Notes under the pieces: model-generated
What the model was told of the DNA's origin: nothing
Seen by the model: the letters and a program-made list of their open reading frames with translations, nothing else
The model's database searches: none
Shown here: positions 1 through 64,000 of the stretch, piece by piece
Layout: each line of letters opens with the position of its first letter
Position numbering within the stretch: the first letter of the stretch is position 1
Origin: Bugula neritina
Lineage: Eukaryota; Animalia; Bryozoa
NCBI GenBank assembly: GCA_964035545.1
Contig: OZ037770.1
Span: 12,700,642-12,764,641 of the forward strand
DNA length: 64,000 nt
Reading direction: 5' to 3'
Translations under genes and position numbers: made by a program

Positions 1-107
1 TTATAAGCTTACTTCCACATTAAATATAATAACCTTTTAATCTGACAGATGTTGCCAGACCAATTATTTTGATTAATGACTTATCTAATTCTAAGTAGCC
101 CCTCTTA

Positions 108-790
108 CCCCCTATTCACACTTACCGTACCGTACGCCGTAACAGCAAATTTTAGCGATTTTTGTTAACATCCGGGCTAAATCGTACTCCGGTATACATT
201 GCGGCGTTGATCAAGCAGTGCTTGATTCAAAAAATCACGGCGGGCTCCTATTGGGTAGAGTTGATCTGGTACTAAAATTTAAAGAACATTTTCGCTAGTT
301 TATTTTAATCGCTTATTTTTGATTTAATTTAACCAATTCAAAAGTTTTAAAAGATTAAAAAAATCTTTATCCGGCTTGTTTGAATTAAACTCAGCTTAAA
401 AATCTATCTTTCCCTAATCACAAAATCAAGCAAACCAAAAACTTAAAAATGATTTGGACGGCTTAAATATTCATTATTTAAATTAGTTTGCACAATTATT
501 TTAAAAACTAATATATTTAAAAGAAAGATTCTTTTCATGTAATTGCTTTTATTTAGTAAATAGCATTTATATAACATCTTTTGATAAGAATGTTGCGAAT
601 AATTTGTAAATAATATTCAAAGGCGTTCAAATCACCGCAGACAAGAGTTGGCTTTATTATGATTGGTCACAGCTCAACGTCATGCATTGTACTTTTACGG
701 CAAGTGTGAACACCCGTTGACAAAATGCAACAGCGTCGCCATTTTATTTTTGCTGTTACGGCGTACGATACGGTAAGTGTGAATGAGGGG
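108..790. mobile_element. Non-autonomous DNA transposon (PIF/Harbinger-like MITE), intact copy
   Basis: About 40-bp TIRs (CCCCCTATTCACACTTACCGTACCGTACGCCGTAACAGCAAA at 108; its near reverse complement ends at 790). TTA target-site duplication at 105-107 and 791-793. No coding capacity. The same family recurs in the LRR-gene introns. Confidence 0.85.
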
Positions 791-1030
791 TTATTAGTAT
801 AAAATCGGCAAGGATTAGCATAATTAGTATAATTTATTCTATATACCATCTTTGTAACTATAGTGGAAAAACTGTAGTCTGCAATGCTATACACACAGTA
901 ATAGCAATGGCCTTGTATTATATTCTGTTTATGTAGCACTAAACTCATATCAGCGTTTACTCTAATCTAATTGTATGTGGGACTTGAACTAAGAAATTAT
1001 AATTAATTACTCCTGACTTTTGATATTGGC

Positions 1031-1507
1031 TGTGGCGACTTACATTTATAAGCTTGTATTCAATGCTAAATGCAACTATATACATATCAAGCAAATCATA
1101 TGGCGTGGGAAAAGGCTATAAAGAAGATTGGAGTATGGTGGTACCAGTCTATACCAACGTAATATGTGATTAAGGATTAGAGGTCTACGTAGATAAGTGT
1201 ATTTACTGGGGCTAGTATATTTCTTTATAAGGATAAGGCTAACATAATTAATATAATATGATGACTGCATGAGCCTGCTGCAAACTAAGATGTATATAGA
1301 TATGAAGAGAATGGCGATTGATCTAGGCAAGAGGCGGTTAGCCTGTGTATCTTTACCACAATAATATAAATGTCTACAGAGTAAATATAGAGCCCATAAT
1401 TTGAACAAAACATGGGAGTGACTGAGGCTGCACAGGTGGCAGCTGACATGCCCCATGCGCTGCAGTCACATGTAGCAATGCCAGCCCCCACAGTGCCTGT
1501 CTCCACA
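1031..1507 (-). mobile_element. Putative LTR (3' LTR of a degenerate minus-strand LTR retroelement)
   Basis: Termini TGTGGCGAC...GTCTCCACA form a TG...CA short inverted repeat. On the minus strand it is preceded by a short purine-rich tract (AGTAGGATATA) and lies downstream of the 2583-3680 ORF. Confidence 0.45.
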
Positions 1508-2582
1508 TATATCCTACTATAACAATAACGCTTATATTCTATTTTCCTCTTGAAGAAGTAATTGCAAACAACATTGATCCCTGGTAACTCTTATATGAGT
1601 TTGGTACACATAACTACAGTATAATATTTTTATAGTTAGTTTTATTTATGTTTTCAAATAAGTAAGCTCATACTGGATTACTGTCGTGTCATAATAAATG
1701 AAGTCATATACTGTCATACGTGAGGCGCCAGCACAAGTTGTGCTTAAATGTGCGTCGTGGCCAGGCAGCAGCAGCGCTTCATTAATAGAAAATTCACAAC
1801 ATGAGATTATATACATATATCCATCTACAACATATAGAAAGTAGTTAGTACTTATAGCTAGCATGCAGGATAGCAAAATGCACCAGAGTAATGTGCACTC
1901 AGTCTATTTCATACGTCTATGAAATTTAGTCTAGTCAATGTCAAAGTATAGAGCTCTATGGACGTCCAGTAGTAATGTTTGTTTTTTGCAAGGCCTGTAA
2001 ATTTGTTGTGTTTCCGTACGGATTTATGCATGCTGTTGGTATACCATTATGGAATTTTATACTCGATCTGTGTGGGTGTCCCATTTTCTGTAGTGATTAT
2101 ACATACGTGTTGCCCTGCTGACGTGTCGTCATGGCGATATAAATTATGCAATTGTTTTTCGATTCGTTTGTTGTTCGGGACAGTTTGTGTTTGAAAGCGC
2201 TTTATATAAATTATGGTATGTAGCCTTTTTGTTGAAGTAGCCTATATATTATGACAGTATACTGTGTAGCCCTAGTTTTTCGATTGAGGTTTAACGTCAT
2301 TCTGGACGAGCCCTGTAATTTCATAAATTGTTAGTATATGTGCACATACATTGAATGATGGCCTGTAAGTATCCAACAGCTCGATAGGCTGGGACTAGAG
2401 GAGTAATAGTATGTATAGGGTTGGGCAATAATGGCCTGTACATGTCTAACAGCCAGGTGGGCTGGGACTGTGAGAAACTAATATGGAGATTTATAGAAAC
2501 TCTTAGGCTGGCTACATAATGGGCTAGTAATTAAATTATATAAATAATTGTCTAGGTCTAGGTACTGAGGGCTTGTATTTGG

Positions 2583-3680
2583 CTAGAATATTGTTATTGT
2601 GCAGACTGCCAGGGGGAGAGGGTCAAGTCTGACAATAGCTTTTGAGAAGTATCTCAAAAGCTTGTTGGCCAACCTAAAAATGTATTTGGTGTGTGGGCCA
2701 AATTTTGGCTTACTCAACTTAGGAAAAATTATTTTGTAATTTCCAAGTAATACCACACCGTTATGCCCCTGGGTTTGACATTTAACCCTGCCACTTGAGT
2801 AGATGTCTTTACCCAGTTTAAAGATAAAAGTGACGCCAAAATAAATGCTTGTGATGGTGCACACCAGGTGTTGCAGGGTAGAGAAAAGCATGTATATAAG
2901 AAGATATATGGCTGCTGTCACAGGGTGATTGCACACATTAAATATCTTATCAGAGGCTTTCGAGCTTGAGTGAAGGTTGGGTGTGGCAGTCATCACATCC
3001 TGATGAAGGCTTGCAGCTATCTTCTCTTCTGGTGAGACTTTGCTAGTAGGTCGGACTTGCTCTCCAGTAGCTGAACATGGCGGTGCCGATGGACAGCTGG
3101 GGTTCATACCTTCTGCCTCAGTGGTACCGTCTGAGGTTGCAGGTATCTCCGTTGCTGGGTTGCAGTGCTGGGTGCTTCCGGCAGGTTGTGGGGTGAAGAA
3201 TCTGGACTCAGGGGTCTGGATGTTTGATTCTTCATCTGCCGGTCTGCACTCTGGACCTACTTTAGTAATAATACTGGCGCAGATATGGCATTTGGTAGGT
3301 TTCCTACTCGGACTGCCCACACAGTGCTTGTAGCAGAGTGTGAACAACTCCTCTATGGTTGGTGGATTTTTAAACCTACCAGCCAGTTGTGGCAGCAAAA
3401 TGTAGCTTAGCTCACGGTTACCTACACCAGTAGCAAAAGTCTCACCTATAATTGTAAGTTTTGAGCCACTATCTAGCATATATAGATTATTGCTCTCATT
3501 GATAACTCTACATAAAAAATCTTTTGTAGACTCATGGGCCCCAATATGGAGGTCTAAGAATTTTTTCATCTTTGTAGAGTGGTTCTTATTAAACTTTTTG
3601 TCAAGAACGTTAGTACGAAGTAATGGGTTCGAGCCCACACAAAGGCCATTGGCGATGTTAGGAAGAGCATATCCAGTCAT
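2583..3680 (-). mobile_element. 365-aa ORF, probably a 5'-truncated retroelement (gag-like) ORF; the first ~23 codons are antisense SINE sequence
   Basis: Long intronless ORF with a Cys/His cluster (CYKHC...KCHIC) and a Pro/Ser/Thr-rich linker, located upstream of the putative LTR at 1031-1507. Positions 3612-3680 belong to the SINE/duplicated block, so the start codon is fortuitous. No diagnostic domain was recognised. Confidence 0.35.
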
Positions 3681-6176
3681 AATTGCTCCTGCGCCTCATC
3701 TAAAATAAGTCCTTAGACCGCTTTAACACAAACTCTTTCTATCTGGGGTTTCTTACAATGAAAACTACTATAAACTTGCTGTGAGTTTTTATAACTGTGC
3801 AAAACAAAAGTTAACCTAATACTGTTATGCAACAAACTTAAGCATGTCATCCTATAAATATAAGTGATATTTGATATTAACATGATAAGCTGCAGCTTGC
3901 TTTATCTGAGGAAAGCAATACAGTTATACTACTTTAGTTTCAAAGTCAAAAGTGCCACAAGCAAGTAATAACTATGTCCAATAAAAGTTGTGCTGTGATT
4001 GCCAGCCAATCAAAATAGGTTGTCTGCTACTTTACTTTATGATTTGAAAAATAGATACAACTAATTATATATCAATCAAAACAATAGATATGCATTGAAA
4101 GCTATATGAGAGTTTGCATCATGTTGTTACATATGCTAAATTGTCTTTGCAGTAAATTATCCTTTAAAAATATTAAAATGTGACTTATTAGCAGATTTCT
4201 AATTCTAAAAACTTCAATTTTATATTTAATATTTACTACATGTTAACATTGCAGTGTTACATAGTATTATCTAAAATATTTAAAATACTTATTGAGCATT
4301 ATGTTAATAAAAATAAAAAAAAATTTTTGAATCAAATATTATAGTTACAATAATTAGAAGCCTTAATCCTTGCATAGCAGATTTTCAGTTTAGTTTATAG
4401 AGTGCATTATAGAAATTTATGTTTCTACTTGAAAAATCTGAACACTAAATTAATCTAGACAGATATACTATAAATTTAATAGAAAATTTATCTTATCTGT
4501 TTTATCAGACTACAGCTTACATTTATCATAACCTATTTGCGTATTAAATCATCATAACAATCTTCCTATATCAGGTATGGCGCATATTAATTTGGTCTTT
4601 GAGAAGACGACTATAATATGGTCCTATTACATAAGAAATTGGCATGATTATTCAAGGTCATTTTTAACTGATAGTGTTTGGGAGGGTCAAATGTTCACCC
4701 CAACTCGGCAAGCCGTAGTAACTCAGATAATCATTTGCACTATCTATCATCGCGGACGTAATCTCTATCTGTATAACCTTCATTCGTTTTCTGTCAAGGA
4801 AAGTACCTTTTTGACTGTCTTCGCTTAGAGCCTCATCTATCAACCTCTTTCTCTCTGCTGTCAGCTCCATTCCTACGTGATTGAATAAAACTTCAAAGAA
4901 TTCAGCATTGTCATCTCGGAGATGTTCGTATTTAACTGCCACTACTGGTGAACCTTTCGCCACCATTTCTTTGTAGTGAAAACATGTCTCGGCGAACTGA
5001 ATGACAGCAATAGTAAAGTCATCACTCTTGAGCAAGTTTTCTTTTTTGAACACCCATTTGAAATGCTGTTGATTGCTACAGCTGACGGAAAGTACGGTAG
5101 ATGGATAAACTGGTGGGAGAAGACGGGAGAGTAGACGGTTGTTGGCAACTGCTAAAGAAATTTCACCTTGTAGATGAATACCTCTGGTTGGTTTGTACAT
5201 AGAGATAATTTGCTCTTTTATGCCGCGGTACATGAAAATTTCACAAAACTCTGGAAACAGTTTGGGTATCAGCTGAAGGTCAATTTTTGACATATATGTT
5301 TGGGACTTAACAGCAAAGATATTGGCTTCTTTCTTATACGGTTTTAATATCAATCTGACAGCGTTTTTATATATTGTTTGATAATTCTTTGAGTTGAAAT
5401 AAGCTACTCCCTTTTTCCCTAAACTCTTTTCTTTAAACGCCATTTCTAAGGAGAATAAACACAACGGTGCAGATATTGACACAACATCTGGTAGAGAATT
5501 GAAGACCTGAGACATAGCTGTGGATCCACACCTTCCAGTGTGGTAAATCCAAATCACTTTAGCTTTTGGGTCTCCCAACTCTTCACCAAGTTTTATCATT
5601 GAACTTATAGGCATGATGAGAAGATATCTTGTTTTTATCTGCTGTATTAGAGACAAAAAAGGGTACTTTCTAACATCAAAAACATCTTCATCCGAGTCAC
5701 TAATACTGAAAATAGCTTCTGTATCAGTTACTGTCATTAATGTGATGTGTTTCTGTAGAGCATAAGTTGGATGAACAAACCTCATGTGAGTAGACAGGAA
5801 GTGATGTCGTAGGTTAATATTCATTATTCTTCCTACAGAATTCTTCCAAACTTTGAGTAGCTGAGCAGATGACTCATAATTCTTTCCATTCTGGCAGCTC
5901 TTCAAATGACTCTGAACTCCGGTCAGCCACCAGGAGACCAACTGGCAGCAACGAAACAGCGAGTATATTACCAGGTAGATGCAGTGTTTCAAAAACAAAA
6001 CGTTTATAGTCCACATAGCCATGGTGCGCAAGTAGGAACTACCGAGATGCAATACAGTTATGGTGTGATATGAATCTGCAGTATTCTAGTGTTTGCTTAT
6101 CAGTTAACTGCTAACCTGGATTATTTTGCACCATCAAACATGCAAATAGTGACACGGTATGACAAGTGATTGATAG
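3612..6176. repeat. Inverted segmental duplication, copy of 13650-16230
   Basis: 3612-6176 is the high-identity reverse complement of 13650-16230 and includes the whole sulfotransferase-like gene and its AT-rich 3' flank. Confidence 0.92.
4664..6022 (-). CDS. Sulfotransferase-family (P-loop fold) protein with N-terminal hydrophobic anchor, paralog 1, intronless
   Basis: 5'-PSB-like motif IYHTGRCGST, FMYR...S (3'-PB-like) and VKYEHL (YEDL-like). First ATG is at 6022; the ORF track starts at a TTG at 6052. Highly similar to 13804-15162. It has SISAP where the paralogs have SISEP. Confidence 0.75.
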   Translation of the reverse strand: MAMWTINVLFLKHCIYLVIYSLFRCCQLVSWWLTGVQSHLKSCQNGKNYESSAQLLKVWKNSVGRIMNINLRHHFLSTHMRFVHPTYALQKHITLMTVTDTEAIFSISDSDEDVFDVRKYPFLSLIQQIKTRYLLIMPISSMIKLGEELGDPKAKVIWIYHTGRCGSTAMSQVFNSLPDVVSISAPLCLFSLEMAFKEKSLGKKGVAYFNSKNYQTIYKNAVRLILKPYKKEANIFAVKSQTYMSKIDLQLIPKLFPEFCEIFMYRGIKEQIISMYKPTRGIHLQGEISLAVANNRLLSRLLPPVYPSTVLSVSCSNQQHFKWVFKKENLLKSDDFTIAVIQFAETCFHYKEMVAKGSPVVAVKYEHLRDDNAEFFEVLFNHVGMELTAERKRLIDEALSEDSQKGTFLDRKRMKVIQIEITSAMIDSANDYLSYYGLPSWGEHLTLPNTIS

Positions 6177-6499
6177 GCTACTAGATTTATGTATTATGTG
6201 GTGTAATCACGTGTCTGTCACATAAACTATTTTCATTACTTCATCAATGATAACCTCAAGTGCCTTTTACACACGGAGAGCTAGTGAAATAGTTGTTGTT
6301 AAATTAAATGTGTGCTCAAGGCAGGGAATAAAGGGCTAATTAAAGGTATTTGTGTACAGTCTGCTCTGTAAATTAGTTTTCATGTTACAAATATACTATG
6401 TAGGGTTTGGGTTTACTAGAATGTAGAGGAGTGCATGGGTTATTAAAATATTGCATCTGCTAGAAAATGAATTTATTTGATTTTTTTTCATTTAAGATG

Positions 6500-7480
6500 A
6501 TGAAAAGTTTGATTCTCTCCACTCTTTTGCTATTCTAATTTTGTCTAATGAAGTTTATTTTGAAATTTGAAGGAAGCTACTGTCAAATAAATACACTAGT
6601 GTTACCATCTACCCTAAAATTCAGTAACTGTCTACATGATTATGTAGATTTTTAAATATGGAGTTGTATTTCCAATCGTTTACCTTGTGTGAAAAACAAC
6701 TTTTACTATATGAACTTGGTCAATCATTCTGCAATACATGGATTCAAATTAGTACTGCAAAGCAATATAAATAGTTTCTGCAAGGTTAACTCGAACTATG
6801 CTGCCAATTCTATTAATTTTGTTGGTTTATAATAATTTATTAATTCAGCTTGTAATGTATGTATATACATACTATTGTTGCTGGGAATTATATTTGGAAA
6901 AAATAATGTTGATTTATAAATATATTTGATTATATAGTATTGGATGTGTTACTTGCAAACAGATTAGTTTTTTAGAGTCAAGTTAATGAAATAAGTTGAG
7001 CAAATAATACTAGGAAATAGCACTTTTTCTTAATTCGATAATAGCTATGTTTCTCAACACGAGGCTAAGGTTTTGTAACTTACAGACTGCTACTCAGTGT
7101 TTTTTTCTCGTGAAACAGAAATATGTTGGCATATGGCAATCAGTTAGATGTTAAAAGTTGAGTCTTTGAGTCGTTTGCTATTCATGAATAATGGAGAGTG
7201 ACTGAATAATCGATTTGAGTTGATTAAATTAGGCATGAAATATAAATCCAACAGATTTTACTTTATATTAATTCGTCATCTATGTTGACTAGTTCACCAA
7301 GCGTAAGTATTTTTTCTTCATAGTTCAGGAGTGTAATGTTATATAAATGTTGAATGTGCAAGAATAATATTTCTTACAGAATTTTGACTTCTCCGACTTT
7401 GACACGATGAAAGTGAGGGAAGAAGACAACTTCAGATTGATCACACAGCTCAGTGATGGTTGGCTAGAATTTAAAGAAAT
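6500..7480 (+). pseudogene. Duplicated fragment of the SMCR8-like gene (intron plus most of one exon), inverted copy of ~27751-28715
   Basis: 7380-7480 reads NFDFSDFDTMKVREEDNFRLITQLSDGWLEFKE, against NFDFSEFDTMKVKEEDNFRLITQLSDGWPEFKE in exon 27851-27732. The preceding ~900 bp match the upstream intron in reverse complement. Confidence 0.85.
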
Positions 7481-8559
7481 TCAGTAAGGTGCTGCAGTAA
7501 TTCAAATTAATTTCTCTATTGATTGCTGAATCAAATGATTCTAGAAAGCTGTATGATTTTACTTGACTTTGTTATTTTTTTAACTTTTTTATGTTTTTTT
7601 TTAAATTATTCTAATTCTTTTTAATTTATTGATGTGCTTTTATAAGGTAAAATGTGCAGGGAAAATTTTGTATACTTGTACATTTGTAGATTGATGAATG
7701 ATGCAGTCATTTCAATGTATATTATTGGCGATTAGTAAATATTTATGGCATAAAATTTTCACCCAGTATTTTGTTTGCATTATGTAAGAGTCCAAAATCA
7801 AATATATGTTGTGCCTAGTACTTAGTAGTAACTTTATTAGATCACTTATAGCAGTATTTATTTTGTTATAGCTTCTCAGGAATAAGTATCAGAAATGTCA
7901 ATAAAATTACGCAACAACAAATCATAAAAAATCATTTTCTATCTTTCACCTCATCAGAACACTTGCTTATCATAACCCTTAATCTACTGTTCAAATATTT
8001 AGTCACTTATTCTGGGTCATGACTGTGTTGAAACAGGTTCTGATATTTTACACCTCTAACACCTTATTAAACTTCATATTGGATCATAAGAATTTAGTAA
8101 TTTCACTGCAGTTTGTCAATTTAGCCTGTGAGTCAATAAGCAGAAGTTGCAACCTTGCATGTAAGGGCAACTCTTAGAGCTTGAGCAAATCAAAATTAGT
8201 AAACTAAAAAGATACTTGAGTTTAAACTACTAACTCACAGAGTCAATACTGGTTTAAATTTTGTTTCACTGCACTTGCACAGTTAGAGGAACTGTACAGC
8301 TCAATAAAGCAGTATACAGCTTGTAGTGTTGTGTGTTCTCAGTAGCCCCTGTGATGTAATGGCTTAGTGCGCCTGCTTGCATGACCGGTGGTCTGTGGTT
8401 CGAATCCCGGTGAGGGTGATTATTTTACAGAGCTTACATGCATTCTCTCTATAGAATCAATTATTCTGAACAATTTGATGAAGTAATTGATTGATGGCAT
8501 GGTTTATTAGTTTAGCTCAATGAAAAGCTACACTCTCTTCATTACTCACACATTACATA
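7481..8559. repeat. Inverted duplicate of ~16378-17444 (last codons and 3' flank of sulfotransferase paralog 3); continues at 10900-10961 after the Academ-like insertion
   Basis: TCAGTAAGGTGCTGCAGTAATTCAAATT at 7481 is the reverse complement of ~17417-17444. Similarity runs to 8559 and resumes at 10900-10961 (matching ~16318-16379). Confidence 0.9.
8344..8420 (+). mobile_element. tRNA-derived SINE head (tRNA-Ala(TGC)-like); inverted copy at ~16517-16594
   Basis: A-box-like TGTAATGGCTTAG, anticodon-loop-like CTTGCAT and B-box GGTTCGAATCCC are present. The acceptor stem is imperfect, so it is not called a functional tRNA. Confidence 0.55.
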
Positions 8560-10899
8560 TAGTGGGGGTGCCAACATGCAAAAATGGGCGGGTGGAGCAC
8601 ATCAATACTAACCTTTGTTGCTATATATCACTGCAAAGCCAACATTCTACTGATCTCAGATCTGCAAGTACCTTTTTTGTATCAGGGGGGGTTCTCTCGT
8701 GAGAGGGGTGGATATACAGGGTTTCAGCATTTTTCAAGGGGGGACTATGGAACTCTAAATATTTAATTCTCTGAGTAGTTTAAGTTTGACATTAAAAATA
8801 TTTTCAAGGAATGTTGTACACATATGAAACTTTCTCTAACAAAAGTTTGGGCCAAAAATAAAAAAGTGGGCGGAGCCTATAATATGACAAACTACTTTTT
8901 TGCATATACCGGATATTTTCTAAACTGCTACTTTTCTGTTCTAGCATTTAGAATGTTGATTTTTGGTATGAAAATACTCTATTGTGTTCTAATAATGCTC
9001 TCCGATTTTCATTACGTTCTGAACTATATAACATCTTTCCCAACCATGACAAATAAAAAAACATAAAACGGGAGTTATCTCCTCCGTTAAAAATTATTGC
9101 ATCTCTACCCAATAATATTGCTCTTTGTTGATAGGAACAACATCAGCATGATAAAAATGTATTCTTAGTGTATTTATATTAGCTTATTGACTTATTTTGA
9201 ATCATTGATTACGATCAATACTATTGAGTAATAATATTCAATATTTACTGTATAAATTGAGTGTCAGCAATAATTAACAGGCCACTAATATTCGATTTTT
9301 TTATCCATAAGTATAGTAACATAAAATATGGTTCATAAAAAAGTAATATTATGATTTCAGCATCACAAGCAATTACTATGCTCTTTTATATCAGATATTG
9401 GTAGACATTTGTAATTGTATTTATTTATAAATAAGATAGTATTTAAAATTTTAATTTACAATAGATCAAGCTTTATTACAAAGTTTTGTTATCTCTAGCG
9501 TTTATATACCAAATTAAATATATTATAATTCTTCATCAGAACTGTGTTTGTTGCCATCATCATCATAATCAGGCTCTTTGTTTGAAAAAGAAGACTGGCC
9601 ACTTTCGTTGTTGCAATCGAAACATTCACATAAACTACAGCATTTCATCACCAGGCGCTTGCATTTGCATGCCTTACTCTTACAGCCTGCTTTTTTGCAT
9701 TTACATGCTGTTAAAATCACATCTGCGTTGCTCTCAAAATCATATTTTATCACAAAACTTAGTCAAGAGACATTGCTGAATATGAAAAAGTCACTTGAGG
9801 ATTCATGTAATCTAAATACAGCATGGCTATTGGCAAGACTTGCCCCAATCGAACTATTTCAATTGGATATAAGTCCTTCTATACATAACTGCCCCAGCTG
9901 AAGTAGCTTTAATGTAAGAAATTTGGTTGCCACAGAAGATAATAAAAGATCAGTCATTGGGTATTGCCCAATGATTAATGCACCATCAACAGATCCATCA
10001 ACAATTTATACATCTTTATACTATCTTATTTATAAATAAATACAATTACAAATGTCTACCAATATCTGATATAAAAGAGCATAGTAATTGCTTGTGATGC
10101 TGAAATCATAATATTACTTTTTTATGAACCATATTTTATGTTACTATACTTATGGATAAAAAAATCGAATATTAGTGGCCTGTTAATTATTGCTGACACT
10201 CAATTTATACAGTAAATATTGAATATTATTACTCAATAGTATTGATCGTAATCAATGATTCAAAATAAGTCAATAAGCTAATATAAATACACTAAGAATA
10301 CATTTTTATCATGCTGATGTTGTTCCTATCAACAAAGAGCAATATTATTGGGTAGAAATGCAATAATTTTTAACGGAGGAGATAACTCCCGTTTTATGTT
10401 TTTTATTTGTCATGGTTGGGAAAGATGTTATATAGTTCAGAACGTAATGAAAATCGGAGAGCATTATTAGAACACAATAGAGTATTTTCATACCAAAAAT
10501 CAACATTCTAAATGCTAGAACAGAAAAGTAGCAGTTTAGAGAATATCCGGTATATGCAAAAAAGTAGTTTGTCATATTATAGGCTCCGCCCACTTTTTTA
10601 TTTTTGGCCCAAACTTTTGTTAAAGAAAGTTTCATATGTGTACAACATTCCTTAAAAATATTTTTAATGTCAAACTTAAACTACTCAGAGAATTAAATAT
10701 TTAGAGTTCCATAGTCCCCCCTTGAAAAATGCTGAACCCCTGTATATCCACCCCTCTCACGAGAGAACCCCCCCAGATACAAAGAAGGTACTTGCAGATC
10801 TGAGATCAGTAGAATGTTGGCTTTGCAGTGATATATAGCAACAAAGGTTAGTATTGATGTGCTCCACCCGCCCATTTTTGCATGTTGGCACCCCCACTA
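8560..10899. mobile_element. Non-autonomous, internally deleted Academ-like (AcademX) DNA transposon
   Basis: About 880-bp near-perfect TIRs (8560-9439 and 10021-10899), TAG...CTA termini and a 3-bp TSD ATA (8557-8559 and 10900-10902). The empty site is visible in the paralogous block near 16378. Internal fragments are a Cys-rich C-terminus (CKCKKAGCKSKACKCKRLVMKCCSLCECFDCNN, minus strand 9523-9753) and a transposase-like piece (CPS*SSFN...VIGYCPMINAPSTDPSTIYTSL, plus strand ~9750-10020). TAG termini, 3-bp TSD and a Cys8 finger fit Academ. Confidence 0.75.
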
Positions 10900-11259
10900 A
10901 TAAACAATTTCACCTAACTCATTCCTCATCATATAATACAACTACACAGATGTTTTTCATCCACCCGCCCATTTTTGCATGTTGGCACCCCCACTATCTG
11001 GTTGTTGTTACTGTACCAGGCAAAAACATATTGCATAAACGACTATTGTCCCTAAAAATTACCACAATGATTGTGTCCCAAAACATAGTAAACATTCACT
11101 GGGTAGCCTCAGGGTACCAACCCAGCCCGTACAGGTAGGGCAAGAATGACAGCCACCCCAACCACAATGACCTGACCACAAATCTAATAGTCAGCACAAG
11201 GCAGATGAGTAATGCCTGCTGACGTATGTCACCTAAACATAAATAGGAAGTTAATGGGG

Positions 11260-13615
11260 TCAATAGTTATTTATAGTGGGCAACACACAACCAGTTACAG
11301 TTCTAAAGGATTCAGCTACTGTATAGCTAGAACCAAAACGTTCACGTAAAATTTCCTTTGCCTTACAATATGCATCATCACAATTTAGTAGGAAATATCC
11401 ACTAATTGCCTCCCTTGCACTACCTCCCGCATATTTTTTCAAATAATGAATTCTATCAGATTCAGGAATATTAGTTCTCTCAATAAGAGTTCTAAGGGAA
11501 ATTTCCCAATCAGCATACTCAAGAGGGTTGCCACAGAAAACTAGTGGTTCAGGTATGGGGAGACGATTTACATGCATAGCTTTAGTTATAGAATCTGCAA
11601 GGACATGTATATCACTGATATTGTTACTGCTCAAAGACTGCCCGTTACCTATTGCTGGATGCTCATTGTTTAAACTAGGTGCTATAACATTCAAATTTTC
11701 ACCTACAGCTACTCTTTCGAGAGGAGGAATGATTGGGTCGCCATGCAAAGAAATTACATCAAGAGCGTCTTCTATTTCCTCCCTCTCATCTACATCATAT
11801 TCTTCTAATACGTCACGCCTAACCATCATTCTTTGCTTTTTAGCTTCTAATTCGCTAGCTTGCAATTCTAATTGCATTGCATCTATTTGTGCTTTCAACT
11901 GTGCTTGCTTTCTTAAAGTTTCTAACTCTATATCAACATTTGCTGCTGCAAGTTTATTCTTAACCACTCGAATTGACCTATTACTTTTAGCGGAAATGCT
12001 ACTAGCCTTAGTTGAATGCTTAGGGCTTTGAACTTCAAGAGGAGGTGAGGCACTGTGTTGCCCTTGATCATTTTCAGTACTTTTTTGCATAGATTCAAGA
12101 ACTTTAGCCATTGTTTCTACTTGCTTAGCTACCTCACTAAGATCTTCACTACTACTGCTAGTTGGTAAATTGCCAAGAACATGCAGCTCGGTTTGAGCTT
12201 CTAAAACTGCGCTTTGCATCTCAGAAATATTTTCTGGATTATTAACTGGTTGACTTTTCAACAGCTTGTTAAATTTACGGATACAAGAATTTACAGACTT
12301 TAATCCTTTTACCAGCTCATTTTCTTGAGCCTTTTCAGATAAACCCCTAGTTCTGCTACTTTTCCTAGTTTCAGAAATACGGCTACCACTATGTATAGAA
12401 GACATGATTTTTGTTTCAAACACCACTTAAAACGTTACAACTAATTTGTCAAGTAATTACTAAGCAATTTTCCTAACCTATGAATTCATCAACCTAACAC
12501 CACCAGAAAATGCCAACTAATTAATTTCAACAATTAACAAGGAACCGACCTCACCCTCAATGCAAGGTCATCACATGCAATACAACAAAGGGACCAAATA
12601 ATACTCCTATACTAAGTTACTATAAGCCCTAGATTGCCTGGTATTTAAGAATATAATTGCTCACCCCTTCTTCTACTTCCGGAGTGAATGGAGGTTTCAA
12701 TTAATTCCAAATGAAATGTTAATGTTAATGCTGAAATTGTCCTCTTGGCTGAAGGTACGACTTCTTGGAAAGGAGTGGGTGGGTAGTAGGGAAAATGCTG
12801 CGAAATGGAACTTGACGGACTGCTATCTCTAGTTGGAGACGAGGACTTCACTGCCGACTCTCACAACCACTTGGAAAGGAATCTTTATTCTCTCACCACC
12901 ACTTGGAAGCAGCGCTTTACTGCTTCACCACTTGAGATAAAGTTTTTACTGTTGAGCAAGGTCTCGCCACAAAAATGGTTTTGGTACGGACTGAGAAGAA
13001 GTTTTAACAAATCTCTCACTTTTATTAATTTTCTTCTAAATCGTAAAAACTACAAGTAACATAAAGAATACATATAGGTGTGCTAAAACTCATACAATAC
13101 ATTTGTTCAAATACCAGCAAACATCACGATATAATATTAAAATATAACAGCAATAAAAATTGTAATAAAAGACATAAAGCATTATCAAGTTAAAAATAGC
13201 AAAGAATAATAATAAAATACCTTTATTCTCTTGACGAGCTTGCTATAATATCTTCAAAATTTAGCTCTTTGTCACTTAACTTAACAAAATAAGTAGCTCA
13301 GCTTAGGCTACATGAGTGACTGTCTTTTTGGAGTTTCAATGCTGCCTTAAATACCAGGGCAATCACAAAGAAAAGGTAATTACATCTAAATTTAGCTATA
13401 ATTAGGGTCAGCTAATTATGGGGCACATGTAATGACCTCATAAAGGAAGATGGATCAGTTCCTGTCAAACCCTAAAAGCTGACTTCAACAAAGGTGGCGG
13501 TTAGGCTTTACCTATAATTAGGCAGCTGACTGCTGCACAGGAGAATGAACTATCTAATAATAACAAATATCACCATTAAAAGCTAAAAATAAAAGTTCTA
13601 GTGGTATTTGTAACA
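11260..13615 (-). mobile_element. Truncated BEL/Pao LTR retrotransposon (putative 5' LTR 12950-13615 plus gag ORF 11260-12426; pol missing)
   Basis: The ORF has a coiled-coil region followed by LPIPEPLVFCGNPLEYADWEISLRTLIE...HYLKKYAGGSAREAISGY...AYCKAKEILRERFG, typical of BEL/Pao gag (DUF1759-like). The LTR candidate has TGTT...AACA termini. The ORF breaks off abruptly near 11300. Confidence 0.8.
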
Positions 13616-13803
13616 AGGGCTATCATGCTTCTTTGTTAGATCCTTTACACTATCAATCACTTGTCATACCATGTCACTATTTGCATGTTTGAGGGTGCAA
13701 AATAATCCAGGTTAGCAGTTAACTGATAAGCAAACACTGGAATACTGTAGATTCATATCACATCATAACTGTATTGCATCTCAGTAGTTCCTACTTGCAC
13801 ACC

Positions 13804-15162
13804 ATGGCTATGTGGACTATAAACGTTATGTTTTTGAAACACTGCATCTACCTGGTAATATACTCGCTGTTTCATTGCTGCCAGCTGGTCTCCTGGTGGC
13901 TGACAGGAGTTCAGAGTCATTTGAAGAGCTGCCAGAATGGAAAGAATTATGAGTCATCTGCTCAGCTACTCAAAGTTTGGAAGAATTCTGTAGGAAGAAT
14001 AGTAAATATTAATCTACGACATCACTTCTTGTCTACTCACATGAGGTTTGTTCATCCAATTTATGCTCTACAGAAACACATCACATTAATGACAGTAACT
14101 GATACAGAAGCTATTTTCAGTATTAGTGACTCGGATGAAGATGTTCTTGATGTTAGAAAGTACCCTTTTTTGTCTCTAATACAGCAGATAAAAACAAAAT
14201 ATCTTCTCATTATGCCTATAAGTTCCATGATCAAACTTGGTGAAGAGTTGGGAGACCCAAAAGCTAAAATAATATGGATTTACCACACTGGAAGGTGTGG
14301 ATCCACAGCTCTGTCTCAGGTCTTCAATTCTCTACCAGATGTTGTGTCAATATCTGAACCGTTGTGTTTATTCTCCTTAGAAATGGCGTTTAAAGAAAAG
14401 AGTTTGGGGAAAAAAGAAGTAGCTTATTTCAACTTAAAGAATTATCAAACAATATATAAAAACGCTGTCAGATTGATATTAAAACCGTATAAGAAAGAAG
14501 CCGATATCTTTGCCGTTAAGTCCCAAGCATATATGTCAAAAATTGACCTTCAGCTGATACCCAAACTGTTTCCAGAGTTTTGTGAAATTTTCATGTACCG
14601 CGGCATAAAAGAGCAAATTATCTCTATGTACAAACCAACCAGAGGTCTTCATCTACAAGGTGAAATCTCTTTAGCAGTTGCCAACAACCGTCTACTCTCC
14701 CGTCTTCTACCACCAGTTTATCCATCTACCGTACTTTTCGTCAGCTGTAGCAATCAACAGCATTTCAAATGGGTGTTCAAAAAAGAAAACTTGCTCAAGA
14801 GTGATGATTTCATCGTTGCTGTCATTCAGTTCGCCGAGGCGTGTTTTCATTACAAAGAAATGGTAGCTAAAGGTTCATCAGTAGTGGCAGTTAAGTACGA
14901 ACATCTCCGAGATGACAATACTAAATTCTTTGAGGTGTTATTCAATCACGTAGGAATGGAGCTGACAGCAGAGAGAAAAAGGTTGATAGACAAGGCTTTA
15001 AGCGAAGACAGTCAAAAAGGTACAATCCTTGACAGAAAACTAATGAAGGTTATACAGATAGAGATTACGCCCGCGATGATAGATAGTGCAAATGATTATC
15101 TGAATTACTACGGCTTGCCGAGTTGGGGTGAACATTTGACCCTCCCAAACACTATCAGTTAA
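13804..15162 (+). CDS. Sulfotransferase-family protein, paralog 2, intronless
   Basis: IYHTGRCGST, SISEP, FMYR and VKYEHL motifs with a hydrophobic N-terminus. First ATG is at 13804; the ORF track starts at a TTG at 13774. Confidence 0.78.
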   Translation: MAMWTINVMFLKHCIYLVIYSLFHCCQLVSWWLTGVQSHLKSCQNGKNYESSAQLLKVWKNSVGRIVNINLRHHFLSTHMRFVHPIYALQKHITLMTVTDTEAIFSISDSDEDVLDVRKYPFLSLIQQIKTKYLLIMPISSMIKLGEELGDPKAKIIWIYHTGRCGSTALSQVFNSLPDVVSISEPLCLFSLEMAFKEKSLGKKEVAYFNLKNYQTIYKNAVRLILKPYKKEADIFAVKSQAYMSKIDLQLIPKLFPEFCEIFMYRGIKEQIISMYKPTRGLHLQGEISLAVANNRLLSRLLPPVYPSTVLFVSCSNQQHFKWVFKKENLLKSDDFIVAVIQFAEACFHYKEMVAKGSSVVAVKYEHLRDDNTKFFEVLFNHVGMELTAERKRLIDKALSEDSQKGTILDRKLMKVIQIEITPAMIDSANDYLNYYGLPSWGEHLTLPNTIS

Positions 15163-16157
15163 AAATGACCTTGAATGATCATGTCTATTTCTTATGTAAT
15201 AGGACCATATTATAGTTACCTTTTCAAAGAAAAAATTAAAATATGCAGTGTGTGATATTAAAATATTTTTATGTTGATTTAATACACAAATAAGTTATGA
15301 TAAATGTAAGCTGTAGTCTGATAAAACAGATAAGATAAACTTTTTATTATATTTATATTGTATTAATGTCTAGATTAATTTAGTGTTCAGATTTTTCAAG
15401 TGGAAGCAAAAATTTCTATAATGCACTTTATAAACTAAACTTTAAACTGTGCTATGCAAAGATTAAGGCATCAAATTATTGTAACTAATATTTGATTCAA
15501 AAATTATTTTTTATTTTTTTAACATAATGCTCAATAAGTATTTTAAATATTTAAAATAATACTATGTAACACTGCAATGATTAACATGTAGTAAATATTA
15601 AATATAAATTTGAAGTCTTTAGAATCAGAAATCTGCTAATAAGTCACATTTTAATATTTTTAAAGGAGAATTTACTGCCAAGATAATTTAGCATATGTAA
15701 CAACATGATGCAAACTCTCATATAGCTTTCAATGCATATCTATTGTTTTGATTGATATATAATTAGTTGTAATAGTTGCTACTGTATCCATTTTTCAAAT
15801 CATAAAGTAAAGTAGCAGACAACTTATTTTGATTGGCTGGCAATCACAGCACAACTTTTATTGGACATATAGTTATTACTTGCTTGTGGCACTTTCGACC
15901 TTGAAACTAAAGTAGTATAACTGTATTGCTTTCCTCAGATAAAACAAGCTGCAGCTTATCATGTTAATATCAAATATCACTTATAATTATAGGATGACAT
16001 GTTTAAGTTTGTTGCATAACAGTATTAGGTTAACTTTTGTTTTGCACAGTTATAAAAACTCACAGCAAGTTTATAGTAGTTTTCATTGTAAGAAACCCCA
16101 GATAGAAAGAGTTTGTGTTAAAGCGGTCTAAGGACTTATTTTAGATGAGGCACAGGA

Positions 16158-16268
16158 GCAATTATGGCTGGGTGCTCTTCCTAACATCACCAATGGCCTT
16201 TGTGTGGGCTCGAACCCATTACTTCGTACTTACTAGGCAAACACTCTAACCCCTAGTCCGCGGCTGCT
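16158..16268 (-). mobile_element. tRNA-derived SINE (second family); related copies at ~37125-37240 (minus) and 5'-truncated at 3612-3685 (plus)
   Basis: The minus strand reads AGCAGCCGCGGACTAGGGGTTAGAGTGTTTGCCTAGTAA...GGGTTCGAGCCC (A-box and B-box like). A dispersed diverged copy at 37125-37240 shares CAATTATG.CTGG...CACCAATGGC...TTACTAGGCAAAC...CGGCTGCT. Confidence 0.6.
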
Positions 16269-17424
16269 CTTTTGTTTTGCACAGCTATAGACTGAGTTCT
16301 ATTGGGGAATGCTCACTGATGAGAAACATCTGTGTAGTTGTATTATATGATGAGGAATGAGCTAGGTGAAATTGTTTATGTAATGTGTGGGTAATGAAGA
16401 GAGTGTAGCTTTTCATTGAGCTAAACTAATAAATCATGCCATCAATCAATTACTTCATCCAATTGTCCAGAATAATTGATTTTATAGAGAGAATGCATGT
16501 AAGCTCTGTAAAATAATCACCCTCACTGGGATTCGAACCACAGACCACCGGTCATGCAAGCAGGCGCGCTAAGCCATTACACTGCAGGGGCCGCTGGAAA
16601 CACACAAAACTACAAGCTGTATACCGCTTTATTGAACTGTACAGTTCCTCTAACTGTGCAAGTGCAGTGAAACAAAATTTAAACCAGTATTGACTCTGTG
16701 AGTTAGTAGTTTAAACTCAAGTATCTTTTTAGTTTACTAATTTTGATTTGCTCAAGCTCTAAGAGTTGCCCTCACATGCAAGGTTGCAACTTCTGCTTAT
16801 TGACTCACAGGCTAAATTGACAAACTGCAGTGAAATTACTAAATTCTTATGATCCAATATGAAGTTTAAGGTGTTAGAGGTGTAAAATATCAGAACTCGT
16901 TTCAACACAGTCATGACCCAGAATAAGTGACTAAATATTTGAACAGTAGATTAAGGGTTATGATAAGCAAGTGTTTTGATGAGGTGGAAGATAGAAAATG
17001 GTTTTTATGATTTGATATTGTGTAATTTTATTGACAATTCTGAAACTTATTCCTGAGAAGCTATAACAAAAATAAATACTGCTAAGTGATCAAATAAAGC
17101 TACTACTATAAACACAATATATATTTGATTGTGGACTCTTACATAATGCAAACAAAATACTGGGTGAAAATTTTATGCCATAAATATTTACTAATCGCCA
17201 ATAATACATTGAAATGACTGCATCATTCATCAATCTACAAATGTACAAGTATACAAACTTTTCCCTGCATATTTTTACCTTATAAAAGCACATCAATAAA
17301 TTAAAAAGAATTAGAATAATTTAAATAAAGACATAAAAAAGTTAAAACAATAACAAAGTCAACTAAAATCATATAGCTTTCTAGAATCATTTGATTCAGC
17401 AATTAATAGAGAAATTAATTTGAA

Positions 17425-18798
17425 TTACTGCAGCACCTTACTGATTGTGTTAGGAAGCAACAATGACTCACCCCAGCTTGGAAGATCGTAGTACTGCAGA
17501 CGATAAATTGCATTTGCTATCATAGCTGGTGTAATGTTAGTCTTTCTGAGGAATTTCATAGTTTCCTGATCAATAATACTTCCCTTCTGACTATCCTCAA
17601 TCAACGCTTCATCTATCAACCTCATTTTCTCTGATGTCATCTCCAATCCCACGTGACCAAACAATGCTTTAAAGAACGTGACTTTGTCTTCTTGTAGATG
17701 TTCGTATTTAACTGCCACAACTGGTAGACCTTTAGCTACTGCCTCATTGTAATGAAAACATGTCTCCGCAAAATGTATAACAGTAATGATGAAGTCAACG
17801 CTTTCTGCCATATTCTTTTTGTTAAACAACCATTGCACGTGTTTCGGGTCGTTGCAACTGACGTCTACCAAACTAGACGGCCGGATAGTTGGAAAAAGTG
17901 CAGACAAAAGCGGATGAGTGGCAACACAAAGAGAGATTTCTGCTTGCAAATTGCCGCCATTTAGTGGCTTGTACATGGACGGAATTTGTTCTTTTATGTC
18001 ACGGTACATGAATACTTCATAGAATGAGGGAAACAATTTGTGTATTAACTGAATATCAATTTTCGACATATAAGCGTGTGATTTGATGGCAAAAACTTTG
18101 GCATCTTTGAACGTGGGTTTGAGAAGCAGCCGTACAGCATTCTTATAGAGCATGAGATACTCTCCAGAGGTTGTCCAGAGCTGTTTCTTCTGAGAATAAT
18201 ACTTGTTTTTGAAATGTTGTTCTAGAGTAAACAGGCAGTTTGGTTCAGATATTGACACAACATCTGGTAGAGAATTGAAGACCTGAGACAGAGCTGTGGA
18301 CCCACATCTTCCAGTATGATAAATCCATATCACTTTAGCTGTTGGGTCTCCCAACTCTTCACCAAGTTTGACCATGGAACTTATAGGCATGATGAGAAGA
18401 TATTTGGCTGTTGGGAGTTGAGCCAAAAAAAGAAATGGCCATTTTCTGACATTATATACATCTTCGCTTTTATCAGAGATACTGAAGATAGCTTCTTTGT
18501 CAGTTACTGTCATTAATGTGATGTGTTTCTGTAGAGCATAATTTGGATGAACAAACCTCCCGTGAGTAGACAGGAAATGATGTCGTAGGTTAACATTTAC
18601 TATCCTTCCAGTACATTTAATCCAAACTCTGAGCAGCTGAGCAGACGACTCATAATTTTCTCCATTCCGGCAGCTCTTCAAGTGACTCTGAACTCCTGTC
18701 AGCCACCAGGAGATCAGCTGGCAGCAACGAAACAGAGAGTATATCACTAGGTAGATGCAGTATATTAAGAACAGAATGTTGACAATATATACAGCCAT
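17425..18798 (-). CDS. Sulfotransferase-family protein, paralog 3 (more diverged), intronless CDS
   Basis: 457-aa ORF with IYHTGRCGST, SISEP, FMYR and VKYEHL. The N-terminal part is close to paralogs 1 and 2 and the C-terminal half is more diverged. A probable 5'UTR intron has a donor near 19118 and an acceptor near 18807. Confidence 0.8.
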   Translation of the reverse strand: MAVYIVNILFLIYCIYLVIYSLFRCCQLISWWLTGVQSHLKSCRNGENYESSAQLLRVWIKCTGRIVNVNLRHHFLSTHGRFVHPNYALQKHITLMTVTDKEAIFSISDKSEDVYNVRKWPFLFLAQLPTAKYLLIMPISSMVKLGEELGDPTAKVIWIYHTGRCGSTALSQVFNSLPDVVSISEPNCLFTLEQHFKNKYYSQKKQLWTTSGEYLMLYKNAVRLLLKPTFKDAKVFAIKSHAYMSKIDIQLIHKLFPSFYEVFMYRDIKEQIPSMYKPLNGGNLQAEISLCVATHPLLSALFPTIRPSSLVDVSCNDPKHVQWLFNKKNMAESVDFIITVIHFAETCFHYNEAVAKGLPVVAVKYEHLQEDKVTFFKALFGHVGLEMTSEKMRLIDEALIEDSQKGSIIDQETMKFLRKTNITPAMIANAIYRLQYYDLPSWGESLLLPNTISKVLQ

Positions 18799-21700
18799 AA
18801 CTTGACCTGCTAGTTACTGCAGTGATAAATATTAATGAGCTGTGAATGGCCTTTTATTGACCTGATAATTATATAATGCATAGTTTAAGTCTGTCTACTT
18901 TGTTCAAAGGTTGTATGCTTGTATAACTGTTTTGTAATACTCTTACATTCAAGCACGTGCTTTGTTTATGACTTCGGGACTACTGCCATGTGCAAAGGCT
19001 GCAATTGCTAGATGCTATAGTAAAAGATAAAATGTGGATATGTAAGCCTTATCACGAGAATAGATATTATCAAGGTTAAATATCCGCCAAGGGTCTGCAT
19101 GATGTAGCCTATACTTACCGTACAAAGGAGAAATTGCTGTAGTGCATTACATTAGCCAGTGACCTTGAGCCTAAAGTCTAATTTGGTACCAACATTGTTG
19201 AACTCCAGTAGTTCTGGCTCAACTAAATAATTTATAATGTCTTTTAACTGAGTTGATTGGTGAAAAGGCTTTTATGCAAGTGAGGCTTGAACCACGGCAG
19301 TAAATCTGCAGATTTCCAAAGGTTTAAGTTTTACCCCCAAAATATTGAAATTGGTATTTAAATTGATACAACTGTTAGCTATAAAGTAGTCAAGTTGCTC
19401 AAGTAAGCACTGCCACTCAAGTTTTATGATATGTTTGGAACATCTATCAGTTATTGGACTACAAGAGCTATAATTGTTGTATCATTTAAAATACTACAGT
19501 TTTTGAATTCAGGGTTATTCAATGCAGTATTTTAAAGCGTTTGTTGCTTACACAAAGTATTTCACAACTTTTATTGTTTATTTAATTATCATGTAGCACA
19601 GTTTCTAGCTCTTGGATATCATTTGCTCGCATTGAGTTCTCTAAAATATATATACTGCATGTTAATTGATTATACTGGTATTCAGCAAGCGATTTTAGTA
19701 ATATTTAATTATTATATTTATTTATACAAAATATTAGTTATGCATGTAGAAAGGTAAAAAGTAAATATAAATTAATATGACAAAAAATAAAGAATTTACA
19801 GTAATACACCAAGAATTTTGATGGCAAAATAACTTTGAGTTCAAACTAGTCAGCATAAAAAAGTAAATATTTTCTCAGCTTTATTCATGAGTTATAGATT
19901 ATCAGCCAATGCCTCCGCAATATCTGATTATCAAATCAATGAGCAAAGAACAAGAATGAATTTGAGTAAACTTGTATGATAGGACACATATAACTAATAG
20001 CTCAGTACTGAATATGCTTACATGCATGACATGTATATATACATCATGAAATGCTTTTATCAACAATTTAATGAATAATAAATCCAAAAGACATCATTAA
20101 AGTTTTCAGTTTAAATCTTTTGAAAACATATTTATCACTGAAGTCTAAAATATAAGAACTATAAATACAATCTTATAGAAAGATAAGCTGCTCCAATGAT
20201 TGTCTAAATGTTACTTAACTTGTATATCTTTTAAAAACAATTTGTTTTTCTACACCTTAGAATACTTTTACAAATATTTACCAGACAAATAAAACTTGAC
20301 CTTTCTAATGATATAAAACTACAAGTAGTAGAAAGTGCAAAGATAGAATAACTCTAAAACTAAAATAAATATACAAAATAATTCAAATTTTTATAAAACT
20401 ATTTATAAATACTGAGAGAGAATGTAACTATATTGCATGTCCCGGTAGAGCCATCATGGTGAAGTAAGAGTCACGCAAACTGAGTCCAATTCCTCCATTT
20501 TCACAGCTAAAATAAGCCAACATAATTTTCTACTCTCACTATTTAGACATAAACAACTAGATAAGAGTCAACTAAGCAGTGGAGAGCATTAACCACTATC
20601 AATAGTAGCTTCAGCAGCAGAAAGTAGAATATTGTTATCATAGTGTCATATTTTTTGACAGGAAAATTATATTTTTGTCATCAAACTTCACAACTAATTC
20701 ACAAAACTTGGAGTTGTGCCAAAAAGTTAGTCCTAATTACTGACTAGCTGAAAGCTGGTGATGTGAGCCCTGGTCAAAATATCAAACTGAAAAATCTCAG
20801 CATTTGCTTTTTCCAATGAAACATTTTAGCGCAAGAAACTATACTCTAGTAAAATAAGCATCTTCTCCAAAAATATCCAAAAGATTAATCTTTGGTTCTC
20901 TGACAGTAAAGCGTAATGATTCTATAAAATAAACATCTGACAGGTTAGAATTCTACTAGATATATTATAAATAATGATGTAACAACTGCATCCTTGAATA
21001 AATAATCAGAAACTTTGAAGTACAACAATTTTAGCTACCACAAGGCTCAAGGCTAACTCAAGTGCCTACAGTATAACTATTGTGATAACTGAATGTCTAC
21101 TGTAAGCTTATTTGGCCAATTACCAGTCAAATTAGAGAATTATTATAAAAGTTGCTGGAGAAAAACCCATTCAATCTCACTTTATTTCAAAATACATCGA
21201 AAGCTCATTGCTTACCAGCATAATTATAAAGTCATATAGACTTCTGTAGAAGCTTTACTACTTAACAACTGCTATGTAATCAAAAGGCTTGCTAAATATA
21301 TTAACAGGCTTATGGAATTTTTCGAAGATAAAATAACTTCCAACAATGCAAGAAAAGCTCATTGAAAAAAAGCATAATTTGAACATCATTGAACTTCTAA
21401 CTGTTGCATTTACATATAATAGAATTTTATTTTTCAATGTAAGTATATTTCCTGTGGTTCCACTGAGTAAATTCAACTAAAGGTTTTCCCAAAAGTTTAG
21501 TATCAGGAGAAGACAACTTACCCTGAATACTGGCATGCTGCTGCTTGACCACCACAAAAACCAGATTCTACAAGTATTAACACATCTCTTACAGAATAAA
21601 ATCTATACAGAAACAATCAACACCATTTCAACAGAAAATTAATTAAAAAAATTAATTATATTTGTATAATTCCATATGATTGAACCCAGTGACCTAATCA

Positions 21701-22847
21701 GCAGTAATCAATATCAGTGAAAGTGGACATAGTATAACTGCTATTGGATTTACTTGTGATCAGATTTTTTAAAAAAGCTTAAAATTAATGTTTTTCAAAA
21801 GATTTGACTCGAAAAAAACTTTCTTCAAACCTCAATATTAGTTTAAAGTCAGCCAAAACTTGTGATAGTTAGGATTTACCCCCACATGTTTTGACGTAAG
21901 GTCAACTATTGTTTTACAATTTTAAGCACTCCATAAGTTTACACAGAAATGACAAGTTATAAAAGGATGTTCAATTTCAATTCACTTCAACACAACACCA
22001 CTCTGTGCTTACCGTTCATTGCAATAAAACTAGTGAGCTGATCATATTATACATGGTATTCAGGTGTTAGAACTAATAAGAGATGTGTTCTAGTGAAACT
22101 TCTCGCAACCCAAATATACTTTGAACTAACATGTGTCCTGTCCCTTTCCTTCACATAGCTAAACTGTATAAATATTTATTTATCACTGAAATCTAAAGTT
22201 AGTGAAAGCTATTTGAAATATTTTGCAGCAGTCTGATTACAACAGAATACCCTGAAAGCTGATAAACATATTATGTTTGAGCTTTAACCTGAGTGGGCTG
22301 TAATAAATTATAATTTAATGTCAACATAGTTTTCTTTATATTTTACAGCATTTTGTGCTCTTCTATTAGTCATGTTAAAATTGAATTCGCAATGATGGTA
22401 AACCTAGTGAACACTAATAGTTTTGAATCTATTAAATTTCAATACATAGTGTTAAAAAGGTAACAAACTTGCCATTTGTGCCGTGCAGTACCGCAGCAAC
22501 TAAGCCAACAAATGCTGTTGGGCACACCAAGTAGTAGTTAGTAGCATGTAGTAAATTGACATTAATTAGTAGAAATTGAGAAAGCAACTCCCAACTAACT
22601 TAAAAGTAAACTATAAAATTTTCATTGGCCAAACATACTATATTTATCTGATATAATCCTAAAGGAGTTGCTATTAGATAATTAGTGTTTTCCATCTCTT
22701 TCTAGTAAATAATAACTAAGTTAGACTTACATACTGAATTGACCTACACACTAAGTTGAATGAAAAATATAAAATATAACACCATGTCTAATACCTTTAC
22801 TATATTGACATCATAACACATTATGAATATAACAGTATATCTAATAC

Positions 22848-25800
22848 CTTTACTATATTGACATCATTGCTGTTAGCTAGTCCCAGTTTCTTTTTTATGT
22901 CTTCATCACTTATTTTAGATTCAGTCTGAAGAATTGAATGCAGCAGCTTGGCTTTACATGCAATCTCCATCATCAGGCTAACAATAAACAGTGAATAATC
23001 AATAAACAATCAATAAATAATCAATAACACTGCGTATTATAACTCTGTATACCATGAAATATTAGAACGTTAGTATACAGGTACATTGATCGTGAGTTAT
23101 CATAATATTATAACGCTGCAGTCACTGTGCAGGTATTTATTTGATATCTACTGAATTTCACCAGAGATAGTCAGGTATAGATGCCTCTGTGCTCAGTATT
23201 CCCATATTTAAGGATTGCAAAAAGAGGACAAATCCAAAATGTACTTTGATATCATACCTACTTAAAAGCCACCCTAGTGGTTGAGCTAAATATAGTTTTA
23301 AACAAAGCTATGGACACAATGAAACAAGAGAAACTAAACAGAAACTTGCAGTAAAATGGCAAGACTCGCTCAATCAATTTGAAATGCTAAATTATATTTT
23401 GTATCGGTATAAATAAGTTAGAGTCAGACTAAGGTATCAACGTGGTGTTATCTTTACATTGAGTCACTTTCAGTACCTTTTAACAAGACCTGAGAAATAC
23501 GGCTGTCTGTGTTTCTTCTTCCTGTAGAATAGGTCTAGTAGCCCCTTCTCCTTAGCCCGGGGACCCTGAAATTATACAGACCACTACACAAATGAATCAT
23601 GTGATATTTCACCTGAGTTAAGGCTAAATTCTGTGACATTGACCATGTTTAATGAGCTGACACTCCTGACACTTCAGTTCCCTGCAGTGACACTTGACTA
23701 TTAGTGAGCACAGGTGACTTGATTCTGATTGGATATGATTAATTCTACATATTGGAGGTAATTGCAGAGCAAATTGAATACTCATGAAATCAGGCTTCTG
23801 TAATAAGATAGTTACATAGTAGAGCTCGCCTCATAGGCTGTTGCTATGTTATCTAATAGTAGGACTCAACTGATTGGCTGTTGCTATGTTATCTAATAGT
23901 AGGACTCACCTGAGGCTGGTCACATGTCATCTAATAGTAGAACTTACCTGATTGGCTGTTGCTAAGCTATCTAATAGTAGGACTCACCTGATAGGCCGGC
24001 CCGATGTAATGCTTGATATTAATGTTATACACGGAGGAACAAACTTTAAGACTGTCAGGGAGGTGAGCTGATCTGGCAGATGTAACGACGCACGTGATTG
24101 GATAACGGAAGATAGACTTGAAGGACACAGGACTGTCACCGCACCAATACCCTATTCTCAAGGACTTCCTGTATGATATAATACAATATACTCACACAGC
24201 GCATACTCTACACATTGTTATTGGAAATATTCAGTTAGAGTAAAGTCTATGAATACTAAAATTAGATTAAAATTACAAAATTAAAAAATGTTTGAATATT
24301 AAAGACTTAGTTAAAATAATTTCAACACATTTGTTAACCTTTATATACATACGAATATTTAAATTCTAAAAATGATCTTTATTCAAAACTTTAATATTTC
24401 CAAGTTTCTCCAAACTAAACTCAACTAATAAATTATAGTGCAGCATAATATATTATAGAATCATACAATATAGTATAACATAATAGTGCAATATCTCACA
24501 ATATAAGATAATGCAGTGTAATAAATTATAATACATTATACTATAATATAATGTAGTTTACTAAATTACAATGCAGTATATTATAATATTACCAGAGTAT
24601 AATATAATTTAACACATTGTGGTTTAATGTATTACAAAATAATACAATATAGCAAATATTTAATATAAAATAATATGATATAATGCACTATCTTAAAATA
24701 TCATATAATATAATGCAATATAATGCAATACCTTTACTATGTACTAAGTTATAATAAAGTTTAACATAGTATAACATAATAGTATAATATAATGCAACAT
24801 AGTGTAGTTTATATATTCTAAAATAACATAATCCAATAAACACTCACGGTCTACTGTTTGGTAGAAATGAAGAAAGTGTTTCAGCTATTGACTCAGCCTT
24901 AGTCCTATCTGTGGCCAGTAATATGAGTGGTTGACCAGCCAGCACACAGAATAGAAGGTCTCTCACATGCTGTTTGTGTTCAGATATGAGAGTCCTGAGG
25001 CCTGGGAGAAGAAGATATTCGTATATAAGGTATGGAGGTACCACCTAACTCTTTATTGAGACACTCTAGAAGGTTCTCTATATTTCATAGCATTGTTTGG
25101 AAATTTTGAGAATCAATTAATACAGAGGAATCAAATGCATCTATACATTCACGATTTTTAGTCAAAAACTAAATTAGGCCGTGTGGAGGATTCCGTTGAG
25201 TTGTCTTGCAAATTACACAATCAACTTGGCAAAACTGCGCACACAAAATGCATCACTATTACCCACATACCATGAAATAATTTACCATAAAACTGCTGGT
25301 GATTTTACTGAAAATATTTTGACTTCTATACTAATGAACAATTTGAAGAAAGGCAGTAGAGCATGTTTTAAACTGTGCCTTAACAATTTGGTGTAAATAA
25401 ATAAGGCACAAGTCAACATAATATTCACATTGTAATAATAATATAGCAAAGCAGTGGAGAATACTCTTCTACACTCATGTTTGGGTGGTATAGCAGGGAC
25501 CCGTTTTCTACATGATAGTATATACAGGAACACCGCAATAGTTTTATAAACAAATCAGAGGATGGGTAAGAATACACACCGGGAATTGTCTCAGGAACTA
25601 CTGTATGGTGGTCAAAGTTTATCATACATTTACCAGCATCTTCTCCATCGAACCTGTAAGTAAACCAGAGCAGAATAAAACGGGATGAAATCAACAATTT
25701 GAAAGGAGAATTTTCAGGAAAATTTATTTAGTAGAACTCATCAGTTGGCTGTATTATCAGAGATAATTCATGAGTATATAACATAAATCTACTTTATAGC

Positions 25801-28800
25801 TTTAGGGTCAGCTTGTTGTAAGACTGTCAGTATGACTACAGAAAAGCACATGTACCCCTCCTGCCATCACACATGACTTTTGTAGAAATAAGGCTATCAG
25901 ACTGGCACATGTGTCATGCTAGGCAAGTGCCCAAAGCACCTGCCCAGCCATTCATTTCAGTTTATGATAAGACTTTTATATCTTAGCATATTTACAGCAG
26001 CTGTAATTCATAATGTGAAGACACAGTAACAGTTCTACCTAGACGACAAAGAGTCTGTAGAATTGCTGACTAATTCCGCTTTTATCGTAGACTGACTGTC
26101 ATTATACCGACGAGAAGTGTTCAACTCTTCCTGTAGACTTCTGGGCAGCTCTTGGATGGTGGAGGAAGAGCTAGCCTCAGTTCTATACCTATGTGTAAGA
26201 CTAGTCCTGGAGGAGAGGCTGTTGGACCGGCCCCTAACCGAGGTAGGAATGTGTATTCCCTGGTCGGATGAGTCGCTGCCTACGCTGCCGGCTTCGTTTG
26301 TGAGGGAACTGGCTGTGGTTTGGGTGGAGTTGGACGAGTGGCAGCTAGAGATAGAGGCTATCTGCAGCAAATCATTAGACAAAGATGATCTATGGAAAAT
26401 ACAACATTAAAAAGGGTGAATATACAGTAAAGAAAGTCTTGTAAAAAGTAGAGGCAGAACAGGTGAAAAAGTGGTTATCTAATATACCTTGATGACAAGC
26501 AATTAAAATATCTAGAAATAATGCTGATAAGAGGATTCATACTCCTAATTTTTTTTACTTTTAGCACACAGAAAACGCTAGTAAATGAATGAAAATCACA
26601 AAACATTAACACAAATTTTTCTACTTAAGGCTATTAGGATAATAGTTTATCACACTATATAGAAACTTACACTTATTTTAATCAAATCAATTAAATATTA
26701 ATACATTTATTAGCATGAATTTAGTCACTTGAAGTTAGTAGAATAGCAGGTTAAACTCACGCTTGCAGTAGAATTTCTATGTCTGAACATAAGCAGAGAA
26801 TCTTTGTTAGGTCTGCAAAAAATATATTTAGACTCTTGACACTTGAAGCACAGAAACTGGAATCAACTTTTAAAAAATTATAAAATAATTTGATTTGACC
26901 AAAATCAGGCTAGCAAGAGACAACACAAAAATACCAGTAATAATCAAAAATGCAACCTAATGTTTAAAACAATGCCTTATGGTAAAATTGACAATTTTAA
27001 ATTTTTACTCAATATTTAATGGGAAGGTGATGAGATGAAAATTAAGGAGCTATAAAAACTCTTTGCACTGAAAGCTTAAATTATTGAAGTAAATGGTCAA
27101 GATATGTGACAATTTTCCCAGGTAAAGCACATCACTGCAATGAAATGTAATTGGTTCCTTCGAAAATTAACGAAACGAAATTGACAAAAAATTATTTTAG
27201 CTAATTCTAGCCACAAACAAAAATAAACAAGCTAAGCTGTGATTACTTTCTCTTTGATTCTTCATAACAAATGAGGGAGGCTAGCGACACATCCCCTATT
27301 CTGAGATGGTGAGAGACGTCAGTAGAAGTTATCTCCTCTCTGATAGACTGAGATATCTGTGAAAGACTCGGACTATACCCCTGAGAATATTCAAACATTA
27401 TATTAGTAACTGCTCTACCTGTTAGTTTACATATCCATATATATGACAATAAACGTCATTTTGAAAAATGAACTCCAAATAATATCTTTTTATTTCGTCT
27501 TTATACTCGAATTTTTACAAAGCAATGCATATTTATTACAAAATATCAGAGGAAATAGAGAACAGCTGAGTTTTAAAAATATAAATAAATTTAATTAAAA
27601 GCTAATTACAGATTCGCCCAGAAAATATTTCATGCCATAATAAAGCTTTAGTAAAAAAATTACTAAAATAATTATTGTAGATAAATTCAATTAAATTACA
27701 CCTGAACTATTCAAACTAAAAATATAACCACCTTGTAAATATCCAGCAGACTTTCTTTAAATTCAGGCCAACCATCACTGAGCTGTGTGATCAATCTGAA
27801 GTTGTCTTCTTCTTTCACTTTCATCGTATCAAACTCGGAGAAGTCAAAATTCTGTAAGAAATATTATTCTTGCACATTCAACATTTATATAACATTACAC
27901 TCCTGAACTATGGAGAAAAAACACTGACGCTTGGTGAACTAGTCAAATAGATGACGAATTAATATAAAGTAAAATCTGTTGGATTCATATTTCATGCTTA
28001 ATTCAATCAACTCAAATCGATTATTCGGTCACTCTCCATTATTCATGAATAGAAAACGACTCAAAAACTCAACTTTTAACATCTAACTGATTGCCATATG
28101 CCAACATATTTCTGTTTCACGAGAAAAAAACACTGAGTAGCAGTCTGTAAGTTACAAAACCTTAGCCTCGTGTTGAGAAACAAAAATATATATAATTGAG
28201 AAAAAGTGTTATTTCCTAGAATTATTTACTCAATTCTTTTTGATTAACTTCAATCTAAAAATGTAATCTGTTCGCAAGTAACACATCCAATGCTATATAA
28301 TTAAATAGATTTATAATATCAACATTATTTTGTCAAATATAATTCCCAGCTACAATAGCATGTATAAATTAAAAGTTAAATTAACAAATTAGTATAAACC
28401 AACAAAATCAATAGAATTGGCAGCCTAATTCGAGTTAACCTTGCAGAAACTATTCAGATTGCTTTGCAGTACTAGTTTAAATCCATACATCGCAGAATGC
28501 TTGACTAATTTCATAGTAAAAGTTGTGTTTACACAAAGTAAACAATTGGGAACACAACTCCACATCTGAAAATCTACATAATCATGTAGACAGTTACTGA
28601 ATTTTAGGGTAAATGGTAACGCCAGTGTATTTATTTGATGGTAACTTCCTTCAAATTTCAAAATAAACTTCATCAGACAAACTTAGAATAGTAAAAGAGT
28701 GGAGAGAATCAAACTATTTCTTTCAACATCAAAAAATTATTTTAGAAACAATTTCCGGAAAGATCTCTCTCGAGAACAGAACTCACGAAACTCACGAGTT

Positions 28801-31330
28801 GCTTGGTAACGCAGAGAAACACTTCCTCAATGTACGCCAGACGCTCAGAGTCTTCTACAGACATAGAGGAAGTGGAGTAGAGATCATGGTAGTTTCTGAT
28901 ATAGACATCAAGTTCTTTGGCAAATAACCTTATGTTACTTTTCATTAGCTGTCCAACAGCCTAAAACAGAAGTGAATTAGCCTATATAAAATGATGTAAA
29001 GCCATTTGGACAGACTTTAAAATTACAAAAAACTACTTAGCTCTTATCTAGTTTCTAAAAGTCAATAAATTACTAAAATTGAATTTGCTTTAATTAAACC
29101 AACAGGACTAAAAATTAAAATTGATTTAGAACTTCATATAATTAAAGAGGCTCCAAGATAATGCACAGAGCACTACAGTTTACACGAGAGGATAAATCTA
29201 AATAAGCTTCCTAACTTGTAATACAACATAAAATAATGTGTTACTCTACAAAATGCCTATATTAGAACATCAACAGCTTGAGTCTGACAATGAGCACGCC
29301 CTGTTGACTGTTTTAATTTTAATAACAGGTATTACTGTAAAGATACATTTACTCAAAATTGAATCAAGATGATTTCACACTTCCAAATGTAGTTTTGGCT
29401 GGCAGGCTAGTCTATAATAGTTACTTGCTATTCCACTCGAACCGAATTTCCCTATCTATGAATAAAGTGAGAGAATATAATTGAGTACAACTGTGCAAGG
29501 TTCTAAAGCAAACTAGTTCAAAGGCAACAAATTAAAGTGCATGAGGAGCCAATCCCTCAAAATCAAACAGTGTTTCAGACTTAATGTGGAGAAAAACTAG
29601 GATATAAATAATAAACATAAATCATCAAAAAGGTTGAATATAATTAGTTCTACCAGACAGGACAGATCGGAGATAGGTGAAGAGAGGTGAGGAATATAAA
29701 CAATAATAAATTTAACAAAAAACAGCCAATACAAAAACAATGCCAAAACTTCATCAAAACAAAACGACTCCACGCTAAAGCCTAATAGTTAAAAAGAATG
29801 GTCATGCGATACTTGTAATAACAGCATTACCTGGGCTATAGACTGAACCAGGGATTCATATAGGGCTACTAATTTCCCTCTGTGTTTAGATGTGTAGGAC
29901 AGATATACCGGTCTAACATAACCCCTTCCTTGTATATCGTACAGAGTAAAGGCATACAACTACAACATACATCATCAGTTAAGTGATACACACTACTACG
30001 TAGCTTAATACAGCTCATGAGTTTTTAGGTCAGGCTCTATCAATGTGATCTTCAGATCGGTCACACCTAGACTTGAAATATGAGATGCAATATAATTATT
30101 TATAAAAACTACCAAAATGTGCAAAATATACTTCTGACAGCAGGCCGTTATCTCCCCAAGACTTACTAACCAGAAGTATGCTAGTTTCTTTGTAATTAAA
30201 CCGTATGTTGAGTGTTCAATGCTACAGATCAGCTACTACAATGAGTACAAACTTACACCAATCAAATAATTAAACTAATGTATACTAAAAAATATCCCAC
30301 TTTGTATGTGTACATTGCATTGATGCGATACATTCTTTATGTCAATTGTTGAATTTGTCATTAAGCAGTCTATTGCTTTGACCACACTGCATTACATTGA
30401 CCACTCTTATCACTTTGACCACGGTGAATCACATTGAGTTAAAGATAATCACATCCTAACTTATTATACTGAACTGATACTTCAATATACTAAAGATACA
30501 AAACTTGGTGTGGCGAACAAGCATGTGAGATCTCCGGTCATATAGCATGTAACAGTAGCCAATCATGTAAGTTCTCCAGTTAGATAGTAAGTAGCAGTAG
30601 CCAATCATGTAAGATTTCCGGTCAGATAGCATGTAACAGTAGCCAATGACTCACCAGAGTGTAGCAGTCATAATATGAGTCACTGATGAGAGCATGCATG
30701 TCTTCCACCATCTTGAACTGCTGATCGTGTGTGTTAGCTTGAGCAAAGTAGTCGGCTGACATTATCTTGATGGCAAATTGGTCTAAGTTGAAGCCATCTT
30801 TTTCTATCTCCTCCCTACTCGGGATAGTATAATCTGTCTGAAATCACAGATGAAAATCGATTATTAAAAATCAGTCTACTGCAACAATAGACTTTGTAAG
30901 TTTACTATTATTATAAATAAAAAATTTGTAGTGTTCAAAGTTTGGTTCAAACAAAAATATAACGCAAAGGCAACAAAAAAGATAAATAAATACAAATTCG
31001 GAAAGCAAAAATTTGATGACAGTAGACAACAAATAATATCATTAATACATTTTCAAAAACATTATTTCTCGAAAAAAGTCTATAGAGAACAAACAACAAC
31101 AGCATGAACTATCATACAGTGAAATATTGTCCTACCAACGGCACTGGGCCAATGTCATCAGTAAACTCTGTGAGCATAAGGAAGTCAGGATTATTAAAAT
31201 TGGATTTAAACTTATTGATAGCATCAGTTTGGGAATGACGTAAGTACATAGGCATGACGTCTGTTAAGTCCGCCATATTGGCCTGAGTCAGCACGTCATG
31301 AACTATTGCTTCTTCTAACCCATAAATCAT
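22848..31330 (-). CDS. SMCR8: SMCR8-like protein (folliculin/SMCR8 DENN-fold GEF/GAP subunit), multi-exon; terminal exon(s) not resolved
   Basis: Phase-consistent GT-AG exons: 31330-31136 (DFLMLTEFTDDIGPVPL), 30837-30655 (FNLDQFAIKIMSADY), 29959-29831 (TLYDIQGRGYVRPVYLSY), 28960-28796, 27851-27732, 27380-27247, 26856-26761 and 26389-26039 (Ser-rich). Further exons lie near 25653-25430, 25060-24847 (LLFCVLAGQPLILL), 24170-23988 and 22977-22848 (LGLANSNDVNIVK). The motifs match my recollection of SMCR8 (DFILISEFSEQVGPQPL, FSLRIMSVDY, LYDLEARGFVRPFCMAY). Confidence 0.8.
23835..23995. repeat. ~40-bp minisatellite (about 4 copies) containing the splice donor of the adjacent exon
   Basis: The unit is roughly GCTGTTGCTATGTTATCTAATAGTAGGACTCACCTGATTG. 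On the minus strand most units contain CAGGTGAGT or CAGGTAAGT. Confidence 0.75.
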
Positions 31331-31659
31331 AGCCTGTGATAGAGATAAGAAAATTCTAAAAATTGCAGCAGGTACTAGTAAAGAAGATAGTTTGACTAAT
31401 AACTGATTCCAACATTCCGTAGTTTAGTAAAAATAGTTTACTGTGAGAAAAATATATTTTGACAACATGAAAAAATTAAATCACAATCAAAGTTAAGGCC
31501 AAGAGCAACACTATTTAATGTATTATTATATTACCTATTTCTCAGGGTTACTCAAATAATTAGATGGTTTCAAAGTTGATTATCTATTCATAATCATAAT
31601 GAATTATCACTTATGCTTCAGCAACATCAACTAACTCTCAGACATAAAACGAGTAATAG

Positions 31660-32330
31660 TATTAAAAGGTAATAGTAATACTGATAATAATGATAATAAT
31701 GCTAATCATAATGGCCATAACATTATCAGTAAAACCAAAAACTACTAAATCAGAATGCAACCACAATCACAATGGATATGAATTATGATATTCAATTTCA
31801 TGATGATAATCACTATCATATTAATCAAATTATTAATATTGACATAAATAATTATTATTGAATATTTATATGGTTATAATTTTGCTACTAGTACTACTAT
31901 TAGTATTAGGTTTAGCTGATTATGGTGTTCAGGTTTATTTTGAATTTAATAATCATAACCAAAAATTATAATTGTTATACTTACAGTTGCTGACAATCAT
32001 AATCACCTACTCTAAAGTTAATGATAATATTATTCACTGCATAATTATGATTATGATATTGATTATTCAATTCCATAATCATAATGATTACCATTAAGCA
32101 TTAAGCATTATCAATATCATAAAGGATTACTATCATCATTATTTTAATGTTATCATTATGATTATGATTATGATATTGATTATAATTATAATTATAATGA
32201 GTAAATGATAATAAATTAATGATAATCAAAATGAAAATGAAAATCAAAATGACAATTTCAATTTGAATTAAATTAAAACCTAAGGTTAATGAATTATTAT
32301 TATCATTAGGGTAACTAAAGTTCAAAGTTA
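31660..32330. repeat. AT-rich low-complexity (AAT/ATT/ATC-like) region in a 5'UTR intron
   Basis: Degenerate trinucleotide and hexanucleotide repeats such as ataatg, attatg and aaaatg. Confidence 0.6.
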
Positions 32331-33324
32331 AATGTAGACTGCAGCAGCTATTTTTAAAATAATAAAGTGTTCAATTGGGATGAGAAATTAATATAGTCAT
32401 AATTACACTCTAGTATTTATATCAATTCATAATTTATAAACTATTACATTTAATGACACTTCACAGATAATTCTTACCCTCCGTCAACCACGTGCCTGTC
32501 ATGTGACCCGTAAAGTGATTTTCAATTCAAGAGCGAGTAACTCTTACAAATAGCGATGAATTATTTGAGTGTGTTTTTAAATACTATTTATAATAGCCTA
32601 GTGCAGCTTAATGTAGTGTCGTAAGCAACTCGATAACGTTTTGTCAGTATATTAATTATACCTGCAGCCTATTAGAATTGTGCGTGAGTTATCATACAAG
32701 TAAATATAGCAAATAGTAAATAACAAGTGTATGTGCATGGGGGAACATGCTTATAATGCAGGTAATGATGTACAAGAAGCTAATGCATATCCACCATGGT
32801 CCATGGCACTAATTGCTTGGAGGCACATTACACTATATACTTAATTTGCATAACAATAACTGTTCAGAGAGTGCACAATGTACAATTTATCCCCAAAAGA
32901 GGCTATATACCACATAATTTGCATCTTTTTGTTGATCACTTAAACTCTAAAAGTAAACAGACTGGCAAATAATACGTATAATATTTGTGATTGATTATGT
33001 TACAATTTCTTGTTGAGTAACTTCAGTTAAGATGACATGTTGTGGTAACATTGTACTAGCTAACATGTAGACTGTCAAATGTCTAGCAGTATATCACCAG
33101 AAACATTTGACCGAAGATATGGTTGTAAAACTACTCCAGGAAAGTTACAAAACTGTAGCTTGAATTCCTTTATTTGAAAAGTATAAGTTCCAACTTCTAA
33201 CAACTACAGGTATGTACATACAAGATTTATTAGGAATGTAATCAACAACAACAAATAATTGTGTAAATAAAGAAAACAGTTAACAGCATATTTTCGGTGT
33301 AGTCCAACTCTAGCTGTGGCTCCC

Positions 33325-35170
33325 TTAGATTACTAAGTACTTCTTTACCTGCAACATATACACTAAGCTATAGCCACAAGAAATTGCATTTCAACTTTAT
33401 ACATTATTTTATACATATTTCGACCAACCTTCTTAAACTTCCATGTATTCACAAATTTCTCAAAGCATAGTTTAAAAGTTGTCTATTACGTAATATGGCA
33501 ATTAAATAAAAAAAGTATATATAAGCTTCATTCAAAACCATAAAGTACAATCAGATCTCATATATTCAGAATAAATCGCCTTCTTAAACCATGCAAATAT
33601 ACTGCATATACATATTTGACAAACTAGCTATATAATTGATTACACTTTTACTTTGCATAAACTGCAGCTGTCTCATGTAAAAGTTGTACATCAGAATTTA
33701 TAGAGTTAGCTGACTTACCATTAAACCTAATGCAGCTGAAGGGATACCAATAATTACAACTGCTTTAGCCCACCATTGCCAATTGGTTTTTGTTTTTTCT
33801 CTAAAATCAAAGTAACAAATCAGTCATTTCATAAACAGTTTGTCACAGTGAACTGTTTGCTACTTCTTTTAATCTTAAATTACAGTGGTCTGTGCTTGCT
33901 ACAATAAGCTGCCCAGTAGTTTTGAAATATTCACAGTTTTAACTCATCATTTAATAACAAGACGTTGAGAAAGTTGAAAAGTGCAGAATAAACTAATTGC
34001 AGTTTGTATAAAAAACGGTGTTGCTTTTCTTACACAAAATCACTAAAATAAATTCTTTGACATCGAAATGTGATTGATTTCTCTAAAATTTATAGGTTAA
34101 TACTTTTATTAAAATAACTTAATAAAAGTATTAATCTGTGAATTTCGGAGAAACTATTTTATTTATTAGCTAAACATATTATGCCTTCCACATTGGCTTA
34201 TAATAAACAACAATAATTATAAGTGTGGGTCACTAATCATTTAGGACGTTTAGTTATTAACAATTAGCTGTCTCCTATAAAGTCATACATGTTATTTAAT
34301 CTATAAACACAATGACCGCTGCTCTATTAATGGCCCTTTTCAACTATTAGCTGTAAGATAGTTTATATTTACGTTCGAAGTTGTCTTCTCAAAACCTTTT
34401 CACTCAGCCATGCTAGCTCGTCGTCAGAGTCCGAATCTTCTGGTACAGACGGCATTTGCCTTCAAAGATGTATAAATAGTTTAACCTGAAAGTTGCTTAT
34501 CTCATAAATACTGGAAATAATTCAGTAGTTGGAGTTGCCTTCTTTCTGCAGTCAATTATTATTATTATTATTATTATTACATATCGGACACAAGATAATT
34601 GCTAGAAAATAATTCAGCAGTTGGAATTGCCTTTGCAATGCAGTGAGAATAAAAAGCTCACAATATGTATTAATTAAGTTGATATTGTCCCAACTAAACA
34701 TGAGAATATAAGGTACGAGACAGAGTAATGATAATATATTAAATTTCGCACAACTATGAAAGATCATGATCAACTTTCCTATCCTACACAAGGTATCCTA
34801 AATTTCCTAGAAAAAATCTTCCTCAATAGGCAGAAAATATGTAAAACTTTCTAGAAATAGCCTGCTTACTAAGCAAACAATATTTAGAACTTTCTAGAAA
34901 TAGTCTAGCTTACCATGCCACTTTGAAAACCCCAGCTATATCCAAAGGGTGGGGAAAGCCTTCGGGCTGCAGACTTCTTATTGTAGGGGGGTATGAGTCC
35001 CTGCGCTTCCTTTTGTATGACTTTGAGTTGGCCTCAACCGAGTTGTCTTTAGACGTAGACGGGCCAGCTTCAGATTCAAGGCACTCGTCTCTCATCTTTG
35101 GTGAACTTGATTTAGATTTAGCCGACTTGTTGGACTTTTCTTGATCTTCGATGTCATTAGATTTTGCCAT
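33325..35170 (-). CDS. Small spliced gene of unknown function with C-terminal hydrophobic (tail-anchor-like) segment
   Basis: Exons 35170-34914, 34459 (or 34485)-34373, 33800-33719 and 33348-33325 have GT-AG sites. The downstream exons join in frame as MPSVPEDSDSDDELAWLSEKVLRRQLRTEKTKTNWQWWAKAVVIIGIPSAALGLMVKKYLVI*. Confidence 0.5.
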
Positions 35171-38100
35171 AATGAGCCGGTCAAAGCGAGATTGCCACCA
35201 ACAATATGCTACTTCAACTGCTAATTCTAATAAGACTGAGTAAGAAATGTATAATATTCCTATTTATAAAGATTGAGGTTTGCTTTGTGTATAAAAGCTT
35301 TTCTCTGCTGCTATTGAATTTTGAAGCTAAGATGTGCAGTTTGTTTATGGCTTTATTTGGCTAACCAAAGCTTTAATAAGTCATAAAGCAACAAAGCACA
35401 TGGCAATAACCTATATACTTAATAAATTATTATATACTGTATGCAAAATATTTGACAGAAATGAATAACTAAATATTATAATATACACTTTACACGTAAC
35501 TCACTTATATACATATTAGCACAGCTGTTACTATACATGTATATACCATGCAGTCACCTTACTCAAGATCTGACTTAATTGTTTTATACCCAATAAGTTC
35601 TATGTGACATTGTGCAAATAGCATCACCTTTATTGCAATTTGTGAAAATCACTGGGTGTCCAGTAAAAGTGGCACCTGTCGTAAAAATAGCACAGGTAAT
35701 ACAAGCACATGTATTAATGTTAAAAATGGAAAAGTAGATTAAAGTGGCACATTTTCAACATTGGAATTTGGGGTGGAGGTTTGGGCAAATTTAAAATCAG
35801 TGTACTATTTTTAGCTGTGCCAATTTTACCTGTGATATTTTTATCTGAAATTAAGTCATTGCAATCTGTTTTTCTTCTATAAATGATTGTCTGCACATAA
35901 ACATAAGGGATGTTGGTGGTGCAATTGATGTCTGTCATTGTCCTTGTAGGTGAGCATGGTTTCTACTTTTTGAATTTATTGCTTTGACTCTTTTTGGCAA
36001 TAATAAAAAGCTTTTCATAGCTCTCAATGTATTCATTTTGAGCTTTTTTAGTTTAGGCCAGCTATTGCTGTCAAACTTTCATCTGTTCAAAATTGCTAGC
36101 CATCAAATATAGAATAATTATGTTACTTGAGCTAGTGGGTATAACATCTTTGCTTTTAGAAAAAAAAATGCTTTATAAGGGGTTCCTCTGTTCAAGAAAA
36201 GACAACTCTAACTCTAACAAATATGTTACAACAAGCCAGGCTTATTTTCAATATTGCCGAATTGATTCCCTCAACTCCAACACATGAAATAAAAGTTATG
36301 AGTATTATTTATCTAGCTTGAAATATTTATTTATATTAAAATATTTGTATTAATTCTAGCTGCTTTATGCTCTTATTATACCTGTGTAGTTACAGAGATG
36401 GACTAGCCTTTTTTTATGCATTGCATTAGTTTCAAAACTCAATACGATTCAAAAAAATAATATTTTAAATATATGCAGTGTTTAAATATTATAGACTAAA
36501 CTATTGATTAAATGCAAATATGACATTAACTTATTTCTTTTCATTGAATTAAAATACCTGTACATTCCCTTTTACTATTTCTTTTGTCAACCTGCCAATT
36601 TTGGTGTGTAGCTCTTGTGTAAGAAGTCATTTTATTTAAATCTACATAACATACTGTGACCACAAAACCCAATTAAAATGTCATAACTATACACAGCTGG
36701 GTACTAGTCAATCACAACTAGCTGGCATTGCATTGCTTATTCATTAACTGGCAAGTCAGACTGATAAACAATATTATTCTAAACTTACATAGATTATCTC
36801 TTTTTATTGGATAACCCAGCAACTATATTTGAGATCTTTTAAAACTCATAACGTACTATTTTGAGGTAAGTTGCTTAAAGCTTTAACGGAATGTGAGTTT
36901 TTAGTTTCCAACTAACATAGTTATTATATTATGTTTAATAATTTATTATGCAAAATTTAGCAGCAAAGTTTACATAGTTGCCTTGAATCAAGTGCTTTCT
37001 TCTTTATCTTTGACATTGAGTGTAAACTCTCGCAAGTTTACAGTCGTTATCCCTGTGAGAAACCCCTGATAGAAAGGATTTTTGCTAAAGCGGGCTAAGC
37101 ATTTAATTGAATGAGGCGCTGAAGCAATTATGACTGGATTCTCTTTCTAACAACACCAATGGCTTTTGACCGAGCTCGTTCCCATGACTTGGTGTTTACT
37201 AGGCAAACGATCTAACGCTAACCCACAGACCACGGCTGCTATCTTGATTGTGAACTCTTGCAAATATTATAATATATATAAGAACTGTGTCACTATGCTT
37301 TATAAAATTATCTATTACTCGGGTGATGGCTAAGCTTTGTAAAGTTTCTTGTGAGGACTGACTGAAATAACATACATATCTGGCTTATGCTGAATGCAAT
37401 GACTTTCGGTAAAAATGGCACTGGGGGGCCCTATATTGGTAATAAATTGTTATTTTAGGGTAATGGGTTGGCCAATGATTGCTAGGCTAAAGAGACTTCA
37501 CAGGAGAAGGACAGTGGAGGTCTATGATTTAGAGATACTTGATGCACAGGTAGGCATCTGATTATTTATGAAGACCCTGAGAGAACAACATATGCCCATG
37601 AAAATCTACTTGGACATTACAAAGATGGAAATGAATCTGGCTTTAACTTATAGATATCGCATGCATATAAAAATTAACAGCTATTTTTTTTAAGACTAGT
37701 GGTGTTCCTGGAAAGACATACACTGCATTTATACTCAGTCAAAAGTGTAGTGACAATTTTATCTCACTCTGTAAACCTATTACACAATCCAGAGTGATAA
37801 TTATGAGTAAGTCAGAATTAGAAATCCCTGTCCTTTATAGCTGGGTATTGAATTATGTCGCTCATGGTACCAAACAATTTCTTTCTCAGCTCTAGAATAT
37901 ATGCTTTATTGTTGAGTCTCACAATCATATTGATTACTTCATTAGCAGTTGATAGCTACTTTTGGTAAGAGAGTCTCCGTTACAAAGGTTTAATATGGCT
38001 AAGATAGATTATTTCTACAGTGACAATACAACTGTTGGATTCTATACCTATTACATTTCTGCAGAAACTACTTCTACTGAAAGTGACAGATAGTGCTGAG

Positions 38101-40000
38101 AATTCAATTTGATTCTAATGTGTTTAAAAGAGCATTTAATGTTAGTGTATTCAGTATTTTTATGATATAGTGTATAGATAAAAAACTATTAACCTATTCA
38201 CTCTCCTCTCCACCCTACCCGTCCATGTATCTGTTTAAATAATTTTGTGATATCCTTCCAAACAAATAGTGTTAAAGCTGTTCCATTTACTGCTCTCAAG
38301 TCATGGACTGTTACCTTGACATCATTCTCTAGTAAACAACATTTAAATTCTAGATTCTACTGCATAGCCATCTGTTTGGTTTCCATAACTGATGAACCTT
38401 TGTATTATATTCAAATACAAAATAACACTATAGCGTCACCTAAACCAGTTTACTATCAGCAAAATTTGATAAACTATATAAACATTACACACCCCTTTCC
38501 TAGGCTGTTGGTTGCTCTAGTTTTAGCAGTAAAATAACAAATTTCTATGCATAAAACTAAACACATAATTTGTGAAAAATATTGATATAAATTTAAATTT
38601 CTTTTTGCTCCAATAATTAAATTTATTGGATATAATTCTTACTTCAATTTTATTGAATTTATTAAGGTTCTACAGTGGAGCAGCAGTTTGTTTTCTGATT
38701 GATATATTGATTCACACTCTTTCAAGCCCTGAGTTAATTGTTATAAAGTGTTTAGATGTGCAGCTGTAATATCTACATAAACCGATACTAAATATATAGG
38801 CTTAAGTTAACAGCTCATAGATAATACACAAGATGGAGCCACTTTTGATGACTGTGAGGGTCTATAATTATTTCTAAAATAATTCTGTTAAATTCATTTT
38901 TAGCTTGAAATATGATGCTGCTATGACAATAGTTAAGATTCCTACTCAAATACTAAATACTGTAAACAATGGACGATTTATTTTAATCTGTCAAATAGTT
39001 GTGTAAACATTATATAATTGGCTTTGACTTTTTTATGTCTAATTACGAGATACTAAACAGATGCAAAGTATGTTGTGCATAGGCAGTTTTTTATGCTGCT
39101 AAACAACATTCTAGGAAAATATATACTGAAACATTATGAGACTCACTATAATCTATATCCTTATTAGGAGTTTGAATATATCAAATTAGATCTGCTGTGT
39201 AAAAACCTCGCTATTTTATTATTAATCTACACTGTCTCTGCTTTATACTTCATTTATTTACTTTTTGAAGCTAAGAGCTCCATGTTATCTGGAGCTTTTT
39301 ACTTCCAAAATGTTATGCACGTAATACTAGGGCATATCAACTCCCCCAGCCCCTAATTCTCCTCACTGCTAGAATTAAGGCTACTGTTCTGATAAGATTT
39401 TGGTAACATAAGAAGGGGAGGACCTCATTCACACACTGCTAGCCTTGCTAGTGCATGAGAAGATAAACTGTAGCTGTAAACTTATACCATAAGATAGAGT
39501 AGAGAAATAATATGACGAGAAACAATTTGACTCACTGTAGAATGTAGATTCAAGGTGAGTTGACAGTTATAATGAATAGAAGTTTATAAATGCTACAATC
39601 ACAATTTGATGAAATTTGGTGATGTTTTGTAGTCTATGTTTGTGATATAGTTAACTGTGACATTTCTAAAATAGGGTAGTACTTAAAAATATCAATGCAG
39701 ACATACTCAACGCCTGATCTGTTCATGTTTGCATGGTTTGGGGGTTTTTACTTTGTGTTAATAACTCCATAGTCAACAACCATTTATAGCAGTTTAGAGC
39801 AGTAGCTAAGCTAAAGCACCATCTTAATTTAACCTGGAGCACTGTGAACATGTATGAGGGAGAATCATTTTCATTTATTCGTTGTTTCAGATATAAAAGT
39901 TGCACTGTGATGAGATATAACAGACTGTGTTATACTAAAGTATAATGGAGAACTCATCCATTGTGATATACAGACTATTATAACGCAGAGACTCAACAAC

Positions 40001-43000
40001 ATGGCTGGGAGAGAAGGTTTTAAACTATTTATACTAATTAATATATTAGATTTATTCTAAGAAAACCTCCAAAGAGAACGGGCAGTTTTAAAACTGGCTT
40101 CAGTTTCTGTCAAAGCTTTTAAGTTTAACTTATTAAAAGTTAATGTTGTTACTGTTATTTATATAACTGATTTTCTTAGCCTAATTGTTCAAGTTTTATC
40201 TTTAAACTATTTTGTATTAGTCTGCTATTGCTATACTATAGCTTGTATTAAAATCATCTGGAAGATATCGGTTGCTGGGTTACTGTTCACTAGTGTATGG
40301 GTTATATGCACCGAGTAACAAATATTAGTAAATCAGATCATTCTTTACGATCAGTCGCTTATTATTGCTAAATCTATAAAAAATTTATAGCTTTTTTTGT
40401 TTTTTTAATAGATTACAGTATAATATAGCCATCAGGTAGAGTTCACCTTGTATATATAGAACATGCAATAATGTATTAAATAAAATACAGTAGAACCTGT
40501 GTTCTACAAACTATTTGAATATTGCTCTCTGCAGTGTACTCTAGTAAACTAGAAATAATAATTAACGATATTTGGTTTTAGCTCAGTTGTTTAATGCTGA
40601 ATATTTACAAAGTTTTTATCGCTGTTATTTGTATGTCTTTCTGATAGATTCCAGTATAATGTAACAGTTTGGTAAAGTTCATATTATGTGTGAAACATGT
40701 AGTGTGTTACAAAGTAGAACTTCTTTTCTGAGAACCTTTTTATTTTAGTAGACAGGAAATAATATTTCTTTATATATTATGCTGTAGATGTGTACAGACT
40801 GTGGATTGGACATAGTGGTATAGATATTCCTGAGTACTGGCTACGTGAAAGCGAAACAAAATACACTACTCAAAGTATAAAAAAGATTTCTCAGACCCAC
40901 ACTGTAACACATCTTGTTATATATGAAAAAATTCCATCACAGATCCATCTTATTTTCCCACACCTCACTCATCTCAGAATTTATGGAGTTCAACCATGTG
41001 ACCTTCAAAAGTGAGTGCATAATTCATTAGGTTATACAATTTTTCAAGTGTACTGAAATTTATGTTGGCAAAATGTAATGGCAGCGCCATTTTGTTTGTG
41101 CTGTTACTCTTGCTAATAAAGTTGTTTGTTACAGCATCAGCAAGTTGACTAATCTGAAGGTATTAGACATGGATCACAGTGACTTTTCTGCTGGTCTACC
41201 TGACATCTTCAGTTCTTTACTCTCTCTGGAAAAACTGACGTTGAACTACTGTAGCTTACGAACTCTTCCCAAGAGGTGAGCACACTTTACATTCTCTGCT
41301 ATGCTACTTATTGCACTTCCTTTCATATATCAACAAACCTAATCTCATTTCACACAACAGTTCAGCATGTCCTGTTTAGCACCTGATTTAGGCTTTTATA
41401 TAGTTTGTGAGTAGTATAGGTGTGTGTTTAATATTTCTTGTTGGTTTGCATGTAATATTCAATGTTAAATTGTTTAAAAATATTGTAATAATATAAATTT
41501 CAATGTTATTTAGCTTGTGCTAATCTAATACTCTTGCTAATAAAGTTGATTGTTACAGCATCAGCAAGTTGACTAATCTGAAGGTATTAGACATGAGTAA
41601 CAATAACTTTTCTGCTGGTCTACCTGACATCTTCAGTTCTCTACTCTCTCTGGAAGAACTGATATTGGGCTACTGTAGCTTACGAACTCTTCCCAAGAGG
41701 TGAGCACACTTTACATTCTCTGCTATGCTACTTATTGTACTTCCTTTCATATATCAGCAAACCTAATCTCATTTCACACAACAGTTCAGTATGTCCTGTT
41801 CAGCACCTGATTTAGGCTTTTATATAGTTTGTGAGTAGTATAGGTGTGTGTTTAATATTTCTTGTTGGTTTGCATGTAATACTCAATGTTATTGTTTAAA
41901 AATATTGTAATAATATAAATTTCAATGTTATTTAGCTTGTGCTAATCTAATACTCTTGCTAATAAAGTTGATTGTTACAGCATCAGCAAGTTGACTAATC
42001 TGAAGGTATTAGACATGAGTAACAATAACTTTTCTGCTGGTCTACCTGACATCTTCAGTTCTCTACTCTCTCTGGAAGAACTGATATTGGGCTACTGTAG
42101 GTTAAAGACTCTCCCCAAGAGGTGAGCACACTTTACATTCTCTGCTATGTTACTTAGCCTAGGGCCACACTGTGCGTATTTTCGCATGCGAAAATTGAAA
42201 TCACAAGTAGCAAAGGTGTCCACTGTGCGCGTTGAGAAAACATTCGCACTTGTCGCTCTGCATTTTCAACGCAAGTGCGAATCGTCTCTGTCGTCGTCAC
42301 CTAATTGGCTGGTAGTTATTCAGCGAGCCCAATTTCTTCATTTTAGTGCTACATTCCAGTAAATTGTGTTTTATTGAAAGCGAGTGCGATTTAAAAATGA
42401 AAGCTTTATTTATCACGCATCACTGACGCTACAGTGGACACCTTTGCTACTTGTGGTTTCAATTTTCGCATGCGAAAATACGCACAGTGTGGCCCTAGGC
42501 TTATTGTACTTCCTTTCATATATCAGCAAACCTAATCTCATTTCACACAACAGTTCAGTATGTCCTGTTCAGCACCTGATTTAGGCTTTAATATAGTTTG
42601 TGAGTAGTATAAGTGTGTGTTTAATATTTCTTGTTGGTTTGCATGTAATACTCAATGTTATTGTTTAAAAATATTGTAATAATATAAATTTCAATGTTAT
42701 TTAGCTTGTGCCAATCTAATACTCTTGCTAATAAAGTTGATTTTTACAGCATCAGCAAGTTGACTAATCTGAAGGTATTAGACATGGGTCACAATGACTT
42801 TTCTGCTGGTCTACCTGACATCTTCAGTTCTCTCCCCTCTCTGGAAAAATTAGAGTTGTGTGGGTGTAAATTAAAAGCTCTCCCCACAAGGTACAGCTTT
42901 ATCATAATATTCCATGCTACATTTCATATTTTTTCCTAAATCTTAGTTTCCTTATGATGTATAGCAATTTACTTTGATTTTGATTTTGAAAATACCTATA

Positions 43001-46000
43001 GATAATAGATATTATAACATACATAATGACTTTTTTTATATAATTTATTTATAAAGTTTAATTATAGCTAGTAGCTGATATTAAATTGGTCATCTTTCAC
43101 AGTGGATATGATTTATATCCCCCTGTTCACACATTACCGTTCCGTATGCCGTAATAGTAAATGTCCGCCATCTTTGGTAACATCCGGGCTGATCAAGCAG
43201 TGCTTGATTCAAAAATCACGGCTGGCTCCTATTGGGTAAAGTTGATCTGGTGCTAAAATTTTAAGAACATTTTTGCTAGTTTATTTTAATTGCTTATTGT
43301 TGATTCAATTCAGCCAATTCAAAAGTTTTATAGGATTAAAAAATCTTTATCCAGTATGTTTAAATTAAATTCAGCTTAAAAATCTAATCACAAAAGTACG
43401 CAAACTAAAAACTTAAAAATTATTTGGACAGCTAAAATATTTATTCAAATTAGTTTGCCTATTTATTTTAAGGACACATATATTTAAAAAAGAAATCAGT
43501 TCTTTTTAATTGCTTTTATTTAGTCAATAGCGTTTATATACATCTTTTGAAAATAATGGTGCGAATAATTTGTGAATAATATCCTGTCACAAATTCTGAG
43601 TGTACATATACCTATAGACTTACCGGGTTATTCCCAATGATTATACACGAATGTTCATAAATATTCTAGACTGATCGAAGAGATGGGTCATTGTTCATTG
43701 TTATTGTTTTCATTAGTCATGTTAACTACTGCCCAGCAATGTAAACAAGGTGTTGCGCAATAATTGCGAAATAACCATGGAAATTCCAATGTTTTGTTTT
43801 GTTTTGATTTTCTATAAATAGTATTGGCATGTGGGGAATGTTTTCTACTAGAATCTTCTATACTGGAATGCTTGAGAATGTTCTAGAGTTTTTTTGTTTA
43901 CTATAAATACTGAGGCAGTTGTGTTTACGAATCAGTTCATTCTCGGAGTTCATTTTTATAAATTCATCTGTGCATATCTTACTAGAAAAATAAAGTCTAC
44001 TTATATTCACAACTCTATTTACTCTCAACTGGATTAGCAAGCTGTATGCTACTTTTTTATACACTTCTGACTACCAGACTTTTCGAACTCGTCATACTGC
44101 TACCAACAGTTTTGTGACAATTGGGGCTGCTCCGGGAAGTCTCAGTCGCATACAGGGAAGTTATTAGTTACAACGTGAGCATACACAGGATTAATTAACA
44201 GTTGTTGAGACATCATGGCGTTGTTGGAGAGAGTGACACAGATGGGTAAAGATCTTGGACTGGTGGATGACAAGCTCGTAGCTTTTGTTGAAAAGAAACT
44301 ACCCATTGTTGCTGCACAAGAAGAAAAAGAAAAGGACCGAGAGGAAAAAGAAAAGGACCGAGAGGAGCGGAGATTAGAGCGTGAGGCGGAAAGGATCAGG
44401 CAAGAAAATGAGAAAGCCATAATGGAGATGAAGATAAAAGCTGACCAGGAGGCAGAAGAGAGAAGACAACAACATGAATTAGATATGGAAAAGCTGAAAG
44501 CTAACACAAGTTTGGAGCACTCAAGACATGAAAGCACCAGGTTAGAAATAGCTGACAAACCAAAACCAAAAATACCATTCTTTGATGAGAAGGTGGACGA
44601 AATGGATAGCTATTTAGAGCGGTTCGAGTGGGTTGCCGAAGGATGTAACTGGGACAAGGGAGATTGGCCCTACCATCTCAGTCAGTACCTAAGGGGTACA
44701 GCAACAGAAGCTTACATCCGGTTGTCACCTACGGATCGTAGAGATTATAAAAAAGTCAAAGAAGCCTTGTTGGAGCGCTTTAACTTGACTCAAGAGGGCT
44801 ACAGAAAAAAGCTCAGGGAGGCAGAAGCTTACGAGGATGAAACTCCTGCCCAACTATTCACTAGGATAGAAAGTTATGTGCACAAGTGGGTGGAGCTTTC
44901 AGGGGGCATGGACATAGCCAAACTAGTGGCGACTGAACAATTTATATCACCATGCCCAGACGACCTAGCTGTGCATTTAAAGCAAAGTTCCTACAACAGC
45001 AGTGAGGATATGTGTGATGCAGTGTCACTGTTCTTGCACGCCCGTGGAAGGAAACTAGCAAAGACAAAGAAAACTAATACAAAAAGGATGGAAAACACAC
45101 TTGCCGATAGCATGCATGCTGAACAAGGAAGTAAAAGCGATGGTGCATGCTTCATCTGCAAAGATAAATCACACATTGCTCGTAACTGCCCACGGCGAGG
45201 GAAGAAGTACTGTTCACATTGCATGATGAACAATCACAATACTTCAGACTGCAGAAAGTATGGTGGAAGGTCAGTGCATGCTGCTGCTGCAATAGCGACT
45301 ACTCAGAATAAGACTATGGTCACAGATCCAGGAATGTCATCTAAAGTGGAAGAACCTACTGAAATCACAGTTACCGGTAAAAAGTTTGTCAACGCTGCTG
45401 TCTGCAAGAATGGACCTAAATTCAAAGATGGGGGCACAGCAATATTTGATGCGGAAGTTAATGGCCAACGAGCTACTGTAATGCGCGACACCGGCTGTGG
45501 TTGCAATGTAGTCAATGCAAAGTATGTGCAACCTCAACACTTAACTGGAGAATCAGTTTATTTGAATATGGCTGATGCAAGTGTTAGGGAGGCTCAGTGG
45601 GCACTTATCTCAGTGCGCTCACTATTTTACAATGGTGTTGTCAAAGCTGCAGTAATGGACAAGACGATTTGTGACCTGTTTATTGGGAATGTAGATGGAG
45701 CAAGATCAGCTGACCAGCCGTTGGAAAACTGGAAGGACTGCGCCGTAACCACAAGAGCTCAAGCTGTCAAGGAAAAGTCAGGAGACAAACCACTGATAGT
45801 TGATTCAAATGCTAACCCATTAAGTATAGGGAAAGATGAGATAGCCAGACTGCAGAGGGATGACCCCACATTGGAACGTTTCTTCAATGCAAAAGAAGTG
45901 AAGAAGAAAAAGGGATGCACCACTAGGTTTGTGGTGAGGAATAAGATTCTGTACCGTGAGTACACCGACTCGAAGTCTGCCAGTGTAAAACCTGTTAAAC

Positions 46001-49000
46001 AACTCATGGTACCCAGTTCTCTGAGGAAGGAGGTTCTACAGAAAGCTCATGACTGCATAATGAGCAGACACCTAGGAGTAAAGAAAACCACTGATAGAGT
46101 GCTTTCCAACTTCTTCTGGCCAGGACTAAACGGAGATGTCGTACGTTTCTGTCAATCATGTGACATTTGCCAGAAGACGGTGAAAAAAGGCTCAGTCATG
46201 AAAGTTCCAGTACAGGAAACACCACTAATTGACACCCCATTCAAGAGATGTGCAATAGACCTAGTCGGACCAATTAACCCTCCAAGTGAGAAAGGACACC
46301 GCTACATCCTAACTTTAGTTGACTATGCTACAAGATATCCTGAAGCTACACCATTGAAGAACATTGACTCAGCTACTGTAGCTGAAGCGCTGCTTGACAT
46401 GTACAGTCGTGTTGAGATACCAGAGGAGGTGATAAGCGACCAAGGAACTCAATTCATCTCAGACTACATGAAAGAGTTTACCAGATTACTTGACATGCGA
46501 CAACTTCCTACTTCACCGTACCATGCAATGGCCAATGGACTTGTGGAAAAGTTCAACGGAACCCTCAAGAGTATGTTAAAAAAAGTTGTGTGCTAAAGAG
46601 CCAAGACAGTGGCATCGGTTCATCAATGCGGCTCTATTTGCATATAGAAAAGTCCCACAGGAATCAACAGGCTTCGCCCCATTCGAGTTACTCTATGGAA
46701 GAACTGTGCGTGGACCAATGTACATCCTGCGACAACTTTGGACAAAAGAAGACACTGCCGATGAAGTCAAGACCTGCTATCAGCATGTTTTTGAGTTGAG
46801 AGAGCGTTTGGATGACATGATGGAGATGGCACTAGCCTCGCTAAAAGACAGTCAAAAAAGATACAAACACTATTTTGACCAGAAAGCTAAGCAGAGAGAC
46901 TTCAAACCTGGTGACAAAGTGCTCATTCTTCTACCTACGGATGGAAATAAATTGTTGATGCATTGGCAAGGACCATTCAATATTGAGGAGAAAGTCAGAC
47001 TGAATGACTACATTATCAACATTAGAGGCAAGAGGAGAACATACCATGCCAACATGCTGAAGAAATATTTTGAGCGGGAGACGCCCACCAACCTTATGAC
47101 TGTTGGAGCTGTGATGACTTTAGATGCTGCTGGTACTGGAATTATTGATCACGATGAGGAAAGAGAAGAACGCTAAAATGATTTGTTCGACCTGTACGGT
47201 AAGAAACAGCAGACAGAAACAAGCAAAGATGTCTTTCTGGGTGAAAAGCTGGGGAATCAGCAAAGAAGACAGCTGGAGGAGTTACTAAGAAAGTTTGAAG
47301 GTATCTTCAGTGACTTGCCAGGAAATGCAACGGGAATAGAACATTCTATCAAGCTCACGACTGATGAGCCAGTGAAATCCAAACCATATGGATTGCCCTA
47401 CAGGGTAAGAGAGACTCTCAAGGCGGACATCGAGGACATGTTGAAGATGGGTGTTATTCGGCCGTCTACCTCTCTCTACGCTTCACCAACGGTGATAGTA
47501 AAGAAGCCAGATGGAGGCAACAGGATTTGTATAGACTATCGCAAACTAAACCGAGTCTCAGTATTCGATCCTGAACCAATGGTGAAAACAGATGACGTTT
47601 TCAGAAAGCTCAGTAAAGATAAATACTTTACCAAACTTGATTTATCCAAGGGATACTTGCAAATACCAGTGAAGAAAGAAGATATTCCTAAAACTGCATT
47701 TGTGACACCCGATGGACATTATGAATTCATCAAGATGCCATTTGGGATGGTTAACTCTGGAGCGACACTGGTGAGAGGGTTGAGAAAACTTTTTGTAAAT
47801 CTGAAAGGAGTGGACAACTACATTGATGACATTCTAGTGCACACGGAAAGTTGGGAAGAACACGTTAAAACGCTAACAGAAGTTTTCAGCCGACTTGCCA
47901 CAGCTGGACTTACCATTAAACCAAGTAAATGTAGAGTAGGAGGAACAAACGTGGAGTTCATCGGACATAAACTTTACAGGGGTGGAATTAAACCAATGGA
48001 TGACAACATTGAGAAAATTAGGGCTGCGCCAAGGCCAACCAATAAGACGCAAGTGAGATCGTTCATTGGACTTACTAGTTACTACAGAGAATATATCCCT
48101 CATTATTCAACTATAGCGAGTCCACTAACAGATTTAACAAAGAAGGGAGAACCAAAGAAAGTCAAATGGCAGGAACCACAAGAGAAGGCGTACACCAGCT
48201 TAAAAACAATGCTGACAAGTGCACCAATTTTAAAATTACCAGATGTACACAAACCGTTTGTGCTAAGGACGGATGCATCAGATGTTGGGCTAGGGGCAGT
48301 GCTGATGCAGCCTCAGGATGGAAAGCTGTTCCCTGTGAGTTACGCAAGTAGGAAATTACTAGACCGAGAAAAAAACTACTCAGCCATAGAGAAGGAATGT
48401 TTAGCTGTGGTATGGGCGGTCAAGAAATATCTACAATATTTATATGGTGTGGAGTTCGTGCTGCAGACTGATCACCAACCGCTGGTTTACATCAATTAGG
48501 CCAAATTTGAGAACAGCATAGTGATGAGATGGGCTATGTATTTACAGAACTTCAGAATCAAGGTGGAGTCAATCAAAGGAAAGGGCAATGTTGGAGCCGA
48601 TTATCTAAGCCGAATTGACTCAGAATTTTAAGTAGTAAGGAGAAATTATTAAGATAATTTCTCTTAGAATGGGGGGTTGTCACAAATTCCGAGTGTACAT
48701 ATACCTATAGACTTACCGGGTTATTCCCAATGATTATACACGAATGTTCATAAATATTCTAGACTGATCGAAGAGATGGGTCATTGTTCATTGTTATTGT
48801 TTTCATTAGTCATGTTAACTACTGCCCAGCAATGTAAACAAGGTGTTGCGCAATAATTGCGAAATAACCATGGAAATTCCAATGTTTTGTTTTGTTTTGA
48901 TTTTCTATAAATAGTATTGGCATGTGGGGAATGTTTTCTACTAGAATCTTCTATACTGGAATGCTTGAGAATGTTCTAGAGTTTTTTTTGTTTACTATAA

Positions 49001-52000
49001 ATACTGAGGCAGTTGTGTTTACGAATCAGTTCATTCTCGGTGTTCATTTTTATAAATTCATCTGTGCATATCTTACTAGAAAAATAAAGTCTACTTATAT
49101 TCACAACTCTATTTACTCTCAACTGGATTAGCAAGCTGTATGCTACTTGTCTATACACTTCTGACTACCAGACTTTTCGAACTCGTCACACTGCTACCAA
49201 CAGTTTTGTGACATATCCTAAAGCTTACAATTCACGACAGACAAGAATGACCCTTATTATGATTGGTTGAAGCTCAACATCATTCGTTGTAGTTTACGCC
49301 AGTGTGTGAACGCCTGTTGACAAAATGTAACGGCAGCGCCATTTTGTTTGTGCTGTTACTCTTGCTAATAAAGTTGATTGTTACAGCATCAGCAAGTTGA
49401 CTAATCTGAAGGTATTAGACATGGGTCACAATGACTTTTCTGCTGGTGTACCTGACATCTTCAGTTCTCTACTCTCCCTGGAAGAACTGATATTGGGCTA
49501 CTGTAGCTTACGAACTCTTCCCCTGACCCATTAATTTGATTGTTACAGCATCAGCACGTTGACTAATCTGAAGGTATTAGACATGGGTCACAATGACTTT
49601 TCTGCTGGTCTACCTGACATCTTCAGTTCTCTCCCCTCTCTGGAAAAATTAGAGTTGTGTGGGTGTAAATTAAAAGCTCTCCCCACAAGGTACAGCTTTA
49701 TCATAATATTCTATGCTACATTTCATATTTTTTCCTAAATCTTAGTTTCCTTATGATGTATAGCAATTTACTTTGATTTTGATTTTAAAAATACCCATAG
49801 ATAATAGATATCATAACATACATAATGACTTTTTTATATCAATTATTTATAAAGTTTAATTATAGCTAGTAGCTGATATTAAATTGATCATCTTTCACAG
49901 TGGATATGATTTATATCCCCTTGTTCACACATTGTCATCCCGTATGCCGTAATAGCAAATGTCCGCCATCTTTGGTAACATCCGGGCTGATCAAGCAGTG
50001 CTTGATTCAAAAAATCACAGCTGGCTCCCATTGGGTATATAGAGTTGATTTGGTACTAAAATTTTAAGAACATTTTTGCTAGTTTATTTTAATTGCTTAT
50101 TGTTGATTCAATTTAACCAATTCAAAAGTTTTATAGGATTAAAGATCTTTATCCAGTATGTTTAAATTAAATTCAGCTTAAAAATATAATCACAAAAGTA
50201 CGCAAACCAAAAACTTAAAAATTATTTGGACAGCTAAAATATTTATTCAAATCAGTTTGCCTAATTATTTTAAGGACACATAGGCTATATTTGAAAAAGA
50301 GATCGTTTCTTTTTAATTGCTTTTATTTAGTCAATAGCGTTTATATACATCTTTTGAAAATAATGTTGCGAATAGTTTGTGAATAATATCCTAAGGCGTA
50401 CAATTCACCGCAGACAAGAATTAGCCTAATTATGATTGGCCGAAGCTCAACAACATCATGTGTTGTACTTTACGCCAGTGTGTGAACGCCTGTTGACAAA
50501 ATGTAACGGCAGCGCCATTTTGTTTGTGCTGTTACTCTTGCTAATAAAGTTGATTGTTACAGCATCAGCACGTTGACTAATCTGAAGGTATTAGACATGA
50601 GTAAAATTAACTTTTCTGCTGGTCTACCTGACATCTTCAGTTCTCTACTCTCTCTGGAAAAACTGACGTTGAACTGCTGTAGGTTAAAGACTCTCCCCAA
50701 GAGGTGAGCACACTTTACATTCTCTGCTATGCTACTTATTGTTCTTCCTTTCATATATCAGCAAACCTAATCTCATTTCACACAACAGTTCAGCATGTCC
50801 TGTTTAGCACCTGATTTAGGCTGTTATATAGTGTGTGAGTAGTATAGGTGTGTGTTTAATATTTCTTGTTGGTTTGCATGTAATATTAAATGTTATTGTT
50901 TAAAAATATTGTAATAATATAAATTTCAATGTTATTTAGCTTGTGCTAATCTAATACTCTTGCTAATAAAGTTGATTGTTACAGCATCAGCAAGTTGACT
51001 AATCTGAAGGTATTAGACATGAGTAACAATAACTTTTCTGCTGGTCTACCTGACATCTTCAGTTCTCTACTCTTTCTGGAAGAACTGATATTGGGCTACT
51101 GTAGGTTACAGACTCTCCCCAAGAGGTGAGCACACTTTACATTATCTGCTATGCTACTTATTGCACTTCCTTTCATATATCACCAAACCTAATCTCATTT
51201 CACACAACAGTTCAGCATGTCCTGTTTAGCACCTGATTTAGGCTTTTATATAGTGTGTGAGTAATATAGGTGTGTGTTTAATATTTCTTGTTGGTTTGCA
51301 TGTAATATTCAATGTTATTGTTTAAAAATATTGTAATAATACAAATTTCAATGTTATTTAGCTTGTGCTTATCTAATACTCTTGTTAATAAAATTGTTTG
51401 TTACAGCATCAGCACGTTGACTAATCTGAAGATATTGGACATGAGTGAAAATAACTTTTCTGCTGGTCTACCTGACATCTTCAGTTCTCTACTCTCTCTG
51501 GAAGAACTGACGTTGAACTACTGTAGCTTACGAACTCTTCCCAAGAGGTGAGCACACTTTACATTCTCTGCTATGCTACTTATTGTACTTCCTTTCATAT
51601 ATCAGCAAACCTAATCTCATTTCACACAACAGTTCAGTATGTCCTGTTCAGCACCTGATTTAGGCTTTAATATAGTTTGTGAGTAGTATAAGTGTGTGTT
51701 TAATATTTCTTGTTGGTTTGCATGTAATATTCAATGTTATTGTTTAAAAATATTGTAATAATATAAATTTCAATGTTATTTAGCTTGTGCTAATCTAATA
51801 CTCTTGCTAATAAAGTTGATTGTTACAGCATCAGCAAGTTGACTAATCTGAAGGTATTAGACATGGGTCACAATGACTTTTCTGCTGGTCTACCTGACAT
51901 CTTCAGTTCTTTCCCCTCTCTGGAAAAATTAGACTTGTGTAGGTGTAAATTAAAAGCTCTCCCCACAAGGTACAGCTTTATCATAATATTCTATGCTACA

Positions 52001-55000
52001 TTTCATATTTTTTCCTAAATCTTAGTTTCCTTATGATGTATAGCAATTTACTTTGATTTTGATTTTGAAAATACCTATAGATAATAAATATTATAACATA
52101 CATAATGAGTTTTTTATATCAATTATTTATAAAGTTTAATTATAGCTAGTAGCTGATATTAAATTGATCATCTTTCACAGTGGATATGATTCATATCCCC
52201 CTGTTCACACATTGTCTTCCCGTATGCCGTAATAGCAAATGTCCGCCATCTTTGGTAACATCCGGGCTGATCAAGCAGTACTTGATTCGAAAAATCACAG
52301 CTGGCTCCCATTGGGTAGAGTTGATCTGGTACTAAAATTTTAAGAACATTTTTGCTAGTTTATTTTAATTGCTTATTGTTGATTCAATTTAACCGATTCA
52401 AAAGTTTTATAGGATTAAAGATCTTTATCCAGTATGTTTAAATTAAATTTAGCTTAAAAATATAATCACAAAAGTACGCAAACCAAAAACTTAAAAATTA
52501 TTTGGACAGCTAAAATATTTATTCAAATTAGTTTGCCTAATTATTTTAAGGACACATAGGCTATATTTGAAAAAGAGATCGTTTCTTTTTAATTGCTTTT
52601 ATTTAGTCAATAGCGTTTATATACATCTTTTGAAAATAATGTTGCGAATAGTTTGTGAATATTATCCTAAGGCGTACAATTCACCGCAGACAAGAATTAG
52701 CCTAATTATGATTGGTCGAAGCTCAACAACATCATGTGTTGTACTTTACGCCAGTGTGTGAACGCCTGTTGACAAAATGTGACGGCAGCGCCATTTTGTT
52801 TGTGCTGTTACTCTTGCTAATAAAGTTGATTGTTACAGCATCAGCACGTTGACTAATCTGAAGATATTGAACATGAGTGGAAATAACTTTTCTGCTGGTC
52901 TACCTGACATCTTCAGTTCTTTACTCTCTCTGGAAGAATTGCATTTGAGAAGTTGTAGCTTACGGACTCTCCCCAAGAGGTGAAATACTTTTTATATTTT
53001 GCGCTATGCTACTTATTGCACTTCGTTTCATATATCACCAAACCTAATCTCATTTCACACAACAGTTCAGTATGTCCTTTTTAGCACCTGATTTAGGCTT
53101 TTATATAGTTTGTGAGTAGTATAAGTGTGTGTTTAATATTTCTTGTTGGTTTGCATGTAATATTCAATGTTAAATTGTTTAAAAATATTGTAATAATATA
53201 AATTTCAATGTTTTTTAGCTTGTGCTAATCTAATACTCTTGCTAATAAAATTGTTTGTTACAGCATCAGCAAGTTGACTAATCTGAAGATATTGAACATG
53301 AGTGAAAATAACTTTTCTGCTGGTCTACCTGACATCTTCAGTTCTCTACTCTTTCTGGAAGAACTGATGTTGAACTACTGTAGGTTAAAGACTCTCCCCA
53401 AGAGGTGAGCACACTTTACATTCTCTGCTATGCTACTTATTGTACTTCCTTTCATATATCAGCAAACCTAATCTCATTTCACACAACAGTTCAGCATATG
53501 TCCTGTTTAGCACCTGATTTAGGCTTTTATATAGTTTGTGAGTAGTATAAGTGTGTGTTTAATATTTCTTGTTGGTTTGCATGTAATATTCAATGTTATT
53601 GTTTAAAAATATTGTAATAATATAAATTTCAATGTTATTTAGCTTGTGCTAATCTAATACTCTTGCTAATAAAGTTGATTGTTACAGCATCAGCACGTTG
53701 ACTAATCTGAAGATATTGAACATGAGTGAAAATAACTTTTCTGCTGGTCTACCTGACATCTTCAGTTCTCTACTCTTTCTGGAAGAACTGATATTGGGCT
53801 ACTGTAGGTTACAGACTCTCCCCAAGAGGTGAGCACACTTTACATTCTCTGCTATGCTGCTTATTGTACTTCCTTTCATATATCAGCAAACCTAATCTCA
53901 TTTCACACAACAGTTCAGTATGTCCTGTTCAGCACCTGATTTAGGCTTTTATATAGTTTGTGAGTAGTATAAGTGTGTGTTTAATATTTCTTGTTGGTTT
54001 GCATGTAATATTCAATGTTGTTGTTTAAAAATATTGTAATAATATAAATTTCAATGTTATTTAGCTTGTGCTAATCTAATACTCTTGCTAATAAAGTTGA
54101 TTTTTACAGCATCAGCACGTTGACTAATCTGAAGGTATTAGACATGAGTAAAAATAACTTTTCTGCTGGTCTACCTGACATCTTCAGTTCTCTACTCTCT
54201 CTGGAAAAACTGATATTGGGCTACTGTAGGTTACAGACTCTCCCCAAGAGGTGAGCACACTTTACATTCTCTGCTATGCTACTTATTGTACTTCCTTTCA
54301 TATATCAGCAAACCTAATCTCATTTCACACAACAGTTCAGTATGTCCTTTTTAGCACCTGATTTAGGCTTTTATATAGTTTGTGAGTAGTATAGGTGTGT
54401 GTTTAATATTTCTTGTTGGTTTGCATGTAATATTCAATGTTATTGTTTAAAAATATTGTAATAATATAAATTTCAATGTTATTTAGCTTGTGCTAATCTA
54501 ATACTCTTGCTAATAAAATTGTTTGTTACAGCATTTGTAATTTGACTAATCTGAAGGTATTAGACTTGAGGCACAATGACTTTTCTGCTGGTCTACCTGA
54601 CATCTTCAGTTCTTTACTCTCTCTGGAAAAATTAGAGTTGTGTTGGTGTAAATTAAAAGCTGTCCCCACAAGTTACAGCTTTATCATAATATTCTATGCT
54701 ACATTTCATATTTTTTCCTAAATCTTAGTTTCTTTATGATGTATAGCAATTTACTTTGATTTTGAACTTAAAAATACCTATAGATAATAGATATTATAAC
54801 ATACATAATGACTTTTTTATATCAATTATTTATAAAGTTTAATTATAGCTAGTAGCTGATATTAAATTGATCATCTTTCACAGTGGATATGATTTATATC
54901 CCCCTGTTCACACATTGTCTTCCCGTATGCCGTAATAGCAAATGTCCGCCATCTTTGGTAACATCCGGGCTGATCAAGCAGTGCTTGATTCAAAAAATCA

Positions 55001-58000
55001 CAGCTGGCTCCCATTGGGTAGAGTTGATCTGGTACTAAAATTTTAAGAATATTTTTGCTAGTTTATTTTAATTGCTTATTGTGCATTCAATTTAACTAAT
55101 TCAAAAGTTTTATGGGATTAAAAATTTTTTATCCAGTATGTTTAAATTAAATTCAGCTTAAAAATCTAATCACAAAAGTACGCAAACCAAAAACTTAAAA
55201 ATTTCTTGGACAACTAAAATACTTATTCAAATTAGTTTGCCTAATTATTTTAAGAACACATATATTTAAAAAAGAGATCAGTTCTTTTTAATTGCTTTTA
55301 TTTAGTCAATAGCATTTATATACATCTTTTGAAAATAATGTTGCGAATAATTTGTAAATAATATCCTAAGGCAGACAGACAAGAATTAGCCTTATTATGA
55401 TTGGTCAAAGTTCAACATCATGTGTTGTACTTTACGCCAGTGTGTGAATGCCTGTTGGCAAAATGTAACGGCAGCGCCATTTTGTTTGTGCTGTTACTCT
55501 TGCTAATAAAGTTGATTGTTACAGCATCAGCACGTTGACTAATCTGAAGGTATTAGACATGAGTAAAATTAACTTTTCTGCTGGTCTACCTGACATCTTC
55601 AGTTCTCTACTCTCTCTGGAAAAACTGACGTTGAACTGCTGTAGGTTAAAGACTCTCCCCAAGAGGTGAGCACACTTTACATTCTCTGCTATGCTACTTA
55701 TTGTTCTTCCTTTCATATATCAGCAAACCTAATCTCATTTCACACAACAGTTCAGCATGTCCTGTTTAGCACCTGATTTAGGCTGTTATATAGTGTGTGA
55801 GTAGTATAGGTGTGTGTTTAATATTTCTTGTTGGTTTGCATGTAATATTAAATGTTATTGTTTAAAAATATTGTAATAATATAAATTTCAATGTTATTTA
55901 GCTTGTGCTAATCTAATACTCTTGCTAATAAAGTTGATTGTTACAGCATCAGCAAGTTGACTAATCTGAAGGTATTAGACATGAGTAACAATAACTTTTC
56001 TGCTGGTCTACCTGACATCTTCAGTTCTCTACTCTTTCTGGAAGAACTGATATTGGGCTACTGTAGGTTACAGACTCTCCCCAAGAGGTGAGCACACTTT
56101 ACATTATCTGCTATGCTACTTATTGCACTTCCTTTCATATATCACCAAACCTAATCTCATTTCACACAACAGTTCAGCATGTCCTGTTTAGCACCTGATT
56201 TAGGCTTTTATATAGTGTGTGAGTAATATAGGTGTGTGTTTAATATTTCTTGTTGGTTTGCATGTAATATTCAATGTTATTGTTTAAAAATATTGTAATA
56301 ATACAAATTTCAATGTTATTTAGCTTGTGCTTATCTAATACTCTTGTTAATAAAATTGTTTGTTACAGCATCAGCACGTTGACTAATCTGAAGATATTGG
56401 ACATGAGTGAAAATAACTTTTCTGCTGGTCTACCTGACATCTTCAGTTCTCTACTCTCTCTGGAAGAACTGACGTTGAACTACTGTAGCTTACGAACTCT
56501 TCCCAAGAGGTGAGCACACTTTACATTCTCTGCTATGCTACTTATTGTACTTCCTTTCATATATCAGCAAACCTAATCTCATTTCACACAACAGTTCAGT
56601 ATGTCCTGTTCAGCACCTGATTTAGGCTTTAATATAGTTTGTGAGTAGTATAAGTGTGTGTTTAATATTTCTTGTTGGTTTGCATGTAATATTCAATGTT
56701 ATTGTTTAAAAATATTGTAATAATATAAATTTCAATGTTATTTAGCTTGTGCTAATCTAATACTCTTGCTAATAAAGTTGATTGTTACAGCATCAGCAAG
56801 TTGACTAATCTGAAGGTATTAGACATGGGTCACAATGACTTTTCTGCTGGTCTACCTGACATCTTCAGTTCTTTCCCCTCTCTGGAAAAATTAGACTTGT
56901 GTAGGTGTAAATTAAAAGCTCTCCCCACAAGGTACAGCTTTATCATAATATTCTATGCTACATTTCATATTTTTTCCTAAATCTTAGTTTCCTTATGATG
57001 TATAGCAATTTACTTTGATTTTGATTTTGAAAATACCTATAGATAATAAATATTATAACATACATAATGAGTTTTTTATATCAATTATTTATAAAGTTTA
57101 ATTATAGCTAGTAGCTGATATTAAATTGATCATCTTTCACAGTGGATATGATTCATATCCCCCTGTTCACACATTGTCTTCCCGTATGCCGTAATAGCAA
57201 ATGTCCGCCATCTTTGGTAACATCCGGGCTGATCAAGCAGTACTTGATTCGAAAAATCACAGCTGGCTCCCATTGGGTAGAGTTGATCTGGTACTAAAAT
57301 TTTAAGAACATTTTTGCTAGTTTATTTTAATTGCTTATTGTTGATTCAATTTAACCGATTCAAAAGTTTTATAGGATTAAAGATCTTTATCCAGTATGTT
57401 TAAATTAAATTTAGCTTAAAAATATAATCACAAAAGTACGCAAACCAAAAACTTAAAAATTATTTGGACAGCTAAAATATTTATTCAAATTAGTTTGCCT
57501 AATTATTTTAAGGACACATAGGCTATATTTGAAAAAGAGATCGTTTCTTTTTAATTGCTTTTATTTAGTCAATAGCGTTTATATACATCTTTTGAAAATA
57601 ATGTTGCGAATAGTTTGTGAATATTATCCTAAGGCGTACAATTCACCGCAGACAAGAATTAGCCTAATTATGATTGGTCGAAGCTCAACAACATCATGTG
57701 TTGTACTTTACGCCAGTGTGTGAACGCCTGTTGACAAAATGTGACGGCAGCGCCATTTTGTTTGTGCTGTTACTCTTGCTAATAAAGTTGATTGTTACAG
57801 CATCAGCACGTTGACTAATCTGAAGATATTGAACATGAGTGGAAATAACTTTTCTGCTGGTCTACCTGACATCTTCAGTTCTTTACTCTCTCTGGAAGAA
57901 TTGCATTTGAGAAGTTGTAGCTTACGGACTCTCCCCAAGAGGTGAAATACTTTTTATATTTTGCGCTATGCTACTTATTGCACTTCGTTTCATATATCAC

Positions 58001-60956
58001 CAAACCTAATCTCATTTCACACAACAGTTCAGTATGTCCTTTTTAGCACCTGATTTAGGCTTTTATATAGTTTGTGAGTAGTATAAGTGTGTGTTTAATA
58101 TTTCTTGTTGGTTTGCATGTAATATTCAATGTTAAATTGTTTAAAAATATTGTAATAATATAAATTTCAATGTTTTTTAGCTTGTGCTAATCTAATACTC
58201 TTGCTAATAAAATTGTTTGTTACAGCATCAGCAAGTTGACTAATCTGAAGATATTGAACATGAGTGAAAATAACTTTTCTGCTGGTCTACCTGACATCTT
58301 CAGTTCTCTACTCTTTCTGGAAGAACTGATGTTGAACTACTGTAGGTTAAAGACTCTCCCCAAGAGGTGAGCACACTTTACATTCTCTGCTATGCTACTT
58401 ATTGTACTTCCTTTCATATATCAGCAAACCTAATCTCATTTCACACAACAGTTCAGCATATGTCCTGTTTAGCACCTGATTTAGGCTTTTATATAGTTTG
58501 TGAGTAGTATAAGTGTGTGTTTAATATTTCTTGTTGGTTTGCATGTAATATTCAATGTTATTGTTTAAAAATATTGTAATAATATAAATTTCAATGTTAT
58601 TTAGCTTGTGCTAATCTAATACTCTTGCTAATAAAGTTGATTGTTACAGCATCAGCACGTTGACTAATCTGAAGATATTGAACATGAGTGAAAATAACTT
58701 TTCTGCTGGTCTACCTGACATCTTCAGTTCTCTACTCTTTCTGGAAGAACTGATATTGGGCTACTGTAGGTTACAGACTCTCCCCAAGAGGTGAGCACAC
58801 TTTACATTCTCTGCTATGCTACTTATTGTACTTCCTTTCATATATCAGCAAACCTAATCTCATTTCACACAACAGTTCAGTATGTCCTGTTCAGCACCTG
58901 ATTTAGGCTTTTATATAGTTTGTGAGTAGTATAAGTGTGTGTTTAATATTTCTTGTTGGTTTGCATGTAATATTCAATGTTGTTGTTTAAAAATATTGTA
59001 ATAATATAAATTTCAATGTTATTTAGCTTGTGCTAATCTAATACTCTTGCTAATAAAGTTGATTTTTACAGCATCAGCACGTTGACTAATCTGAAGGTAT
59101 TAGACATGAGTAAAAATAACTTTTCTGCTGGTCTACCTGACATCTTCAGTTCTCTACTCTCTCTGGAAAAACTGATATTGGGCTACTGTAGGTTACAGAC
59201 TCTCCCCAAGAGGTGAGCACACTTTACATTCTCTGCTATGCTACTTATTGTACTTCCTTTCATATATCAGCAAACCTAATCTCATTTCACACAACAGTTC
59301 AGTATGTCCTTTTTAGCACCTGATTTAGGCTTTTATATAGTTTGTGAGTAGTATAGGTGTGTGTTTAATATTTCTTGTTGGTTTGCATGTAATATTCAAT
59401 GTTATTGTTTAAAAATATTGTAATAATATAAATTTCAATGTTATTTAGCTTGTGCTAATCTAATACTCTTGCTAATAAAATTGTTTGTTACAGCATTTGT
59501 AATTTGACTAATCTGAAGGTATTAGACTTGAGGCACAATGACTTTTCTGCTGGTCTACCTGACATCTTCAGTTCTTTACTCTCTCTGGAAAAATTAGAGT
59601 TGTGTTGGTGTAAATTAAAAGCTGTCCCCACAAGTTACAGCTTTATCATAATATTCTATGCTACATTTCATATTTTTTCCTAAATCTTAGTTTCTTTATG
59701 ATGTATAGCAATTTACTTTGATTTTGAACTTAAAAATACCTATAGATAATAGATATTATAACATACATAATGACTTTTTTATATCAATTATTTATAAAGT
59801 TTAATTATAGCTAGTAGCTGATATTAAATTGATCATCTTTCACAGTGGATATGATTTATATCCCCCTGTTCACACATTGTCTTCCCGTATGCCGTAATAG
59901 CAAATGTCCGCCATCTTTGGTAACATCCGGGCTGATCAAGCAGTGCTTGATTCAAAAAATCACAGCTGGCTCCCATTGGGTAGAGTTGATCTGGTACTAA
60001 AATTTTAAGAATATTTTTGCTAGTTTATTTTAATTGCTTATTGTGCATTCAATTTAACTAATTCAAAAGTTTTATGGGATTAAAAATTTTTTATCCAGTA
60101 TGTTTAAATTAAATTCAGCTTAAAAATCTAATCACAAAAGTACGCAAACCAAAAACTTAAAAATTTCTTGGACAACTAAAATACTTATTCAAATTAGTTT
60201 GCCTAATTATTTTAAGAACACATATATTTAAAAAAGAGATCAGTTCTTTTTAATTGCTTTTATTTAGTCAATAGCATTTATATACATCTTTTGAAAATAA
60301 TGTTGCGAATAATTTGTAAATAATATCCTAAGGCAGACAGACAAGAATTAGCCTTATTATGATTGGTCAAAGTTCAACATCATGTGTTGTACTTTACGCC
60401 AGTGTGTGAATGCCTGTTGGCAAAATGTAACGGCAGCGCCATTTTGTTTGTGCTGTTACTCTTGCTAATAAAGTTGATTGTTACAGCATCAGCAAGTTGA
60501 CTAATCTGAAGGTATTAGACATGGGTCACAATGACTTTTCTGCTGGTGTACCTGACATCTTCAGTTCTGTACTTTCTCTGGAAGAACTGATATTGGGCTA
60601 CTGTAGCTTACGAACTCTTCCCAAGAGGTGAGCACACTTTACATTCTCTGCTATGCTACTTATTGTACTTCCTTTCATATATCAACAAACCTAATCTCAT
60701 TTCACACAACATTTCAGTATGTCCTGTTTATAAACGTAATATAAGCGTTAATGTTTCTGTTGATCGTTTCTTTATGCTAATCTAATGCCCTGACCCATTA
60801 ATTTGATTGTTACAGCATCAGCAAGTTGACTAATCTGAAGGTATTGGACATGGGTGGAAATCACTTTTCTGCTGGTCTACCTGACATCTTCAGTTCTCTC
60901 CCCTCTCTGGAAGAATTGAATTTGAGAAGTTGTAGTTTACGGACTCTCCCCAAGAG
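40001..60956 (+). CDS. Leucine-rich-repeat protein gene, 5' part, with a tandem array of 26 two-LRR cassette exons; probably intracellular (ROCO/MFHAS1-like or NLR-like); 3' exons not found in window
   Basis: Putative start exon 40001-40016 (CAACATGG context, MAGRE, phase 1, weak donor) and cap exon 40788-41010 (ends phase 2, GTGAGT donor). The 141-nt phase 2-2 exons start at 41135, 41559, 41981, 42750, 49387*, 49549, 50563, 50985, 51407, 51829, 52839, 53264, 53688, 54110, 54532*, 55525, 55947, 56369, 56791, 57801, 58226, 58650, 59072, 59494*, 60487 and 60816 (* = dead donor). Consensus is SISKLTNLKVLDMSxNxFSAGLPDIFSSLLSLEELxLxxCxLxTLPK. No signal peptide is seen. Confidence 0.85.
42157..42500. 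mobile_element. PIF/Harbinger-like MITE inserted in an LRR-array intron
   Basis: About 70-bp TIRs beginning GCCTAGGGCCACACTGTGCGTATTTTCGCATGCGAAAATTGAAA, with a TTA TSD (42154-42156 and 42501-42503). Sister introns show the empty site CTACTTATTG. Confidence 0.9.
43585..49213 (+). mobile_element. Full-length Ty3/Gypsy LTR retrotransposon, Gmr1-like domain order (gag-PR-IN-RT-RH), inactivated
   Basis: LTRs at 43585-44119 and 48678-49213 (TGTCAC...GTGACA; I count about 5 substitutions and 1 indel). 5-bp TSD TATCC, tRNA-Pro-like PBS (TGGGGCTGCTCCGGGA) just after 44119 and PPT AGAATGGGGGG before 48678. Confidence 0.95.
44215..48631 (+). pseudogene. Gypsy gag-pol polyprotein, disrupted
   Basis: CCHC knuckles (CFICKDKSHIARNC, CSHCMMNNHNTSDC), protease (MRDTGC), integrase (H..H..C..C zinc finger, AIDLVGP, SDQGTQF, NGLVEKFNGTLK, GPF), RT (CIDYRKLN, YIDDILV) and RNase H (LRTDASDVGLGAVL, TDHQPL). 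There is a frameshift in an A-run near 46580-46590 and in-frame stops at 47174-47176 and 48497-48499. The natural stop ends at 48631. Confidence 0.92.
50500..60490. repeat. Near-perfect 4,962-bp tandem duplication of nine LRR cassettes
   Basis: Identical ORFs are offset by 4,962 (50557/55519, 51312/56274, 52567/57529). I noticed only one difference by eye (53859 G versus 58821 A). Confidence 0.93.
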
Positions 60957-61415
60957 GTAAAACACAAAACACTTTTTATATTTTGCACTGTGCCACTTAT
61001 TGTACTTCCTTTTACCTATCAGCAAAGCTAATCCTATTTCAAACAACAGTTCAGTATGTTCTGTTTAGGCTTTTAGTGTGTGAGTAGTATAGGTGGGTGT
61101 TTAGTATTTACAGTATTGGTTTACATGTATATTTATACACAATCCTAATTCGTAGTCTTTGCAGTTTCTGTAATATGTTGTCATTTGCTTAGTTTTTCAA
61201 ATGTGTAAGTGCAGCCCGAAACTCAGTCATAGTCTTGTATATACTTGGATGCTTGTATGTGTACAACAACAAATTGTTTAATTACTAAAACAGAAAACCT
61301 GTAATGACTATTGGTTTAGCATATAATGTGACCTCACAGGTAAAATTGGTAAATCACACAGTACTATGTCTGTGGCATTAGGCAATACGGTTGTATAATG
61401 GACCCTTTTTTCTCT

Positions 61416-62930
61416 AGAGGCATTTATAATTTGAAGTTGTCTCCTTCCACCATGATGGAAAAAGTGTCATTAAATAGTAGAAATTTGAGGTTTGTGTGAA
61501 GACTGTTGCTAGTATGAGTTTCACTTTTTCTGTGAAAAGTATTTTGGTATAAGCACACATATTAGAAGTTTCAGAAGTTTTTCGAAAAATCTTTTTCTTG
61601 ATGATTTTGAAAATAATTAACTTCAAAGAATTTTTGGGGTCTTGATTATGCTGAAGCTGGCAGCTGTCATATAAATCCCACTAATCTTTTGTTTTGCTGG
61701 CTGTCACCATTATGTTTAGAGCTGTTAACCTTTTAACTCTTAGAATGCTCATTGTATACAACGCAGCCCTGGTTATTGCGTAGCTACAATAGTCAGCTCT
61801 GTCTTACTAAAATCTAATAGATCCAAGTTATGGGTTAGAACATGTGCCTGTAGATTATGAAGGCACTAGCCCATCTGTGTTAGCATGTTTACATACTTAC
61901 AAACCAATACTATGAAAATAACTATAAGGCTGCCCTACTATATAATATTTTTACTAAAAATATTATCACAAATATTATACGGATTTGTATTAAAATAAAT
62001 AGAGTAAATTTATGCTAATGAATGTAACACAAAGAGCTGAATGCTAACAGCTGGAAATAAATAGAAAAGTTTTCTGGGTTTTTTATTAAATTATCTAAAT
62101 GTGTTTATTATTTGAGCACAATTGTTACAATTGCAATAAATATGTAGCCTGTTCGCAAACTATTTGCTACCGTATTCCTAAATTTATGTGCTTCTTTTTA
62201 CGGGTCTCTAAATAATTTCATTGACTTGTAGGAATTCCATGTAAAGAAATGCTTTTAAAGCATATATACCTATTGTGTTTGGCATTTTTAGATTGGAATA
62301 TATTGTTTGATATTACAAATTTAATATATTTCTTTTAATATATATCTTCATAATATTTTTAGTAAAAATATTATATAGTAGGGCAGCCTTATATTTTTTT
62401 TCATAGTATTGGTTTGTAAGTATGTGAACATGCTAACACAGATGAGCTAGTGCCTTCATAATCTACAGGCATGTGTTCCAACCCATAACTTGGATCTATT
62501 AGATTTTAGTAAGACAGAGCTGACTATTGTAGCTACACGCAATAACCAGGGCTGCGTTGTACACTATGGGTATGTTAGTATTCTAAGAGTTGAAAGGTTA
62601 ACAGCTCTAACTAGAGTGGACAGCCAGCAATACAAAAGATTAGTGGGATTTATATGTCAGCTGCCAGCTTCAGCATTGCTCCATAACCACAACTACAAAA
62701 ATGGTTTAAATTTTTTTTTAAGTTATCAAGAAAAAGACTTTTTTAGATTTCTGAAACTGCTAATATGAGTGCTTGTGCCAAAATACTTTTCACAGAAAAA
62801 ATGAAACTCATGCTAGCAATAGTCTTCACACAAACCTCAAATTTTACTGATTTTATGTCAATTCTCTCCATCATGGAGACTCTTCCTTGTGCCTTGTGAG
62901 AGGAGACAACTTAAAATTATAAATGCCCCT
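61416..62930. mobile_element. Foldback-type / long-TIR non-autonomous element (arms ~61416-61966 and ~62350-62930)
   Basis: About 550-bp diverged inverted arms (for example GGCTGCCCTACTATATAATATTTTTACTAAAAATATTAT and its reverse complement; ACGCAGCCCTGGTTATTGCGT versus ACGCAATAACCAGGGCTGCGT) around a ~380-bp AT-rich spacer. No clear TSD. Confidence 0.75.
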
Positions 62931-64000
62931 GAAAGGATATGTGAAAAAAGTCTATTGCTTTTAGTGAATTGCTGTGAGTCTCCTTGTAGAATAATATTTA
63001 GTGGCAATAATTTAGGATCAATACGAGATCATTGGTTGACCAAATGACGTAGGTGTAGTAATGGAGAAAGTGGGAAAAGCTAGTGTTCTAGATTAATAGC
63101 TAATAGTATTCCTACCATTGTCAAATAACTTTATTCTAAATTCCTGTAGACATAATTACACAATTAGATTCCAACAGGCTGCATGTTTTAGTATATATAA
63201 AAAGAAGACATTTAAAAGGTGGTTTTTCCACTCTAATTCATATACATGTGTAAAATAATTTTATCTGTTGTGCCTTTGAGGGCCACATAAATGTAGGCTG
63301 GAGGCTACATCCGGCCCTGGCACCAACTGTTGGAAAGCCCTAGTCTGATCTAATGTTTTTGCATATCAAATTTTGTCTTGTATACACTATGCTTCCATTA
63401 ATTATTACATGATGCGAATGGATTTTTTCATTCGCCCTATTATGAAAATAGTTGCATCGAAGCAAAACCGCAGCCGGAAATTTAATCAAATAGCTCCTTC
63501 CAGTTATAGTTACAATTCAATGGCTCCTTTGATGAAAAATTTCTTACGCATTTTTTGATTGATATAGTAACTGGTCCTTTCATTAAATCAAATGAAACCT
63601 TTTGTGGCGGAGGCAGTGACCAGCGATTGTGTCTGCTAGTTACACAGATATTCGATGTAAACAATAATTACATACATGTTACATGCTAAAGTGCATTTCG
63701 TCTCATAACAACTTAAGTTATTTAATTGATTTTAGCTGCTATTATTTAAGATAGTTACCAACCATCTTAAATTTATAAAACTTTTCTACAAACCAAAGCA
63801 TTCCCAAGCTAAAAATAAATTGACAGCTATTTTCATTTTGAAAACATAAATTACTCTTAAGCTTTAGGCTACCAGTGGTTACACAATACTTTATTCCTTT
63901 ATTGGTTTGTGCTTTTTAATTTAAAACAAATTAATTCACATGCAGTGTGTGTATTTAATAAATTTAATCTAGCGAAAATGGGGGCAGAAGAGGTAAATGA

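Follow-up and report, generated by a model that had tools for sequence, protein, structure and literature searches.

The window analysed here is a 64,000-nucleotide stretch of contig OZ037770.1 (assembly GCA_964035545.1, positions 12,700,642 to 12,764,641 of the forward strand) from an animal that we take to be a cheilostome bryozoan of the Bugula neritina complex. Its plus strand carries an array of 26 tandem exons of 141 nt (41135-60956), here called cassettes, situated 3' of a 223-nt exon that codes for an N-terminal cap (40788-41010). Every cassette has an AG acceptor, is in phase 2 at both ends and specifies 47 stop-free codons that form two leucine-rich repeats (LRRs). BLAST comparison places all 26 copies beyond chance (E values from 5e-67 to 1e-32), and the count of 17 distinct cassettes plus nine exact copies made in a first-pass annotation of this DNA was reproduced when the array was re-derived from the sequence. 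The symmetry of these phase-2 exons means that units can be added to the array, removed from it or left out in splicing with the reading frame preserved. Intact GT-AG boundaries are seen in 23 of the 26 cassettes, and the acceptors are near-identical throughout. The earlier annotation recorded a single donor-less cassette, at 49387, but there are actually three: cassette 5 (49387..49527, +) has had its donor deleted, which joins it directly to the cassette 6 acceptor, while in cassette 15 (54532..54672, +) and in cassette 24, which is its copy (59494-59634, +), the donor GT is replaced by TT. Read-through leads to a stop in each of the three, and hence a full-length mRNA must skip all of them.

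The exact copies stem from a 4,962-bp tandem duplication (50497..60494, +), by which cassettes 7-15 recur as cassettes 16-24 with one mismatch in ~5 kb. In the DNA-like run X1, a contig bearing the seven letters that mark cassettes 15 and 24, the T of the dead donor included, has a depth of 198 as against 99-105 in unique sequence. This twofold depth makes it unlikely that the duplication is an artefact of assembly, and we rejected that explanation; as X1 may be the sample behind the assembly, the depth is a test of the assembly and not of the population. The copy count rests on the cassette 15/24 contig, the other collapsed contigs being unusable for counting.

The cap exon has an acceptor, in phase 1, and is not the first coding exon; it is preceded by a short exon (39891..40016, +) with an ATG at 40001, 16 coding nucleotides (40001-40016) and a phase-1 donor, whose reading frame fits that of the cap. 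The ATG and the GT of this start exon are conserved in a homologue from another Bugula sample (L021, 88% identity), and contigs of the RNA-like runs X7 and X9 lie on it, with the next intron empty. The cap exon itself (phase 1 in, phase 2 out) encodes a family-specific region of 73 aa that has no match in Pfam and whose relatives elsewhere are short exon-sized gene calls only; one candidate relative, P0041, was dismissed as a chance match. At the other end of the array, the intron that leaves the window (60957..64000, +) leads to the remaining exons, which lie in locus L011. An exon of 2,072 nt (L011:1266-3337), which encodes the final LRRs together with a Roc GTPase and a COR domain, starts in frame 625 bases beyond the window end. 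It is followed by two linker exons (L011:3711-3794 and 4083-4273), placed by frame and a GT-AG check, and five caspase exons (L011:4638-4808, 5161-5383, 6192-6368, 7279-7388 and 7724-7861), which supply a His in an SHG motif and a Cys in EVCSG. All introns are GT-AG, and one ORF remains open from the ATG exon through the cap, the cassettes, the Roc-COR exon, the linkers and a full caspase to the stop at L011:7861. With every one of the 23 intact cassettes included, the predicted protein would have 2,215 aa; a signal peptide is absent from the gene model. Exon phases were checked across this model; the database searches and the fold prediction were run on separate exons. The first-pass annotation had anticipated a cytosolic ROCO/MFHAS1- or NLR-like sensor with its effector exons further downstream, and named Roc-COR, NACHT and death domains as what might be found there; Roc-COR and then a caspase are indeed what follows.

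The Roc domain is recognised by PF08477 (29.9 bits, cut-off 27) and has the motifs GNTMAGKT and DMGG, while the COR-A/B models of Pfam match the region after it weakly (E values 0.005 and 0.03). An AlphaFold model of the Roc-COR exon (pLDDT 85.5) has LRRK1, the C. tepidum Roco and LRRK2 as its top Foldseek matches, with structural alignments to the Roc-COR regions of LRRK1, LRRK2 and C. tepidum over 570-720 columns; the structure of an isolated COR (3dpt) is also matched, with an E value of 3e-8. By its modelled fold the protein is a ROCO, with Roc followed by COR, for which a cycle of GTP binding and hydrolysis is predicted. PF00656 (Peptidase_C14) scores above cut-off on two of the caspase exons, the best PDB matches are CED-3 and caspase-2, and the His and Cys align with those of CED-3. 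The catalytic pentapeptide is EVCSG, not QACxG; it is QACSG in Watersipora and QACRG in amphioxus. Inspected by eye, the S1 pocket appears to have both arginines (in RKGS and AVRH), with Gln replaced by Glu. We conclude that the gene carries a caspase-family p20/p10 domain with a His-Cys dyad, and that its product is a putative protease. The architecture is distinct from that of the NLRs, which have a STAND ATPase and C-terminal LRRs, in that a Roc GTPase forms the switch and the LRRs are N-terminal; an NLR-type gene with an upstream NACHT was considered and rejected, as only the short ATG exon and unrelated genes lie upstream.

Two insertions interrupt the introns of the array. A MITE-like palindromic element with terminal inverted repeats (~42153..42503) occupies the intron after cassette 3, and its contig depth is very high in all four runs. 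The intron after cassette 4 holds an LTR retrotransposon of the Ty3/gypsy type (43585..49213, +; ~5.6 kb), which has LTRs of 535/536 bp that are ~1% apart (5 mismatches and 1 gap), a 5-bp target-site duplication, and Pfam matches to rve, Integrase_H2C2, RVT_1 and RT_RNaseH. This element is young and its reading frame is interrupted; its integrase is upstream of the RT-RNase H, an order that we take to be Gmr1-like. A long near-perfect palindrome is also found in a caspase intron (L011 ~6494-6684); the Rfam models that it resembles are all miRNA hairpins, each scoring under its cut-off, and a hammerhead is not among them. Elsewhere in the window there are three similar intronless ORFs of ~460 aa (4664-6052, -; 13774-15162, +; 17425-18798, -), two of them with a weak match to a sulfotransferase (PF13469) below cut-off, and the first two held within an inverted duplication (3612-6176 versus 13650-16230, 94%). 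An ORF of 388 aa (11260-12426, -) has a DUF1759 domain (PF03564), which is typical of BEL/Pao retrotransposon gag. Exon-like open frames of a spliced gene (~25400-35300, -) lie upstream of the Roco-caspase gene and divergent from it, and a metagenome scan with a neighbouring exon, made for synteny, found no relative. Directly downstream of the Roco-caspase gene, ~10-18 kb past the window end (L012, +), there are exons that by eye resemble selenium-binding protein 1/methanethiol oxidase.

The cassettes differ from each other in a patterned way. Of the 44 residues that vary among the 16 distinct full cassettes, 28 occupy one of the 12 positions that are exposed on the LxxLxLxxN strands (p=5e-5), and the residues of the LRR core are invariant while those of the face vary. 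The pN/pS ratio is 1.3 on the LRR face versus 0.35 elsewhere, and the closely related A-type cassettes give 0.199/0.036; as they are taken from related, recombining copies, these values are descriptive and not a formal test of selection. An excess of nonsynonymous change, one of the signs that the first-pass annotation had named, is supported for the LRR face. Four-gamete incompatibility increases with the distance between sites, being 0.31 for near and 0.57 for far ones (p=0.002), and the cassettes join 10 different first halves to 13 different second halves in 15 combinations. Together these results indicate that half-exons have been exchanged across the invariant core. Judged from their sequences, the cassettes are recombinant mosaics made in the germline.

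The closest homologue comes from another Bugula sample (L023), and its best match in the present genome is this locus. Between the two, DNA identity is 65% in the LRR part of the large exon, as against 88-91% in its Roc-COR part and 83-91% in the introns, and protein identity is 44% in the LRR part as against 88% in Roc-COR. The low share of words found in other runs could have pointed to an allele that is hypervariable between colonies; we discarded this idea, since other loci of the same JGI samples also show a background identity of 82-92% and only the LRR part stands out. As pS is raised in the LRR part too, exchange with a paralogue may contribute to its divergence. The JGI samples with Bugula host DNA (L021-L023, L027 and L029) have ~87% identity to the present genome at orthologous loci, much as expected for a cryptic sister type. 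In L021 (1901-3102) no cassette was found within 1.2 kb after the cap exon, and in the present gene only 124 bp separate the cap exon from cassette 1; the layout of the array hence differs between the two.

The gene belongs to a large family. A search with the Roc-COR exon gave 112 candidates in the genome, from which 82 paralogues were scored, setting the family size at 82 genes or more. When the two lists of exon matches were paired by eye, all 82 Roc-COR exons proved to have a caspase exon downstream on their own strand, at a distance of up to 16 kb, and of no more than 7 kb in 78 cases. For the cap exon, the genome contains 61 paralogous matches. The search for paralogous cassette arrays that the first-pass annotation had suggested was also productive, with 782 candidate cassette exons; the three nearest paralogues, on C4, have 6, 6 and 5 cassettes as counted from positions only, and the 26 seen here are hence a recent expansion in this gene. 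The exon-by-exon search found a single partial match to NACHT in the genome, a count that is a lower bound. Three matches to gasdermin N-terminal exons lie above the Pfam cut-off (G000:C2:2048552, 4286293 and 4312189), and these are candidate caspase substrates. Among named proteins, those of Bugula neritina come nearest (79% identity), and B. neritina, Watersipora and Branchiostoma, which were annotated independently, all have gene models in which the parts are fused.

We consider it probable that the array encodes the N-terminal sensor arm of a single LRR-Roc-COR-caspase protein, a germline-diversified, single-chain cytosolic sensor-switch-protease. The arm has grown recently in the germline, from the 5-6 cassettes of the nearest paralogues to 26, by tandem exon duplication, unequal crossing-over and half-exon exchange across the invariant core, with amino-acid change accumulating on the concave β-strand face. 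Its mRNA would mostly carry the long run of 23 intact cassettes (up to ~50 LRRs), perhaps with some skipping. Members of the Roco family form dimers by way of COR, in a cycle linked to the nucleotide, and dimerisation is also what activates initiator caspases. We propose that in the cytosol a ligand bound to the LRR face would shift the nucleotide state of Roc and bring about COR-mediated dimerisation, so that two C-terminal caspase domains would meet and be activated by induced proximity, with no adaptor involved. The active caspase would then cleave death or defence substrates such as effector caspases or gasdermin-like proteins, and the family could thereby fill the role of the NLR-inflammasomes of other animals. 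Against this stand the absence of an end-to-end transcript of this allele among the contig data, a catalytic motif of EVCSG rather than QACxG in a caspase whose activity is predicted, and the three broken cassettes, the LTR insertion and a frameshifted homologue, which would fit an unstable or decaying gene.

How the cassettes are spliced bears on a first alternative, in which alternatively spliced transcripts would each include a different selection from the 23 intact cassettes, so that one gene would provide many LRR surfaces. Contigs of the RNA-like runs cover the ATG exon, the cassettes and, in a single run, the cap exon, and two RNA-like contigs (records 17 and 25) begin at a cassette acceptor after other sequence; a similar exon-biased pattern is seen in a DNA run of a diverged sample. 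The pattern of contigs fits cassette-to-cassette splicing, with the identity of the cassettes unspecified. Combinatorial use is favoured by these two contigs, the symmetry and near-identical acceptors of the cassettes, the obligatory skipping of the three dead ones, and the multiple splice variants of the brown-algal ROCOs, which have LRR exons of 72 nt in phase 2 (PMC11378527). However, the symmetry is explained equally well by tandem duplication. In the assembled contigs, for which the single alignment is swamped by the MITE, no splice joint specific to the locus was listed, and no joint that skips a cassette was recovered in that alignment. Neither a docking-site nor a mutually exclusive exon arrangement is apparent in the array, and the Watersipora RefSeq model uses seven of its seven LRR exons, in series, the sampled isoforms differing outside them. 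We therefore regard combinatorial splicing as rather unlikely. A broader version, in which ~100 single-chain LRR-Roc-COR-caspase receptors replace the NLR-inflammasomes of bryozoans and combinatorial splicing gives each cell or zooid its own repertoire, for the recognition of pathogens, symbionts or colony self and non-self, is in our judgement decidedly unlikely.

The sensor-arm reading has also to be weighed against decay, by which the 26 cassettes would reflect mutational slippage of an unstable array in a recent copy that makes little or no working protein. The three dead cassettes, the LTR and MITE insertions, the very young 5-kb duplication and the non-canonical EVCSG are all compatible with this, as is a 20-nt frameshifting deletion in the COR region of the closest homologue, from the other sample. 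Yet the 23 intact cassettes and the downstream exons are free of stops and frameshifts, the LRR core is invariant against a variable face, and pN/pS in Roc and COR is ~0.2-0.28 relative to that same homologue, which makes decay very unlikely. Somatic rearrangement, in which deletion or gene conversion in each cell or zooid would yield an anticipatory repertoire like that of the VLRs, could draw on highly similar tandem units with invariant cores as good recombination substrates, and the mosaic cassettes show that exchange happens, but it is extremely improbable, given that the germline already contains the whole gene, where a VLR locus has first to be assembled, that an RSS search of the array found heptamer-like 7-mers and no nonamers, and that germline events explain all the variation seen. 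The earlier proposal of a repertoire generated by splicing or by germline or somatic recombination is hence supported in its germline part, by the mosaic cassettes and the four-gamete test; as to splicing and somatic change, no joint specific to the locus was recovered in the contigs and the array has no RSS nonamers.

We did not find bryozoan LRR-Roc-COR-caspase genes described in the literature covered, which left most subscription journals outside its scope, nor, within the same scope, a paper on the combination and expansion of these parts in an animal; the B. neritina genome paper mentions neither caspases nor LRRs. The parts themselves are already known, from amphioxus LRRs-caspase genes, bacterial Roc-COR-caspase proteins and algal exon shuffling. 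The immune and allorecognition receptors of bryozoans are essentially unknown, and the family of sensor-switch-protease genes offers a concrete and testable candidate, given the diversification of the LRR face and a genome almost without NACHT receptors by the lower-bound count. Caspase activation would also provide a direct read-out for Roco GTPases, at a time when the switching mechanism of LRRK2 is debated.

Among known systems, the lamprey VLRs and arthropod Dscam1 have, like the bryozoan array, many similar modules in one locus. The bryozoan gene differs from them in lacking a signal peptide or membrane anchor, in being complete in the germline, with cassettes that are intron-flanked exons inside the gene, and in showing no sign of somatic assembly or of mutually exclusive exon clusters; the Watersipora model with all its LRR exons in series argues against exon choice of the Dscam type. 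The comparisons with VLRs and Dscam made in the first-pass annotation are hence reduced to analogy, while its mention of the brown-algal ROCOs points to a closer precedent. Human MFHAS1, LRRK1 and LRRK2 share the LRR-Roc-COR fold; the bryozoan protein differs in having a caspase and no kinase, and in belonging to a massively expanded and diversified family.

Bacterial proteins with LRRs, an AP-GTPase (Roc), COR and an effector have been predicted to act against invaders (Kaur et al. 2021, PMC8195603). They share with the bryozoan protein fast-evolving N-terminal LRRs, a Roc-COR switch and a C-terminal effector, with caspase among at least 24 listed effectors (PMC8195603), but are prokaryotic, intron-less and variable in the effector; the bryozoan family has one constant effector, most similar to the animal caspases CED-3 and caspase-2. 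In amphioxus, 'LRRs-caspase' hybrid genes have been noted as a possible direct link of recognition to apoptosis (Zhang et al. 2008, PMC2575513); in the passages covered here, that paper does not name Roc-COR. Branchiostoma proteins annotated as MFHAS1-like have Pfam LRR, Roc, COR and caspase domains, and HHalign matches their LRR-Roc-COR half to its bryozoan counterpart over the full length (probability 100, E 2e-51, 584 columns, 21% identity); the hybrid genes of the 2008 paper may be those that encode these proteins. The caspase motif is QACRG in amphioxus and EVCSG in the bryozoan. Closer at hand, Watersipora subatra has at least 10 RefSeq proteins with Roc-COR-like and caspase parts, named 'MFHAS1 homolog', and one of its genes follows the same exon plan, with two-LRR exons of 45-51 codons, Roc-COR on a single large exon, a pair of linker exons and a caspase divided over five exons. 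A protein of Penaeus japonicus (P0078, 803 aa) weakly matches the Watersipora query (E 3e-15, 26% coverage) and has a caspase as its only Pfam domain.

A close parallel in gene structure is seen in the brown-algal ROCOs, for which exon-shuffled LRRs and selection on the concave face have been described (Teng et al. 2024, PMC11378527, citing Zambounis et al. 2012). In both, the domain order is LRR-Roc-COR, the LRR exons are symmetric and in phase 2, exons have been duplicated within the gene, the concave face is where variation lies, the family is large and a role in immunity is proposed (PMC11378527). The algal exons are of 72 nt with one LRR, as opposed to 141 nt with two, and the algal protein ends after COR, where the bryozoan one goes on to a caspase. 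Alternative splicing is documented in the algae, whereas the bryozoan array is known from genome and contigs, and the algae have 9-47 such genes against at least 82 in the bryozoan. These cassette-exon ROCOs are probably of independent origin, and brown algae and bryozoans would then be convergent in building the LRRs of their ROCO genes from phase-2 cassette exons.

What the first reader, a model, noticed from the sequence alone, without database searches (positions are those of the whole stretch)
41135..60956. Variation is concentrated on the LRR concave-face residues while the exon core and introns are near-invariant
The four residues after L(D/N)(M/L) vary as DHSD, SNNN, GHND, SKIN, SENN, SGNN, SKNN, RHND and GGNH. 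The second repeat varies as KLTLNYCSLR, ELILGYCSLR, ELILGYCRLK, KLELCGCKLK, KLTLNCCRLK, ELILGYCRLQ, ELTLNYCSLR, KLDLCRCKLK, ELHLRSCSLR, ELMLNYCRLK, KLILGYCRLQ, KLELCWCKLK and ELNLRSCSLR. These are the x positions of LxxLxLxxN/CxL, the known ligand-binding beta-sheet face. FSAGLPDIFSS and TNLK are almost invariant even at synonymous sites, and the ~282-nt introns differ by only a few bases. Codons diverging faster than the flanking introns points to diversifying selection on binding specificity.
Basis: partly seen in the sequence, partly recalled or inferred. Interest (0 to 1): 0.85.

Follow-up and report, generated by a model that had tools for sequence, protein, structure and literature searches.

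The report
Hypervariable LRR exon array, bryozoan receptor
A moss-animal (bryozoan) gene carries 26 nearly identical tandem exons, each coding two leucine-rich repeats, that differ almost only at the residues lining the predicted binding face; this is how a fast-adapting immune or self/non-self receptor would look, though it is a design already seen in brown algae and fungi.

Summary
Window 41135-60956 (+) holds 26 copies (17 distinct) of a 141-nt phase-1 exon coding two LRRs. All nine and thirteen variant strings exist.

In ten matched units, intron diversity is 0.034, and exon sites outside the x positions match it at 0.031-0.046. The a-priori xxLxLxx codons reach 0.224 (Fisher p = 6e-8).

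A model of a Watersipora relative puts x3, x5 and x7 inside the beta strands.

- Pairwise pN/pS at the variable codons is about 1.
- A tree-free count gives omega 3.6 (p about 0.02-0.09) in this array and 1.65 (p = 0.026) pooled over five arrays.
- Synonymous sites in the patches are not low, so retention of old variants against homogenisation fits as well as new positive selection.

The array is the probable N-terminal arm of an LRR-Roc-COR-caspase gene, from a family of at least 64 in a genome fitting Bugula neritina.

Nine exons are copies from a 4,962-bp duplication with one mismatch. Three exons are splice-defective.

No RNA data were available.

The scan found this family before on other DNA of this genome. 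The closest known systems are brown-algal LRR-ROCO exon shuffling and fungal high-internal-conservation NLR repeats.

The parts
40001..40016 (+). Putative first coding exon (ATG GCT GGG AGA GAA G, then gt)
   Evidence: The ATG and its context are conserved upstream of all three chromosome-4 paralogues. The exon end is inferred; there is no RNA evidence.
40858..41010 (+). 3' part of the exon before the array (..IPSQIHLIFPHLTHLRIYGVQPCDLQ), donor gtgagt at 41011; acceptor not determined
   Evidence: It is 71-75% identical to the equivalent exon of the three C4 paralogues. It ends with two bases (AA), so the phase fits the first array exon.
41135..41275 (+). LRR exon 1 (DMDHSD / KLTLNYCSLR), block 1
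41559..41699 (+). LRR exon 2 (DMSNNN / ELILGYCSLR)
41981..42121 (+). LRR exon 3 (DMSNNN / ELILGYCRLK)
42157..42503 (.). 347-nt MITE-like insertion with terminal inverted repeats, in the intron after exon 3
   Evidence: Once it is removed, the intron is 281 nt like the others.
42750..42890 (+). LRR exon 4, block-terminal 'T' type (DMGHND / KLELCGCKLK..ALPT), donor GTACAGCT
43585..49213 (+). LTR retrotransposon inserted in the T-type intron (LTRs at 43585-44119 and 48678-49213)
   Evidence: The LTR pair is 100%/98% identical. Pfam finds integrase, RT and RNase H. The host intron resumes at 49214.
49387..49527 (+). LRR exon 5, defective: its 3' end and donor are deleted and it is fused to the last 21 nt of an intron; read-through meets TAA
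49549..49689 (+). LRR exon 6, T type
50563..50703 (+). LRR exon 7 (DMSKIN / KLTLNCCRLK); first base of the first copy of the 4,962-bp duplication (50563-55524)
50985..51125 (+). LRR exon 8
51407..51547 (+). LRR exon 9
51829..51969 (+). LRR exon 10, T type (KLDLCRCKLK), followed by an 869-nt intron
52839..52979 (+). LRR exon 11 (NMSGNN / ELHLRSCSLR). Its intron is a mosaic: the first ~30 nt resemble the last exon's intron and the rest is the standard type
53264..53404 (+). LRR exon 12
53688..53828 (+). LRR exon 13
54110..54250 (+). LRR exon 14
54532..54672 (+). LRR exon 15, T type with the donor GT changed to TT (probably skipped or frame-breaking)
55525..60486 (+). Second copy of the 4,962-bp tandem duplication, carrying exons 16-24 (starts 55525, 55947, 56369, 56791, 57801, 58226, 58650, 59072, 59494). 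These are identical to exons 7-15. Exon 24 has the same TT donor defect.
   Evidence: The two copies differ at 1 base in 4,962. Contig depth in run X1 is about 198-234 inside the duplication and 81-87 in unique flanks, which is compatible with two copies.
60487..60627 (+). LRR exon 25 (DMGHND / ELILGYCSLR), followed by a 188-nt intron
60816..60956 (+). LRR exon 26 (DMGGNH / ELNLRSCSLR), donor GTAAAACA as in the C4 paralogues. It would splice about 3.7 kb downstream to the LRR-Roc-COR exon at L004:625, beyond the window end.
   Evidence: The phase fits (AG + T = Ser). The splice itself was not observed.

Best explanation
The stretch is the germline LRR arm of one large gene. A short N-terminal part (inferred exons near 40001 and 40858-41010) is followed by 26 tandem 141-nt exons. 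Each exon is symmetric (phase 1 at both ends) and codes a 24-residue plus a 23-residue leucine-rich repeat. Next comes a 2.1-kb exon 3.7 kb further on that codes four more LRRs, a Roc GTPase and a COR-like region, and then caspase exons.

The array grew and is kept uniform by unequal crossing-over and gene conversion at several scales: 422-nt units, 2-2.7-kb blocks that end in a distinct 'T' exon with an 870-nt intron, and a 4,962-bp two-block duplication.

This homogenisation has made the introns and the structural parts of the exons about 97-100% alike. The solvent-facing x positions of the two beta strands and the loop after them stay different from unit to unit, and they are shuffled into mosaics.

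The most likely cause is selection on the ligand-binding surface. Either it favours new residues, or, as I lean, it removes conversion events that erase differences between repeats.

Shown here: the anatomy, the diversity contrast, the mosaicism, the family context and the same pattern in four other arrays.

Inferred: that the exons are spliced in series to the Roc exon, that the protein is made, that the variable residues contact a ligand, and that the gene acts in immunity or self/non-self recognition with the caspase as the output.
For: Anatomy:
- 26 in-phase exons with canonical splice sites.
- The downstream Roc exon has a matching acceptor and phase.
- Pfam LRR_1 scores 31.2 bits (cut-off 20.6) and Roc 29.9 bits (cut-off 27).
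- PDB sequence hits are to C. tepidum Roco and LRRK1.

Paralogues and relatives:
- Three chromosome-4 paralogues share the two upstream exons, 5-6 such LRR exons and a Roc exon, but their introns are not alignable.
- Watersipora subatra RefSeq models join such 47-aa units in series to Roc-COR. The gene there has the same 141-nt phase-1 exons and a caspase gene next to it.

Diversity in this array:
- Intron pi is 0.034.
- Non-x exon sites are at 0.031-0.046.
- x codons are at 0.22-0.28, with p = 6e-8 to 1e-11.
- Non-x codons have omega about 0.5, which indicates purifying selection and a working gene.
- x-codon omega is 3.6 here and 1.65 pooled (p = 0.026).

Same positions variable elsewhere:
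- The C4 genes and 20 exons of C1/C3/C5 paralogues.
- Watersipora, with x codons at 0.367 against introns at 0.161.
- An unrelated intronless gene on an ENA contig, with pN(x) 0.217 against background pS 0.046.

Recombination and structure:
- A minimum of 10 recombination events in 141 nt, and a mosaic intron after exon 52839.
- x3-x7 lie in the beta strands of the P0042 model.

Family size: at least 64 intact Roc-COR exons in the genome.
Against: - No RNA run holds the stretch. The only run found is DNA contigs, so expression, exon inclusion and the join to the Roc exon are unproven.
- Three exons cannot be spliced normally (49387, 54532, 59494), and the array carries a very young LTR element and a MITE. 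The gene could be decaying.
- Pairwise pN/pS at the variable codons is about 1. The event-based omega depends on which codons are counted and rests on 1.5-4.5 synonymous events.
- No codon model or recombination-aware test was run.
- COR-A is below the Pfam cut-off (17.1 against 35.3 bits).
- The structural mapping uses a relative, not this protein.
Confidence: 0.72

Rival explanations
1. There is no selection for diversity. The x positions are simply unconstrained (omega about 1). Their excess over the introns is a by-product of how conversion tracts fall, or of a recent amplification from a few old, already different exons. The array may be part of a decaying gene.
For: - Nei-Gojobori pN/pS is 0.91-1.17 at the variable codons.
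- The event-based omega of 1.43 is not significant.
- Synonymous variants in the patches are not lower than in introns.
- Three exons are splice-defective and two transposon insertions are present.
- No RNA evidence exists.
Against: - Unconstrained sites should be homogenised together with the introns that surround them. Instead they are 6.5-8 times more diverse, and the 33-nt core between the two patches is identical in 24 of 26 copies.
- Non-x codons show omega about 0.5, and the Roc-COR exon is an intact 695-codon frame.
- The same positions stand out in four independent arrays.
Confidence: 0.13
2. The exons are a menu rather than a fixed series. Every exon is symmetric (phase 1-1), so alternative or stochastic exon skipping could produce many receptor isoforms from one gene. 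On this reading, the variable positions serve isoform diversity. This can hold together with the main explanation.
For: - All 26 exons keep the frame when any subset is skipped.
- Three defective exons must be skipped for a full-length product.
- Brown-algal LRR-ROCO genes with one LRR per exon show alternative splicing of tandem LRR exons (PMC11378527).
Against: - There are no RNA data for this gene.
- Watersipora RefSeq models join consecutive units in genomic order.
- Splice sites are uniformly strong, and I looked for no selector or docking elements.
Confidence: 0.25
3. Part of the array is an assembly artefact. The 4,962-bp duplicate, and perhaps other near-identical units, would be mis-assembled repeats, so copy number and some mosaics are not real.
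For: The two copies differ at 1 base in 4,962. Tandem repeats are a known source of assembly error.
Against: - Contig depth in an independent-format DNA run is about 198-234 for pieces inside the duplication and 81-87 for unique flanks, as two copies would give.
- That run may come from the same specimen, and the tool warns that depth is not a copy number.
- The 17 distinct exons and their variable positions do not depend on the duplication.
Confidence: 0.06
4. The cassettes are rearranged somatically, as in the lamprey VLR system or as proposed for brown algae.
For: The only support is the resemblance of a cassette array with hypervariable concave-face residues, and the speculation in PMC3341825.
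Against: - Every cassette has its own canonical acceptor and donor, lies in transcriptional order on one strand, and forms an ordinary multi-exon gene.
- No incomplete germline gene, flanking donor cassettes or other sign of such a mechanism was seen.
Confidence: 0.02

Closest known systems
Brown-algal LRR-ROCO genes with exon-per-repeat shuffling (Ectocarpus; Zambounis et al. 2012, PMC3341825; Teng et al. 2024, PMC11378527)
   Same: - LRR-Roc-COR order.
- LRR modules sit in short symmetric exons.
- The number of LRR exons varies between paralogues, and inactivated LRR exons occur inside the array.
- There is recombination within the LRR domain.
- Selected or variable sites are x3, x5, x7 and x8 of LxxLxLxxN on the concave face.
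   Different: - Here there are two LRRs per 141-nt exon, not one per 72 nt.
- No exons lie on the opposite strand.
- Introns are homogenised to about 97%.
- The host is an animal, and a caspase follows COR.
- dN/dS above 1 is only marginal here, and alternative splicing is untested.
Fungal NLR repeats with high internal conservation (het-d/het-e HNWD family of Podospora; Paoletti et al. 2007, PMC1805685)
   Same: - Near-identical tandem repeats undergo concerted evolution.
- A few positions per repeat are hypervariable and lie on the interaction surface.
- Repeats are reshuffled.
- The family is large and linked to a cell-death output.
   Different: - The repeats there are WD40, in one exon, behind a NACHT/NB-ARC switch.
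- Here they are LRRs, in separate exons, in front of a Roc-COR switch.
- Positive selection there was shown with codon models; here it is marginal.
- Repeat-number polymorphism between individuals was not tested here.
Plant R-gene and receptor LRR domains (hypervariable solvent-exposed xxLxLxx residues)
   Same: Variation is concentrated on the x residues of the beta strand, and sequence exchange between repeats or paralogues occurs (established knowledge; papers listed).
   Different: Plant LRR domains are mostly coded in one or a few exons and are not arrays of near-identical exon-intron units. Their switch is NB-ARC or a kinase.
SHOC2 and the Chlorobium tepidum Roco LRR domain (solved structures)
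   Same: These are the best structural matches of the modelled relative's LRR arm. SHOC2 (7tvf, 9btp) gives TM 0.65-0.70 at 30% identity. The CtRoco LRR (5il7) gives TM 0.62-0.67.
   Different: They are single-copy, conserved scaffolds of about 20 repeats without hypervariable positions. This array could code up to 46-52 repeats.

Membership tests
Leucine-rich repeat (typical 23-24-residue type) | LxxLxLxx(N/C)xL conserved segment repeated with a 23-24-residue period | tested here: met
   Each exon plus its junction codon gives LxxLxxLxLxxNxFxxxLPxxIxx followed by LxxLxxLxLxxCxLxxLPxxIxx. Pfam LRR_1 scores 31.2 bits against a cut-off of 20.6.
Leucine-rich repeat (typical 23-24-residue type) | Curved solenoid whose parallel beta sheet lines the concave face | tested here: inconclusive
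This is shown only for the closest spliced relative, P0042:1-480: pLDDT 81, strands on x3-L-x5-L-x7, Foldseek matches to SHOC2 and CtRoco LRR.
Roco proteins (LRR-Roc-COR) | Roc GTPase domain following the LRRs in the same gene | tested here: met
   L004:626-2710 has Pfam Roc at 29.9 bits (cut-off 27) and the P-loop GNTMAGKTS. PDB hits are CtRoco and LRRK1. The exon's acceptor and phase fit the array, but the physical join in mRNA was not observed.
Roco proteins (LRR-Roc-COR) | COR domain directly after Roc | tested here: inconclusive
   Pfam COR-A scores 17.1 bits against a cut-off of 35.3. More distant homologues of the same exon carry PF16095 in precomputed annotation.
Brown-algal type exon-shuffled LRR-ROCO receptors | Each LRR module in its own frame-neutral exon, with variable exon number and dead exons in the array | tested here: met
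   The exons are 141 nt and phase 1-1. There are 26 here against 3-6 in paralogues, and three are splice-defective. The module is two LRRs rather than one, and there are no antisense copies.
Brown-algal type exon-shuffled LRR-ROCO receptors | Positive selection (omega above 1) at concave-face x positions | tested here: inconclusive
   Results are 0.91-1.17 pairwise, 1.43 (not significant), 3.6 (p 0.02-0.09), and 1.65 pooled (p = 0.026). No codon model was run.
Brown-algal type exon-shuffled LRR-ROCO receptors | Alternative splicing of the tandem LRR exons | not testable with these tools
   No RNA run holds the stretch.
High-internal-conservation repeat receptors (fungal HNWD/NLR style) | Nucleotide-level homogeneity of repeats, with hypervariable positions on the binding surface | tested here: met
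   Intron pi is 0.034, the core is identical in 24/26 copies, and x codons are at 0.22-0.28.
High-internal-conservation repeat receptors (fungal HNWD/NLR style) | NACHT or NB-ARC nucleotide switch | tested here: not met
   The switch here is Roc. The gene works like these receptors but is not a member.
High-internal-conservation repeat receptors (fungal HNWD/NLR style) | Repeat-number and sequence polymorphism between individuals | not testable with these tools
   Only one assembly and one DNA run were available. Two metagenome scans found nothing.
Lamprey VLR-type somatic cassette assembly | Incomplete germline gene flanked by donor cassettes that lack splice sites | tested here: not met
   All cassettes are ordinary exons with an acceptor and a donor, in order on one strand.

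The most novel reading that the evidence does not exclude
This array may be the recognition module of a single-chain sensor-switch-executioner (LRR, Roc-COR, caspase). A colonial animal would use it for self/non-self or pathogen recognition. It would be an animal counterpart of fungal het NLRs. New specificities would be made in the germline by continual unit shuffling, possibly multiplied by skipping of the frame-neutral exons. On this reading the 26-exon locus is a hot spot that differs in copy number and residues between colonies.
Probability: 0.2. Interest if true: 0.85.

Novelty: new variant of a known kind. Interest (0 to 1): 0.58.

Why it matters
If the selection reading holds, bryozoans have arrived at a known way of making receptor diversity. 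Brown algae do the same with LRR-ROCO exons, and fungi do it with WD40, ANK or TPR repeats. In each case many near-identical repeat units are homogenised by recombination, except at the few residues that touch the ligand.

Here the output domain would be a caspase in the same chain, which would link recognition directly to cell death.

The locus is compact, has an internal neutral standard (its introns), and sits in a family of at least 64 genes. That makes the question of how invertebrates without antibodies diversify recognition testable with long-read cDNA and population sequencing in a common fouling animal.

Tried and rejected
- RNA evidence: the run search found no RNA holder. The one run (X1) is made of short DNA contigs. 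Its apparent 'joints' are contigs of paralogous exons, not splices.
- Two metagenome scans found nothing. One used the exact 33-nt core and the other a looser two-anchor pattern.
- JGI contigs with Roc exons about 80% identical in nucleotides (L020, L021) carry no LRR exon in the 0.6-1.2 kb upstream, so they gave no orthologous array.
- Tree-based dN/dS was rejected. At least 10 recombination events in 141 nt make any single tree invalid. I used pairwise and per-codon tree-free counts instead, which are crude.
- Templating of the variable patches from the chromosome-4 paralogues was considered. The patch strings are not shared between the loci.
- The idea that the core's silent-site invariance within this array needs a special cause was rejected, because it matches intron-level homogeneity. 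The inter-locus silent conservation remains unexplained.
Exons were searched singly or as an alignment of single exons (A1), and natural relatives were used for structure.
Full report
**What is there**

All copies are on the + strand, where chance predicts none. Each core lies 49 nt inside a 141-nt unit preceded by TTACAG. The unit is followed in most copies by GTGAGCAC or GTACAGCT.

The first base of each unit completes a codon begun by the last two bases of the previous unit. Every unit is therefore a symmetric phase-1 exon of 47 codons. Its product reads LxxLxxLxLxxNxFxxxLPxxIxx followed by LxxLxxLxLxxCxLxxLPxxIxx, which is two leucine-rich repeats. Pfam LRR_1 scores 31.2 bits against a cut-off of 20.6.

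There are 17 distinct exon sequences. The other nine belong to a 4,962-bp tandem duplication (50563-55524 and 55525-60486) that differs at a single base.

**Higher-order anatomy**

The array is built of blocks. Each block has one to four 'internal' exons with 281-284-nt introns. In six of the seven blocks a distinct 'T' exon then follows (KL(E/D)LCxCKLK..(A/V)PT, donor GTACAGCT) with an 850-870-nt intron; the last block (exons 25-26) ends without one.

- One T intron carries an LTR retrotransposon whose two LTRs are 100% and 98% identical. It has integrase, RT and RNase H frames. I only describe this element.
- One internal intron carries a 347-nt MITE-like insertion.
- Three exons cannot be spliced normally. 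Exon 49387 has lost its 3' end and donor and would read into TAA. Exons 54532 and 59494 have GT changed to TT at the donor.
- Because all exons are frame-neutral, skipping these three would still leave an open frame of 23 exons, or 46 repeats.

**The gene**

- Downstream. The window is G000:C6:12700642-12764641. At 625 nt beyond its end, an acceptor (tgtttacag) opens a 2.1-kb exon in the same phase. It codes four more LRRs, a Roc GTPase (P-loop GNTMAGKTS; Pfam Roc 29.9 bits, cut-off 27) and a COR-like region that falls below the Pfam cut-off. Caspase-like exons follow. Its best solved relatives by sequence are C. tepidum Roco and LRRK1.
- Upstream. Two short segments (39886-40012 with a conserved ATG at 40001, and 40858-41010) are shared with three paralogous genes on chromosome 4. 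Each of those genes has 5-6 such 141-nt exons and a Roc exon 70-73% identical in protein. Their introns are 443-1754 nt long and do not align with those here.
- Family and species. The genome holds at least 64 intact Roc-COR exons among 141 candidates. Its size (216.0 Mb) and its nine large sequences fit the published Bugula neritina assembly (PMC11480708).
- Earlier scan notes. They had already described the 3' part of this gene, and this family elsewhere in the genome.
- Expression. No RNA run holds the stretch and the only run found is DNA. Splicing and expression are therefore inferred, not shown.
- Spliced relative. In the bryozoan Watersipora subatra, RefSeq protein models join homologous 47-residue units in series to Roc-COR. 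The gene there has the same 141-nt phase-1 exons with 84-85-nt introns, and a caspase gene lies next to it.

**Testing the observation**

In the ten units with standard introns:

| Site class | pi | Segregating sites |
|---|---|---|
| Introns | 0.034 | 33 of 281 |
| Exon, outside the ten most variable codons | 0.031 | 8 of 111 |
| The ten most variable codons | 0.28 | 21 of 30 (Fisher p = 1e-11) |

To avoid choosing sites after seeing the data, I repeated the test with the classical xxLxLxx positions of both repeats (codons 8, 9, 11, 13, 14, 32, 33, 35, 37, 38).

- Their pi is 0.224, with 17 of 30 sites segregating (Fisher p = 6e-8 against introns).
- Only 10 of 20,000 random ten-codon sets are as diverse.

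So the exon scaffold is as uniform as the introns, and the x positions are 6.5-8 times more diverse. That part of the finding is solid.

Within this array it is what intron-level homogeneity predicts. Against the chromosome-4 genes, however, the core's silent divergence is 0.03, where other non-x codons show 0.385. That points to a nucleotide-level constraint or to inter-locus conversion, and I could not explain it.

**Where the variable residues sit**

By motif they are x7, x8 and x10 of the first repeat (with minor variation at x3 and x5). In the second repeat they are x3, x5, x7, x8, x10 and x12.

Instead I folded residues 1-480 of the closest natural spliced relative, Watersipora P0042 (pLDDT 81, pTM 0.80).

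- In every unit of that model the strands cover x3-L-x5-L-x7.
- The model superposes on SHOC2 and on the C. tepidum Roco LRR domain.
- In such solenoids the strands line the concave face; this is established knowledge.

The mapping is therefore supported by homology, not shown directly for this protein.

**Is it diversifying selection?**

| Test | Result |
|---|---|
| Nei-Gojobori pN/pS, variable codons | 0.91 (17 exons), 1.17 (10 units) |
| Nei-Gojobori pN/pS, other codons | about 0.4 |
| Per-codon event count, reader-type set | omega 1.43, not significant |
| Per-codon event count, a-priori set | omega 3.6 (27.5 non-synonymous, 1.5 synonymous events; p 0.02-0.09 by rounding) |
| Event count pooled over five arrays (x codons / other codons) | omega 1.65 (p = 0.026) / 0.55 (p = 6e-5 for below 1) |

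The per-codon count ignores trees. A tree-free method was needed because at least 10 recombination events are required within 141 nt. The five pooled arrays are this one, the chromosome-4 genes, 20 exons of chromosome 1/3/5 paralogues, Watersipora and an intronless gene on an ENA contig.

Using neutral sites outside the patches as the standard gives a clearer picture.

- Here, x-codon diversity is 6.5-8 times that of the introns.
- In Watersipora it is 2.3 times (0.367 against 0.161).
- In the ENA gene, pN at x positions is 4.7 times the background pS.

Silent variants inside the variable patches, however, are not lower than in introns: 5 on 19 silent sites against 33 on 281. Four leucine codons next to the patches carry intermediate-frequency silent variants. 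The intron after exon 52839 is a mosaic whose first 30 nt belong to another unit type.

Together this fits an array in which conversion and unequal crossing-over homogenise everything that selection does not protect. On this reading the patches are older variants kept and reshuffled. Fresh positive selection after each duplication fits at least as poorly or as well, and I cannot separate the two. Both are selection for diversity at the binding face. Pure neutrality is unlikely, because unconstrained sites would be homogenised with their surroundings.

**Comparison with what is known**

- Brown-algal LRR-ROCO family (closest system). Each LRR is a 72-nt exon, the exons are shuffled within and between genes, dead exons lie in the introns, and codon models place positive selection on x3, x5, x7 and x8 of the concave face. 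Alternative splicing of the tandem exons has been reported (PMC3341825; PMC11378527).
- Fungal NLRs with repeats of high internal conservation (closest mechanistic parallel). WD40 repeats evolve in concert, with four hypervariable surface positions per repeat (PMC1805685).
- This locus differs in four ways. It has a two-repeat exon module, homogenised introns that give an internal neutral standard, an animal host, and a caspase behind the Roc-COR switch.

It is therefore a new variant of a known kind, not a new principle. The scan had already met the family on other DNA of this genome.

**Verdict**

Interest is moderate to high for comparative immunology, and lower for novelty of principle.

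Noticed in passing
window 4664-6052 (-), 13774-15162 (+), 17425-18798 (-): Three paralogous intronless frames of 457-462 codons. They have a weak Sulfotransfer_3 match (E 0.0036, below cut-off) and a P-loop-like GRCGSTA motif. This looks like a small local gene family of unknown role.
   Followed up: partly
window 43585-49213: A very young LTR retrotransposon (LTRs 100%/98% identical) with open integrase and RT-RNase H frames lies inside an intron of the array. The integrase frame lies upstream of the RT frame. Described only.
   Followed up: partly
window 42157-42503: A 347-nt MITE-like element with terminal inverted repeats (GCCTAGGGCCACACTG... / ...CAGTGTGGCCCTAGGC) and an apparent TTA target duplication.
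   Followed up: no
exon codons 4-8 and 17-27 (e.g. window 50994-51008 and 51033-51065) versus G000:C4:21.09-21.22 Mb: Silent-site divergence between this array and the chromosome-4 paralogues is 0.03 in the LTNLK and FSAGLPDIFSS codons, against 0.385 in other non-x codons. This suggests a nucleotide-level constraint (splicing enhancer or small-RNA target) or conversion between chromosomes. It remains unexplained.
   Followed up: partly
window 63400-64000: A dispersed repeat with at least 45 copies at 72-82% identity across the genome.
   Followed up: no
L022:10001-13816 (ENA contig ERZ18545485 atg000496l): An intronless 1,271-codon LRR-Roc-COR gene of an unidentified eukaryote. It has 13 near-identical 48-residue double-LRR units that vary at the same x positions. 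Death-domain and kinase frames lie a few kb upstream.
   Followed up: partly
L023 (Watersipora subatra OY755161.1, 14858969-14879064): The same 141-nt phase-1 double-LRR exons with 84-85-nt introns are followed by Roc-COR and by an adjacent Peptidase_C14 gene model. The LRR-Roc-COR-caspase arrangement is therefore shared by two cheilostome bryozoans.
   Followed up: partly
G000:C1:33.8-35.1 Mb and C6:2.6-6.3 Mb: Dense clusters of intact Roc-COR exons (at least 64 scored in the genome). Sampled members have 2-5 double-LRR exons with a near-identical backbone (LKNLEVLNIS.NNLSEGLPDNIFTSLLSLREL.M..C.LSTLP) and the same variable positions.
   Followed up: partly
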